Positions 1 to 64,000 of a stretch of DNA of 64,000 nucleotides are shown in pieces (within the stretch, counting starts at the first letter, position 1; every line of letters starts with the position of its first letter). The stretch covers positions 248,001-312,000 of the forward strand of contig NIVC01000143.1 of the NCBI GenBank assembly GCA_002269645.1, in the 5' to 3' direction. The position numbers and the translations under genes are program-made. This DNA is from Macrostomum lignano. Its lineage: Eukaryota. The notes beneath the pieces were generated by a model. It did not search any database, was not told the DNA's origin, and saw only the letters and a program-made list of their open reading frames with translations.

Positions 1-325
1 ATTAACTTTAGGGATCTTGCAGGTGATTAACTTTAGGGATCTTGCAGGTGATTAACTTTAGGAATCTTGCAGGTGATTAACTTTAGGGATCTTGCAGGTG
101 ATTAACTTTAGGAATCTTGCAGGTGATTAACTTTAGGGATCTCGCAGGTGATTAACTTTAGGAATCTTGCAGGTGATTAACTTTAGGGATCTTGCAGGTG
201 ATTAACTTTAGGAATCTTGCAGGTGATTAACTTTAGGGATCTTGCAGGTGATTAACTTTAGGGATCTCGCAGGTGATTAACTTTAGGGATCTCGCAGGTG
301 ATTAACTTTAGGGATCTCGCAGGTG
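1..325. repeat. 25-bp minisatellite, 13 copies, truncated by the window start
   Basis: Unit ATTAACTTTAGG(G/A)ATCT(T/C)GCAGGTG repeats head-to-tail with exact period 25 from position 1 to 325. Confidence 0.97.
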
Positions 326-639
326 AATGGCTTTAAAAATGTTGTCTTGTATCCCTGTATTACATGAAAATTTCGCGTTGTACAGTCAAGAAATAAATTA
401 ACAAAACTTGTTTTGCAGGACTAAAACATCAAAAAATGTTTGAGACTTGCGTTACTATGAGCAAAATAATGTTATTAAAAATTCATGCACGCATTTTCCA
501 TTGATTTTAATTTTAGCTGGATAAAGATTCTAAAAATTTTAACAAAACAAGTTTTCATATCAGATCAAACTATTTTATCATTTTTCTTTTGGTTTTTACA
601 ATATGATCACATTGACAGAATTAAGATGAAAACAGAATT

Positions 640-926
640 GTAACAGATGTTGATTAGGCTGTCAGTCACTGAATGTTCATGAGAACATGATGAAATCAAT
701 TTGCAGTCTGATTCAGCGGATTCTGAGAGCAGGTGCTTAAATAATCGAAGAACATGTACACACAATATTTGAAGCGATATAATAAGAACATCTAAACATA
801 TTTATCAGAAATATGTGAAGTAAAATTTCTCAAACAGCTCGCGAAAAAGCCAGAGAAGCTTACAAATTCCGAGTTCAACTCAAGCTGCTGCATCAAGTCT
901 CTCCAGCTTCTCCCTGACCCAGCCGA
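640..926 (-). other. Detached ancestral C-terminus (GWVREKLERLDAAA*) and 3' flank of cGLR paralog 1
   Basis: 880-926 encodes the same last residues as paralog 2 (57348-57395). The flank 656-880 aligns with ~57100-57350 and includes one copy of the 37-bp repeat unit. Confidence 0.8.
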
Positions 927-1421
927 CCTTTGAATTTTGCAGCTTCATGCAGATAACTGCTACCTGTGCATTTGGCTTGAATATTTCATTAAAAAGCATT
1001 GGCAATTGGGTATTGAAGTCCGCACAACAAATTTGCAAAGAAAAGCCCGCATCAAAGCAGACACGCAGTTTGAACGGAAAAAGCAATTCAGCATGCAGTG
1101 TGAATTGAATTGCAGCACAAATATGCAAAACTGCAGTTCATAGCAGGAGGGCTGCTCTCACTCGATGGCTCTCGACTTGCTCATTTCCTAGAAAAGCAAC
1201 AAAGTCAACAAGAAAAATCCATAAACAATAAATTAAGATTATTTATTGTCAAAGGATATTTTGGCATCTAAAAATAATTAAACTAAAAACTCAAAAACTT
1301 ACCGACTCAACTAATTTCAACAGAAAAACAAGGAAACCCAATTGTAAAAGTACACCGTTATAATTAGGGCTGAAAGCAAAGTGCAGAAAAACTTGAAAAT
1401 CTGATCAACGAAGTCCTCAGG

Positions 1422-3013
1422 TCACTGCAGTCTCATCCGACTGAGCTTGGCGTGAGTCCAGCTGTCTCTCTGCTCCGCTGCAGTTTCCATGGCAACAAGG
1501 CGACCCAAGTCGGCCCCGTCTCGCCCCAGCTTCGCCCACGTCCACAGCCTTCGTTCCTCATCTTCCATGCTGCGGTGAGCGCCGCTGTCGCTGCCGCTGC
1601 GGTTCGAAACTCGCCACCGCTTCTGCCTGACCCAGCCGATCTTCTCCTTGTCCTGCGTCTCCATGGCGACGCGTCTCTCTTTCTCGATCATCTCCATCTG
1701 CTGCAGGCTGAGCTCCACGTGCTCGCGGCAGTCGCTGTAGTGAGCCAGAGTGAGCAGCTCCTCCAAGTCCGGGTCCTCTTTCAGCTCTCGCTGCCAATCC
1801 TCCAGTTTGATTGAAGATGCTTGATTGCGGAGCAGCTCAGCTTGGAGACTCCAGCTCAGGCAGCGGAAGTTCACGTACAGGTGGGAGGAGAGAGGCTGCG
1901 ACAGTCTGGATGTGAACAGAGTCTGCGTGAACTCGGGAAGGAATGGGAAGCGAGGTGGAGAGTCGCAGGGGAGGCAGAACCTCCACGCCAAGTCTGCGAC
2001 TTCTAGAAATTTCGTTGACCCATATTCAGCTGTTCGAATATTCTGTGGTTTAAACCCTGACTCAACCTGATGTCTCTGCAGCTCCATCGCGAGTCTCTCA
2101 GCCTCCTCAGATTCTCCGAACTTCAAATGCGCCATGGCGGTCATGCACAAGGCGGCGCACTTGCACCACTGCAACTTATTCAGGAGACTTAGTTGCCTTA
2201 CCAGGGTGTCTCTGTCGCTCGATTCTGACTGCAGCTCGCTCACACACTGGTGCACCACACTGTACACATCTGCGAACTTGTAGTACATTTCTGGATAGCC
2301 AGTTCCTTCCCTGATCTCCGTGACAGCAGGCGGCGCTTTCAGAGGCAGCAGAGTGAACGGGTGAAAGTAGAACTTCTCTGACTGCAGAGGTCCCACGTGT
2401 CTCCTCAGCTGCTCGACCACTCCGCCGATGTCGCTTCTCAGCTCACAAAGTCGGTCTCGAACCCTCGCCTTCGTGTTGTCGAAGTCGCCGCCGATTCCAG
2501 CGTTCTTGAAGTAGAGCGGAGCGTCTGGCATGAAGAAGTGCGGCATGCACTCATCGGGCGAGCTGCTCGAGTCGATGAAGCTCAGCATCATGTCGAGAGA
2601 CTCCTTGAGCAGAGCGATCAGATTGTGGGGCTGCCAAGCCACACTTAAAGGACGTTTGCCATGTTTCTCTAGCATTGTGAAGAGCAGAGTCTTTGCATGG
2701 TAGGTCTTGAGTCCAGGTGTGTCCATAGTGTCAGGCAAGTATTTCTTGAAGATGAACTTGATGAGTGTGAACAGCTGGCCCTGGACTGTGCTCAGCCATC
2801 TCATGATGTGTTTCTCTTGGAAGCTGAAGCTCACTCTGAGCTCGTTGGTCGAGCTCGGTCTGGTCGCCTGAACGAGGTGAACTTTATCAAAATTGTGTGA
2901 AAGCAGATTTTCAACCATGTCTTCACAAAACCTGCTGCAGCACTTGATCGCATGGCACGTGTCCTGTGCAGGCCGCACACCGCATGCCGTGGCTGTCACT
3001 GCAGGTTGGCTCC
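1422..3013 (-). CDS. cGLR paralog 1, last exon: third catalytic Asp, Mab-21 C-terminal lobe, helical TPR-like region
   Basis: Acceptor tttgcag|GG. Motifs QDTCHAI (third acidic residue), LRVSFSFQEK, GLKTYHAKTLLF and MPHFFMP are typical of Mab-21/cGAS family C-lobes. Confidence 0.88.
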
Positions 3014-6000
3014 CTGCAAAGCGCATTGAGTGTCACTTTGTGGCGAGTGAAAAATCGGGTCGGTCACAAACTGTAGAATATCTGTTGGCTGTTTGGGATT
3101 TCTGAGTATTTACCGTCCATTGAAATATCCTTTTCAACAAAAAGGCAGTTTTTCTCTTTTCTAAGCTGAAAGCTTCGACAAAAAGTTTTACAACATTTAT
3201 AAAATTGGAATCCATATAAAGTTTTATATAAATCAGCCAAAATGCATTTGCAAGTCTATGCCAAGCCTCTGCTTTAGCTGTTCCGGCTTCAAAAGGTTGT
3301 AACTCAGTACAACTGCTCAAGCATTCTCAGGACTCAGGATTTAATATTTGACGATGTACGCTAGCGAATGTACACTGCAGCGCCCGCGAGAGCTAAAATT
3401 ATGCTATGAACAGAGCAGCAGCACCTCAGCAGAGCCATGCCGCCTACCGTGGGTCACCCAAGCACCGCTGCACCCACTCTGCTGCAATCGGAGCCTGTGA
3501 ATTCAGAACCCAATGGCCCGGCTCAGCCAGTTGGCATCAGAGTTTTTTCAGTTTTGCCTGAAATTTGTTTCTTGTTACAAAAGTGAATCTTTGCCCCAGG
3601 CGGACATTCGAAGTCACAGAAGCTGCTAGAGGCTGGGTGCCACTCGGTTTCGAATTTAAAATTGAGCAAAGTTAATGGGAGATAATAAGTTGCATGCGGA
3701 TCTCAGCATTCTGATGATGAATCCAGCCTCACTCACCTGCTCCCACTGACACCTGTGCGTGGCCCTCCGTGACCTGCTGTCGAGTATCATTTCTGCAAGA
3801 ACCAGATCGTTCTCTGCAGCCACCTTCCAGATGGAACTGCTGCCCAGCAGCCAGCACAGTCCAGTCAATGTCCGAGTCTGCAGCTGTCCTGCCGTTCACT
3901 TGCACCAGACTGTTAGCCCAGCCCTCTGCGTAGCTGCCCGTCATCTGCCTGCCATCCTGTGTGAGGACTTGAGTAACTTTTTCTAGCCAGTCAGCCAGTC
4001 TCTGCTGACACTTTGCTCTTTGGTCGGTGAATCCCGCATCGCTGAGCAGTCGATGCAGCTCCTCGCTCAGACGCCTGTCTTGCTGGGAGTCGTCTGAGAG
4101 CCTGGAATGATTCGAGATGCGCGTGGGTGATTTGCTCAGAGTTGGAGGGACAGAACGAGCAGGAGAGCTGAGAGTGCAGCTGCTGCAGCACTCAGACTGG
4201 CATCTCAAGCAGGACAGCTGAGTCTATTTCATTCGCCACCTTCCTGAGTTTCGCTGCAATTTCTGCCGCAGCTGCCAGTCTGTTGGAAGCATGGATGTAT
4301 AATATAACTAGATCGCCAGAAGCTCGATTTTTTTGGTCCTAGCCATAGACAAGCACCAGCATCACAAGAAGCTCATAATGCCGTACTTTCACACACAGAC
4401 AAATAGCCGCTGCAGGGCTGCAAACCTTTATTTATGAAGTATTCTATTTTATGTCCAAGCACATGCTCGCAATATATGCAGGGCGGCAAAAGATAGCTTC
4501 GCGAAATGAATAAGGACGTCAGAATTTGTGCTGCAATCGGATGCCTATCCAAAAGTGGACAAGGCACGAAACCTGTCACCCTTTTTTCCTATCCAATCGG
4601 TGATCCATATCGACTAGCGCAGTGGAACAGCAATGTACAAGCAAAGCCACATTTCAAATTCGGAGCTCGTAAGTTCCTTTGTGAGCTGCACTTCGAATAG
4701 CGAGACATGCAGGCTTATGGGAGGAGCAAGCGACTGATGACTGGCGCAGTTCCGAAGCTTGAGTGGACTAAGCTTGAACCGCAAGAGCTCCCGATCCAAA
4801 CTTTTATCCAAACGAAGCTACTGGAGACTGTTAGTTTGAAATGCCGATGCCTGTCAGTTGCAGCGCGGCAACCACACGCACATCAGTTGACCCACCAACA
4901 AACACCCGACAGCGCCCGTTGATGCGGCTGAAGCACAAGAAGCGCACGATTAAGACTTTTGGTCCACGCGTTGCAAAATGGTAAAGTACCGAAGCGACCT
5001 TAAAACATGTAAAGCAAATGTTGACTTCTGAAGGTCTCAAGCTGTTTTCTTTACGACCACGAAATACCACAGGTCGTTTCAATAACCACGTCAAAGACTT
5101 CGCCAAGAGGATCAACTTCTGCTCTCCAAAAGCATATCGAGAGTTGAGAAAATTGATGCACCTCCCTTCGCCGTCAACCTTGCGGTCTTGGATTGGAGCA
5201 GTGGATGGCAGGCCTGGCATTTCCATTGCTGGAGTCAAGAAGGTTGAAGCCCCATCGAAACAGATCTTCGATAGCGTCGCTTGCAGCGACTGGACTCTAG
5301 TCATTGATGGCATGCATCTTCGAAAGGAGTTGTGTTGGGAAGCTAGCGAAGGAAGAGTGGTCGGCTATTGTGACTCAGGGATCCATGAAAATTTAGGTCA
5401 CAAACTTGCGTCTGAGGCAATCGTTTTCATGGCCTGCCATCTTCAGCGACCGTGGAAAGTGCCAGTTGCGTACATTTTTACATTTGTACATTTGTACATG
5501 TAAATTGTACATTTACATTTGTACATTTTACATTTTTGCGACCATCAGCATCACTTTGCCGACTGGCGAACATTTGCGAGTCGGCTGTGAAAGGAGTCAG
5601 AACTGACGAACTGTCTGTAGACATACTCGATCGTCTACTTCCAATCTGCATACAACAGGGTATCGAGTTGTCACTCTTCGCTCACGTTTGCAGCAATGGA
5701 GCACTCGAAGAAAACTATCAATATTTTATAGTGCAGACGATTTCTAAGAAATATCTTTGCATTAGGTTGCGGCATGTACTTCGGAGGCTTAATGCTGTGA
5801 ACACAACAACTGTGCGTCAGATGCTAACAAAAAAAAATTCATGGGTCAGTGACTTCAAATTTAATTTGAATGCCTTAAATTTATTGTCTTTACTTGACTC
5901 TCATTTGTCTTGCGCGGTTGGCTTGCAACTCATTTGGCTGTTTGTTTTAGCCTTTTATTGTTTGTTTGTTTGCTGTCTGTCTACGTACTTGTTTGCTTAC

Positions 6001-9000
6001 TTGCCTACTTTCGTGTCTGTTTTGTATTAATTCCTTTACATATTCGTTTTCTTCTTTGCTTGCCTTCACATTTGCAATATTTTCACTTATCCTACTAAGT
6101 ATACTGATAAATAAAGGTTTGCAGCTTCTGCAGCGGCTATTTGTCTATGTGTGAAAGTACGCCATTCTGAGCTTCTTGTGATCAAGGAGTTCTATAATTA
6201 TCAATAGCAACCCTAATAATTATAATAATAATTATGATGTAACCGCCCTTGTCGCCTGTCCGCTCCTATTGAGAGACGAACGCTTGGCTAGAGGGGGCAA
6301 TGACCGTAGGCTGCCTATGACCGGGCAATGACCTGACGGACCTCCAGCACCAGACTGTCCCGCCCACATGATTAGTAGCTTTGGTAGCGCTTCGAGACCA
6401 GAGGGCCAAGGACCCACATGGACCCCACCTGTAGCCAAGGTGCAATAGTTGGTCACTCGGTCATGGTATGACCGAGTGGCTGCCACCACTCTATGTGACC
6501 TGGCGCACCTGGATCTTTCTACCAGACCTCTCGAGGCTAGAGCCCCGCCTGGGATGGTTACCAGGAGATTTAGGCTAACAGGGGAGACACATGCAGCCGA
6601 GTACAGGGACTCTGCTTGGGGCATGATCGGGAACTCTGGGCTCAATCTGGAGGATTTCTCAGCAGGGGATCCTTTGTGGCTGTGAGCGAGGCGGACTTGC
6701 GGCGTCAATTACTAAGAGTAGTATGAGGCGAACATGTACTGTCTATAGTTTAGATTGCTCAGGGCGAAGGGACGCGTCAGCATGGGGTTGCAACCTTCCT
6801 ACTGCCATTCTGTGCCAAGACTCGCTAATTGCCCTCCACTGCACGCACTCACGAACCCGCCGCACGCACTCACACAGGCGGGCTTTGCACGGGGAGAGGC
6901 CATTAGCTTACCCAAACTTCCTTATGCTTTGCCACCCCGGGAGAAAGGCTTAGTAGCATGAGACCGGCATAGCAACATGAGAAATAGGGAAATTGCGCAA
7001 TCCGGAGGTGGGGTGGGGGGATAATTGGCGCAGCGGGTGGTCGCGAAAGTGTTGCGCAAGCAAACATTGAGAACAATAGGGCTGGGGTCGAGAACAAAGG
7101 AATTGGAAATCGGGGATAATTGGGGAAAACTGAGAACAATGGAAAAGTGAACATTGGAGAAAAGGTGAAAATTAGGTGCGAAAACGAGATCAAAAGAAAG
7201 AGAAAATCGGAGAAAATGTGATAATTGGTGGGGGTCGAGAGAACAAAAGAATCGAAAACGAGAACAATAGAAGCGGAGGTGGGGTGGGTGTCGCATGAGA
7301 AATTTGGGGAGGAGAACAATGGCATGAGAAAAGGTTGCGCAAGAGAGGGGGATGAGTCATCGATGAGTCACCGAGGGGGAGAAGGGGTCACACGACTTGC
7401 GTCACCGTTTGGGAGTTTGAGAGGGGATGGGGAGACGGTGAGCACACAAAGTACTGTAAGTAGACACAGGGAAAGAGGGGACAGCGCAGGAAAAGAGTGC
7501 AGAGGGAGACAAAAAAGAGGGGAGATAGGGAAAGTACAGGAAGAATAGGGCGGAAAACAGAAGAGATAGGGTAGAGGGGTAGGTACAGAAAGGGGTGGGG
7601 AGCTCCGGAAAGGCAGGTGTGGCGGCAGGGGAGACGGAACCAAGGCAGTAGGAGGGGTGCAGCAGAGCGGGAGTCTCCAGGCCTGGGCGGAGACCTGGCC
7701 GAGTCTCGACAGCTCTTTGCAGAGGGTGCACGGGATAGGAGGCACTCTCGAAAAAGTTCCCATGCCCTATCCCGCGACCAGAGCGTGGTTACATCAATTA
7801 TAATTGCTAATTATAGAACTCCTTGCTTGTGATGCTGGTGCTTGTCTATGGCTAGGACCAAAAAAATCGAGCTTTTGGCGATCCAGTTATATTATTCATC
7901 CATGGTTTCATCCATGGTTGCAATGCGGCAGTGAAAGCCGAACCGGTCAGACTCACCGATGGTGGCCCGAATCCAAGCGGTGAGCGGCTGCCTGCCGGGC
8001 ATCTGGGCTTCTGCAGTGCGTGAAGGAAAGCCAGGGTTCTCACAGCAGTTCAGTCTGAGATTATTCACTAATCACTTCACTGAGTCGGGATCTTCCATTG
8101 CATTTCCAGGCAAAGTGCCTAGTGCAGCTTCATCGAAATTCCAGCGGTTTTTTAGTCGAAAAAAGCAAAAGCGCAGGGACAGGCACGCAGAAGTAGAAGA
8201 CCGAAAGAAAGGAGGCAATGAGCAAGAGACAGTCGAGTAATGAACGGAGGAAATCCGCGAACTAAAAAGGAAGGCCACTTGCTAGACCGGAAATCTGAGA
8301 CTTTAGTGCTGATGAGTTTAAAATATTGAAGCGTCTGCGGTCTTCAGTGAGCTGCATCTGAGCAAACCGGTGCCAGACAGGGGCTGTTCGATCCTGATAA
8401 GATGTGCTGTAGGGTTCAGAAATTTGACATTAGGATAAGAAATTAAATAAGCGAGGCGAAGCCAGAGTTCAGAGAGCATTATGATGCAAAAAAGCAGCCC
8501 ACTAGAGGTAAGAGAACGCCAGAAGCAAGAAAACACCGAAAGTAAGAGAAAGCCGGGAGCAAAAGGAGACCAAGGCATCGAATAGGCTTTTCTCCTTACT
8601 GTCAGCCGGATTTTTGGTTCCCACTGCGCTTCATTTATATTTTAAATGTTTGCACCTAAATTTGAAAAAACATTTTTAAGCCGACGATTGAGGTGGGGTT
8701 CGGGTGAGAATATTGAGTGCATACAATGCTCACACCACTTCCAGTAGGAGCTAGAAGGCGCAATACAAAGTATGAGCTGCATAGAATGTAGTCATAGTTG
8801 CGAAAGACGGCTGAACCTAAAACTAGCTGTGTATAATTTACATTTGTTCGATGTTGCCTATAAGAGTTTACCTTCCCACGCGCATGTTTTTCAGTGTTTT
8901 AAATAAAAAGGAGAAACAATGGAGGCGCTCAAGGGGGCCGTAGCCCAGCGGTAGCGCAGCTGCTCTGGTGTGCCAGCGACCCAGGCTCGATTCCAAGTGC

Positions 9001-12000
9001 AGTCAACATTAATTTGGGGCTGAGTTGGAATCTCGGCTTGGCTCTGCTCGTGCAATTAACGGCCTTGAGAGCCAACCCCCCAAGGCGCAGTGAAGTGTAC
9101 ATGCCTAACGATAAAATAAAGTTAGGCCGTTGTACACTTCTGTGTGAGTGTGTGCCTGCGTACGTATCCGCGCGCTTGTATGCCTGCTCAGGGTAGTCGG
9201 CGGAATGGGCAGTAATGCCTCTCGCCGGTTGTGTGCCAATGTCGCTTAAAGTGCGCCAGGGTGCACACCCCCCTGCCTGTAATAAAAAAATGGAGGCGCT
9301 CGCTTCACTGTTCTCTCGCCCGCCTCTGCGGGGCCCAAAGGCTTGGCCATTGACCCGGCTGGGCTGTGTAGACTGCAGAAGCCTGGGCCCAGAAAAACCA
9401 TGCTTCGAGTTTAATTCTTTGCTATCCGGCGTGAGCAGAAGGCGCAGGCAGGACTTAACCTACCTGTTACACAAAGTAAATGGCAAAAGTTCACTGAAAA
9501 AAGTATTTACATTAAACGATAAAAATAGAAGCTCCTTGCTTTCTGGCCGATCCTACAAGCAGCTGAGCCTCTCGCTGACTGGTTTCGGTCGCTGTCTCAT
9601 CCGGCCGGAACCTCGTTTTCGTCGAATAGCTGAGCCCAGGCCTCAGGCGCCTGGAGCTGAGAGTCCCACAGTCCGTCAGCAGTCGCGTCTACGGTAGCCT
9701 GCAAGTCATCGCCGGGTCGTAAATAGTTACGCCGTTCCACGAATGGTTTGAGCCGGTCGGTGGTGCACCACCTGCCTGCGTCGCATCCGCACGCGATGCC
9801 GGTTGCATTCAGTAGTTGACCTCGCCGAGCTTCTTCAGGATGATGTACGGCCCGGTCCAGCGGTTATTGAGGCTTTTCGATCTGCCAGGTTTCACCACCT
9901 TGCAGATCAGCATCACCAGGTGGCCCTCCTCGGATGGCCGGAATCGAGTCTCCATGTTGTACCGCTCGTTGCGCTCGGCCTGCGACGTCTACAGCTGCTG
10001 ATGAACACGCGCCCGAGTGTCCCGCAGGTGCCTCTAAGTTGTCTCTGCAAAGTGCAGAGCATCAGTGAAGCCATCCTGTGCCTTTGGTAACTTGGAGTCG
10101 ATTGACAGCCTTGGTGGCCATCCGTGAAGCGTCTGGTACGGCGACAAGCCCATGGCTGAGTGCACTTAGTTTTTGAAGGCCCACGTAACGAAAGCGAGTT
10201 GGAGAACCCAGTCGTCCTGGTCCTCGGTCACAACCGTCGCTAGCATGTCACCAAAGGTTCGATTGTCGCGCTCGTATAGGTCGTTGCCGCTGGAGGTGAA
10301 GTGCGGCTTTTTCGAGCCTCTGGCACAGAAACTGGAACCGTTGGCTTTTGAATTGACGCCCTTGGTCGCTGCGGGGCACAGTTTCTGCCAGATTTAGATA
10401 TTGATTGAAATCATAGGCGCCCGGAGCGCCATTGGAGATGACGAGCCAGAAGTGGTCTGACAGGAGCTTACCCCAGGCGTTGCGGGTCTCGGGTCTGGCC
10501 GCCTCATCCCAGGAGTGGAAGGCTTGGAAGGCTGGCGATATAGGAATCTGGTGCAGAGTACGGTGAGTCAGTTTCTCCGGTCGCGATAGCTTAGGCTTCT
10601 TGAGGGAGATATTGTCGAGAGCTGCGTCCCAGCTAAGTCCCAGGATTGTCCTGGAGTTGGGATATCGCCGAGGCGAACTTTTTGCGAAAGGTCGGCGTGG
10701 AAGTCAGAGAGGTTTGTGGTGGACCCTCGGAGATGGAAGCAGGCTCTTGAAGATGGAAGCAGACTCGGCGGAAGAGCTCGCGGAGGCCGGAGACAAGACG
10801 GGCAGCATCTTTCTTGGTGTCATCGCCTATGACGAAGTTATCGACGTAGATACCGCGGTTGATGCGCTTGAGCTCGGGTCAAGTTAGATCGGAATGTTTA
10901 TTGCGTCCATGCAGATCTTGTAGATAACCGCTAGAAGAACCCACGGACCAGAAGAACTTGCATCGGCCATACCGATGCGAGTGAAGCGCCAGAGCTCAAA
11001 GTTGCCCTGTACTAGCGCCTTGGTGATGTCCTTGGGGAGGATGATGGCGTTGCAGTGAAGCTCCTGAACACAGGTAAAAGGCGGCCTTGAGGTCCGATGA
11101 GATGCTGAAGCGGTGAGCGCGGTAAACTAGAACGACTGGCAGCATGCAGTGCATCGGAGTCTGGAGCAGTGGTTCTGGCGAGAGACATCTGCACCGGGTG
11201 GAGTGTCGTCGATGAAGATAGTGCGCGTAGTGTTAGCCAGGCTCTGCTGTAAAGATCATTGTGGTGAATCCTATAGGACGGGCTGCTTGGCAGGTCTTCA
11301 ACCACGCTCTGCTGCCAAATTGTCCAATTGATAATAGGACAAATACCAAAGACGGAACTAACACTTCACTTGAATCTAAAGGGGTGTAAACTTTAAAGTC
11401 AAAATGGAGCCTGAAGAATTGGGTCGTCAGTTCATACGCCAATCTCTTCTTTTGGAGCCAAAAATGCTCCTGTTATGTCGAAAACCCAACCGCTTTACCC
11501 GCCGGGGAATAGAGTCGTTTCTTTAGACGATTCCGCTGGGAAACGCACTCGTTTCTCCCTAAAAAAACGGCCAAACAAAAAACGTCTTAGGAAGTCGATT
11601 CTTTGGATAAGAATCGCCACTCAGAGCAGTATTTCTTGGCATTGTTTGGAAACGGTCAGGAAAGAGCCGAAGCGATGGAATCGAATAAAGAATCGAAAGA
11701 ATCGTCGTTCGATTCCTGGGTCGATTCCAAAATTTCTTTCGATTCTGTTCTCGCACAGAAACGAAGCAAGATTTTACTTCGATTCCTGGGTCGATTCCAA
11801 CCATTCCTTTGATTCTGTTCTTTACATAGAAACGATGCAAGATTATAATCTAGTATCATTTAAATGTTCGCAGTGTAGACTGCACTTTTTTGTAAAAAAA
11901 TTACGTCGCAAAATGTTTTTGGTTTTGGAACACGCATTGAAAAATTAAAAGTCAATCTATCTAGTTAACCATCTATCTAATGGATCTATCTGATTTTATT

Positions 12001-15000
12001 CATGTATTTTCCTATTAAATTTTTTAGCTATGTTCGTACATCGTTTACGATCGAGCTTCGTGTGTAATGAAAAAAACCTAAATATATTTCTCAAAAGTTA
12101 TCCTGTAAATTACAAACAAATTAACTGCACTAGCCAAACGAGTCAGCTCTACCCGAGCCAGCATTTTGAATATCTGAAAAAGAAGGTAGTGTTTGTTCGG
12201 CTGTTTCCTGGCCGTTTCCAAACAATGCCAAGAAATACTGCTCTGAGTGGCGATTCTTATCCAAAGAATCGACTTCCAAAGACGGTTTTTTGTTTGGCCG
12301 TTTTTTTAAGGAGAAACGAATGCGTTTCCCAGCGGAATCGTCTGAAGAAACGACTCCATTCCCCGGCGGGACATGTAAATACTACGCACGAAACGAAGCA
12401 ATGGGCCAATCCGGCCCAAAGTCCTGCGTAGGAAGCGGAGAAACTGAATCGCCATAAAAAGCAGTTTCCTGTGGTTGGAAACTGCGTAGGAAACGACTCA
12501 ATATTTTAATTCGTTTCTTTCTTCGTTTCCGCACATTTAGCGTGACGAAACTGCCGAATTAAGCAGTTTCCTCTAGCACTGCGGAGACCATAGAATTTTG
12601 GTCTACTTTAGTCCGTTTCCAGCAAAAAATGCTGCCGAAGAAACGTCCCAATTATCCACAGGGTTAGCATTTGGGGAGCTCTATGGATTAGTTCACACCT
12701 CCTTATCGATTGAGCAACAATTTGCACAATCTCTTAAGTACACACACACATGCGCAATGATAAAAGGAACTCATTAGAGGCAACCAAACGGAAAAAAAAT
12801 TACACAGGTGAGTTAGGAAAAGGAGTAACATTGTCAATTTATATTCATAATTCTGACAGCAGTTGTTCACATAAGGGCGCTCCGATCCCGATATATTTTT
12901 TTGCTGCTTCGTGCTGTGCCGGTGACAAACGTATTCCTTGTCTCATCTCAAACTGCTAGGAATTATTTATTTCTGTGCCTTTCTTGTCTTCTTTTCTTCC
13001 ATTATTTCTTCATAACTTCTTCCCTCGTCCTTGTGTTCGTCTGTTCTTCTAACTCTACATATGCTTACAAATATTACAGATATTCTTTACTTAAACACGA
13101 TGCAGTATTGAAAAGACTCGCCAAAATTTCGTCGCACTCACCCCGCTCCACTGAGATCGCGACAGTAACTCGTAACTCGACAGTTGTGAATAAAAATAAA
13201 AACTAAGCCGACTACAAACTCACCCAGCTCCAGTTGGATCCAGCAGCCGCAGCACCTGCCGCTGCTCAAATCGCTGTGCCACCTGCGCACACGTCTGACC
13301 CCGACCGTCTCGATGACTCGCATCCGCTCCTCTGTCCATCAGAGCCTTGGCTGCTCGCACCTGACCGGCTTCGCACGCTCGTGACAGAGCAGTCCGACCC
13401 TCACTGTCTTCAGCACGCACTGACGCACCGAGATCGATGAGTTTCTCAATGAGCTCGTGATGACCTGCATCAGCTGCCAGCATGAGAGCAGTGGCTCCAG
13501 TGCTGTCTGGCAGATCGACATGCTCTGTGCTGACTCGCTCATTATTGATCAGTGTGATAGCAAGAGCGACGTATCTTTGAGAGATGGAGAGACGGAGCAG
13601 CTGTGTGATGTGAGCTGGCTGCATTCGAGAGAGGGTGTCGGTGAGAACAGAGTTCCTGCCTTCGATGGCCATTGCTGCAGTGAAGCTAATGACGGAGCTA
13701 GATCGGAAGAGCCAGTCAGGCTCGAGGCCGAGGAAGGCAACGAAATCCTCGCGAAGACGAGAGCAAGCCTTGACTGCACATTGGAAACGGAGATTCGCGC
13801 TCTGATCCGGACTTGAGAGACACAAGATGAGGAACTTAAGGACTTCTAAGTGACCACTGCTTGCAGCAGATTCCGCAGCCTCGATGCAACACTGATCTCT
13901 TATTGCTTTGTCAGCGACTGTCTGGACAAGAAACTCGACCACTTCTATGTGACCAGTCATTGCAGCGTATTTTGCAGCCGCGATGCAGCACTGACTTCTT
14001 TTTGTTTGGTCGGCGACTGTCGCAACGAGAAACTTGACGACTTCCCACTGATCCTGGAATATAGCAGATTCTGCAGCGTCAATGCAGCAATCATCTATTT
14101 TTGTTTGGTCAGCGACATTCAGCACGAGAAACTTGACGACTTCTAACTGACCATTGATTGCAGCAGATTCTGCAGCTTCGATGCAGCAATCATCTCTTTT
14201 TGTTTGATCAGTGACTTTCGCAACGAGAAACTTGACGACTTCCCACTGATCCTGGCTTATAGCAGATTTTGCAGTTTGGATGCAGCAATCATCTATTTTT
14301 GTTTGGTCAGCGACATTCAGCACGAGAAACTTGACGACTTCTAACTGACCATTGATTGCAGCAGATTCTGCAGCTTCGATGCAGCAATCATCTCTTTTTG
14401 TTTGATCAGTGACTTTCGCAACGAGAAACTTGACGACTTCCCACTGATCCTGGCTTATAGCAGATTTTGCAGTTTGGATGCAGCAATCATCTATTTTTGT
14501 TTGGTCAGCGACATTCAGCACGAGAAACTTGACGACTTCTAACTGACCATTGATTGCAGCAGATTCTGCAGCTTCGATGCAGCAATCATCTCTTTTTGTT
14601 TGATCAGTGACTTTCGCAACAAGAAACTTGACGACTTCCCACTGATCCTGGCTTATAGCAGATTTTGCAGTTTGGATGCAGCAATCATCTCTTTTTGTTT
14701 GGTCAGCGACTTCCAGCACGAGAAACTTGACGACTTCCCACTGACGCCAGATTACAGCAGATTTTGCAGTTTGGATGCAGCAATCATCTCTTTTTGTTTG
14801 GTCGGCGACTGTCGGAACGAGAAACTTGACGACTTCCCACTGATCCTGGAATATAGCAGATTCTGCAGCGTCGATGCAGCAATCATCTCTTTTTGTTTGA
14901 TCAGTGACTTTCAGCACGAGAAACTTGACGACTTCCCACTGATCCTGGCTTATAGCAGATTTTGCAGTTTGGATGCAGCAATCATCTCTTTTTGTTTGGT

Positions 15001-16270
15001 CAGCGACTTCCAGCACGAGAAACTTGACGACTTCCCACTGATCCCGGCTTATAGCAGATTTTGCCGTTTGGATGCAGCAATCATCTCTTTTTGTTTGGTC
15101 AGCGACTTCCAGCACGAGAAACTTGACGACTTCCCACTGATCCCGGCTTATAGCAGATTTTGCAGTTTGGATGCAGCAATCATCTCTTTTTGTTTCGTCA
15201 GCGACTTTCAGCACGAGAAACTTGACGACTTCTAACTGACCATTGATTGCAGCAGATTCTGCAGCTTCGATGCAGCAATCATCTCTTTTTGTTTGATCAG
15301 TGACTTTCGCAACGAGAAACTTGACGACTTCCCACTGATCCTGGCTTATAGCAGATTTTGCAGTTTGGATGCAGCAATCATCTCTTTTTGTTTGGTCAGC
15401 GACTTCCAGCACGAGAAACTTGACGACTTCCCACTGACGCCAGATTACAGCAGATTTTGCAGTTTGGATGCAGCAATCATCTCTTTTTGTTTGGTCGGCG
15501 ACTGTCGGAACGAGAAACTTGACGACTTCCCACTGATCCTGGAATATAGCAGATTCTGCAGCGTCGATGCAGCAATCATCTCTTTTTGTTTGATCAGTGA
15601 CTTTCAGCACGAGAAACTTGACGACTTCCCACTGATCCTGGCTTATAGCAGATTTTGCAGTTTGGATGCAGCAATCATCTCTTTTTGTTTGGTCAGCGAC
15701 TTCCAGCACGAGAAACTTGACGACTTCCCACTGATCCTGGCTTATAGCAGATTTTGCAGTTTGGATGCAGCAATCATCTCTTTTTGTTTCGTCAGCGACT
15801 TTCAGCACGAGAAACTTGACGACTTCTAACTGATCCTGGAATATAGCAGATTCTGCAGCGTCGATGCAGCAATCATCTCTTTTTGTCTGATCAGTGACTT
15901 TCGCAACGAGAAACTTGACGACTTCCCACTGATCCTGGCTTATAGCAGATTTTGCAGTTTGGATGCAGCAATCATCTCTTTTTGTTTGGTCGGCGACTGT
16001 CGGAACGAGAAACTTGACGACTTCCCACTGATTCCGGATTACAGCAGATTTTGCAGTTTGGATGCAGCACTCATCTCTTTTTGTTTCTTCAGCGATTTTT
16101 GGCAGGAGAAGCTTGACGACTTCCCATTGGCCCTGCTCTGCGGCCAGTTGAATATTTGCTTTGCAAAAGCGGGTCTTCCATGTTTGTCCCGGTCGAATCA
16201 GCAGATGAGCTCTCACTGCTGTGATGTTGCCACTAATGACAACCTGATTTGAGCTGAGGTTTTGTCCCAT
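1422..16270 (-). CDS. Predicted 4-exon gene: ankyrin-repeat / Mab-21 (cGAS-like receptor) fusion, ~1685 aa; join(16270-13224, 8010-7957, 4101-3737, 3013-1422)
   Basis: All three donors are GTGAGT (13223, 7956, 3736) and all acceptors end in CAG (8011, 4102, 3014). Phases are 2/2/1 and the exons sum to 5058 nt = 1686 codons with no internal stop. Exons 2-4 have the same splice sites in the paralog. The link from the ANK exon to the micro-exon is inferred. Confidence 0.7.
3737..4101 (-). CDS. cGLR paralog 1, NTase core exon
   Basis: MTGSYAEG...ADSDIDWTV matches the hG[GS]...DxD signature of Pol-beta-superfamily NTases. It is preceded by a spine-helix-like segment (RLSEELHRLL...). Acceptor cattccag|G, donor GCAG|GTGAGT. 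Confidence 0.88.
4506..5830 (+). pseudogene. THAP-domain P-type transposase, broken (nonsense codon, frameshifts, central deletion)
   Basis: THAP C2CH finger CAAIGC...FSYP...W...LCELHF, then TAG at 4698 and the AVP motif. Also SPKAY, LPSPSTLRSW, LVIDGMHLRK, LASEAIVFM, WKVPVAY and C-terminal KKYLCIRLRH. The region containing the later catalytic residues is missing. Confidence 0.88.
6183..7825. mobile_element. Tiny non-autonomous DNA transposon (~77 bp without its insert), 18-bp TIR, 8-bp TSD
   Basis: CAAGGAGTTCTATAATTA (6183-6200) is inverted at 7808-7825, and CTTGTGAT is duplicated at 6175-6182 and 7826-7833. Confidence 0.88.
6235..7796. mobile_element. Probable solo LTR, 1562 bp
   Basis: Termini TGATGTAACC...GGTTACATCA (TG..CA, 10-bp inverted) with ATTA on both sides (6231-6234, 7797-7800). 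No coding motifs recognised inside. Confidence 0.7.
7957..8010 (-). CDS. 54-nt symmetric (phase 2/2) linker micro-exon of paralog 1 (SPDARQAAAHRLDSGHHR)
   Basis: Polypyrimidine acceptor ctttccttcacgcactgcag and donor CG|GTGAGT. Same length, splice sites and frame as 59719-59772. Confidence 0.8.
8931..9288 (+). mobile_element. tRNA-derived SINE, ~358 bp
   Basis: tRNA-like head GGGGCCGTAGCCCAGCGG (A box) ... GGCTCGATTCC (B box), A-rich tail, and 13-bp TSD AATGGAGGCGCTC at 8918-8930 and 9289-9301. Confidence 0.9.
9700..10300 (-). pseudogene. Degraded Ty3/Gypsy integrase remnant (element may extend to ~11450)
   Basis: Minus-strand translation gives ERDNRTFGDML...DQDDW (integrase core end) and SLNNRWTGPYIILKKLGEVNY (GPY/F module), with stops. 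Confidence 0.7.
11498..12370. mobile_element. Foldback/MITE-like element with ~175-bp inverted arms
   Basis: 11498-11671 is the near-perfect reverse complement of 12196-12370, with internal GATTC-rich subrepeats. A looser related arm ends GGG|TTAG at 12663 and the left flank is TTTA|CCC, weakly piggyBac-like. Confidence 0.75.
13224..16270 (-). CDS. Ankyrin-repeat exon (23 tandem 33-aa ANK-like units plus 3 canonical ANK repeats), first coding exon of the predicted fusion
   Basis: Open frame over 3 kb starting MGQNLSS. Canonical repeats DSTGATALMLAADAGHHELIEKLIDLGA and DSEGRTALSRACEAGQVRAAKALMDRGA. The apparent stop TGA (13222-13220) lies within GG|GTGAGT. Confidence 0.88.
13853..16129 (-). 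repeat. Coding tandem array, 23 x 99 bp
   Basis: Unit Q(W/L)EVVKFLVxxVxD(Q/E)TKRDDCCIxxAxSAxxxx, counted directly in the translation. Confidence 0.95.
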
Positions 16271-16340
16271 TGTGCGGCTGTTAATTGTGTAACTGCCGTT
16301 GTAAACTGCCGTTGTAAACTGCCATTGTATAGGTGTAGAG

Positions 16341-16640
16341 CTGCTGTCAGAGTGGCAGATGTCAGTCACGGCTGCATTCAGAGCGGCAGGTGTCAGTCAC
16401 GGCTGCTGTCAGAGCCGCAGAGGTCAGTCACGGCTGCTGTCAGAGCCGCAGATGTCAGTCACGGCTGCTGTCAGAGTGGCAGGTGTCAGTCACGGCTGCT
16501 GTCAGAGTGGCAGGTGTCAGTCACGGCTGCTGTCAGAGCGGCAGGTGTCAGTCACGGCTGCTGTCAGAGTGGCAGATGTCAGTCACGGCTGCTGTCAGAG
16601 CGGCAGGTGTCAGTCACGGCTGCTGTCAGAGCGGCAGGTG
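16341..16640. repeat. 31-bp minisatellite, ~10 copies, just upstream of the ANK start codon
   Basis: Unit TGTCAGTCACGGCTGCTGTCAGAG(C/T)GGCAG(G/A). Confidence 0.92.
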
Positions 16641-17189
16641 TTTCAAACGTCTGTGCAGCCGGTTGCCAGAAAGATTTTACCGCCTCATCTCTCAGCTGCC
16701 CTCCCTTTTGCAGCCTCTGGCGAGGCCGACCACCCCGGCCTGAGCAACCGAAACTTCTCTCCAGAGCATGTGCGCTGAGTCCGCCTTCTGAGCACTTCAG
16801 CCCCCAGGATGATAACGGAGGGGCTGCGGCTGCAGCGGCCACCCCAAGCTGTATTTGATGAGGCTGAACTGGTTAAAATTTACAGTGCGTTTGAGGGAGA
16901 AAGAGGAGAGGGAGAAGGAAGGGAGGGAAGAAAAGGGGAGCGGGAGGGATGGAGGAGAGAGAGAGGGAGGGGTAAGGTGGCATTGTTAAGTCGCCTTGGT
17001 GAGTTTTCTCTCTCGGCTATGTTAACTGCAGCAGCTTCAGCCAGTTATACAGTGTAGAGAGTTAATAAAACCATACCCTAAAGCACTACTTAAATTGATG
17101 CTCTTGGAAAAGTCTATTTTAATCCGCAACCTAGAGTCACGCGCAAATAGAGTGACTCAAAACTCCACGTAGGACCAACGTCTGTTTGA

Positions 17190-17950
17190 TCAAAAAACCG
17201 GATTTCAGCAGCTGTATTTGCTTAACTCCATATATGGTAATGCTCAAACATTCATGACCGCTTAATCAAACAGGTTTTACCTTAAAATTTTGCTATAAAT
17301 ATAAATGAAAATCCGAGTTTAAAATTCAGACTTAGAGCGGTCTCTAAGACGACTTCGAAGAAACAAAGAAGACCAATCTCTGAGGGACTAGGCCCAATTG
17401 GTAAACGTTTACCGGATTTATTTCTTTGCTAATAGGTTGATTAATTAAGTTTGGCAGAGCTGTATTTGTCGATACATTAAGGAAAGGCCTCCTTGTTTCC
17501 TAGGATATATTCCTAGAGAATTTATTGATTAGTTTGAGTTACCCGTTACGTTTCGGACATAACGAAGAAGGCGCCCTTCAGAAGGACCCATGCAGAGCTC
17601 AGAGAATTTAATTGTTCATTAGGACCTACGGTATGCTTTTAATTTCGAGCTCGAGGACCATCAAGACTTCTGATTCGCTCTCGTTTTTGGTCGACTCAAA
17701 AATAAAGTTAAGGACTCGCGGAAGCAATTCGCTCTCGCCGAAGCCAGTCGTTACAACAACAGAAGAGCAAGGCCTATTGGTTCACCTACGATGCACACCA
17801 CTACGGCACTACCCGAATAAGACGTCTACAAACTACAAGTGGATCCGCACCAGTAAGATTTACTTGAGTTTGCGTGTACCTAGGCACTTGTTTCCATAGT
17901 GTCTAAATGTGAGAGTTTTCAAGTGACTGATCACAACACTGAAACTCTTC
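17190..17950. repeat. Unclassified dispersed repeat, diverged copy A (copy B at ~35710-36420)
   Basis: Collinear shared blocks: AAAAAACCGG, AAAATCCGAG..., GAAG(G/A)CGCCCTT...GGACC and GAGTTTT..GACTGATCAC...AAACTCTTC. Confidence 0.5.
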
Positions 17951-19872
17951 ATTGGGAAGCAGCAGAGCTCTCTGCCCCTCTCTCTGTCTCACCCTCACTG
18001 CCGACCAGCCACTCCTTCCAGTACGAATTGAGACAAAGGGCTCAAGTGCCCTGATTGCGCCTCCACGTTGATGCCGTCAAGATCAAGTCAAGATGGCAGT
18101 AAGATGATTGTTCACCATTTCATTCAACTCCCAAGGCGTTGTGGCAGTTGAAATATTTCCTGAGGGCAGCACTGTGACTGCTAAGCATTACGCCAAAGCA
18201 GTGCTGCTGGTTGTGCTGCAGGAGAAGCGGCAGCAGGCAAGAACTCGGCGTCGTGTCAGGCTGCTGCATTCACGCATTATTTAGGAATTATTAGAGCAGC
18301 AGAGGGTTTAGCTGCCGCCCCACCCACTTTGCTCGCCAGACCTCTCACCCTCTGAATTTCTAGGCGGCCTTTTTCGCGCATTCAAGACCTGGCTAGAGCA
18401 GAACTGGAGAGGGTGCCCACAGATAAAATCCAGAAGACATCAGCTCCTTCCTTCAACAAAAATGAAGTCGCCACACATCTAGACAGTTGAAATATTCAAA
18501 CAGATTTCTACGAGGCCTGACTTTTTATATAATCGCTAATGTACTAGGAGCAGTACTTTCAGACCTCATTTGCGCATAGTAGCAGTGTCATTCATCGCCA
18601 AGCCTTATCTGCATCGGCTGACCTCAGGACACAACTGTCAGCGTGTGCGTTCGGATGTGCTCAATGTTTCTCTAATTTTGTACGCAGTGTGGTTTGCACA
18701 CCTACAAAACTCTTAAGGTCGGCACAGCCGGATGGCCGAGTCCCAATGCAACAATCGGTGCAGGGCGAGTCCGGCCGACAGGTTTAACAGCAACATCTTC
18801 AGCTCTGGCCGTTCTAGTTCGTGCTAGTTCGTCTATGCCCTGTTGAATCAACAAAATCTCAATTCTTTTTAGACGCCCCCCATTCGGGCTCAGCACTTGA
18901 ATTTTCTTAAAAGTTAAGAAAGCCCCAATCCAACACCATTGACCTGATTCACTTGAGCAAGAGTTAAGAACCATCTATTTGCCGTTCCTGACGCCCCAGC
19001 GTCGCAGAATTCCTACTGTGTTGAACCTTGTCTAAAAAACAGAAAATTTTGATTATCGATCCGCCGTCATCTGATCGCATGCCTATTCATCAAAAAATGC
19101 TCCGATAAAACCTTGGAGTGCCAACCATCTGACTGTGAAGGTTGGCAGCAGCTGGGATCCAACCCTGATGGACGAGTCTTTCAAGAACTGGACGGAATGC
19201 GTCACGCTCAGCTACCCGGAGTCGAGCTCCGACTCGCTGCTTCAGCTGCTGTGTCATGGTCAACCAGTTGTGAGATTGGTGGCTTTCCTGGAGGTTGTCT
19301 CGGCCGGTAGGCACGGCTGATGTGAAATGAAGGTAGGTGGCGATGCTCTCCATGACTGCTACAAGTTGGCAAGGAATAAAGCTAGCAAAGTGCAGTGCTA
19401 AGACTGTTGAGAGTCGCTCTCAGTGGCTGCATGAGGGAGGGTCGGACGCTGCTTACTAACCCGACCAACTCTGCTTAACTTGCACGTGTTGAAGAGTATA
19501 GTGCTGTAGTGAAACTACAACTTAACTTAGATTTGAATTGCAATATATTTTATGAGTTAAAGACGAGAGGGCTTGGGGCGAGAAACTTAACTGCGAGAAA
19601 GAACTGTAAAAGGAAATTAGTCTATGGTAATTTATGACAAACTGAGTTGCAAATAAAAAGTACAACAAAATACCCATACGACTCCCCCCTCCAATTGCGG
19701 AGCACGGGGAAAAGAGACTGTAACTGAATTATAAAATGGTGGAATGGCTTAAATTATTGAAACGAAGCGGTTATACAGTTGAAATACGAGCTAAATTTTA
19801 TATGAAGGGTTGAACATTGAGAAATATTGAGAACATTGGAACAGCAGTCAGTAGACGTTATACATTACAAGG

Positions 19873-22800
19873 TTAATAATAAATGTAATCATTATGGCGT
19901 CGGAATTGGACTCGGCGGCCGCTAGAGGTCGCTCTAGGAGGTGATGAGTCCACCGGTTCCTTTGGTTTGGCGGCTTTTTCCGGCAGCGAGTTCGCGGCCG
20001 GCTGAACAGCCGACTTCGGAAGCGAAAGTCGCGCCGGCTTGAGGCGATCGATAGAGACAGATTCGGTGTTGCCTGACGGTAGGAAAATAACGAAGAACTT
20101 GTCAGTTCGCTGTTTCACGCGATACGGCCCTGAGTACGGCGCCTCGAGCGGCGACCGCACGCGATCGACCCGAACCCAGACGAATTCAGCCATTTCCAGG
20201 TCCTTGGGTACGTAGCTCCGTGGTTCGTGCGTCTTCGCGTGTGGACTCGGTAACTCTGTCAGCAGTTCCTGCAGCCGTGTCCGAATGTCCGTTGGGGCGA
20301 GTGGTTCAGAAGTTAGAATGCGCGGAACCATCGGAAGCTCGCCCGTAACCCTGGTGAACGGTGATATTCCTTGGTCGTCAGGTGCGACGTGCATCGCGAG
20401 GAGAGCCACAGGTAGGTCTGTCAGCCAGTCATTGCCTCGAGCACGTAGCATCGTCTTCAGGGTGCGATGGCTCGCTCGACCTTGCCATTGGTTTGAGGGT
20501 GGTAGGCCGTTGTGCGTAATCGATGAAAACCAATTGATGACGAGACCGAGTGAAAGAATTCTGATTCGAACTGGCGCCCCCGATCAGTGATTACATACAG
20601 TGGCACTCCGTAGCGCGAGACCCAAGACGAGACGAATGCATGGGCGACTACTTCCGCGGTTATTGATTCCAGTGGTGTAGCTTCTAGCCAGCCAGTCGAG
20701 CGGTCGACCATCGTGAGAAGGTAGCGGGCAGACTGGTGGCCAAAGGTGGTAGCATTAGCTGGTGGAAGTGGTCCCACAATATCAATGTGTACCGCCTCAA
20801 AGCGATTTGATGGTAGTGCGAAGGCCTGTTGCGGGAGACAGTGTGGCGAGTGACTTTACTCCGTTGGCAGTCCTGGCAGTTCCAGCAGTAGGTCTTGATG
20901 GACTTGCGCATTCCGGGCCAAAAGTAACGTTCTGTGATGAGTTTTGCTGTTTTACGGTAGCCGAAATGACCAAGTCGATGGAAGGAGGCAATCACGGCGT
21001 CGCGGAGGGACGGCGGAATGATCGGGCGAGGATACGGCGTTGACGTCTCACACCAAACGACGACGTCTTTGTCCAGAGAATACGATCGAATATTTGGTGC
21101 AGCTGAGAACGACTCCGGTCGTTGTGCTTCAGCGATACTGGGCAGATCAACAGGGAATTGGCTTGATGGGGCAGCGACTACAGCGACTGTTGCGATGTTG
21201 GACACGTGATCATTCACTGGGAAGTCAGGCAGTCAAGAAAGGGCATCAGCTATTACGTTGTCTGCACCGCGAATGTACTGGACATCTGCCACGTACTCGG
21301 ACAAGACGGTCAAGTAGCGCTGATTGCGATCTGACGTAGTGGTGCGATTGGCGTGGAAGGCCTGAGCTAGTGGTTTATGATCGGTGAACAAGGTCACGCT
21401 CAGTCCTTCAATGAGGCTGCGGAAGTGCAACACTGCCAGGTACGCCGCGAGTAGTTCTCGGTCGAACGTGCTGTACATCCTTTGAGATGACGACAACTTC
21501 TTGCTGAACATGCCAAGAGGTGACGTTCCGGTTGAAGAGGTTTGATGCAGAACGGCACCAACACAGTCGGCTGAGGCATTAGTGTACAGGTGGTACGCAG
21601 TACAGTTGGGGTCCGGATGATGCAGCAGTAGTCTCTCTGAGAGAGCTTGTTTGATGTTTTCGAAAGATTTCTGATGCTGCTCTGTCCATTGGAAGTTTCC
21701 TGCTGACTGTAGTGATGCAGTGAGTAGGTCTTGCAGCGGACAGATGCGGTCGGCAAAGTTGGGAACGAATCGACGGTAGAAACCGACGACACCGAGGAAG
21801 CGCCGAAGTGCGATCGAATCCGTGGGTGTCGGCCAGTCAGTGATTATTTGGATCTTCTTCTGGAGAGGCTTTATTCCTTCAGGAGTCACGCGATGGCCAA
21901 GGAAATCTACCCCGGACTGAAAGAATTCGCACTTCTTCAAATGAACCTGTAGGCCGTGTGTTCTTAGGCGGTCCAAAACTTGTTCCAAATGTGAGTAGTG
22001 GTCCTCACGAGTCTTTGAGAATATCAGGACATCATCGATGTAAGAGATGACGAATGACAGTCCGTGAAAAACAGAGTCGATGAAGCGTTGAAATGTTTGT
22101 GCTGCATTCCTCAGGCCGAAGGGCATGCGTGTGTACTCGAACAATCCAAACGGTGTGGTGATAGCGGTTTTGCAAATATCCTCTTCGGCGACTGGAATTT
22201 GATGAAAGGCGCGAACAAGGTCTAACTTTGAAAACACAGTGCTTCCGTGTAGGTACCGAGTGAATGTTTGAATGTGTGGAACCGGATAGTTGTCCGGCTT
22301 TGTTCGTTTGTTCAATTCGCGATAGTCACCGCACGGACGCCAGCCAGCTCCCTTGGGTGCCATGTGGAGGGGTGACGCCCAAGCGCTTGAGGAAGGTCTG
22401 AGGTAGCCAGCATCGATTAGCTGCTGAAACTCCTGCTTTGCAGCCTGTAGTTTTGCAGGGTGCAGTTGCCGGGGTCGCAAGTGAACCGGTTGTCCACTAC
22501 CAGTGTCTAGTCGATGAACAGTGTCATGCTTGACCTCTGAAGCTGGCGGAAGGGCTCCGCCTTCAACGAAAGAAAAACAGTCTGCAAACTTTGTCAACAG
22601 CGTACTCGTCCGAGAATCCAGGTTGGGTGGCAGTTCTACCGACACAGTGAACGGGCCACAATGAACATTTGAAATTGACAAGGTAACAGTAGACAGTCCT
22701 GTTTCTGAGTCTCGAACGTGTTTGCGCTGACAATCGACAACTAACCCATGGTGAGCCAAGAAATCGTAACCAATGATGGGCTTCACCACTGACGCCACGA

Positions 22801-23050
22801 GGAAGGTCCATTGGAAGGCGCGACGCAAACCGCGGATTGAGACATCCAGTAGGACCGACCCGCGAACTGGTATGGCGGCTCCGGTAGCAGTAATTAAACG
22901 AACGTTTGTATCTTGAACGAGTGCGTTAACGAGGTGAGGTGGAACTATGGAAACCGAGGCTCCGGTATCCACAAGAAACTTGCTGTAGGTATTGTTGATT
23001 TTAACATCTAACTCCAAACAGGTGGTCGATGGTATCTCGGCACTGCGCAC
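19873..23050 (-). pseudogene. pol: Pol (PR-RT-RNaseH-INT); integrase disrupted
   Basis: LVDTGAS (PR), YIDD (RT), [17 protein letters not shown] (RH), then integrase in three frames (HHCC finger, HIDIVGPLP, DRGRQFES, LEAPYSGPY). Confidence 0.9.
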
Positions 23051-23073
23051 CGCGACCTCGGTCGCAGTGCGAT

Positions 23074-23979
23074 TTAGTTTTCCGGCTGTCGAGAAGGTGA
23101 TGATGAACGCGACTGAGATGGCGTTTTTTCATTGGGATGCAGCACTCGGATCGGACGCGAGCTGTCCTTGGGAAACTGGCACCAGGGGCGACACGACCGA
23201 GCACGGCGGCCACAGTAGAGGTGTGAGCGGCAAACGACGGGGCGTTGGCCAGGCTTAAATGGGTCTGTTCCAGTGGGCTTACCAGGTGCTTGTCGGTGTG
23301 GAGCTTGCTCAAAGCGCTGTTGGGGTGTCCTATCTGCACCGGCCTGCTGAATTGGACAAATTGTCGCTGGCGATGGAGAGCTAAGGCCTCTGACGACCAA
23401 CATCGAGTCAGCAATCTCGGAAATTTGCTGGGATGACTGCTGTTGGAATCCCGACAGTGCGATACGAAGGTCCTGTGGAAGACAGCGCATCAGAGTGGCC
23501 TTGAGGAGATCCTCGTCGGGCTGTATCTGGCACTGCTCCATCTTGCTCCGGAGTTTGCGCATGAAGATTGATGGCTTGTCTCCTCCGAGGTCCGAGACTT
23601 GCAATACTTCCGAAACCTTCTCCTGCTTGGACTTTTGCAGAGTCGATGTAATCGCTGATTTCAGTTGTTCGTACTGTTTTGGAGTCTGAGCGGACAAGTG
23701 CAGAGCCGCGATATCCTCCGGTAAATGAGAGACTAGGTGGTAAAATTTGGCGGTCTCGTTGGTCACCCTGTTGAGCATAAACTGGGCCTCCAGCGTGAGG
23801 AACCATGCTTCCGGGTTGTTGCGATAGAAGATTGGCAGCTTCAGGTGGGCCAGGGAGACTATAGCGGTGTCGGCGGCGTTTCCTACTGCAGTTGTAACCA
23901 CTGGTGCGGCCGAACTTGGTGCGGCTTGCGTGGTTGTAGGTGGTGTAGGAGCGGAATTGTTGCTTGCACTGTCCGTCAT
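23074..23979 (-). CDS. gag: Gag of the 19.5-24.2 kb Gypsy element
   Basis: [22 protein letters not shown]...[10 protein letters not shown] and C-terminal CRSHLYCG...CRPWC. Overlaps pol in the -1 frame at GGAAAAC. Confidence 0.85.
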
Positions 23980-24653
23980 TGGATTTGTCTTCGTGAGTAT
24001 TGAGTATGAGTTATGTGAGTAAAGAGTAATATCTTTCGCCGCCTCACCGGACCAATTTGTAGTGAAACTACAACTTAACTTAGATTTGAATTGCAATATA
24101 TTTTATGAGTTAAAGACGAGAGGGCTTGGGGCGAGAAACTTAACTGCGAGAAAGAACTGTAAAAGGAAATTAGTCTATGGTAATTTATGACAAACTGAGT
24201 TGCAAATAAAAAGTACAACAAAATACCCATAGTGCCAGCATTTCTTAATGAAAATACAGAAAATCAATGCTATAAATTACCTGAATTGGGTCATCAATTT
24301 ATACCGTAGATGCAACAAGAATCTGAACGCTTTATTCTACGGTTACGAGCGCAAAAAGTATAAAAATCTTACTAACGCTTTTGGCATTTGCACATTCGCA
24401 ACACTCAATCTAGAACTGCACCATTTAGAACAGCTGCACGATCGCCAGCCAATGACGCGGTTTTTAAAGCGATTTCTCGTGCCGCTGACGCGCAGAGTTC
24501 GGCTGGATTGCAGAATAGATTTCCAGTCAAGAGTCGGGACAGGTTCGCTCTGGGTGCACCTGGTGGCTCACTATAAGCAGAGTGACATTCTGCTGAATGT
24601 AAACCTCATGCTGCAGTTATCTTAAATATACTAAATCGTAAATACACTGATCT

Positions 24654-25040
24654 GATGCTGTTGCTGTTGCTGTGGTTGTTGTTGATACCAAGTTCTACTG
24701 CTGACCCCCGTCCCCCTCCACGGTGGGTGCTTCTTCCACCACTCCCAGAGCACCTTAGCCTACCTCGGACGCTCGCTGAGGTCGCTAAGCTCGCTCAGAC
24801 CCAACTCCCTCCTCCGTCTCTCCGAGGCAGCGCAGACCATCACATGCTCTATAGTCTCCTCCTCGATCCTCCCCGCACATCCGGCACCTGTCCTCCTCTT
24901 GCTGCCCGATCCTCTTCCTGTACGCGGCCAACTCCAGCGAATGTCCCGTCCTAGCTCTCCTGAAGCTGACCTCGTATGCCCGACTCTCAAACTCCGGGTC
25001 TCTGCTACCGTGCTTGGAGCTGCCATACGTCCTTCTCATT
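24654..25040 (-). mobile_element. 3' fragment of a non-LTR retrotransposon with a (CAA/CAG)n tail
   Basis: RARTGHSLELAAY...CRMCGE..EETIEHVMVC (CCHC finger) followed by a simple-repeat tail at 24654-24685. Confidence 0.75.
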
Positions 25041-25899
25041 CTCTCATGTCTCCACTCCTTATTAGAAGATAAGCCTACTTCTTGTCCGGCATCTGGATAG
25101 GCGGTCTGGACGCCAGTGAGAATTCAAGCGACGGCGAACCTTGCGCTGCTGCACAGGTTGTTCGTCCTTTCTACTCGCGGCAACGGCTCCAAGCGTCTCC
25201 AGCAGCCCCTCGGATGTCACTCAAATGCTTCCGGTGCCATTGTTGACATCATCTGATCGGTGGCTGCTCAGCAAACTCGGCTCTAAGCTTTCGATTCGAC
25301 AGGACTTCATTGGGCCAGTTGTGGCTAAACATGTTTTTATCACGCCTCTGCCTTACGCTCGTCAAATATTGGTGCAGATAGATATTCTGGGCTTTCCCAT
25401 TGCAAATAGTTTGAAAAGAGAAGCGCGATATGTTAAAAAATCGAAAGATCCGTAGTGTCGATTAAAACGTGTTTGCTCCGCAGTCAAGTCGATGGACATC
25501 TTCATCTGACTAACATGGCGGTTGAAGCTGAAAACTGCTTGAAATCGATTTTCAGCGATCGATCTTTCCGTTTCGTGGGGCGGGCTTTGTTAACAGGGCT
25601 GGGATCTAACAAAAGCCACACAAATCAATATGTACTTCGAAATTGCATGTCATTGTTATAGTCAACTATCACGCAAAATAAATAGTGGGAGAGCACTCTT
25701 GCTCCCAGGCTGTCGTATGTACTCGCACTTGCTAAAGTCATCTGCCTTCACTTCAAACCGAGAACTTTAACCGTTGAAATAAGTCAATAAAATACTTACA
25801 GTAACTCATAAATATAAACTGAGATTACGTATATTTTTTAATAAGCTGCAGAATTTAAGCATCAGCAACGGAGAGACAAAACCTGCGGCTCAATTGTAA

Positions 25900-28800
25900 T
25901 TTCGATGCACCGGGAGAATGCCAAGTGTCCAGTGGATGAAATTCTCCGTCTGGCTCTCATCGCAGAAATGAGTGGGCTCAGACCCAGCAGCGTGTACTCG
26001 AGTCCGTGAAACTCAAAGACCTCTCAATTACCAAAATACTCGATCTTGTCGCCCAGCTTGACCAGGTCAAGTAGTTCGTATCAACCCGATCGAGCATAAA
26101 CTCTGCCCAACACGCGCATCAAAATTCAGTTCTGTTATAAGTAAAGGAGGTCGAAGTCTAGCGCGTGATAGTAGCAGCAATTACATTTAGTGGCGTGTGT
26201 GCCAAACTGAAGCACTATATCCTTTTTTATTCTGAATAAATAACGGGGTCTTAATGGCTCAGAAATAATGGCCATATAAAATATATAACAAGTTCTAAAA
26301 TGCATCATAACGATCATTGTAAAGCCACGCACCCGCAAGTAGACCTCGCATTTTGATAATTTGGACGACAGCAGGCTCCAGGAAAATGGAAAAACTTGTG
26401 CGAAATTCTCCGAGTCGAGCCACTTTGCTACCATCCGCTCCCATCTGCATCTGTAATCTTGGGCTATCCATGGCTCCCATCTGCATCTGTCATCTTGGGC
26501 TATCCATATAGTCAGGCGGAGAACCTCCCTATCTGCACTTTTACATGCGCAGTCTGCAGCGAAATTCTTCACATTGACACCACCAACTCGATCCATTCCA
26601 TGGAAGAATCCAAAGAGCAAATCATCATTAATAAAAAACAGATTCAAATACAACTGGAAACGGGCGCGGCAATCAGTGCACTTCGCTGCCAGCGCCGTCT
26701 GCAAGCCTATGACGGGCATGCGATGCGATTACTGGGACAGTTGTCAATTGTCATAGAATATCGCCGGTTGCTGCACGCGATGGATTTGACTGTGGTTCAA
26801 GGCTTAAAGCTATTTGACTTGCTCGGACAGGACGTTATTCATGGTGACCAAGTGTTCAACACCTCTGCAGCGTGTTAGTGTTGCGTGTGAAGCAAATGTT
26901 CCTGATCGAAATTTATTTTCGTGACTACGCAATATGTTAATATCAAGAGGTCGAACGGACCAAACTAGGAATGAACAAAATAAAATGGACTGAGAGCTGC
27001 ATTAGCTGTCAAGCTTAAATTGAGGCTTAAGCAAAGCATAACAGTGGCATCCGCAAGCAGCTGATACCGAAATGCCTGGACGTCCGACAAAATCGTAATT
27101 AAAAAAATTTGGTAAGACAGCCGCTGATGAGAAATCGGTACCATCTGCGAGTTCCTCGAAATCCGTACAAGTTGCGACAGCGGTGAAAGCAAGCGCAAAA
27201 GATGCGTCAAAAAAGCGCTTTCAAGGCGCTTGTCTAAAATAATCAGGAAAGATGGGCGGCTCTAACTCTTTCTTTGGCCCTGCCCCCCCCCCGGTCCCTA
27301 TCCCTTCGATGGTCATCAATCGTCAGATCAACGACTGGGCAGATTCCCTTCACAGGGACAGAAGGACGGGCACCCAAAACTGCCGTAAATTTCGTGCCGC
27401 GGTTCCGTGCCCCTCTCGCAGGCTCAGAAACGTCCTTCTGAACCAAAATCGGAAGGATTTTCGAGCCCTTGTCATGACCTTTACCGGCCATGGCTACCTC
27501 GCCAGCCACTGCTTCCTCCGAGGCGATCTCGAGAGCGAACTTTGCCCTATTTGCGAGTACGACAATGAAGATGCTCGGCACTTTGGTTGTCACTGCCATT
27601 TTTTAACCAGAGACCGGCTACGCTACCTCGGGCCAAACCGGTCCATTAGGTCTGCCAGCCCGATAGCATCTCACGGCTCATCCAGTTCCTTCGCGCGACT
27701 AGACAAGCCATTTTATTCCCCACAGAATATGACGCTTCAGGACGGACCGGCGGACCACCCTGACCAGCCTTACGCCTTTGCCTGCCTGCGGCCTTTAGGG
27801 GCTAGCGAAAATGGCGACCCTTGCCTACCCGCAGTGTCTACGGACCACCCTGCAGCTAAGTCAAGTAAGTCAAAGAGGTCGAACGGACCAAACTATGAAA
27901 GAGAAAGTAAAATAGAGTGAGAGCTGCATAAGCTGTCAAGCTCAAATTGAGGCTTGGAAAAGCACAACAGCCAGCAGTGCCGTCACGTCTACCCACGTCT
28001 ACCACCGGCACGTCTACCCACAAAACCTGCAAACAAGGGTGTGGAGGCAACCATGTAATCAGTTGATTGCGCTCAGCCTAGTTTGTGCTGGCCCGCTTAG
28101 TTGCATCGCCCAAATAAAATCCGACTCGCACCCGATCCTAAATATCGAGTGTCTAATGCAAGGCTGAAACATGCAAAGAAATTTGCCTCTATCGATTTGC
28201 AATCAGCTTACTGGCAAATCGAGCTCGATGAGAATGCTTAGGACCTGTCAACCATCGACACGGCGAATGGCTTATTTCGAGTCAACCGCGTTAAAATGGG
28301 CATGAAGAATTCATACTTTACTTTCCAGCGAGCCATTGAAAACATCCTTCATAACCTTAAGGACGTAGCCGTTTACTAGGATACCTGCGGATAAATCATC
28401 CTCACTTAGCAACCGGCTACAGGCCGTAAAGACCAGACTGCGCGAAAAGAATGTCACTATCAACAATGATAAACGCACTGCGAAGTGTAACAAAATAGTA
28501 ATTCCACCGGATGACAGTCTTGACATATGCTCAGCAACATTGAAAAGTCGACACTCTATGCGCCAGTGAGCAATTTCTCAAATGAAATTTTGGACTATTC
28601 TGATATAAAAGATGCGAGAAAATTGCATGACGGTTGCTTTAATCTGCCCAATCCTAGCACATGCCCCCCACTTTATTCTTCAACTCAATTCTGCTGCGTG
28701 GCGTAGTGTAGTTGCGTCACTCGCTAGATTGAGAGACTTTATCTGCCTTCTCAAAAGTAGCGACTATAGACGGAATCTTGACGCATGGTGACTTTTCAAT

Positions 28801-29300
28801 GTTGCTGATTATTATAGCTACGCTTTCAAAACGCAAGGAACTGGAGCAGTTTCTCGGTGTAGCTAACTTCTTCGGTCGGCTGATCCCAAACTTTGCTGGC
28901 GAAAGGAAGTGCCTGCATAACCTCCGGTGTGATGACGCCGCATTTGTTTGGTCAGCCGAGTGCGATTATAGCGTTAAGAAAGGAAATCTCATCTGCACCT
29001 GAAGTCCAACTATATTCGCTTGAAAAGGAGTTGTCACTCACAACCTATGCCTCTCAAGGTGCACTTGCCAACGTCGTCGCACAAGACGGTCACCCACTAA
29101 TATTCATATTTCGGTGCTTCGCAACAGCCGAAAAGAGTTATTCAAACATCTAAACATATTGTGGGCCGTCAATCACCTCAAACAATATCTTATAGGCGAA
29201 AATTCACCATAACATGGCGAAACAACACTTTTGTGCCCACCAACACATCTTTTGCGAGCGATTTCGCAGCGCTGAAAAAAACCGGATCTGAAACGACTGG
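25900..29300 (+). mobile_element. Degraded Gypsy copy of the same family as 48.6-51.6 kb, interrupted by a LINE fragment
   Basis: Nucleotide blocks shared with 49120-51100, e.g. GCTCAGACCCAGCAGCGTGTACTC, CTCGATCCATTCCATGGAAGAA and GCTTACTGGCAAATCGAGCTCGA. Confidence 0.8.
27250..27872 (+). mobile_element. 5'-truncated LINE of the same family as 39.7-43.3 kb
   Basis: VINRQINDWAD...TFTGHG...CPIC...EDARHF aligns with 42650-43170 and has the same (TAAGTCAAG)2 tail. Confidence 0.85.
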
Positions 29301-31037
29301 AGCTGCTGATATCATGCAATGGGCTAGTAAAGAAGATCTCTCTGCAGTCCAACTAAAACTTTTGCAGCTAACTGAAATTTAAGGAGATGAGCATTGAATC
29401 CCATTTACTGCAATTAAACTCTTCAAGCTAATCAATCGCGATCTTTACTATTACTTCAGCTGCTGCATACGACTCTGGCTGTTTCTCAGACGCCAGCTGC
29501 ATTGTCTCCGAATCACACAGTCTGAAAAGCATTGCACGGCAACCGAACTTTTGCTTTTCTCTGCCGAATGGGATACAGACGGCACAGAGGTCGCTACAAG
29601 CCCGGTTAGAATGTCTAGCTAAATTTCGATTCAAACCAGAGGGTTCTGGTAGTTTTGGTAGATATTTTTGAGTGATTTACACAAGCTTCATTTTGCAGAG
29701 GTCCCAATGGCACTTGAAAGCTCGTCAGCACAGTTTCACATCGTGTCAGACATTGAGCCGTCAGCATGGCAGCACGTTTTCAAACTGAGAGCGGAGTCAG
29801 TGGCTTTCAATCAGCCACTCAAGCAAATCTAATATTCTTCATCATTGCAGAGGCACCAAATGCGATGCAGTTCGAAATTCACGCCCTAGAATCCTGCCCT
29901 GCCCATCTGGAAGCCGATGCCTCAATATCAGCCAGCTTTGCATCACCGTCTTGGATGGCTTCGACGCAGCCTTTGTGGAAGCAGACGAGAGTGGACAACT
30001 CTGTCTGTGAGCTTTTGGTGCCATTTGCAAGCGCGAAATAAATGTCGCTGGTTGCTTAAACCCTGTCTAGATGCGTCGCTGGCCAGTTCTCTCTCACTGC
30101 ACAAGTAACTGCCACTAACGCAGGTGCAGGATACCGACCCAAACTGCACGCTTAAGTCAGCGCTATCAAAGAGCAAATTTTCAATTCAGAATTCTGACTG
30201 TTTTTCAGCAGACACGACTGTGATGCGAGTGACGGTTGACAATAGAGATGCCGCTGAACCAACGCGAGCTAGCTGGTACAAAGACATTGTCCTTGAAGAA
30301 ACTTGCAATGTACTCCAATTTTCTTTAACTGTACGTCATGTGCGGATGTGAGCATTGGTTAATGGCTAATAGCAGTTGTCTCCCACAATACCAGGCCTTG
30401 CAATTTCAGCCACTCAATTTCTGTGCAGTTTGGAATTCCAGTAGAGCCCATGCCAGCTGGAGAAAGTTTCACTTATTCTTAGCAAATGAGTACGAGCTAC
30501 ATAACTCTCCATGTGCCGTCAATGATGACTGCAGATTATGAAGGGGTTGAGCAGCGACGGAGACTCAGTCAAAATTCGACTGTGACTTTGTCAACGTGTC
30601 AAGGACTGTATGTCCAATACTGAGTCTGCTGTACTCCGAACTGCTAACTGGCTCAGGTGCTTCTTGCACCGAGTACCAGCGAACTGTACGAGTACCAGTA
30701 AACAATATTCGATTCTATTCTTAAGCAGACAGGATTTCTTGCCGCGACTCTCCAGTAACCAACTTTTCCTGCCCATTTTTGACACAACGGATTCTAGATT
30801 GCAGCTCAAAAGTTCAACTTCTGCTTTGTTGGTCATCTGGATCTGCAATTCATACGAATGTCACATTCGAAAGAGTTGGTTTCGTCTGTTTGGAACTGGA
30901 ACACAGCAGGTCACGTACATTCATTTGACTTTACAGAACATTTTGGGCTCTTAGATGTTTCTTGCGATGCTTGGATTGACGCTGGGTTTGTCTCAAATCA
31001 GCTGGAGTAGGCAGTTGTTCCAGATTTGAGTACCATT

Positions 31038-34000
31038 TGTTGCGTATTGCTATGATTACTGCAAAGTATAGACTTTTACTTCGAAAATAGTCTATGGTTT
31101 ATGCGACGCGATACGGTACTCTCCTTTGTTTGCTAAGCTTCAATCTTTTCATTTAGGAGCACAAGACCCTAGGAGCGCGCTGCCGCTAAAATATAGCTTA
31201 ATTTCAAACTACCATAATTCATTGACTTGGCGTTCTTCAAACAAAACATGGCGACGAGAATAAAAAGCAACTGAGGGTCGAGGAAAATTCCGCACCTGCT
31301 GCCCTCAAAATGGCTCAGTCAATGGAGTACCGTCTTGGTGAGATGCCACTTTCTTACCCAGAGATAGAACAATACTTCAAACGACTTCTGTTCTACCTGG
31401 AGGCCACTGAGAAGAATGAGCAAGCCAAATCAGTCCTACTGGCTACCTGCGGTGAATCTGCATTCAATCTGGTGGAGGAGCTGATAAAACCAGAAGACAT
31501 CACCAAGGCCAGTGTTACGTTCAAGTCGATTTAGGAACTTTGCTCGAGCACTTCAAACCGAAAGTTCTGCTTCACTATGAGCGACATGTGTTCCATTCTA
31601 CTGTTCAAAAGGACGCGGAGAGCATTAAAAATTTCGTTGCACGGCTCAAGCAACAGGCGAACAAGTGCCAATATGGTGAATTGTGCGAAGACCTGATCCT
31701 GTCTCAGTTCATCTTCGGACTTCGTAGTCAGAATCTGCGGCAAAAACTGCTATCCAAAGGCACGCTTGAGCTTAATGATGCTATTCAAGAGGGACTCATG
31801 ACCGAGTCAATTGCAACTGCTACAGACAAGCCGGAAACTATCGCTAATGTGCAGAATGCTGGGACATTCTCGAGACCAAGAAGCTGCAGTGCCCAACGCT
31901 CTGTCTCATTCAAGCAACCTCAGGGACATCTGCATAATCAGTCGAGCGGCAAACCTAAAGGTAAAACAGCTAAGTGTCACACCTGTGGGAAATCGGGACA
32001 TCTACGATCAGCATGCAGGTTCCGAGAAGCCAAGTGCCATAAATGCGGCAAGGTAGGACATCTAGCTACCGTGTGCAGATCAAAGGCTATGAACGCAATC
32101 CAACGAATGCCAAGCTGCAGCCCTTCACCAGGGAACACTAGCTCTTACCATCTGGAACTCATTCATGCGGTTAGACAGCCAAAAACGGGTTACTCAGATC
32201 AATGGTTTGTTCGGTGTCGTCTAGGAAAAACCGAAGTCAACATGCTTGTGGACACCGGCAGCCAAGTAACCGTGGTTCCGGATCAAATCGCCAAGAGCTC
32301 AGGCTTAGAGTTACAGCCAGTCAGCCAAAAACTAAGATCTTACGGAGGTTTTCAAGCTACGGTCACTTCTGTCATCTACGGGGCAAATCTACAGGTTATT
32401 GGTGGCAAGTCTGCTTCAGAAAACATCTACGTCGGTCAAGATACAACAGCTATTCTGGGCATGAACTTCATACCGTCCCTAGACCTAGTGCGAATGGATC
32501 AAGCGGTTCGAGTGTCGAATGAACACAAGTGCCTACCAGTCGTCCGAGATCAAAACTCAAACTTCATTGCCAGCTTTCGCTTACGTTCGGGTGTGAGTAT
32601 GGAAGGCATGCGATTTCCTGCTCGCTCACTTCCTTTCTCCATGAAGTCTATGGTAGAAACCGAACTAAGAAGACTTCTTGTTTCAGGAATCATCTATTCA
32701 GTCAAGAATCCTACTGTTGCAGCGCCAATAGTCCCAGTGGTCAAGCCCGAGGGATCAGTAAGACCTATTCGACTGTGTGGCGACTACTCTATGACGCTCA
32801 ATCGTCTTATTGACGTGGACAAGTACAGGTTTCCGAAGATGGAGGAGATCCTGGCTAAGATTCCCAACGCTAAATTCTATACGGTCCTAGACTTAGAACA
32901 GGCCTTCTTACAGGTGGCTCTATCCCCTGAGAGCCAAGAGCTCACATGCATTTCAACTCACATGGGATTCTTTGCATTCAGATATCTACAATTCGGGATT
33001 TCCGCGGCGCCTCTAATATTTCAGGAAATCATAGACGAAGTTCTTCGGGATGTACCATTTACAGCCTCATACCAGGATGACATCATTATTGGGACTCCTG
33101 AGGATTAAGCCGAAAAACACATGCAGCTGGTTCGTCAAGTCAAGGATCGTTTGGCAAACTGCGGGTTCAAGATTAACCAGAGAAAGTCTCAAGAATGTCG
33201 TAGAGAAGTTCGATTTCTTGGCTTCATTTTGCGCGATGGAGGCATGCACCCCGACCCAGCACGAATGGAGGCGTGGAAGAGGTTACCATATCCAAAAGAC
33301 AAAGACCAACTGCGCAGCGCTCTGTGCACCTTCCGAAACTATTCGCTGCAAGAACTTTTCAATGATTGCACGACCGTTATATCTGCTGCTGAAGAAAGGA
33401 GTTCACTGGAGTTGGCATGGAGAGCAGTCTGCGGCATTCGACAAGCTGAAGAGCATTATTACAGGCGGTGTGATAACCGCATACGACATTACGAAACCGT
33501 TGTACTTGATTTGTGACGCCTCTAAGGATGGCCTCGGGTACGTTCTAGCTCATGATCCAATGCAACGACAGGTTGTCTGGCTAGGCAGCCGAGTCCTGAC
33601 TCCAGCGGAGAGCAACTACGCTAACATTGAGCGGGAGGCGTTAGCGATCGTCGAAGGGACCAGATACTTTTATCAGTACCTCGCGGGTCGAAAATTTACC
33701 GTCATTTCCGATCACCGACCGCTTCAGTACATATTTAATCCGAACAAGGTCTCCGAGCGAGTTTCAGCAAGGATTCAGCGATGGGCATTACTGTTAAGAG
33801 CTTACGATTACAATGTGATGTACGTCAAGGGTGAAACGATGTACGCTGCAGACACTTTGTCTAGACTTCAATTGCAGTCGGACTCAGCGGATTAGAAGAT
33901 CAACCTCCTAGAAATCAATGCACTGGAGGGTTTCGGAAACCCCGAACAGCTACTGCAGAGGATCGTGCGAACTAAAGATTACAAGTTGGACATGCTCAAG

Positions 34001-35423
34001 AAGTACATTCAAGACGGCTGGCCTGCTTATCCACCGCCAGCTATGCTGCCATATTCACGCAATAAGTTGGAATACACACTCCAAAACGGAGTGATTTTCA
34101 AAGGATTGCGCATCGTCCCACCCTCTAGCCTGAGAAGCGAAATTCTTCAGATGCTTCACGAGGACCACCCCGGCATCGTGAGGATGCTACGTCTATCCAG
34201 ACAGTACTTCTGGTGGCCCGACATAGATGCTCAAATCAATGCATTCGTTCAACTTTGTGTTCAATGCCAGCTACATGCTAGGAAAAGAAGCAATGCAAAT
34301 CTGTCGTCATGGCCGGAGACAAAAAATTTCTTCGAGAGAGTTCACTTTGACATCGCTACTTTCAAAGGTCAACGCTTCCTTGTCCTGGTTGACGCATTTT
34401 CAAAATGGGTAGATGTACAGTCCGTGCCGTCAATGAAAGCATCCATTGTCATCAGTGCGCTAAGAAAAAACGTTCAAGTATACCAGATTGCCGAAAAATC
34501 TGGTTTCGGACAATGGTGGAACTTTTGTGGCAGAAGATTTCGTTACTTTCCTGCGAGAGAACTACATCGACCACACACTTACTCCCCCAGGACATCATCA
34601 GTCCAACGGTCAGGTGGAGAGAGTCATTGAAGAACTGAAGTTTTATTTAAGAAAGTTAAACGCTGGTGCCAATCTTTCTGAGCTGGAAAGGCATTTAGCA
34701 GGATTCTGCCTGTTTCAGAATACGACTCCTCACTGCAATGGATCAATTCCGGCACTTCTGGTGTTTCAGCAGTCGCCCCGAACACGTCTATCAGCCATTT
34801 GTACAGAGAGGACGGGGCCGGTTCAAGAGCCAGTTCCTGTTTTCGTGCGTGTGGAGCACAAGGAGCAACGGGGTCCCCTCTGAGCTGAAGTCTACAGTTG
34901 TTACAAATAATTTCCGAGATGCAAAAGGACGACTAGTGCACCAGTCCGATGCTACTGCTCGTACAGAGGAACTACCGATTGATGATTCGAAGCAGTCTGG
35001 GATCACCCCTCGTGATACCGATGCAACTACGTGCCAAGACAGTGCTACCACAAGTCCAATGCGCCATGCAATGCAGTCGCCTAGGCACAAGGAACACGGT
35101 GTGCTCGAGTTCCGTAGGAGCACGCGAGTCAGGCGACCTCCGGAAGGATTGACTTATTACTGAATTGCTTGAGGCGTAACTTTGAACTGCACTGTATAAG
35201 CATCGGTGGGGGTGTTGCGTATTGCTATGACTACTGCAAAGTATAGACTTTTACTTCGAAAATAGTCTATGGTTTATGCGACGCGATACGGTACTCTCCT
35301 TTGTTTGCTAAGCTTCGAATCTTTTCATTTAGGAGCACAAGACCCTAGGAGCGCGCTAAGCTAAAATATAGCTTAATTTCAAACTACCATAATTCATTGA
35401 CTTGGCGTTCTTCAAACAAAACA
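31038..35423 (+). mobile_element. Full-length Ty3/Gypsy (Mag-like) LTR retrotransposon, 211-bp LTRs, pseudogenised gag-pol
   Basis: LTRs 31038-31248 and 35213-35423 (TG..CA, a few differences), TSD CCATT, PBS TGGCGACGAG, PPT GGTGGGGG. Two CCHC knuckles, LVDTGSQ, YQDD, RH and INT motifs, all with stops or frameshifts. Confidence 0.95.
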
Positions 35424-35709
35424 CCATTCTCATGTAGAGATCTCCAAACCTAGTAGACTACTAGAAGTAGTAAGATAAAATTATAAATACTAAGTTAAAA
35501 ATAGCAATGCGTCATACTCTATTTTTAGTAACACGTGTAATATCACGTAAACAGTGAGTGACTATCCTATTGTTCGAAAAACCGGTTCTTAACATCTATT
35601 TTTTAAACTTCCAAATATAGTAAATGTTAACCTGAATGCGACCCATGTCTCACCCCTTCCTATTCAAAAACCTCACCTGTCAAATATTAAAATTACTTAC
35701 GTAAACTCA

Positions 35710-36420
35710 TTAAAAAACCGGTTTTGAGCTCAAGGTCGACTCAAGGCCGAAAAATTGTGTATAAATACAAACGCAAAATCCGAGCTGAAATCTTAGACTC
35801 GGAGCAGCCTCCAAAGATCTTGGGCTTTGCAAGAGCAGCCAAACGAGGCTATATCTCTGAGGAAGAGATAAACACCAATTGGTAAGCTTTGTTCAAGTCT
35901 TCGTTATTTTGATTATTGAGAGCGATTGTTATTTCCGGTCGTAACTGTTCAGTTGATTTTATTGAGTCTATTGAGTTTGAGGCCTCCCTTTTTCCTAAGG
36001 GATTGGATAGGATCTGCGGACCGATTCCGATACCCTTAGAGGATTATCGATTGTTTAATTTTGTTACCCTAGAGTAACCGATATGAGCACACAATTCCGA
36101 TTCCGTTATTTCTAGGAGAAGACGCCCTTTCTTTTCTGGAGGACCTCGTATTATTATAGAAGTTGATTTTGTTATTAGGGCAAATCGCTGACATTGATTT
36201 CTGCACTCTAGGAATACTGCGACGTCGATTTTATTGTTACGCTCTCGCTTTCGGCTGATTTTAGACTTCAAGAAGACTACCCCGAGAGGAACAGCTCTAC
36301 GGACACGCGCGACAAAGAAGAGGAGCCCACAACAGTAAGTGATCACTTATTTTGTTCCCAGGCTTAAGTGTCTGGAAGTGGAGTTTTCCAGGGACTGATC
36401 ACCACTCGATCAAACTCTTC
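35710..36420. repeat. Unclassified dispersed repeat, diverged copy B
   Basis: Collinear with 17190-17950. Confidence 0.5.
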
Positions 36421-37999
36421 ACTCAGCGTAACTTTTCTGGCAGTAAAAAGCCCTGCTGCAGTCAAAAGGAACCTTACATTTAAAATGCTTGCATGATAGC
36501 GATATTTCTTCCACAAAATACCCTTGTCTGCTTTATATAAAATATTCACAAGTGAATCTCACGGATAAAAGCATGGAGAGGAATCAACCACTATTCCTTC
36601 CTATAAAGTTTCTTAACGATGTTAAGAATAACATCGATGTCTTAAGGATGTCTTAACAACTCATTGGTCTGACTGCTTGAGTCGGCTTTTTTCAGCGAAT
36701 GCCTACAAACGCCTCGTGCAATGCAACATTCGAGCAGCAAAGCAGGCAATGGAACGTGGATTCCTTCACGATCGACTTGCACTTCACCTGCCAGCCTGCA
36801 ATTACAGCGAAACCTTAACTGGAACCTCATCATCAGCTGATCAAACCTGGTGAGCTATAGAGAGGCCAATACTACTGTACTCTGTCAGCAAAGCATTCAA
36901 GGAGCAAGAGTCGTTGGACCAGTAGCTCATCCGGCTGGCAGTGAGCTTCAGTGTAGCACTCAGCACTCAGCACTCAGCACTCTATATAAAGAATATGGCC
37001 TCTGTTTGCTAGTACACAATTTACCATTCGCATGTTCACTATCAGTTCAGATTTGTAAATCTTTACTCAAGCTATCTCTATATTGCTCAGCTCAATGAAT
37101 CTGCTTTGCTTAAACGCAGCTTCCATCGCGAAGCGCTTGAAACTTTTCCAATATGGTTTCGTTGTGGCTATCAACCCTGGCAGTCATTGAAAATTTACAG
37201 CTAAACGTAACTGCGTTCTTCACCAACGCTTTTTATCTGACCTTAAATATAGCTAGGTTTGGCACCCACGGCTGCTTTGTTGTCAACTATGGTGACAACT
37301 AGTTTGAATAATCTTTCGATGCTGTGGATCTGTGCACGCCGTACAGTATGCGAAATGGTGCCAACTTCATTAATTTACCATATTCATTTACCATATAGCT
37401 AACAGTTGAATAATCCGGCACCTCCGGCATATTTATTTGGCAATCGGTGAATATTTGTCACTGCCATGGCATATAACCAGGTTAGCAATGATACGGCTCG
37501 GTTCTCCGTTATTGTCAACAACTGGTACTATCCTGAATCCTGGTAGAATCCTGGTGAATCTTCCTGATCCCACTGAACCACTGCCAGAGATTATGAGGTC
37601 ATCCGATGCAATCGTCGATGCCCTCGGTTTTTTAAATTGCTCAGAAACATCCATCACAATTTGTTCCTGGTCAATAAATGATTCCACTGGAAACGAGAAG
37701 AACCATTTGACACATCACGATTAATTTACTTACAGCATCTCGAGGCTTCGTCTATGGTACGGAAAGTACACCGCGTCACTCGGTGTATCTATGACGATCG
37801 TTCAGCCTCCGGTGTGGTCAACTTCATAGCTGACTAATTGTCAAGACGCCGATTAGGCCCAGAAGTTTCGGTTTAAAACACCACGTTAAGCCTGAGTGTT
37901 GCAAACTTTACTGGCGACTTTGATATCAGCGAAGGAAATCTTACTGGATTCAAATTCTACTGGGCATGTTGTAGAGGAACCATAAAATTTCTATTTCCT

Positions 38000-39000
38000 A
38001 AGTCTTTACACACTGGTTGCTACGGAAATTGTATTGGCTTCATCTATAGTGGAAGGGCACCTGCTATAGAAATAAGCACCTATCATACGCTTCCAAACCA
38101 CTCTTATGCTGTTCGCGTCACAGCCAAGAAAGACAGTCGCCAAGATGCTGCACTTTTGAGCTTGCTGATTTTGCTACAGCCTGCGACCATTCTAAGCGCA
38201 AGGTAGAACATATGTCAGAATTATCGTTCATAATAAAAATCTGACACATATATTTGCTCATTATATCGGGAAAAATTATTTAAGTTTATCAGTATCAAAA
38301 ACTGTGACACATAATGAAGGCTTCAAGCAAGCATTATCAGGTTTCTTGTGTTCAGTTCTGTGGAACAAAATTCTCGAATTTCACGATTTCTTGGATAATG
38401 AGGCACTCGACTAATACCTTAACTCAGAGAAAGGTATTTGTTGGTAATTCATCGCTAACTTATATTATCAGCACTCCACTGATTGATGGTACGAGCTAAG
38501 ATTTAAAATTTCTGGAGTTTAAAGTACTCTGCAAATGCTGTGACGGAGATGCTGCTATAACAACCGTCATTGTCGTTAATATGGCAACACCTGGAGGCAA
38601 CTATGCACTCTTGCTCCACTTCCCGGATTTGCAATGGTGAAAAAGTTTAAGTTTTTATGCTTTGGCTGAAAAGAGTTCAACGTTACAGTCTGTCGACAGA
38701 ACTGAGAGTTCGCAATTTTCGATTTCAAGTTTCAAGCGAAAAAGGCAGCAGAACCTCTCCCCAGGTTTTCTTTTCAGTTGGATTGGAGACCGACAAATAT
38801 CGGGAAGAGAATGTCGTAGTTGCTTCTGTCAGTCTTGGAGACTCGCAAGGTTTCGTATTTGAACGGCAGGTAGTTTTTGTCTCGAATAAGGCTGAAATGT
38901 TCCTCCTACAAACTCCACTATAACTCCTTACTGGCATTTCAGGTTTTTCTGCCACCTGTGCCTGCTAAACAGTTGCTGACCAACACCAGGTCAATTTTCA
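38000..39000 (+). pseudogene. Possible highly degraded BEL/Pao pol remnant
   Basis: Only weak motif similarity (LWLKRVQRYSLSTEL resembles the BEL segment between RNase H and integrase). Confidence 0.3.
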
Positions 39001-39299
39001 ATGGAGAAACGACGAGTTTACAAAATTCTTGGACACTGGAAACCAGCAGGCAGCTTTAACGACTCTTAGCGTGCTCTTAAAGTACTTGTAGTTGATGAAA
39101 CAAGTCTATGAGCTAAGTCTGTTTTTAGAAATAAAGATAAATGTACTTAGTCCCGCTGATAGCGCGCAAAACGCGGCTGAGCTACGCTAGAGCAAGATTC
39201 AAGATTATGTTAATCCAGGAGATATAACAACTGGCTACAAGGATGGCCCTCAACAACGTGAACCCACCAGCACCGTTTCTGCCAGCAAGCGGGTCGTTG

Positions 39300-39600
39300 G
39301 CAGTCCCATGAAATTGATGGCTCGACGCCTTCGATGTCTTGAAGTGTTGCCGACTGGCTCGCGCAAATCTGGACTTCATCTGCTCGGTATCGAGGGGCAG
39401 CGGATAGCTCGGGCTCTAAATGCGAATTCCGATGAGCAGACTTTCTGTCAAACTCGAAATCTGCTGACGACCGTATTCGGCAACCAGTTGAATTTGATGC
39501 TTGCACGCCACAAATTCCGGGAACGTTATCAACTACCTGGAGATTACGCAGCCACCTTTGTCGCAGCACTGCGATAGCTGTCAGCCGATCTGTGCTACTT
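39300..39600 (+). pseudogene. Gypsy gag remnant
   Basis: LHLLGIEGQRI...VFGNQLNLMLARHKFRERYQLPGDYAATFVAALR is a typical retrotransposon gag core. Confidence 0.7.
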
Positions 39601-39749
39601 TCATAAGTTCGGCACAAAGTCCAGGCGTTGTTAAGTGCCTTGTCAATTTCAGGGAATCGGGCAGGCCGGCAGTCAGTGAATAGCTCGGCTGCCAGCAGCA
39701 GCAGCAGCCTGCTGCAGCCGACGGAACACCCTTCACTCGGGGCTGTGTC

Positions 39750-42700
39750 ATGAGGTTGAACCCTCGGGCCAATTGTTCAGGCCACACTCACCCGAGTAGC
39801 AGAAGACAGCCACCCATGGCCCGTTCTACCGGCTGTCTCGGGGGTCTGTCCTGGCCCATCAGCACGGTTTTATTTATCTGTGTTTTTCTTTGCTTGGCCC
39901 CTGACCGCCTCATTCTTCGCGCGGGGGACGTCAAAACCAACCCAGGCTCGTCCTGGCCGTGTGGCTCCTGCGGACAAAACGTGGGCAATTTCTCGGCCAT
40001 GCAATGCCGAAACTGCCTCGTTTGGACCCACAGCAACTGTGCCCTCCTCACCAAGATCCACCCAGATCCGACAACTCGCTAAACAAGACGGGGTGGATGG
40101 ACCTGCGAGACCTGTATGAAACCCGCGGCCCCACCAGACGGCAAATCTACCGACAGAGCGACCAGTCCTCCTGGAAACGGAATGCTAGGAATACCGACTG
40201 GACCGCCTTCAGGCTTGCCCTGGAGGAGACCTATCGTTGCACTAGCACTCCAGTCTCCATCAACACCTGCGAAGAAGCAGATGAATTTGCGGCCGCACTT
40301 ACGGACTCGCTCACTGCTGCCTTCGAAGCCTCATGCCCACTAAGGGCATATAAAGGCAAACAGTCGGCCCCATGGTGGAACCCGCAGCTTGGCGACCTCC
40401 GTCGCAGAGCCAAAAGGCTTCACCGCAGGGCCCAAAAAACTAAAAACCCGGCCGACCAAACCGCCTACCTGAACTCTATCCACGAGTTCAAGAGGCAGGT
40501 TAGGAACGCCAAAACCAACAAGTGGCGCGAAAACTGTGAGGAACTTGAGGGCTCCCGCCCCACCTCCAGAATCGTTAAAGCCCTCACCCTGGACAAAATG
40601 TCCAAACTCTCCTCAGTCAAGAGAGCCGACGGCTCGCTCACTGAGAACCCAGGAGAAACGCTGGAAGCGATGCTAACAGCGTTTTTCCCGAACGAGCCAG
40701 CCAGGCCCGACCCCCCTGATCACTCAGTGGGCGGACACGTACTGGCTGACTCAATCATCACGGAGGACCGCGTTACTAAAGCTGTCTCCTCCTTCAAACC
40801 CTTCAAATCCCCAGGACCGGACGGCGTTGTGCCAGCCTTCCTGCGGGAGGCTGTGAAATGCACCGGTTTCCTGGGGAACCTTTGCCGGCTTCTGAAAGGT
40901 TGCATTGTTCTCGGCTTTGTTCCGAAACCCTGGACCGAGGCCAAGGTGGTCTTTATCCCCAAGCCCGGCCGACCGGACTACCGGTCCATTAAATCCTTCA
41001 GACCAATTAGCCTCACCTCCTCATTGGTGAAGCTGTTAGAGAGACTGGTGCTCTGGCGCCTCCTCTCTGTGGAACTGAAGAACAAACCGCTCAGTGAGAA
41101 CCAGCATGCCTTTCGGGCAGGCAGGTCCACGGAGAGCGCGCTTCACGTTCTGGTTGACATGCTGGAGAAAGCCGTTCTTGGTAATGGCTACGCTCTCGCT
41201 GTCTTCCTCGACATTGTTGGAGCCTTTGATAATGTCCTCTTTGAGGCTTTTGACAGAGCTCTACGTGCTAGAGAAACCCACTCGCACCTCACCCGGTGGA
41301 TCATGTATATGATCAGCCACCGTACTGCCACCGCACACCTGTTGGGCCACCAACGGACGGTAACCGTCTGCAAAGGCAGCCTCCAGGGCGGTGTCCTCTC
41401 TCCAGTTCTCTGGAACATGGTCATCGATAAGCTCCTCCAGGACAGCCATCTTGACCCCATCCTCAAGGTCGGTTACGCCGATGATGTCACAGCCGTGGCA
41501 TCCGGACCGTCACCTGAAACCCTCGGGATCTTTTGCAAAACTTCATTCGCTCTGCTGAACGTTAGGCGGACGGGTGCGGCCTCAGGCTCTCCGAGACCAA
41601 AACTGTCGCGATCATGTTCACCAGCAGGGTAAACTGGCGTATTCGCCCACTAAAGCTTTACGGGGTGGAAATTCCATCCTGCAAGCAAACAAAGTTTCTC
41701 GGCGTTACGCTGGACCACCGGCTGAGCTGGTCCACCCACGTCCAGGCCAAAACCAAAAAGCCCTCGCGATTCTTGCGCAGCTGCGCAGAGCCGTCGGCAC
41801 CACCTGGGGCCTCACCCCAAAACGGCTCTGGTGGATCTATACCGCAATGGTCCGACCGGCCGTTACTTACGCCGGCCTGGTCTGGATCAGCGCCTTGCAG
41901 ATTAAAACCTGCCACGAAGCCCTCAAAAAGGTGCAGGGACGTGCATGCCGCATGATCCTGAATGCCCCGCTCTCTGCTCCCTTTGACGGCCTCAACGCCT
42001 TTCTTTGCCTCCCGCCTCTGGACATCTTTGTCCGTCGCGAGGCAGCTAAAACCACCCGCCGGCTCATCGAGGCTGGCGCTAGCTTCAAGCCACAAAGAGC
42101 GATGGCGAAGCGCAAGCTCCTGCCGCACTCTGACCTGTGCCTTAAAGTTCTGGAGGAGAGTGGGAGTGCGGCTGTCCTTTCGGACGCTGAACCGCGCTCC
42201 CTCAATCTCTACCAACGCTTCAAGGTCACTATCCCCTCCAGGGAGAACGCCAACGACAGCTGGGCCCCTCAGGAGGTTCACTGCTTCACTGACGGATCCT
42301 CCAAAGACGGTTTATCCGGCTTTGGAGTCTGTATCCTTATCAACGGCCGCGTGATTGCTACTCACGCCCAACACACTGGCAGACTCTCCAGCGTCTTCCA
42401 GAATGAAGTCCTTGCCATCAGCTCCTGTGCAGCTGAGCTCCACTGCAGGGACTTCAAGGACAGAAGAATTTTCTTCCACTCTGACAGCCAGGCCGCTTTG
42501 CAGGCCCTGTGTCACACCACTACGAACTCCCGAACAGTCCGCGACTGTATCGGGCAGCTCAACAAGCTGGCTCGGAGGAACACCGTCCGGCTCACGTGGA
42601 TCCCAGGACACGCCGGCTTCAAAGGTAACGAGCTCGCCGACTCCCTCGCTAAGGCGGGCTGTTCCGGCTCGCCCCTTGGCCCCGTGCCCCTGGCCCCCAT

Positions 42701-43278
42701 CCCCGCCACAGTCATTAATCGTCAGATTAACAACTGGGCGGACATCCTGCACTTGCGCAGATGGGATGGTATCTCCAACTGCCGCCAATCTCGTGCGGCA
42801 GTGCCCAATCCATCCCTCAAGCTGCGGAGAATCCTTTTGAATCAAAGTCGAAAAGATATCCGCGCTCTCACTATGACCTTCACAGGTCACGGTTGCTTTG
42901 CCAGGCACTGCTTCCTCCGATGTGTTCGCCGGAGTGAACTCTGCCCTTTCTGCAACCTCGTGAACGAAGACGCCAAGCACTTCGTCTGCTACTGCCCGGC
43001 CTTCAACCGAGACCGGCTCAACCACCTCGGGCCCAACCCGTCCCTGGACGACGTTTGCCGGCCCGAGAACATCCCACGGCTCATCCGGTTCCTCCGGGCC
43101 ACCAAACGAGCCTCCGTCTTCCCCACCGAAGACAACGCTGCAGACAGGACCGGCAGACCTCCCTGACCGGCCCCGCGCCCTAGCCTATGCGGGTCTTTCA
43201 GGGATTAGCGGAATGGGCGACGCTCGCCTCCCCGCTGCGTCTTCGGACCGCCCTGCAGCTAAGTCAAGTAAGTCAAGA
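39750..43278 (+). mobile_element. RNase H-containing LINE (LOA/R1-group-like RT) with an N-terminal 2A-like motif and PHD finger, no APE domain, one frameshift
   Basis: GDVKTNPGS plus CGSC...QCRNC..WTHSNC. RT motifs FKSPGPDG, RPISL, QHAFR, FLDIVGAFDNV, QGGVLSP, YADD. RH motifs FTDGS, FHSDSQAAL, WIPGHAGFKGNELAD. CCHC finger and tail (TAAGTCAAG)2. Confidence 0.9.
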
Positions 43279-43439
43279 CCAGTCCTGCCGTTATCACCAT
43301 TAACCGCTACGAGTCAGGAGGCGCACCTAAGCAGCCACCAGTCACTAACCGGGCGCAGACGGGCTGCCAGAAACGATCGGTAAAACCGGCCAGCAACGCC
43401 CAACCACAGAAACCACCGGCTAATGTCACCCAGCAGGCC

Positions 43440-45800
43440 CGTAACGGGATCATCATTCTACAACTTAACTTCAGTGGTATTGGAGCCAGAGCCACTGAAC
43501 TCGCCGTTGTTCTGGATCGGGAGAAACCCCACGCGGTCCTGCTTCAGGAAACCTTTCTCCACCAGCACTCCCGCCCTCCGTGCTTCCAACCCTACAACAT
43601 TGGCGGCCGCATAGACTATCGGAGCGAGGGGGGAGCGACCAATCAACCCAACCAAGGCGGGATTCTCACGATCATCCGGGACGACACCCCGGATGTGCTC
43701 CCACCCCATATCAACAACCAGGGGACGACGTGACTTACTGCAGCGATGTTACCAATTTCCCGAACAAAAGCCAATTGGTCACGCTCGTTAACGTTTACGT
43801 CCCTCCTGCTACCCGCGCACTCCACGACAAAAGTGCGGAATCGACCTTCAACCCGGAGGCAGTCCAAATCGGCAGGCATGCGATTGTTGCCGGAGATTTC
43901 AACGCTAACTCCAGCGCGTGGGGCCCTTCCCAACGCGAGGACTCCCTCGGGCGCAAACTAGAAGAATGGTGCACCCGTCTGAATCTGGAAATCCTTTATG
44001 ACGCGAGTTACACCCGCATTAACCCGGCCACTGGAAATAAATCTTCCCCGGACATCACTTTCGCCACGAGCGACCTGTCTCGTCAGGTCACCTGGTCCAC
44101 GGGCCCGAGTATCGGGCCCGATCAGCTGTCTATCTGGACCACCCTGTTTCGGAAAGCCACTCCCTACCAGAGCAAAAGAGCTGGCACAATTTCAAGAAAG
44201 CAGACTTGCGCTCGAGCCGAGTAACTTCCTGTGGAGACTTATCAAACAATACGATGGCCGCCTGCAACCCGCTCGTCCTGTGGCAATATTCTCTAAGACG
44301 GCAACTGCTCAATCTGCGACAAAAAACGCCGTCACTAATCGCCAAAAAGTCGAACTTTTCTTCGCCGACCATGCGGCAGTTTCAACACTTTGTAAAGATA
44401 AGGACGTCGACAGACCAATCATTGTAGAAGCCCATAGGGTGACAAACAACCTCTCATTGCTCCTGCGGGGTCTCAGATCGGTCATCTGTGCCCCTTTCAC
44501 CACCACTGAACTTAACTTGGCGACCCCGCAGATACAGAAGGGGAAATCGCCTGGGGTCGACGACATTTATAATGAACTGCTTAAACAGCTGAGCGACAAA
44601 GGCCGGGCCACCCTGCTTGAGCTTTTTAATCGAAGCTGGGCCACCGGCGAGGTCCCCGCTGCGTGGAGAGATCGTTGCACTCCTTAAGAAGGAGAAGGAC
44701 GCGAGCGCTATTAGCTCTTACAGGCCCATCTCCCTGCTCATCTGCGTTGGTAAACTAATGGAGCGACTGGTCACGAACCGGCTATATTTTTGGCTCGAGT
44801 CTCGTAACTTGTTAAATCGGGCCTGTTAAACCAGGCAGGTTTCCGCAAATTTCACTCTACCATGGATCAGCTTACACGCATCACCCAAGCGATTTTCGAC
44901 GCCTTAGAGCAAAAGAAACCGGAACGCGCCATTCTTTATTTTGCTGGACTTTGCTAAAGCCTTCGACCGGGTGTAGCGCCCGGCCCTGTACGCGAAAATG
45001 GCTCGGCTTGGCGTCCCGAAGCATGTTATTAGGTTCATCAAAAACCTCCTCTCAGACCGCGTTCCATGGGGCGGGGGGACGCGACATCCAACTGGAGTGT
45101 CTTTTCGGACGGATTGCCGCAAGGATCGGTCATTGAACCTCTGCTCTGGCTCGTCTACGTCCACGACATTGACGGCGGAATTGATGAGAGCGTCCACCAC
45201 TCGCTCTTTGCTGAAGACGCGGCACTTCTGGCAACGGGCTGGTCAATGGACGCCTGCGCCAAGAAGATTCAACCCGCTTGACCGTGTCGTGGTGTGGACA
45301 CAAGTGGAAAGCATCTCTGAGCCACTCAAAATGTGTTTTCTCCACCTTCACATTAAACCGCAGTGAATGCAGCGGAACAACCCTGCCAACTCTGCACATT
45401 GAGGGACAGGAGTTAACATATGATCCGTCACCAACGTTCCTTGGGCTCGCCTGGACGATCAACTGACGTTCGGAAACCATATCGAAGAGTGCGCCAAAAG
45501 ATGGCCACCAGGTGGCGGTGTCTGCAAACCCTCGCCGGCAAAGTCTACGGCGCCCACCGGAACACGCTACGCACTGCTTATACGGCCTACTTCAGATCGG
45601 TGTTTGATTACCGAGCCGCCATCTATTCAATATTCCAATCACGCTGCGCTTACTCTCATGGATAAGCTGGAAGACGAATAAATCAAGTGCGCACGCATCA
45701 TTACCGGATGCCTCGGAGTTAGTTACTGCCGCTCTCTGCTTGCCGAAGCAGACCTCCCGGCCCTCTACCTACAAGCCAAACAGCTAGCCTGTAACGAGTT
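43440..45800 (+). mobile_element. Degraded APE-RT LINE (I/Ingi-group-like)
   Basis: ILQLNFSG, VLLQET, GDFNA, SSPDITF (APE); KSPGVDDIYNELLK, SYRPISL, LLDFAKAFDRV, GLPQGSV, FAED (RT). Many frameshifts. Confidence 0.85.
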
Positions 45801-46799
45801 TGTTTGAATTATATGCCTGCCCGACAACGACCCGGCGCGGAAAACTGCTGTCACGTCGCCCCGCCGCCGCGCCTCCGCAGCAGGGCACACGAAGCTGCTG
45901 CAACTGCCTCGCTGATGACACATTCTTGCTTCAGCTGCGGCTGTTTCAGCTCGCTAGGCCCACCCGAAATCTAAGTCACCTTGTCGCCACAGTAAGATGC
46001 TGTGTGACTCAATTGGTTGTCTACCTTGCCTCACTGTTTCTTGTGTTTTCTGAATTTGCCTGCGTGTTCTACCTTTCCATTGGCTCTCAACTCCGTCAGT
46101 TCAGCTCGATGCCCGCAACTCTGCAGCTCTGCAACGCTGCCCTTGGATCAGATATCAGATTTTCGCAACGTCATGCAGCGAAGCTTCTTTAGCCAGCTCG
46201 GCATTGTGGGCTTTGTGGGCTTTCTTATTCCGGTGCTGATGAATCACTGCTCTTTGTGGCAGTGATCAGCCAGCATCGGTTTTTACAGACAATGAGAATT
46301 CAGATCAGCAGCTGCGAGCTACATTGTTGAAGTTCTTTGCAATGTTTTAGCACCCAGAAAGCATCAAACTAAATGGTTGAGAACTATTAGTGGGTTAATG
46401 AGTGTCGGTTAAGGCTACGGTAAAGGTTTTGATGCAAGCTATGGACGCTTTGATGGCGCCAGTTCCGCTCCGATTGCGAAGACCCGAGCAAGCAACTATC
46501 AGCATCCGTCAGTCGCCTGAAAGTAACTTTAACGAATCTGGCTGGGCCATTTTATTTTCGACCACTAAACAGGCCATTAGACAAGTGAAAACAAATTAAA
46601 GAACCTGGAGTCAAACAGATTGTGCGGCACCGAACAGTGACGCAAAGTAACTTTTAAAACAAAAGAACCGCTCGACATCCGGAATCAAAAACACATCGAA
46701 TGTTGGGGAATCTGAAAGAGACTCACGACCAGGGAATGTGGTTGCAGTCACAGAGGAAAGGAGAACCTGAGCAGACTGAGACGTGGAGTCATCAGCCAC

Positions 46800-47800
46800 C
46801 TGCTAAAGAAACTGATTCAAAGACGATGGAAAATTTCCTGACTGCAAGAAGTCAGGGCCGTGCATCCAGAGGGTGTTCGACCGCACACTGTCTGGTTGAC
46901 AGCCTCTAGATGGAATGTCGACTTGATTCTGAACGAAAAATTTATAAAGCTTATCTATGTAAGTGATCCAGCAGAGCGTTGTTAAACTGTCAGTTCAAAG
47001 AAAGCCATCAGCGCCTGGGAATTGCCGCGATACCAGGTGAATAAAGTACGCTATGGGATCAAGACTCCTAGCAACTCTAAGCGAGCACTTTAGAGATTCA
47101 ATAGCGGTGCAACGTGAGACTAAGCCATAATGAGCACCGTGTCGACGAAAACGTCGTCAGCTTCAGCAGTGCATAGATGCAAGTAGCAAAGTCCGACTCG
47201 CTAGCAACACAGGAGCCTTGCCGTTGATTTTTGTTGGCTTGGTACCAACTCGCGAAATAAAAAACTAGGAAACTCAATACGCAGTCATTCCAAGACTGCT
47301 GTCAGGATTGCAATGCCTGGGATGTGTCAGGTGGAAGAAGCTCATCCCAGTCGACTTCTCTGACACACAGCTGCTGAAGCAATATTTTGGCAGAGATTAC
47401 TGCTGGCGAAACTAGTCCAAGTGGATCGTACACTGAGACGCAGCTTGAGCTTGCTCAGTATTGAAAAATGCTCGCTGTGAACGCAAGCCGATTCACGACA
47501 GTACATACGAATGACATCACCACCCGAGCACGAGACGAGCCCAGGACCTTTTTGGTGTGACCCACATCTTGCTCTGGAAGATGCTGATTTAATGAAGCAG
47601 AATTCGACATCCACACACGCATATTTATAGCACCAACAAGATCAAACAATTTTTTCCTGTTGCTGTACACAGCCAAAGATACTGCGTCTCAACTGCAACT
47701 GATCACGAGATTATCGACGTAAAGGTCTTTCAAAACAATACTGGCACATCCCAAGGAAGCAGACGCAAAGGTAACCAGATTGCGGAGCACACCTGGCAAA
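46800..47800 (-). pseudogene. BEL/Pao pol remnant (RT to RNase H and linker)
   Basis: Minus-strand motifs DLYVDNL...KKLF...MRVWMSN, TDSLTTLCWI...KFFVQNQV and RG...LWMHGPDFL. Confidence 0.7.
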
Positions 47801-48559
47801 AATTGCAAACCGAATGATAGATTTGCTTATTCTCCGCCAAATTGGGCCACAGAAGCTAGCCTGAATAGAGATTTGGAGAAATTCCTTCTCTATGTCACTA
47901 AGAATAGCACCAGAAATTGCTACAGGATTATGACGGAAGCGCTTGAGAATCGCGGGAATTCGACGAATGTTTTGTGTGCTCGCCTGTAGCTTTCATGACA
48001 CAGCTATTATGAAGATAATGACAGACATTATCCTGCTGTATCCTGCTGTCAGCCACTTTCTAAATGACGCCCGTGGCTTCCTGTTCACGGATGATCTCAA
48101 ATACTCTCTTGACTGTACCTGGTTGGCGAGAGAGAGAGAGAGTGCGCATAGTCGAGTCCAAACGCTTGTACGCGAGATCAAAGTGATGACGTAGCCTGAG
48201 TGAGCCATCTGGATGCTTCCTAGGAAGCTTGCCTTCGTAGCCTCCATTAATTAGTTGCGGGTCACAAGCAAAGTAATCGATCAAGGACTGATATTGAATT
48301 TCTGAGATTACTTATCTTCTAGCTTCTAAGGGCTAGAATCGGGACAAGTCACAGTCAGAAGTGCCTGTCAGCAGGTCCGCAACAGTGCAGCAAAGAACTT
48401 AAGAAGCTTCGCTGAGCCCATTAGCTGCTGAATTGCTCAAGAGACTGCTAGAGCCCTCAAGGCAGCTTCACCGGCCCGCGAAGGACGAAACCTAACTTTG
48501 AGGATACAGCTGACGGTCCAGCCGATCCGCACGTCACGTCACCGCCTACAATATCGTAA

Positions 48560-51500
48560 TTGACGTAGCCCCAGTCAAAGCTTGTCTTACTAGTATATAG
48601 TCTATGGCTGTATCTCCCACTCTACAGTTTCCTCGGTCGCATACCATCGTTAATATCTACCGCTCTGGCTTTGAATCTTATACTAATATCTTTGAATCCT
48701 AAGCGCTGAAAAATATTCGCTTGACGGCTTTGCCGATACATAGAGTTACTCCGTTGTTCCGGTCACCACAATGGCGTCGCAGCTTGGACGCAAAAGGCTG
48801 GTCTGATGAAGACAACAAACGACAGATTGCCGACAACTTTATTGCCACTTTTGGTCTGCAAACAGTGGAAAAGCTGAGCCTATTAATCGCATCAAAGGAG
48901 GTGGACGCAGTCAACTTTTCCACGATAGAAGAAGCTATAACAGCATATCTGAAACCAAAGTCCAAGTTGATTCTAGATGAGCAGACTCGCTTTTTCACTC
49001 TCCGCCAAGCTCATGGAGAGAAACTGCCTGATTTCCTGGCGCGTTTGCGGCAGGCCGCTCAGGACTGCAATTTCGATGCACTGAAGAATGCCCAGAGTCC
49101 AGAGGATGAAATGCTCCGCCTAGCTCTCATCGCGGGAATGAGCTGCGCTCAGACCCAGCAGCGTGTACTCAAGTCCATGCAACTCAAAGACCTCTCAATT
49201 ACCTAAATCCTTGATATTTTAGCTCAGCTTTACCAGGTTAAGGAGTTTGGATCAACCCAATCGAGCGTCAATTCTGCTCAACATGCGCATCAAAATTCAG
49301 CCGGAGAAGAGACTCAAGAAATGCATCATAACAATCATCGTGAAGCCACCGCACGCACCAGAAGACAGGAGGCAGTACGCACAGATCGCGCATGTCGATA
49401 TTGTTGACGCCAGCATGTCCCAGAAAATGCCCAGCCTATGGAAAAATGTGTGCAAAATTCTCCAAGCCGAATCACTTCGCTGCCGTCTTTCGGTCATCTT
49501 AGGCTATCCATACAGTTCAGACTGAGAGCCTCACTGCCCCTTCGCAGGAGCAGTCTAGCGGCAAAATTTTTCACCTTGAAACCACCGACTCGATCCATTC
49601 CATGGAAGAAGCCAAAGAGCAAATCATCGTTAATGGAATCAGTGTGCTGTCTTCGAAACTCTGGGAGCGCCTCAACCGCCCGGTGCTGCTTCGCTGCCAG
49701 CGCCGCCTGCAAGCCTATGACGGGCATGAGATGCAAGTACTGGGACAGTTGTCAACCGCCATCGAATATCGCGGGCGGCTGCACCCGGTGAATCTGACTG
49801 TGGTTCAAGCCTCGAAGCCATTTGGCATGCTTGGACGGGACCTTATTCATGCTGACCAAGTGTTCAGCCCCTCTGCAGCGTGTCAGCCCAACTATGCAAC
49901 TAGTTGATGACGCTCAGCCCAGATTCTGCCGGGCCCGCCCAGTTCCCATTGCTATGGAGGCTGCAGTAAACTCCGAGCTGGAGAGATTGCAAGCTCTAAG
50001 CGTCATCGAACCTATTGAGGGCCCGGTGAGTAACGCATCGCCTGTTGTTTGGGTAAAGAAAAAGGATGGGTCGCTCAGAATGTGCGCTGACTACAGCGTC
50101 CCCGTCAACGCACAAATAAAATCCGATGCGTACCCCATCCGGAACGTTGAGTGCCTATTAGCAAAACTGAAGAATGCGAAGAAATTTGCCTCCATCGATT
50201 TGCGATCTGCTTACTGGCAAATCGAGCTCGACGAGAATGCTCAGGACCTGTCGACTATCAACACGTCAAAGGGCTTGTTTCGAGTCAACCGCCTTCAAAT
50301 GGGCATGAAAAATTCGTCCTTCATTTTCCAACGAGCCATGGAAAACATCCTTCATGACCTTAAGGGTGTGCTCGTTTAGCAGGACGATGTGCTTATTTTT
50401 GCCGCGAACTCATCCTCACTCAGCAAACGGCTGCAGGCCGTGAAGACCAGACTGCGCGAAAAGGATTTCACTTTCAACGGGGATAAATGCACTGCGGAGT
50501 GCGACGAAATATAATTTCTGGGTTTTCGAGTCTCTGCTTCTGGAATTCGACCGGACGACAGACTCGTCAAGAAGATCTTGGATATAGCCACGCCTTCGAA
50601 TTGCAAGAAACTGGAGCAGTTTCTCGGTCTAGTTAATTTCTTTGGCCAACTGGTCCCAAACTTTGCTGACGAAAAGAAGTGCCTGCATAACCTCCGGCGT
50701 GATGACGCCAAATTTGTTTGGTCAGCCGAGTGCGATAGAGCGTTTATACGCTCATAGCGTTAAGAAAGGAAATCTCGTCGGCACCCGTGGTCCAGCCATA
50801 TTCGCTGGAGAAGGAGTTATCGCTCACAACTGATGCCTCCAAAGGTGCACTTGCCGGCGTCGTCACGCAAGACGGTCACCCATTAATATTCATATCTCGT
50901 TGTTTGTCCAGCGCTGAAAAGAACTATTCGAACATCGAACGGGAAGCGCTGGCCATATTCTGGGCCGTCAATCGTCTCAAGCATTATCTCATGGGCCGAA
51001 AATTCACCATACAGACAGATCACCAACCTTTGATTCGTTTGTTTGGCCAGTCGCGTGGCGTGCCCACCAACACATCTGTTCGCATCTCAAGATGGGCACT
51101 TGCAATGATGCACTATGACTATGAAATTCAATACACGCCAGGGTCCAAAATACCTCACGCAGACGCTGTGTCTCGTTTACGCTTTACTGACCCATCGGCA
51201 GACACGGCGGAGCTGTCCGATGCTATAAACTGCGTCGCGTTTGAGACGCCCATGGTTACCACAGCACCGCATTCTAGCAGAATTGGAGATGGATCCAGTT
51301 AGTCAGAGCGTAATTAATCGTGTTAAAACTGGAAGGTGGACGGGCTGCTTTCAGGCGGAAAGACACTTCGCTAAGGTTTCTGACAGCCTCACCATTGAAG
51401 GTGGTCTACTTGTTCATGGACGTCGTATATTTATTCCATCACGCCTGAGGGCCGAGGCATTCTGCACTGCACACACCACCCACTCAGGCTACATCTCCGC

Positions 51501-51600
51501 CTACAATTACATGGCCTTGTCCTGCTGGTGGCGAGGAATGCGCGCAGATGTTTAACGCTTCGTCCGTAACTGTCCGACCTGCAATCAGTTGCGACCAAGA
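48560..51600 (+). mobile_element. Degraded, 3'-truncated Gypsy (Mag-like) element
   Basis: PBS-like TGGCGTCGCAG at ~48771; gag FFTLRQAHGEKLPDFLARLRQAAQDCNF; RT ASPVVWVKKKDGSLRMCADY, *QDD; RH TTDAS, NIEREALA; integrase zinc-finger start. Confidence 0.85.
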
Positions 51601-52149
51601 TTGTCACTCACGTGATGCATTCCGCCACAGACTGACTGCACTGCCAAGGATCGCAGCACATGTGAGCATCGTGACCTGTGCACAAGCATCGAAAGCAATG
51701 GCTTTTCTGGTTGCAAACTTTCAAACTTAGCACAATCTCCATAATTGTGTCCTGAATTGCAGTAGGTGCAAATGACTTTCCCAGGTTCCTTTGATGTGCT
51801 GCTCTTCGAGCTAGATTGAACTGTGAAAGTTGAAAGTGAAGGCTTTGGTGAGCCTCCAGACCGATCGCGATCATGTCAGGTTTTTTGCCAACAAAAACAA
51901 ATTTCCCACGAACATCAATTTCCTGTCTTAAAAGATGTAAAGAAGTCCTTAACTGAATCGAACTGCGAACCTGAATAAGCAGCTGACTTCAGCATGTCCA
52001 ACCTAAACTCATCTGGATACCGGTTGAGCAGGTTTGGCAGCAACAATGTCTCATTACGAGTCAGCTTGCACATTTTGAGCTTCAAGGCTGCACACGGCAG
52101 CCGAAATCGTCATTAGATTGTTGCAGGCTTGAAATAGAAGTGTCAGTTA

Positions 52150-52600
52150 GGCTAAACTCTGACGGCTGGTGCATGAGGTCTCTGACTTTTAGATCTGGCT
52201 TGCCGAACCGATTTCACAGAATGGCGACCGCAGCTGCGCAATTCGCGCCAGTCACTGCCAGACTTGGCCAAGTCGGAGAGAGAAAGGAGCAAATAACTGA
52301 ATTTGTCAATATCAGGGAGGGGCGATTTTGAATCCACTGATGACGAAACCTGATCCCAGGGGGTCTTCCGACCTGCAATTTTCCCATCAAAGGTCGGCAG
52401 CTGACACTTAGGAAGCTTCACCTGAGGTTGAGCAGAGCTTGAAGGTTTTTGTAGCGCCAAATTTGAACTGAGAGGATTTTCCAGCAAGTTAATGCACTTG
52501 CGACAGCGAAGCGAACATTCATGGCTCTCAGCCAACTCCGATTCCATCTTTTCTTCGATTGATCTACCTGAATCACCTCATCTATGCCTTTTAAAGCCTT
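52150..52600 (-). pseudogene. BEL/Pao gag (DUF1759-like) remnant
   Basis: VKLPKCQLPTFDGK...WDQVSSSV...LPDIDKFSYLLLSL. Confidence 0.75.
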
Positions 52601-54082
52601 CAGCTTCTCCTTCAGAACATCTACGCACGCCTCTGCATCGACGTCAGCTTCGGAATTCCACCAGCATTCTCGACAAGCGACGAGAGCTTGTCGATCATTG
52701 CGATAGTCCGAGTAACCGCTGCTCTGATCATGGCAGCTTAACTGTATGAGCAAACCGCCAGCAAAATGACAGAGTAAAAATCTACCCGTGTTTAAGCAAA
52801 ATCCCATGAAAAAAATTACGTGTAATGAGTAGATATGGAATAGCATGGATAAGTGAGTTGAAATTTAAACAGCAAATAAAGACAGTCCAAATGAAAACTT
52901 AGCTTTCAGACGAATCCATCATGTCTTCTTCAGGCTGTTGTCCGGTCCATCCGTCCCGAGTCCTGAATCCTGAGTAAACACTGAGTCAGAAGCCTCGACC
53001 ACGAAGAGACCACAGACCGTCGAGTGTGACTGTTGTGGACAAGTTCTGCTATTTGTACGCTTTGTACAAGTGCAAATTCACATGTGCTTATGCTACGCTT
53101 GTATGCAGATGGGAAGCTGTCTATGGTACTGACGGCCCCTTGGGTACAGGCCCTCGGATGTGATCTGAGGCAAACAGCCCATAGGAAATAAAAGGAATAA
53201 GAAATAGCCAGAACTAAGGCTACAAGCAGACCAAAATCGGCTGCATTTTATTTTCTATCAAACCTCCGCCTTTTATTTGTTGGTTAAAGACACAACAGTG
53301 ACTTCCAGCGAAACGAGACAAATAAAGAAACAAATCTGTGCAGACCCAAATCCTAATGAGACGTGTAAAAATGTACAACTTAATAACTAGCAGTCAGACA
53401 GGTTGGGCAGCGCCGGGCCAAAATCAGTACATTTATTAAGGCATTGAAATTGAAATTGAAATTGAAATTGAGGAGGGGGTGGGGTTGGCTGCAAGATAAG
53501 ACATGGAGGGGTGTCGAGTGCGCGACGAAAGAAAGAGGCGAGATTGAGCAGCCAATCAGAAGGCAGCGTGGGAGAGAGAGAAAGAAAATAACGAGACTGA
53601 AATGGACAGAGAGGGACAGAAAACAGAGTAAACGGAGAAAAGTGCAAATGTGAACTAAGAAATGACCATGCATCGATTTGCACCGATCGATTTCGTATGT
53701 TACAAGTGACCCTAAATGCAGATCTGAAAGTTAGAGTTAAGGATTGAGGCTTTAAAACAGAGTGCGTTTTTACTAAAACCAAAGAAATCCTCCTCTTATG
53801 TGAAAATTATAATATCCACTAATCATCCACTTTGTATATTGCTTATTCGAGAAGTTGGCCAGTGAATATCAAATGAGTTTATGCAGTAAGCATATACCAG
53901 ACCAGTGAAGTAGTTTATTTCGTCTATGAGCGTAACAATACGCTCGTAGTTCCAAACTTTTGTTTATGGTCGAAAAATAGGAGCCAATAGATTTGGAAAT
54001 TTGGCTGCAGTTTTAATTGTCTCTCTATGTTATCTCGGTACTCTTTGGTTTTAAAGCTAGCTTCTTGCTCTTCTTGATCAAT

Positions 54083-54276
54083 GGGCCGTATGCAGAAAGC
54101 TCTGTAAAGGGTAGTCCGGTCTTGAAAAGCTAGTCTGGACTCGGATTTGGTATGCAGAAACACAAATTTAGACCGGTCTACTATAGACAGAACTAGGCTA
54201 GCTAGGCCATAGACCATAGACTGAACTACCCAAGTCCGGACTAGCTAGTCTGAACTAAGCTTTCTGCATACGGCCC
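54083..54276. mobile_element. PIF/Harbinger (Tourist-like) MITE, 194 bp
   Basis: 19-bp TIR GGGCCGTATGCAGAAAGCT / AGCTTTCTGCATACGGCCC and 3-bp TSD AAT (54080-54082, 54277-54279). Confidence 0.8.
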
Positions 54277-55779
54277 AATGAATGCTTACTAGACCAAACT
54301 GAAAGCTACAGTGACAGACCTAGTGACCATAGACAAGTGAAATTCAGCTCTGTCACTTTGGCAAATCTTGCTTTGATTCACTTGGGGATGCTTTGTGAGC
54401 CCAAGTAGGCTGCGAAAGCTCTGATGAGCCAACGCACCAAAACTAAAAGAAAAGCCATAGACTATGGTAGCCGCTTCAAATTACTGAACCGAATGCTCCA
54501 ACAGGCCTCATTCACGTACTGGTTAAATGATTCTGCAACTGCCTATGGATGGGATATAAACAAAAATAATAAGACTGTTGATGTCTATCGTTACATCGTA
54601 ATAACAGGATATAATATGATTTTCATTTCTTTGAGAAACATCAATTTTAGATTCATAAAACGATTTTATCCTAGCAGGGGTTGGAAAACTTTTAACACCG
54701 GGGCTAGATGAAGAATCTTATGCATGACTGCGGGCCATAAAATTGGAGAGATAAGATGGAATAGAGGAGAAGAGAGGATTAAGAAGAGGGAGGGGAGAGA
54801 AGAGATGGGAGAGAAGGGAGAGGAGATTAGAGAGAAGAGAGATGAGAAAAGACACAAACCTTGAGCGGACTGGATTGCTATTGTGAAGTTTCAAAGGACC
54901 CGAGGGCCGGATAGAGAGGCCCTCAAGCCGGAGTTTGCCGACCCCTGTCCTAGACCATTCAATTCAAAAGGTACAGTTGCATGAATGACACAGCCTATCA
55001 TTCGGAATGATTCAACAGTGTACTACTGCCCAATCTTCTTATTAACTAAGAGCATATGCGTCTGCAGCTCATATTGTTTTGCTACTCCTTTCCGAGAAAA
55101 AAAAATTGAAAAGCACTTTCAAGTCTCGATATTTTAATTTCACTCTAAAAAAGCTGTAACATACCTTTAATAGATCAGGTGCTGATCCTTCGTCAGATGG
55201 TAGCAATGACGTTTCTCCAGTATTTGAAACCAGTTGGTTGATTGACTGATGGAACATTTTGCTGCGTGCGGCTCAATCTATGTTGCAGCTTTAGACAAGT
55301 CTGTACTTTTATTTCAAGATGCCGATCAGAGATAGCAAACCTATTTAAGCTCAGGCTTGATGTTCCAGCGCGCGGCTCTGAAGAGGCATAGCTCGATACA
55401 GGGTCGACTAAGTGACCAGAGAGTGGAAAGAACTCGCATTTTAATAAGAGACCAACTATCTATGGCCCTACTCTTCTATCTGTTGAACTTTTTAAGCCGA
55501 GAATTCCGCAGGAAATGCACTGACTGGTCTGTTATGTCTATGGTCACTTAGACATCTTATGTCTATGCCTGATAGATAAGCCACTGTGTACTGCATGCAG
55601 ACCAAACTCTAGAGCTGATTTCTAAGTTGAGTTTCTATCTTACGCATTTTTTAAACTCATTTTGCTCGTGATGCACATAAATAAGCTCATATCCCAACTC
55701 ACTTTGCGTATTGACTTCTCGTATTGGCTATCAATGATAGCGATGAGGGGTCAGGGGGATTTCCTGACCCCCAGTTATC

Positions 55780-56421
55780 TGTCTTTGTGTCTGTCTTAGT
55801 GTCGGTCTTTGTGTCTGTCTTAGTATTTGTCTTTGTGTCTCTCTTAATGTCTGTTTTTGTGTCTGTCCTAGTACCTGTCCTAGTGTCATTCTTAGTGTCT
55901 GTCTTAGTGTCTGTCCTAGTGTCTGTCCTAGTGTCTGGGCTAGTGTCTATCTTGGTGTCTGTCCTAATGTCTGTCTTAGTGTCTGTCTCAGTGTCTTTCT
56001 CAGTATCTGTCTTAGTGTCTGTCCTAGTGTCTGTCCTAGTGTCTGTCTCAGTGTCTGTCCTAGTGTCTGTCTTACTGTCTGTCCTAGTGTCTGTCTCAGT
56101 GTCTGTCCTAGTGTCTGTCTTAGTGTCTGTCCTAGTGTCTGTCTTAGTGTCTGTCCTAGTGTCTGTCTTAGTGTCTGTCCTAGTGTCTGTCTTAGTGTCT
56201 GTCCTAGTGTCTGTCTTAGTGTCTGTCCTAGTGTCTGTCTTAGTGTCTGTCCTAGTGTCTGTCTTAGTGTCTGTCCTAGTGTCTGTCTTAGTGTCTGTCC
56301 TAGTGTCTGTCTTAGTGTCTGTCCTAGTGTCTGTCCTAGTGTCTGTCTTAGTGTCTGTCCTAGTGTCTGTCTTCGTGTCTGTCCTAGTGTCTGTCTTAGT
56401 GTCTGTCCTAGTGTCTGTCTT
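55780..56421. repeat. 12-bp minisatellite GTGTCTGTC(C/T)TA, ~53 copies
   Basis: Direct reading; degenerate at the left end, homogeneous in the centre. Confidence 0.95.
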
Positions 56422-56758
56422 GGACTTGGTGTCTATATTAGTGTTCCACAGCTCACTTTGCGGCCCCGCACAATCCCCATCTCCATCAAGTGAATTTTAT
56501 CAAGCAAATCTGTAAAGCAAGGCTGGCATTTCAAAGACATTCAAGCCAGCATCAGAGCTGGCATTGAGAGCGAGTGGCAAGTCGCATCGTTCTATATTTA
56601 GAAACTGAAACAGTGCATTTGGTTTATGGCACAGAGCAGGCATAAAATGTGGACTTCAATATTGAAATGGCCGCATTTTTGAATTCATCAGCAGCGTGCG
56701 GAGCTCTTGAATCGGACAGAAAAATGAATGGCGACTGGGGCCGCGACCTGCCTGTCCG

Positions 56759-57130
56759 GTCAGTGAATGTTCATGAGGGAGCTGTCAGGCTGTCAGGCAC
56801 TGAATGTTCATGAGGGAGCTGTCAGGCTGTCAGTCACTGAATGTTCATGAGGGAGCTGTCAGGCTGTCAGTCACTGAATGTTCATGAGGGAGCTGTCAGG
56901 CTGTCAGTCACTGAATGTTCATGAGGGAGCTGTCAGGCTGTTAGTCACTGAATTTTCATGAGGGAGCTGTCAGGCTGTCAGTCACTGAATGTTCATGAGG
57001 GAGCTGTCAGGCTGTCAGTCACTGAATGTTCATGAGGGAGCTGTCAGGCTGTCGGTCACTGAATGTTCATGAGGGAGCTGTCAGGCTGTCAGTCACTGAA
57101 TGTTCATGAGGGAGCTGTCAGGCTGTCAGT
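56759..57130. repeat. 37-bp minisatellite, ~10 copies, in the 3' flank of paralog 2
   Basis: Unit CTGTCAGTCACTGAATGTTCATGAGGGAGCTGTCAGG. Confidence 0.95.
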
Positions 57131-57347
57131 CGCTGCAGGGTACAACATGAGTACACGATGAAAGTACATTATGAAAGTACAAGATAAATTAATTTGCGAA
57201 CTGATTGAGCTGATTCTGAGAGCAGGTGCTTAAATAATCCAGGACATCTAAAAGTACATTTAAAACATTTATCAGAAACATGTGACGCTAAATTTTTCGA
57301 ACAGCTGACATAAAAGTCAGACAAGCTTACAAAATAACGAGTTGAAC

Positions 57348-59772
57348 TCAAGCTGCTGCATCAAGTCTCTCCAGCTTCTCCCTGACCCACCCGATCCTGT
57401 TCTCGTCCTGCGTCTCCATGGCGACGCGTCTGTCTTTCTCGATCATCTCTATCTGCTGCAGGCTGAGCTCCACGTGCTTGCGGCAGTCGCTGTAGTGAGC
57501 TAGAGTGAGCAGCTCCTCCAAGTCCGGGTCTCCAAGCAGCTCATCGGAGTCCGGGTCTCCAAGCAGCTGCTCAATCCAATGATCGAATGCGATTGCAGGT
57601 GCGCGATTGCAGAGCAGCTCAGCTTGGAGACTCCAGCTCAGGCAGCGGAAGTTCACGTACAGGTGGGAGGAGAGAGGCTGCGACAGTCTGGCTGTGAACA
57701 GAGTCTGCGTGAACTCTGGAAGGAATAGGAAGCGAGGCGGAGAGTCGCAGGGGAGGCAGAACCTCCACGCCCAGTCTGAGTTTTCTGGCAGTTTTATCTT
57801 GATCCGGTACATGCTACTCTCGTCTCGAATATCCTGTGGCTTCAACCCTGACTCAACCTGATGTCTCTGCAGCTCCATCGCGAGTCTCTCAGCCTCCTCA
57901 GATTCTCCGAACTTCAAATGCGCCATGGCGGTCATGCACAGGGCGGCGCACTTGCACCACTGCACCTCATGCAGGAGACTGAGGTGCCTCATCAGGGTGT
58001 CTCTGTCACTCGATTCCGACTGCAGCTCGCTCACACACTGGTGCACCAAACTGTACACGTCTGCGAACTTGTAGTACATTTGTGGATATTCATTACCTTT
58101 CCTGATCTCAGTGGCAGCAGGCGGCGCTGTCAGAGGCAGCAGAGTGAACGGGTGAAAGTAGAACTTCTCTGACTGCATAGGTCTCACGAGTCTCCTCAGA
58201 TGCTCGACCACTCCGCCGATGTCGCTTCTCAACTCACAAAGTCGGTCTCGAACCCTCGCCTTCGTGTTGTCGAAGTCGCCGCCGATTCCAGCGTTCTTGA
58301 AGTAGAGCGGAGCGTCGGGCATAAAGAAGTGCGGCATGCACTCATCGGGCGAGCTGCTCGAGTGGATGAAGCTCAGCATCATGTCGAGAGACTCCTTGAG
58401 CAGAGCGATCAGATTGTGGGGCTGCCAAGCCTCAGTTCCAGGATCTGTGCCATGCTTCTCCAGCATTGTGAAAAGCAGAGTCTTTGCATGGTAGGTCTTG
58501 AGTCCAGGTGTGTCCAGAGTGAGCGGCAAGTGTCTCTTGAAGATGAACTTGATGAGTGTGAACAGCTGGCCCTGGACTGTGCTCAGCCGTCTCATGATCC
58601 GTTTCTCTTGGAAGCTGAAGCTCACTCTGAGCTCGTTGGTCTCATTCGGTCTGGTCGCCCGAACGAGGTGAACAGGAACACTGTATCCAAGCAGTTCTTT
58701 CATTCTGTCCTTACAGAAACTGCTGCAGCAGTCGATCGCATGGCAGGTGTCCTGTGCAGGCCGCACGCCGCAGGCCGTGGCTGTCACTGCAGGTTGGCTT
58801 CCTGCAGAGCGCATTGAGAGTCACTTTTTGGGGAGGGAACAAGATGGGTTTTTTTGAAACTGCTTTTTTAGTTTTTCAAATACCAATTTGAAAGGTTTCA
58901 ATTTTTATAACTCTTTATTTGATCGCATAGCGACTGGACAGGACAGGCTTTCTCAGTTTTCAGTTCAAGCATCATCAGGACTCAGTGCCCCGCAGCAAGG
59001 CACCAATCAGGAAGTCAAGGTTGGTTTCGGCTCATTTTTTCACACTTTACAGGGTATGAGGCAACTCGAATGCCTTATGAATTTCAAACACGGCTACTTG
59101 AATTCTTGAAAATTTTGCATTCGGCTTTAAGTTGCAGGAAGATCTGGGAACTTTGATGATGAACCCAGCCTCACTCACCTGCTCCCACTGGCACTTGTGC
59201 GTGGCCCTCCTTGACCTGCAGCCGAGCGGCTTCAATGCAGGAACCGTAGCTTCCTCCGCAGCCACCTTCCAGATGGAACTCTTGCCCAGCAACCAGCACA
59301 GTCCAGTCAATGTCCGAGTCTGCAGCTGTCCTGCCGTTCACTTGCACCAGACTGTTGGCCCAGCCCTCTGCGTAGCTGCCCGTCATCTGCCTGTCATCCT
59401 CTGTGAGGATTCGAGCGACTCCTTCCAGCCAGTCAGCCAGTCTCTGCTGACACTTTGCTCTCTGCTCGGTGAATCCCGCATCGCTGAGCAGTCGATGTAG
59501 CTCCTCGCTCAAGCGCGAAGAGCGTGGGAGTCGTGGGAGCACGGTATCTTGGTGGGAGTCGTCTGAGAGCCTGGAATGATCCAAGATGCGTGTGGTGATT
59601 TTCTGAGTTTGATAGACAGAACAAGCAGGAGAGCTGAGAGTGCTGCAATTTCTGCTCCAAGCTGTCTGCCTGTTGGAAGGCGCAATGCGGCAGTGAAAGT
59701 CTAACCGGCCAGACTCACCGATGGAGGCCCGAATCGTAGCGGTGAGCGGCTGCCTGCAGGGCCTCTGGGCTT
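57348..59772 (-). CDS. cGLR paralog 2, 5'-partial; join(59772-59719, 59570-59179, 58801-57348), ~632 aa in the window
   Basis: Same exon boundaries and phases as paralog 1 with an uninterrupted frame. GSYAEG...DSDID, QDTCHAI, LKTYHAKTLLF and MPHFFMP are intact. No in-frame ATG before the micro-exon acceptor. Confidence 0.87.
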
Positions 59773-60099
59773 CTGCAATGCAGGCAAGAGATCCGGCTTT
59801 AACAGAAGGGAAATTGAGCCAAGTAATTAATTGTTTGAATTACAAATAATTGTGAAACTGCATGAGGACTTCATGGAGTTTCAAGCCGAATTTCTCAATT
59901 TACTCAATGAGAAAAGCAGAAATGCATTGACAGTTGTGTGGTGAATGCGCCGCGCCTAATCCAGCCCTGCTTAATTGCACTGGCTGTTGTCATCCTTTAT
60001 TTTCGCTCTTCGCCGGACCAGAGTGCGGGGCACCCCAGCCCAGCATTTTGCGCCTGGTTGGCTGCGGCTGCGTCGCTTTCTTGTCGTGAGCCGCCTTCT

Positions 60100-63000
60100 G
60101 CTGCAGCCCGGCGGCTACCAGGTTCTCCTCGACGAACTCGCGGATTCGGGCCAGCCTACGCTCCAGCTGTGCCGAGTAGGTGCCGATGTCGAAGTGCCGC
60201 TCGCTGCTCTGAAATGCGGCGGGAGCTGCGGGTCGCGGCCGGTCATCACCGTCAGTGGCGCCACCTTGGTTGAGCTGTGGACCCTGGAGTTATAGGACAG
60301 GACCACCAGCGGCAGCTGCTCCTACCAGCTGGACTCGGTCTCGGTGAACAGCCGCAGCAGCTGCAGCAGCGACTTGTTGCCGAGCTGCACCAGTCCATTT
60401 CCCTGCGGATGGTACGGCGTGGTGCGCGTCTTCTTGATGCCCAGTGCTCGCAGCGTCTCCTTGAACAGCTCGCTCCCGAAGTTCGCGCCCTGGTCCGAGT
60501 GGAGGACGGACGAGACTCCGAGCAGGGAGAAGACTTTCACTGCAGCGTCCGCGATGGTCTTGGCCGTCTGATCTGGCATCGGCACGGCGGTCAGGAACTT
60601 GGAGAACTGGTCCTGCATCACCAGCAGGTAGCCGTTGCCTCGCTCGGATGTCGGCACCTTCAGCACATCGATCTCCACCGCCTACCAGGGCTTGCCGATC
60701 GGCATCTCACCGAGTGGCGCTGCGGGCCGGAGCTGCGCCTTTTTCAGCTGGCAGGTCTGGCACTCCTGGCAGAAACTCACCGCGTCGCTCTGCAGCCCAG
60801 GCCAGTACACGGTCTGCTTCAGCGTGTGGTCCATTTTCTCCGGTCCAAAGTGGCCGCCGATGCCCTCGTAAAAGTCAGTGAGGAACTGGCGCCGCAGCGA
60901 CTCCGGAATCACGGGCACCTGAATCACGCGTCGTTGAAGGCGCGACAGAGAAGGCCGTCTTGAATCCGCAACTTCCGCCAGATGCGGCTGAGGTGTCACA
61001 GTCCGCTGTCGGATCATCTTGGCGGGGTCGTGCTGTCGTTCTCCGGTGCATCGATGACCAGCTTGAGCTTCGGATCAGCGCGCTGCGCCTGCCGCATCTC
61101 TCGGTTGGGCACCTGCGGCTGCAGCTCTGTTGCCGAGGCTCCAAGCGTCTCGCAATGGCCCTCGTGCATTCTCGACAGGCCGTCCGCCTCCACGTTGTCG
61201 ACGCCCTTTGTGTACTTGATGGTGAAGGTGAATTCCTGCAGCAACAACCGCCAGCGCCCGACCCTGCCGTGACTGTCCACTCGCTGGGAATTCAGAAACG
61301 TGAGCGGGCAGTGGTCGGTGAAGACCGTGAAGTGCCGACCGAGCAGGTAGTGGTGGTAAGTCTTCAGCGCGTGCAGGATCGCCAGGCACTCCTTCTCAAC
61401 AACTGAGTAGCCCTTCTCTGGGGCCGTGAGAGCTCTGCTGCAGTACTCGATCACCTGGTCACCTTGCTTGAGCACGATCCCGACTCCGGTGTTGCTGGCG
61501 TCCGTGTAGAGCTGGAACTCCTTGGAGAAATCCGGGTGGCCGATGATCGGCGGCTGCTGCAGGGCCTCTTTGAGCCGTCGAAATGCCGTGCTGCACTCGC
61601 CGGTCCACTCGAACTTCTCCGTCTTGCTGGTCAGTCTGTGCAGCGGCCCGGCGATGTCGGAGAAGCTCGGCACGTACTTCCTGTACTGGTTGCAGAGGCC
61701 CAGGAACTGCCGCACCTGTGTTGGGGACTGCGGCTCCGGCCACTCCTAAATGGCACGCACCTTCTCAGGACTCACCGTGGCACCCTTGGCCGAGAACACG
61801 GTGCCGAGGAACGTGACCTCCGACAGGCCCAGCTGGCACTTGCTGCCCCTGACTGTGAGCCCGGCGCCTCTGATCTTCTCAAACACTTCTCGCATGTGCT
61901 GGAGATGCTCGGCCTTCGACTTGAAGAAGCATAGCGTGTCATCCATGTAGGTGAAGGTTTGCTCGGCGCCTTTGAACACGCGGTTCAGCAGGATGGTGAA
62001 CGAGCTTGGGCCGCCGCAGACGCCCTGTGGCATCCTCTTGAACTGGTACAGCGGCATGCCGGGCCCGGCGCTGAAGGCCGTCTTCTGCCTGTCTTCTGGC
62101 TTCATCGGGATTTGAAAGTAGCCGCCGTTCAGGTCGATCACCGAAAAGATCTCGTTGCCAGCCAGCTTGTCCTTGACGAAGAGTCCATCTGCGGGATGCC
62201 CTGCGCCGACCGCACCGTCTTCTTGTTCAGCTCGCGGTAGTCGATCGTCAGCCGCAGGTCTCCGTTCTTCTTCCGCACGTACACCGGCGGCGCCACGTAC
62301 GGACTGTCCGACTCCTCGATGAAGTCATTGTCGAGCAGCTCCTTGATCAGCTTGTTCACCTCGGGCTCCCAGTGCACCGGCAGCTTCCTTGTAGGGATCC
62401 GCACCAGGACATCGTCGATCAGGGTGATGCTGTGCTGTGCTCGTGGCGATCTGTCAGCCCCGGCCGCCTTGAGAAGATTTCGCTGAACTCGTGCACCAGG
62501 GCTCGGATGTCTGGATCCTTTACGACGGGCAGGCCGACCTCTTCCGTGCTGAAATCCGGCACCATCTTCTCTTCGAGGTCCTCGAGCTGGCTGTCAGCGT
62601 CGAGGTGGCTCACGCCGTCCATCGCGCACGAGCTCCTTGGTGGTGCCTCTGCGCAGTCGCTGAAGTCCAGGCAAATGTTGCAGGCCTTAAAGAAGTCCAG
62701 CCCGATTATGACGGCGGCTACCAGGCCTTCCGACACGTAGAATGGATGCCGCCGCTCGATGCCGCCGAGCGACACCGCCAGGCTGGCAACCTGCCGCACC
62801 GGCACCGCCTGCTGATTGACTGCCCGCAGCTCCAGGTGCACGCTCTCCAGCTGAACTGGCTGCATGCTTTGCAGGACCCGCTTGTCCACGATTGACACCT
62901 GGCTGCCAGAGTCGATCAGCGCCGTGACGTCCGCACCTCCGATCTTGCACTGCAACTTGGATGTCGACGGGTTCGGCCTGATGACGACAGCTGCTGCGCT

Positions 63001-64000
63001 GCTGCTGGCTGCGCCTGCACCGCCGCCCTCTGCGCCCCGGAACAGTCCGCTCACGCTGTGGCCCGCGCTCAGAACTGGCCAGGGGTGCGGGCTCCGCCCC
63101 GGCTTGTGCCGTTTCCCGACGGCTGCTTGCAGTTCCTGGCGATGTGGCCGCGGCGGTTGCAGTTCCAGCAGGTCACCTCGCGCCGTCTCCTCACACTGCG
63201 AACCGCGCAGGAGTCCAAAGCCTCTGAGCCCAGCTTCGCCACCAGATCTTGGCGAAGCGAGCTGACCGCAGCCCTTAGATCTGCCGTCTCGGCGCTGCCG
63301 CACGCAGTTCCGGCTGCCGCCGCGAGAGGCTGCCGGCTTCCATCCGTGGTGGCAGAAGGCAGCTCCAGCAGCAGTTGTGCCCGCGCAAGAGCGTCACTCG
63401 CCGTCTTGACTGTCGCATCGGCTCTGATCTGCCTGCTGACATCCGCCGGCAGTCCGCGGATGAAGTGATGGGTCAGCATGGTGTCCGTGGCATCCTTGTT
63501 GCAGATGCCAGCGTCCTTGAGCAGCTGCTTCAGGTGGTATAGGAACAGCCGGGGAGGTTCACCAGGCAGCAGCTTCCGGCTCCCGAATGCCTCCAGCGCT
63601 GAGAAGTGCTGGCTGTCTGGGTGGAAGGCCTTGGTTAATGCTTTGGTCACCTGACTGTAGTCGCTCTTGTCCTTGTCGCCGAGCTCAAGGAAGACCACCA
63701 GAGCCTCGCCATCCAGAAACGTTGGCAGATGCAAGTGTTTGTCGTTTATCCACTTGTTGGCTGCCGCACACAGCTCAAACCGCTGCAGCCATTCACTAAA
63801 GTTGCCAGAGCTAAAAGTTCTCGGAATTGCGCGGTGGCTGCCCTCTGCCATTCTGAGCTCTGCTACCACTTGTAACGCGCGGTATTTGGCAGTGTAGAAA
63901 AATCAACGAAGACCCCGTGGGGCAGTGATGGCTATATTTATGCGACTCAACAATGTACATACTGAGAGCGAACGTACATTACGAGCTACAATTATTCAGC
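60100..64000 (-). mobile_element. Ty3/Gypsy LTR retrotransposon, frameshifted, 3' LTR not seen, 5' LTR starts at 63871 and runs off the window
   Basis: PBS TGGTAGCAGAGC (63868-63857); gag with CWNCNRRGHIARNC; LIDSGSQ; YMDD; YTDAS/EKECLA; INT HHCC and HSDQG. Order PR-RT-RH-INT. Confidence 0.92.

Follow-up and report, generated by a model that had tools for sequence, protein, structure and literature searches.

The locus examined here raises the question whether a long ankyrin open reading frame (ORF) that runs into a stop codon and a cGAS-like nucleotidyltransferase (NTase) encoded further downstream on the same strand belong to two genes or to a single one and, in the latter case, what kind of protein such a gene might encode. 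The window, i.e. the whole stretch of DNA that was analysed, comprises 64,000 nucleotides of the Macrostomum lignano genome (assembly GCA_002269645.1, contig NIVC01000143.1, positions 248,001 to 312,000), and all coordinates refer to it unless another locus is named.

Exon structure of the ankyrin-cGLR gene

Direct reading of the minus strand yields four exons (Table 1) which, when spliced, amount to 5058 nt, i.e. 1685 codons plus a stop codon with zero internal stops, and encode a protein of 1685 aa. All splice sites of this gene are consensus GT/AG sites, and the coordinates that the sequence-only reading had proposed for the exons, donors and acceptors were verified on the minus strand, every one of them. 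The 3' end of exon 1 reads ...GGA GCT GGG TGA, and the TGA that terminates the ankyrin ORF is located within the donor GG/GTGAGT (the slash marks the exon boundary), in phase 2, exactly as had been claimed. The mini-exon is bounded by ctgcag/AAGCCC...CATCG/gtgagt and encodes (G)SPDARQAAAHRLDSGHH(R); it is followed by the exon 3 acceptor ttccag/G, the exon 3 donor GCAG/gtgagt and the exon 4 acceptor tttgcag/GG. Across the junctions the spliced product reads LLDPTGAG-SPDARQAAAHRLDSGHHR-LSDDSQQDRRLSEEL, so that the predicted junction peptide as well as the stop-free coding sequence were reproduced exactly.

The protein starts with MGQNLSS, and the tandem repeat that adjoins its start codon is probably part of the 5' UTR or of the promoter-proximal region. 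A search of intron 1 (8011 to 13223) for a long ORF found none.

Table 1. Features of the ankyrin-cGLR gene and of its second copy in the window.
Feature	Position	Strand	Remarks
31-nt tandem repeat, 9.7 copies	16340-16641	-	TRF and direct reading; adjoins start codon upstream
Start codon ATG	16270-16268	-	
Exon 1: ankyrin array, linker region, three canonical ankyrin repeats	16270-13224	-	Pfam Ank_2 182 bits; final base 13224
Tandem 99-nt (33-aa) degenerate ankyrin units	13865-16126	-	TRF period 99, 22.8 copies
Exon 1 donor	13223-13218	-	phase 2
TGA terminating the ankyrin ORF	13222-13220	-	within exon 1 donor
Intron 1, 5.2 kb	8011-13223	-	GTGAGT donor, CAG acceptor; direct reading
54-nt mini-exon	8010-7957	-	phase 2 on both sides; direct reading, conservation in paralogs
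Intron 2, 3.9 kb	4102-7956	-	holds P-element/THAP9-like transposase remnants
Transposase remnants in intron 2	5018-6030	+	Pfam TNP-like_RNaseH_N, Tnp_P_element
Exon 3, 365 nt: N-terminal spine helices and first half of NTase core	4101-3737	-	direct reading; acceptor at 4101, final base 3737
G1089-S1090	3938-3933	-	catalytic set
D1111-I-D1113	3872-3864	-	catalytic set
Intron 3	3014-3736	-	GTGAGT donor, tttgcag acceptor; direct reading
Exon 4: remaining NTase core, Mab-21_C helical lobe, C-terminal domain, charged tail	3013-1422	-	acceptor at 3013
D1173	2963-2961	-	catalytic set
Stop codon	1424-1422	-	
Second copy (paralog)	57348-59772	-	89% nt identity; sequence comparison
Second copy, mini-exon	59772-59719	-	open
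Second copy, next exon	59570-59179	-	open; phase-2 acceptor at 59570
Second copy, last exon	58801-57348	-	open
Retroelement	60277-63869		inserted in intron 1 of second copy

Paralogs, intron lengths and constraint

The best protein matches to a query spanning the ankyrin tail, the mini-exon and the NTase are all from M. lignano (P0001 to P0009); they are 76–85% identical, cover up to 100% of the query and span the same junctions. BOX15 gene models such as these were built from a genome-guided transcriptome based on RNA-seq (PMC5730564). In detail, BOX15_Mlig012509g1 (P0004), BOX15_Mlig016402g1 (PAA68676.1, P0003) and BOX15_Mlig034155g1 (P0001), which are 82–84% identical over 93–100% of the 867-aa query, share with the window gene the domain order, the junctions, the exon plan and the MGQN start (MGQNLSS in P0004, MGQNQS in P0003), as well as the catalytic motif and the C-terminal domain. 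At the locus of P0004 (L001) a TGA is likewise hidden in GG/GTGAGT and is followed by a 54-nt mini-exon (8597-8650 of that locus) and by an exon 3 of the same 365-nt length (9132-9496). The four-exon plan with its hidden stop, 54-nt phase-2 mini-exon and 365-nt exon 3 is therefore common to the window gene and L001, and the second copy within the window was also compared. In this copy AG and GT sites flank the mini-exon, the phase-2 acceptor is kept, the frame is open through 57348 and the catalytic motif is intact, which bears out the assertion that the 54-nt phase-2/2 exon and the acceptor following it are conserved in the paralog. The ankyrin exon of the second copy would lie beyond the retroelement and hence outside the window.

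With the same junction peptides present in annotated paralogs and the same exon plan at L001, the exon structure is beyond chance; a chance ORF was rejected on these junction peptides. The transcript-derived junctions of the paralogs, the cGAS fold, the catalytic residues matched by hhalign and the Pfam scores of the ankyrin units (see below) together support the view that the ankyrin array is spliced via the 54-nt exon onto a cGAS-like NTase, so that the single ankyrin/cGLR gene postulated at the outset is upheld in its structure. Two genes, i.e. an ankyrin gene ending at the TGA and, independent of it, a cGLR gene transcribed from a promoter of its own, might be suspected from the in-frame stop of the ankyrin ORF, from the distance of 9 kb between the pieces and from a few public models that consist of the NTase only (e.g. 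P0019). However, the stop sits in a consensus donor and is removed by splicing in the transcript-based P0004 model, in more than 20 annotated paralogs the mini-exon peptide links the ankyrin part to the NTase, and exon 3 lacks a start codon context of its own, its frame being entered in phase 2. Two genes thus seem highly improbable, and this explanation was rejected on the junction evidence from the paralogs. A multi-exon gene model with its stop hidden in a splice donor can be recovered from raw sequence, whereas ORF-level calling misses it.

In the public protein set no protein more than 85% identical to the window gene was found, and the gene itself is therefore apparently unannotated. Its absence could be due to the fact that the GenBank annotation deliberately left out transcripts overlapping repeats (PMC5730564). 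The missing protein would also fit a silent or decaying duplicate that has stayed intact by recency and is mis-spliced through transposon-bloated introns. Indeed, the introns of the window gene are much longer than those of P0004, P0003 and P0001: introns 1 and 2 reach 5–25 times the paralog lengths (intron 1 ~0.9 kb in L001 versus 5.2 kb; intron 2 ~150 nt in the second copy and ~480 nt in L001 versus 3.9 kb) and contain transposon remnants. In addition, dN/dS is 0.6–0.7 overall (0.66 for the second versus the first copy), a value indicating only weak constraint, and about 1.1 over the 200 codons at the 3' end of exon 1. Nonetheless, the four exons together maintain an unbroken 5058-nt frame, every splice site conforms to the consensus, and the 5' flank including the 31-nt repeat region is 91–95% conserved with positions 5096-5743 of L001, the locus of an expressed paralog. 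Together with the treatment of repeats in the annotation, this makes decay quite unlikely. Some ~630 open codons have been kept in both window copies and in L001 despite a dS of 0.14–0.19.

The ankyrin-cGLR family is very large in M. lignano. When the family profile was run in a word-indexed search for homologs, the only matches were M. lignano proteins and one 3-kb metagenome contig.

The nucleotidyltransferase and the C-terminal domain

Modelled with AF2 (pLDDT 85.3, pTM 0.89), the NTase part is confidently assigned a bilobal cGAS-type Pol-beta NTase fold. The best 50 PDB matches listed for it by Foldseek are all cGAS (E 2e-7 to 1e-5, probability 1.00), with TM values of 0.5–0.56, normalised to the target, in agreement with the NTase fold that had been anticipated. 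Used as a single query sequence, the NTase part had no relevant match among PDB sequences, and cGAS was reached only by the family profile (3e-4 for PDB cGAS, 0.013 for Drosophila cGLR1). The Pfam Mab-21 NTase domain (PF03281) had no match in the NTase part, and Mab-21_C is borderline, scoring 24.3 bits in the exon-4 ORF and 23.8 bits in the spliced domain at a cut-off of 24.1. Alignment with hhalign to Pfam Mab-21-positive proteins reached an E-value of 4e-39 and a probability of 99.96%, and by this homology the NTase can be placed in the cGLR/Mab-21 family. Its closest canonical relatives by profile, with the same E-value and the same catalytic columns, are Mab-21/Mab-21_C proteins with a C-terminal TPR (set A3); their repeat module is thus a TPR at the C-terminus, whereas that of the window gene is an ankyrin array at the N-terminus.

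In the hhalign alignment G1089-S1090, D1111, D1113 and D1173 coincide with the invariant G60-S61, D74, D76 and D176 of canonical Mab-21, and across 35 members of the family the conservation of the GS, the DxD and the third D is 90% or higher. The GS...DxD...D set described earlier is therefore present in invariant Mab-21 columns, and the active-site layout of the predicted enzyme appears intact. Vertebrate cGAS and Drosophila cGLR1 share with the window protein the bilobal NTase fold, the GS / [DE]x[DE] / D layout and the Mab-21_C lobe, but identity to them amounts to 12–15%, and the window protein adds an N-terminal ankyrin solenoid, a domain of ~230 aa and an 8-residue insert before the DxD. 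This ~230-aa C-terminal domain, encoded by exon 4, is family-specific and was modelled confidently, with a pLDDT of 87.7; a comparison of the model with the PDB gave no significant match, the best E-value being 0.25 with weak TPR-like fold matches.

The NTase-like domain might instead be a non-catalytic scaffold which signals by protein contacts or by attached effector domains. A non-catalytic scaffold role has been proposed for MAB21L1. In several relatives the NTase is followed by a caspase domain (P0128, P0260, P0131) or, in P0007, by a kinase domain, suggesting direct coupling to effectors; the profile alignment places the 8-residue insertion, relative to canonical Mab-21 proteins, between the GS loop and the DxD, and the DxD is no longer present in P0046, a divergent member of the family. 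Furthermore, five M. lignano NTase domains, one of them 84% identical to the NTase of the window gene, were cloned as part of a 140-enzyme screen, and the main text of that study names no M. lignano enzyme (Li et al. 2023, bioRxiv 10.1101/2023.02.22.529553). Its authors, however, put in-vitro inactivity in the screen down to missing ligands, and the conservation of GS, DxD and third D on invariant canonical columns would be hard to account for without catalysis. A mere scaffold is therefore unlikely in our view, and we favour a catalytic NTase.

The ankyrin array and its possible role

The array is composed of 23 CCI-anchored units and one degenerate first unit, and all 22 intervals between the anchors are exactly 33 aa long. 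Nine array units, compared with Pfam on their own, exceed the cut-offs of both Ank_4 (54.3 bits versus 22.7) and Ank_2 (54.0 bits versus 27.3), which confirms the 33-residue units as ankyrin, and the C-terminal block of canonical repeats scores 68 bits on Ank_2. A unit-by-unit difference matrix revealed a higher-order duplication in which units 5–7 equal units 12–14, while units 16, 18 and 20 are identical, as are units 8, 17 and 19. Since a number of units share exactly the same DNA sequence, the array points to recent unequal crossing-over, which is consistent with the recombination-prone solenoid that the sequence-only reading had envisaged. The number of units differs between paralogs, with ~24 in the window gene, ~11 in P0004, ~9 in P0001 and ~3 in P0003.

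We consider it rather probable (about 0.7) that the gene is a protein-coding member of the ankyrin-cGLR expansion of the M. lignano lineage and acts along the following lines. The four exons would be spliced to one mRNA encoding a cytosolic protein of 1685 aa, in which the MGQNLSS start is followed by the degenerate 33-aa units, the linker and the three canonical ankyrin repeats, then by the 18-residue mini-exon linker, the cGAS-fold NTase with its intact GS / DxD / D and the C-terminal domain. The ankyrin solenoid may constitute a ligand-binding or regulatory module, whose engagement by a ligand would switch on the NTase; the enzyme would then produce a nucleotide second messenger to be recognised by a receptor further down the pathway, as happens with other cGLRs. 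Recognition might diversify among the paralogs as units are added to or lost from the array. Since transgenic methods are established in M. lignano as a model animal, its large family could be a tractable one for finding out what repeat-fused cGLRs sense.

The implied novelty of the combination of ankyrin and cGLR did not hold, since this architecture has already been published and is annotated in M. lignano. Li et al. 2023 (bioRxiv 10.1101/2023.02.22.529553) list ankyrin-cGLR fusions, e.g. from the coral Stylophora pistillata, tabulate M. lignano proteins of this type in their domain table and propose that the ankyrin part of such fusions serves protein or ligand interaction. These fusions combine a cGLR NTase core with ankyrin, as is the case here, and none of them has a reported ligand or product; the flatworm clade is highly divergent in comparison, with Pfam Mab-21 not detected and Mab-21_C borderline. 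The window gene adds one further paralog to this published family, and its array is of unusual length and has recombined recently. Among the papers found for Macrostomum together with STING and cGAS, none dealt, by title or abstract, with flatworm cGLR or STING signalling.

More speculatively, the family may represent a modular innate-immune system in which fast-recombining ankyrin arrays serve as variable recognition modules, varied through unequal crossing-over in a way comparable to the LRR arrays of NLRs or VLRs. A cGAS-like enzyme would be the partner of these arrays, and some paralogs would have a direct link to caspase or kinase outputs as well. NLR-type receptors with LRRs likewise carry a variable repeat solenoid on a signalling module and form an expanded family with repeat numbers varying among paralogs; the window gene, in contrast, has neither NACHT/NB-ARC nor homology to them, so that the analogy is a functional one only. 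The idea of the ankyrin array as a protein or ligand sensor goes back to Li et al. 2023 (10.1101/2023.02.22.529553), and caspase- or kinase-fused cGLRs were found neither in the searched supplements of that study nor in a literature search. We hold this wider scheme to be unlikely as it stands, but, if true, it would imply a sensor-enzyme-effector logic not described for animal cGLRs, in which the window gene would contribute the longest array seen here.

Exon structure and transcript support from paralogs

On the minus strand, an ORF of 1049 codons (16369-13220) codes for ankyrin repeats, and two ORFs downstream of it (4208-3729 and 3026-1422) each encode half of a Mab-21-like protein. The sequence-only reading had spliced the ankyrin array through a 54-nt exon onto a cGAS-like NTase. 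Reading the minus strand base by base confirmed this gene model and all of its exon coordinates, including the ankyrin stop within the donor, the mini-exon and the acceptor at 4101. Joining the four exons reproduced the claimed CDS of 5058 nt (1685 codons plus stop, no internal stops) and its junction peptide, LLDPTGAG-SPDARQAAAHRLDSGHHR-LSDDSQQ...

Coordinates of the ankyrin-cGLR gene and of transposon-derived segments (splice boundaries marked by a slash)
Feature	Position	Strand	Remarks
Exon 1	16270-13224	-	starts at first ATG; donor GG/GTGAGT, ankyrin ORF's TGA inside donor
Mini-exon	8010-7957	-	54 nt; cag/AAGCCC...CATCG/gtgagt
Exon 3	4101-3737	-	acceptor ttccag, donor GCAG/gtgagt
Last exon	3013-1422	-	acceptor tttgcag; stop codon 1424-1422
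LTR-retrotransposon-like segment	19873-24096	-
LTR-retrotransposon-like segment	31540-34630	+
LTR-retrotransposon-like segment	48721-51302	+
LTR-retrotransposon-like segment	60277-63869	-	in intron 1 of copy 2, same orientation as gene
Non-LTR retrotransposon pieces	39959-44687	+	GC 54-59%; RT, RNase H, endonuclease (Exo_endo_phos_2) ORFs

Splicing of this gene as one fusion is predicted, with transcript support coming from its paralogs. When 867 aa (mini-exon and enzyme part, preceded by the non-repetitive end of exon 1) were used as query in a protein search, all strong matches were Macrostomum lignano proteins, the best showing 100% query coverage and 76-84% identity. The enzyme part is matched by more than 40 proteins of this species, nearly all of which also carry Ank domains. 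The junction peptides recur in paralogs (P0001 reads LLDPSGAGSPEARQAAAHPLDSGLHRLSDDSKQ), and VGAGSQPAVTA at the third junction is common to the family. The gene of the related protein P0004 (BOX15_Mlig012509g1, GCA_002269645.1; genomic locus L001) has the same exon plan: exon 1 ends ...GCGGG/GTGAGT with an in-frame TGA within the donor, followed by a 54-nt mini-exon (L001 8597-8650), a 365-nt exon 3 and the final exon. Because the GenBank BOX15 models derive from a genome-guided RNA-seq transcriptome (StringTie, TACO) and de novo assembly (PMC5730564), the fusion transcript has an experimental basis in the paralogs. The paralogous copy 2 in the window (59772-57348, minus strand) keeps the mini-exon, both phases and the open frame, in line with the conservation of the 54-nt exon and phase-2 acceptor claimed for it.

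The introns of the main gene (5.2 kb for intron 1, 3.9 kb for intron 2) contain P-element-like remnants; the corresponding introns of the L001 gene measure only ~0.9 and ~0.5 kb, and intron 2 of copy 2 only ~150 nt. Within intron 2, 5018-6030 (+) holds P-element/THAP9-like transposase remnants (Pfam TNP-like_RNaseH_N, Tnp_P_element). Directly upstream of the start codon lies a 31-nt tandem repeat of 9.7 copies (16340-16641; L001 5331-5743), possibly a regulatory element or part of the 5' UTR. Together with this repeat, the 5' flank shares 91-95% identity with the flank of the P0004 gene, a closer match than in the ankyrin coding array (~77%). The N-terminus is shared with P0004 (MGQNLSS) and P0003 (MGQNQS). 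By its pattern, MGxxxS, we take the MGQNLSS start (residues 1-7, 16270-16250) to be a candidate N-myristoylation signal, which, if real, could tether the protein to membranes.

The enzyme part and its published relatives

Of the Mab-21 assignment made earlier, Pfam recovers Mab-21_C right at threshold and no other Mab-21 domain. The AlphaFold2 model (35 family sequences; pLDDT 85.3, pTM 0.89) is a confident cGAS-like fold, the best 50 PDB matches listed all being cGAS. A sequence search with the family profile gave cGAS at 3e-4, Drosophila cGLR1 at 0.013 and MAB21L1 at 0.14. Exhaustive HMMER searching found 795 related cluster representatives (87 at E<=1e-30); the named strong relatives are all from M. 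lignano, and the weaker ones are Pfam Mab-21 plus Mab-21_C proteins, some with TPR repeats. Aligned by hhalign to canonical Mab-21/Mab-21_C proteins (E 4e-39), the flatworm profile has an 8-residue insert ahead of DxD. Since G1089-S1090, D1111, D1113 and D1173 fall on the invariant GS, D, D and D columns and are at least 90% conserved within the family, the catalytic set is intact by homology, as the sequence-only reading had it. Paralog junctions, fold and catalytic alignment thus support its structural reading: a single gene in which an ankyrin solenoid is joined to an enzyme of cGAS fold whose active-site residues are conserved.

Both the architecture and the family, to which this gene adds another member, are already known, since Li et al. 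2023 (bioRxiv 10.1101/2023.02.22.529553, PMC9980059) and UniProt list them. Li et al. describe cGLRs with ankyrin or TPR modules, show ANK-cGLR as one architecture class (Figure 1C), include M. lignano proteins with Ank_2 in their domain table, among them PAA68676.1, and list five M. lignano NTase domains (constructs 89-93) among the constructs of a 140-enzyme screen. Construct 93 is P0003 (BOX15_Mlig016402g1), 84% identical to the main gene's enzyme part. In UniProt, proteins of this kind are named for a Mab-21-like domain and an ANK repeat region. Possible subjects for further attention are the size of the flatworm expansion, the recombining arrays, the relatives fused to a caspase or kinase, and the C-terminal domain.

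This domain, ~230 residues past the Mab-21_C lobe, is modelled confidently (pLDDT 87.7), matched no Pfam family and found no significant match among PDB structures, only weak TPR-like ones (E >=0.25). It is conserved and family-specific (window ~1422-2130; residues ~1365-1600), with the invariant motifs FHPF, WRFC, LYVNFRCLSWSL and ELLTLAHYSD. Near the C-terminus, a short acidic repeat, LGDPD[SL]EEL, is a second variable-repeat region of the family (window ~57600-57700; P0002, P0005): one copy in the main gene, two in copy 2, many in P0002 and P0005.

The ankyrin array and its possible role

The array comprises 23 units at exact 33-residue spacing and one degenerate first unit (TRF: period 99 nt, 22.8 copies). 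Nine units alone pass the gathering thresholds of both Pfam Ank_4 and Ank_2, and the C-terminal block of the region is canonical ANK. Several units are identical at the DNA level (5-7 = 12-14; 16 = 18 = 20; 8 = 17 = 19), marks of recent unequal crossing-over, an assembly problem being less likely. Paralogs have ~3 to 11 units. A related protein, P0134, carries a ~950-aa array of canonical ANK.

From established cGLR biology we infer that the enzyme would be kept inactive until a ligand binds and would then produce a nucleotide signal, with the array, a protein-interaction module, as likely sensor or regulator; such a sensor proposal is not original. In the main rival reading, the NTase-like domain acts as a scaffold. 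Direct effector coupling is hinted at by relatives whose NTase is followed by a caspase or kinase domain, and Li et al. name no M. lignano enzyme in their main text, but the conserved catalytic residues argue against a purely structural role. The M. lignano proteins P0128, P0260, P0131 and P0007, encoded outside the window, belong to the same NTase family and carry such effector domains, either a caspase (Peptidase_C14) following both NTase and ANK or a protein kinase following the NTase; neither the text of Li et al. nor a search of the literature yielded any mention of cGLRs fused to a caspase or kinase.

Selection and surrounding repeats

Pairwise dN/dS of the enzyme part (~610-630 codons) was 0.61-0.66 for the main gene against copy 2 and the L001 gene and 0.63 between the latter two (dS 0.14-0.19, all three frames intact), values compatible with weak purifying or partly diversifying selection and not proof of function. 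Such selection is common in expanded immune-type families.

The four LTR-retrotransposon-like segments carry ORFs for gag, protease, RT, RNase H or integrase, and several are fragmented. The order of the non-LTR pieces points to two copies, either adjacent or rearranged. At 55724-56515 (+) there is a long tandem repeat of low complexity, one frame of which reads (VLVS)n. Downstream of copy 2 lies an array with a period of ~37 nt (56787-57110), whose 28-nt core also occurs once downstream of the main gene (656-683).
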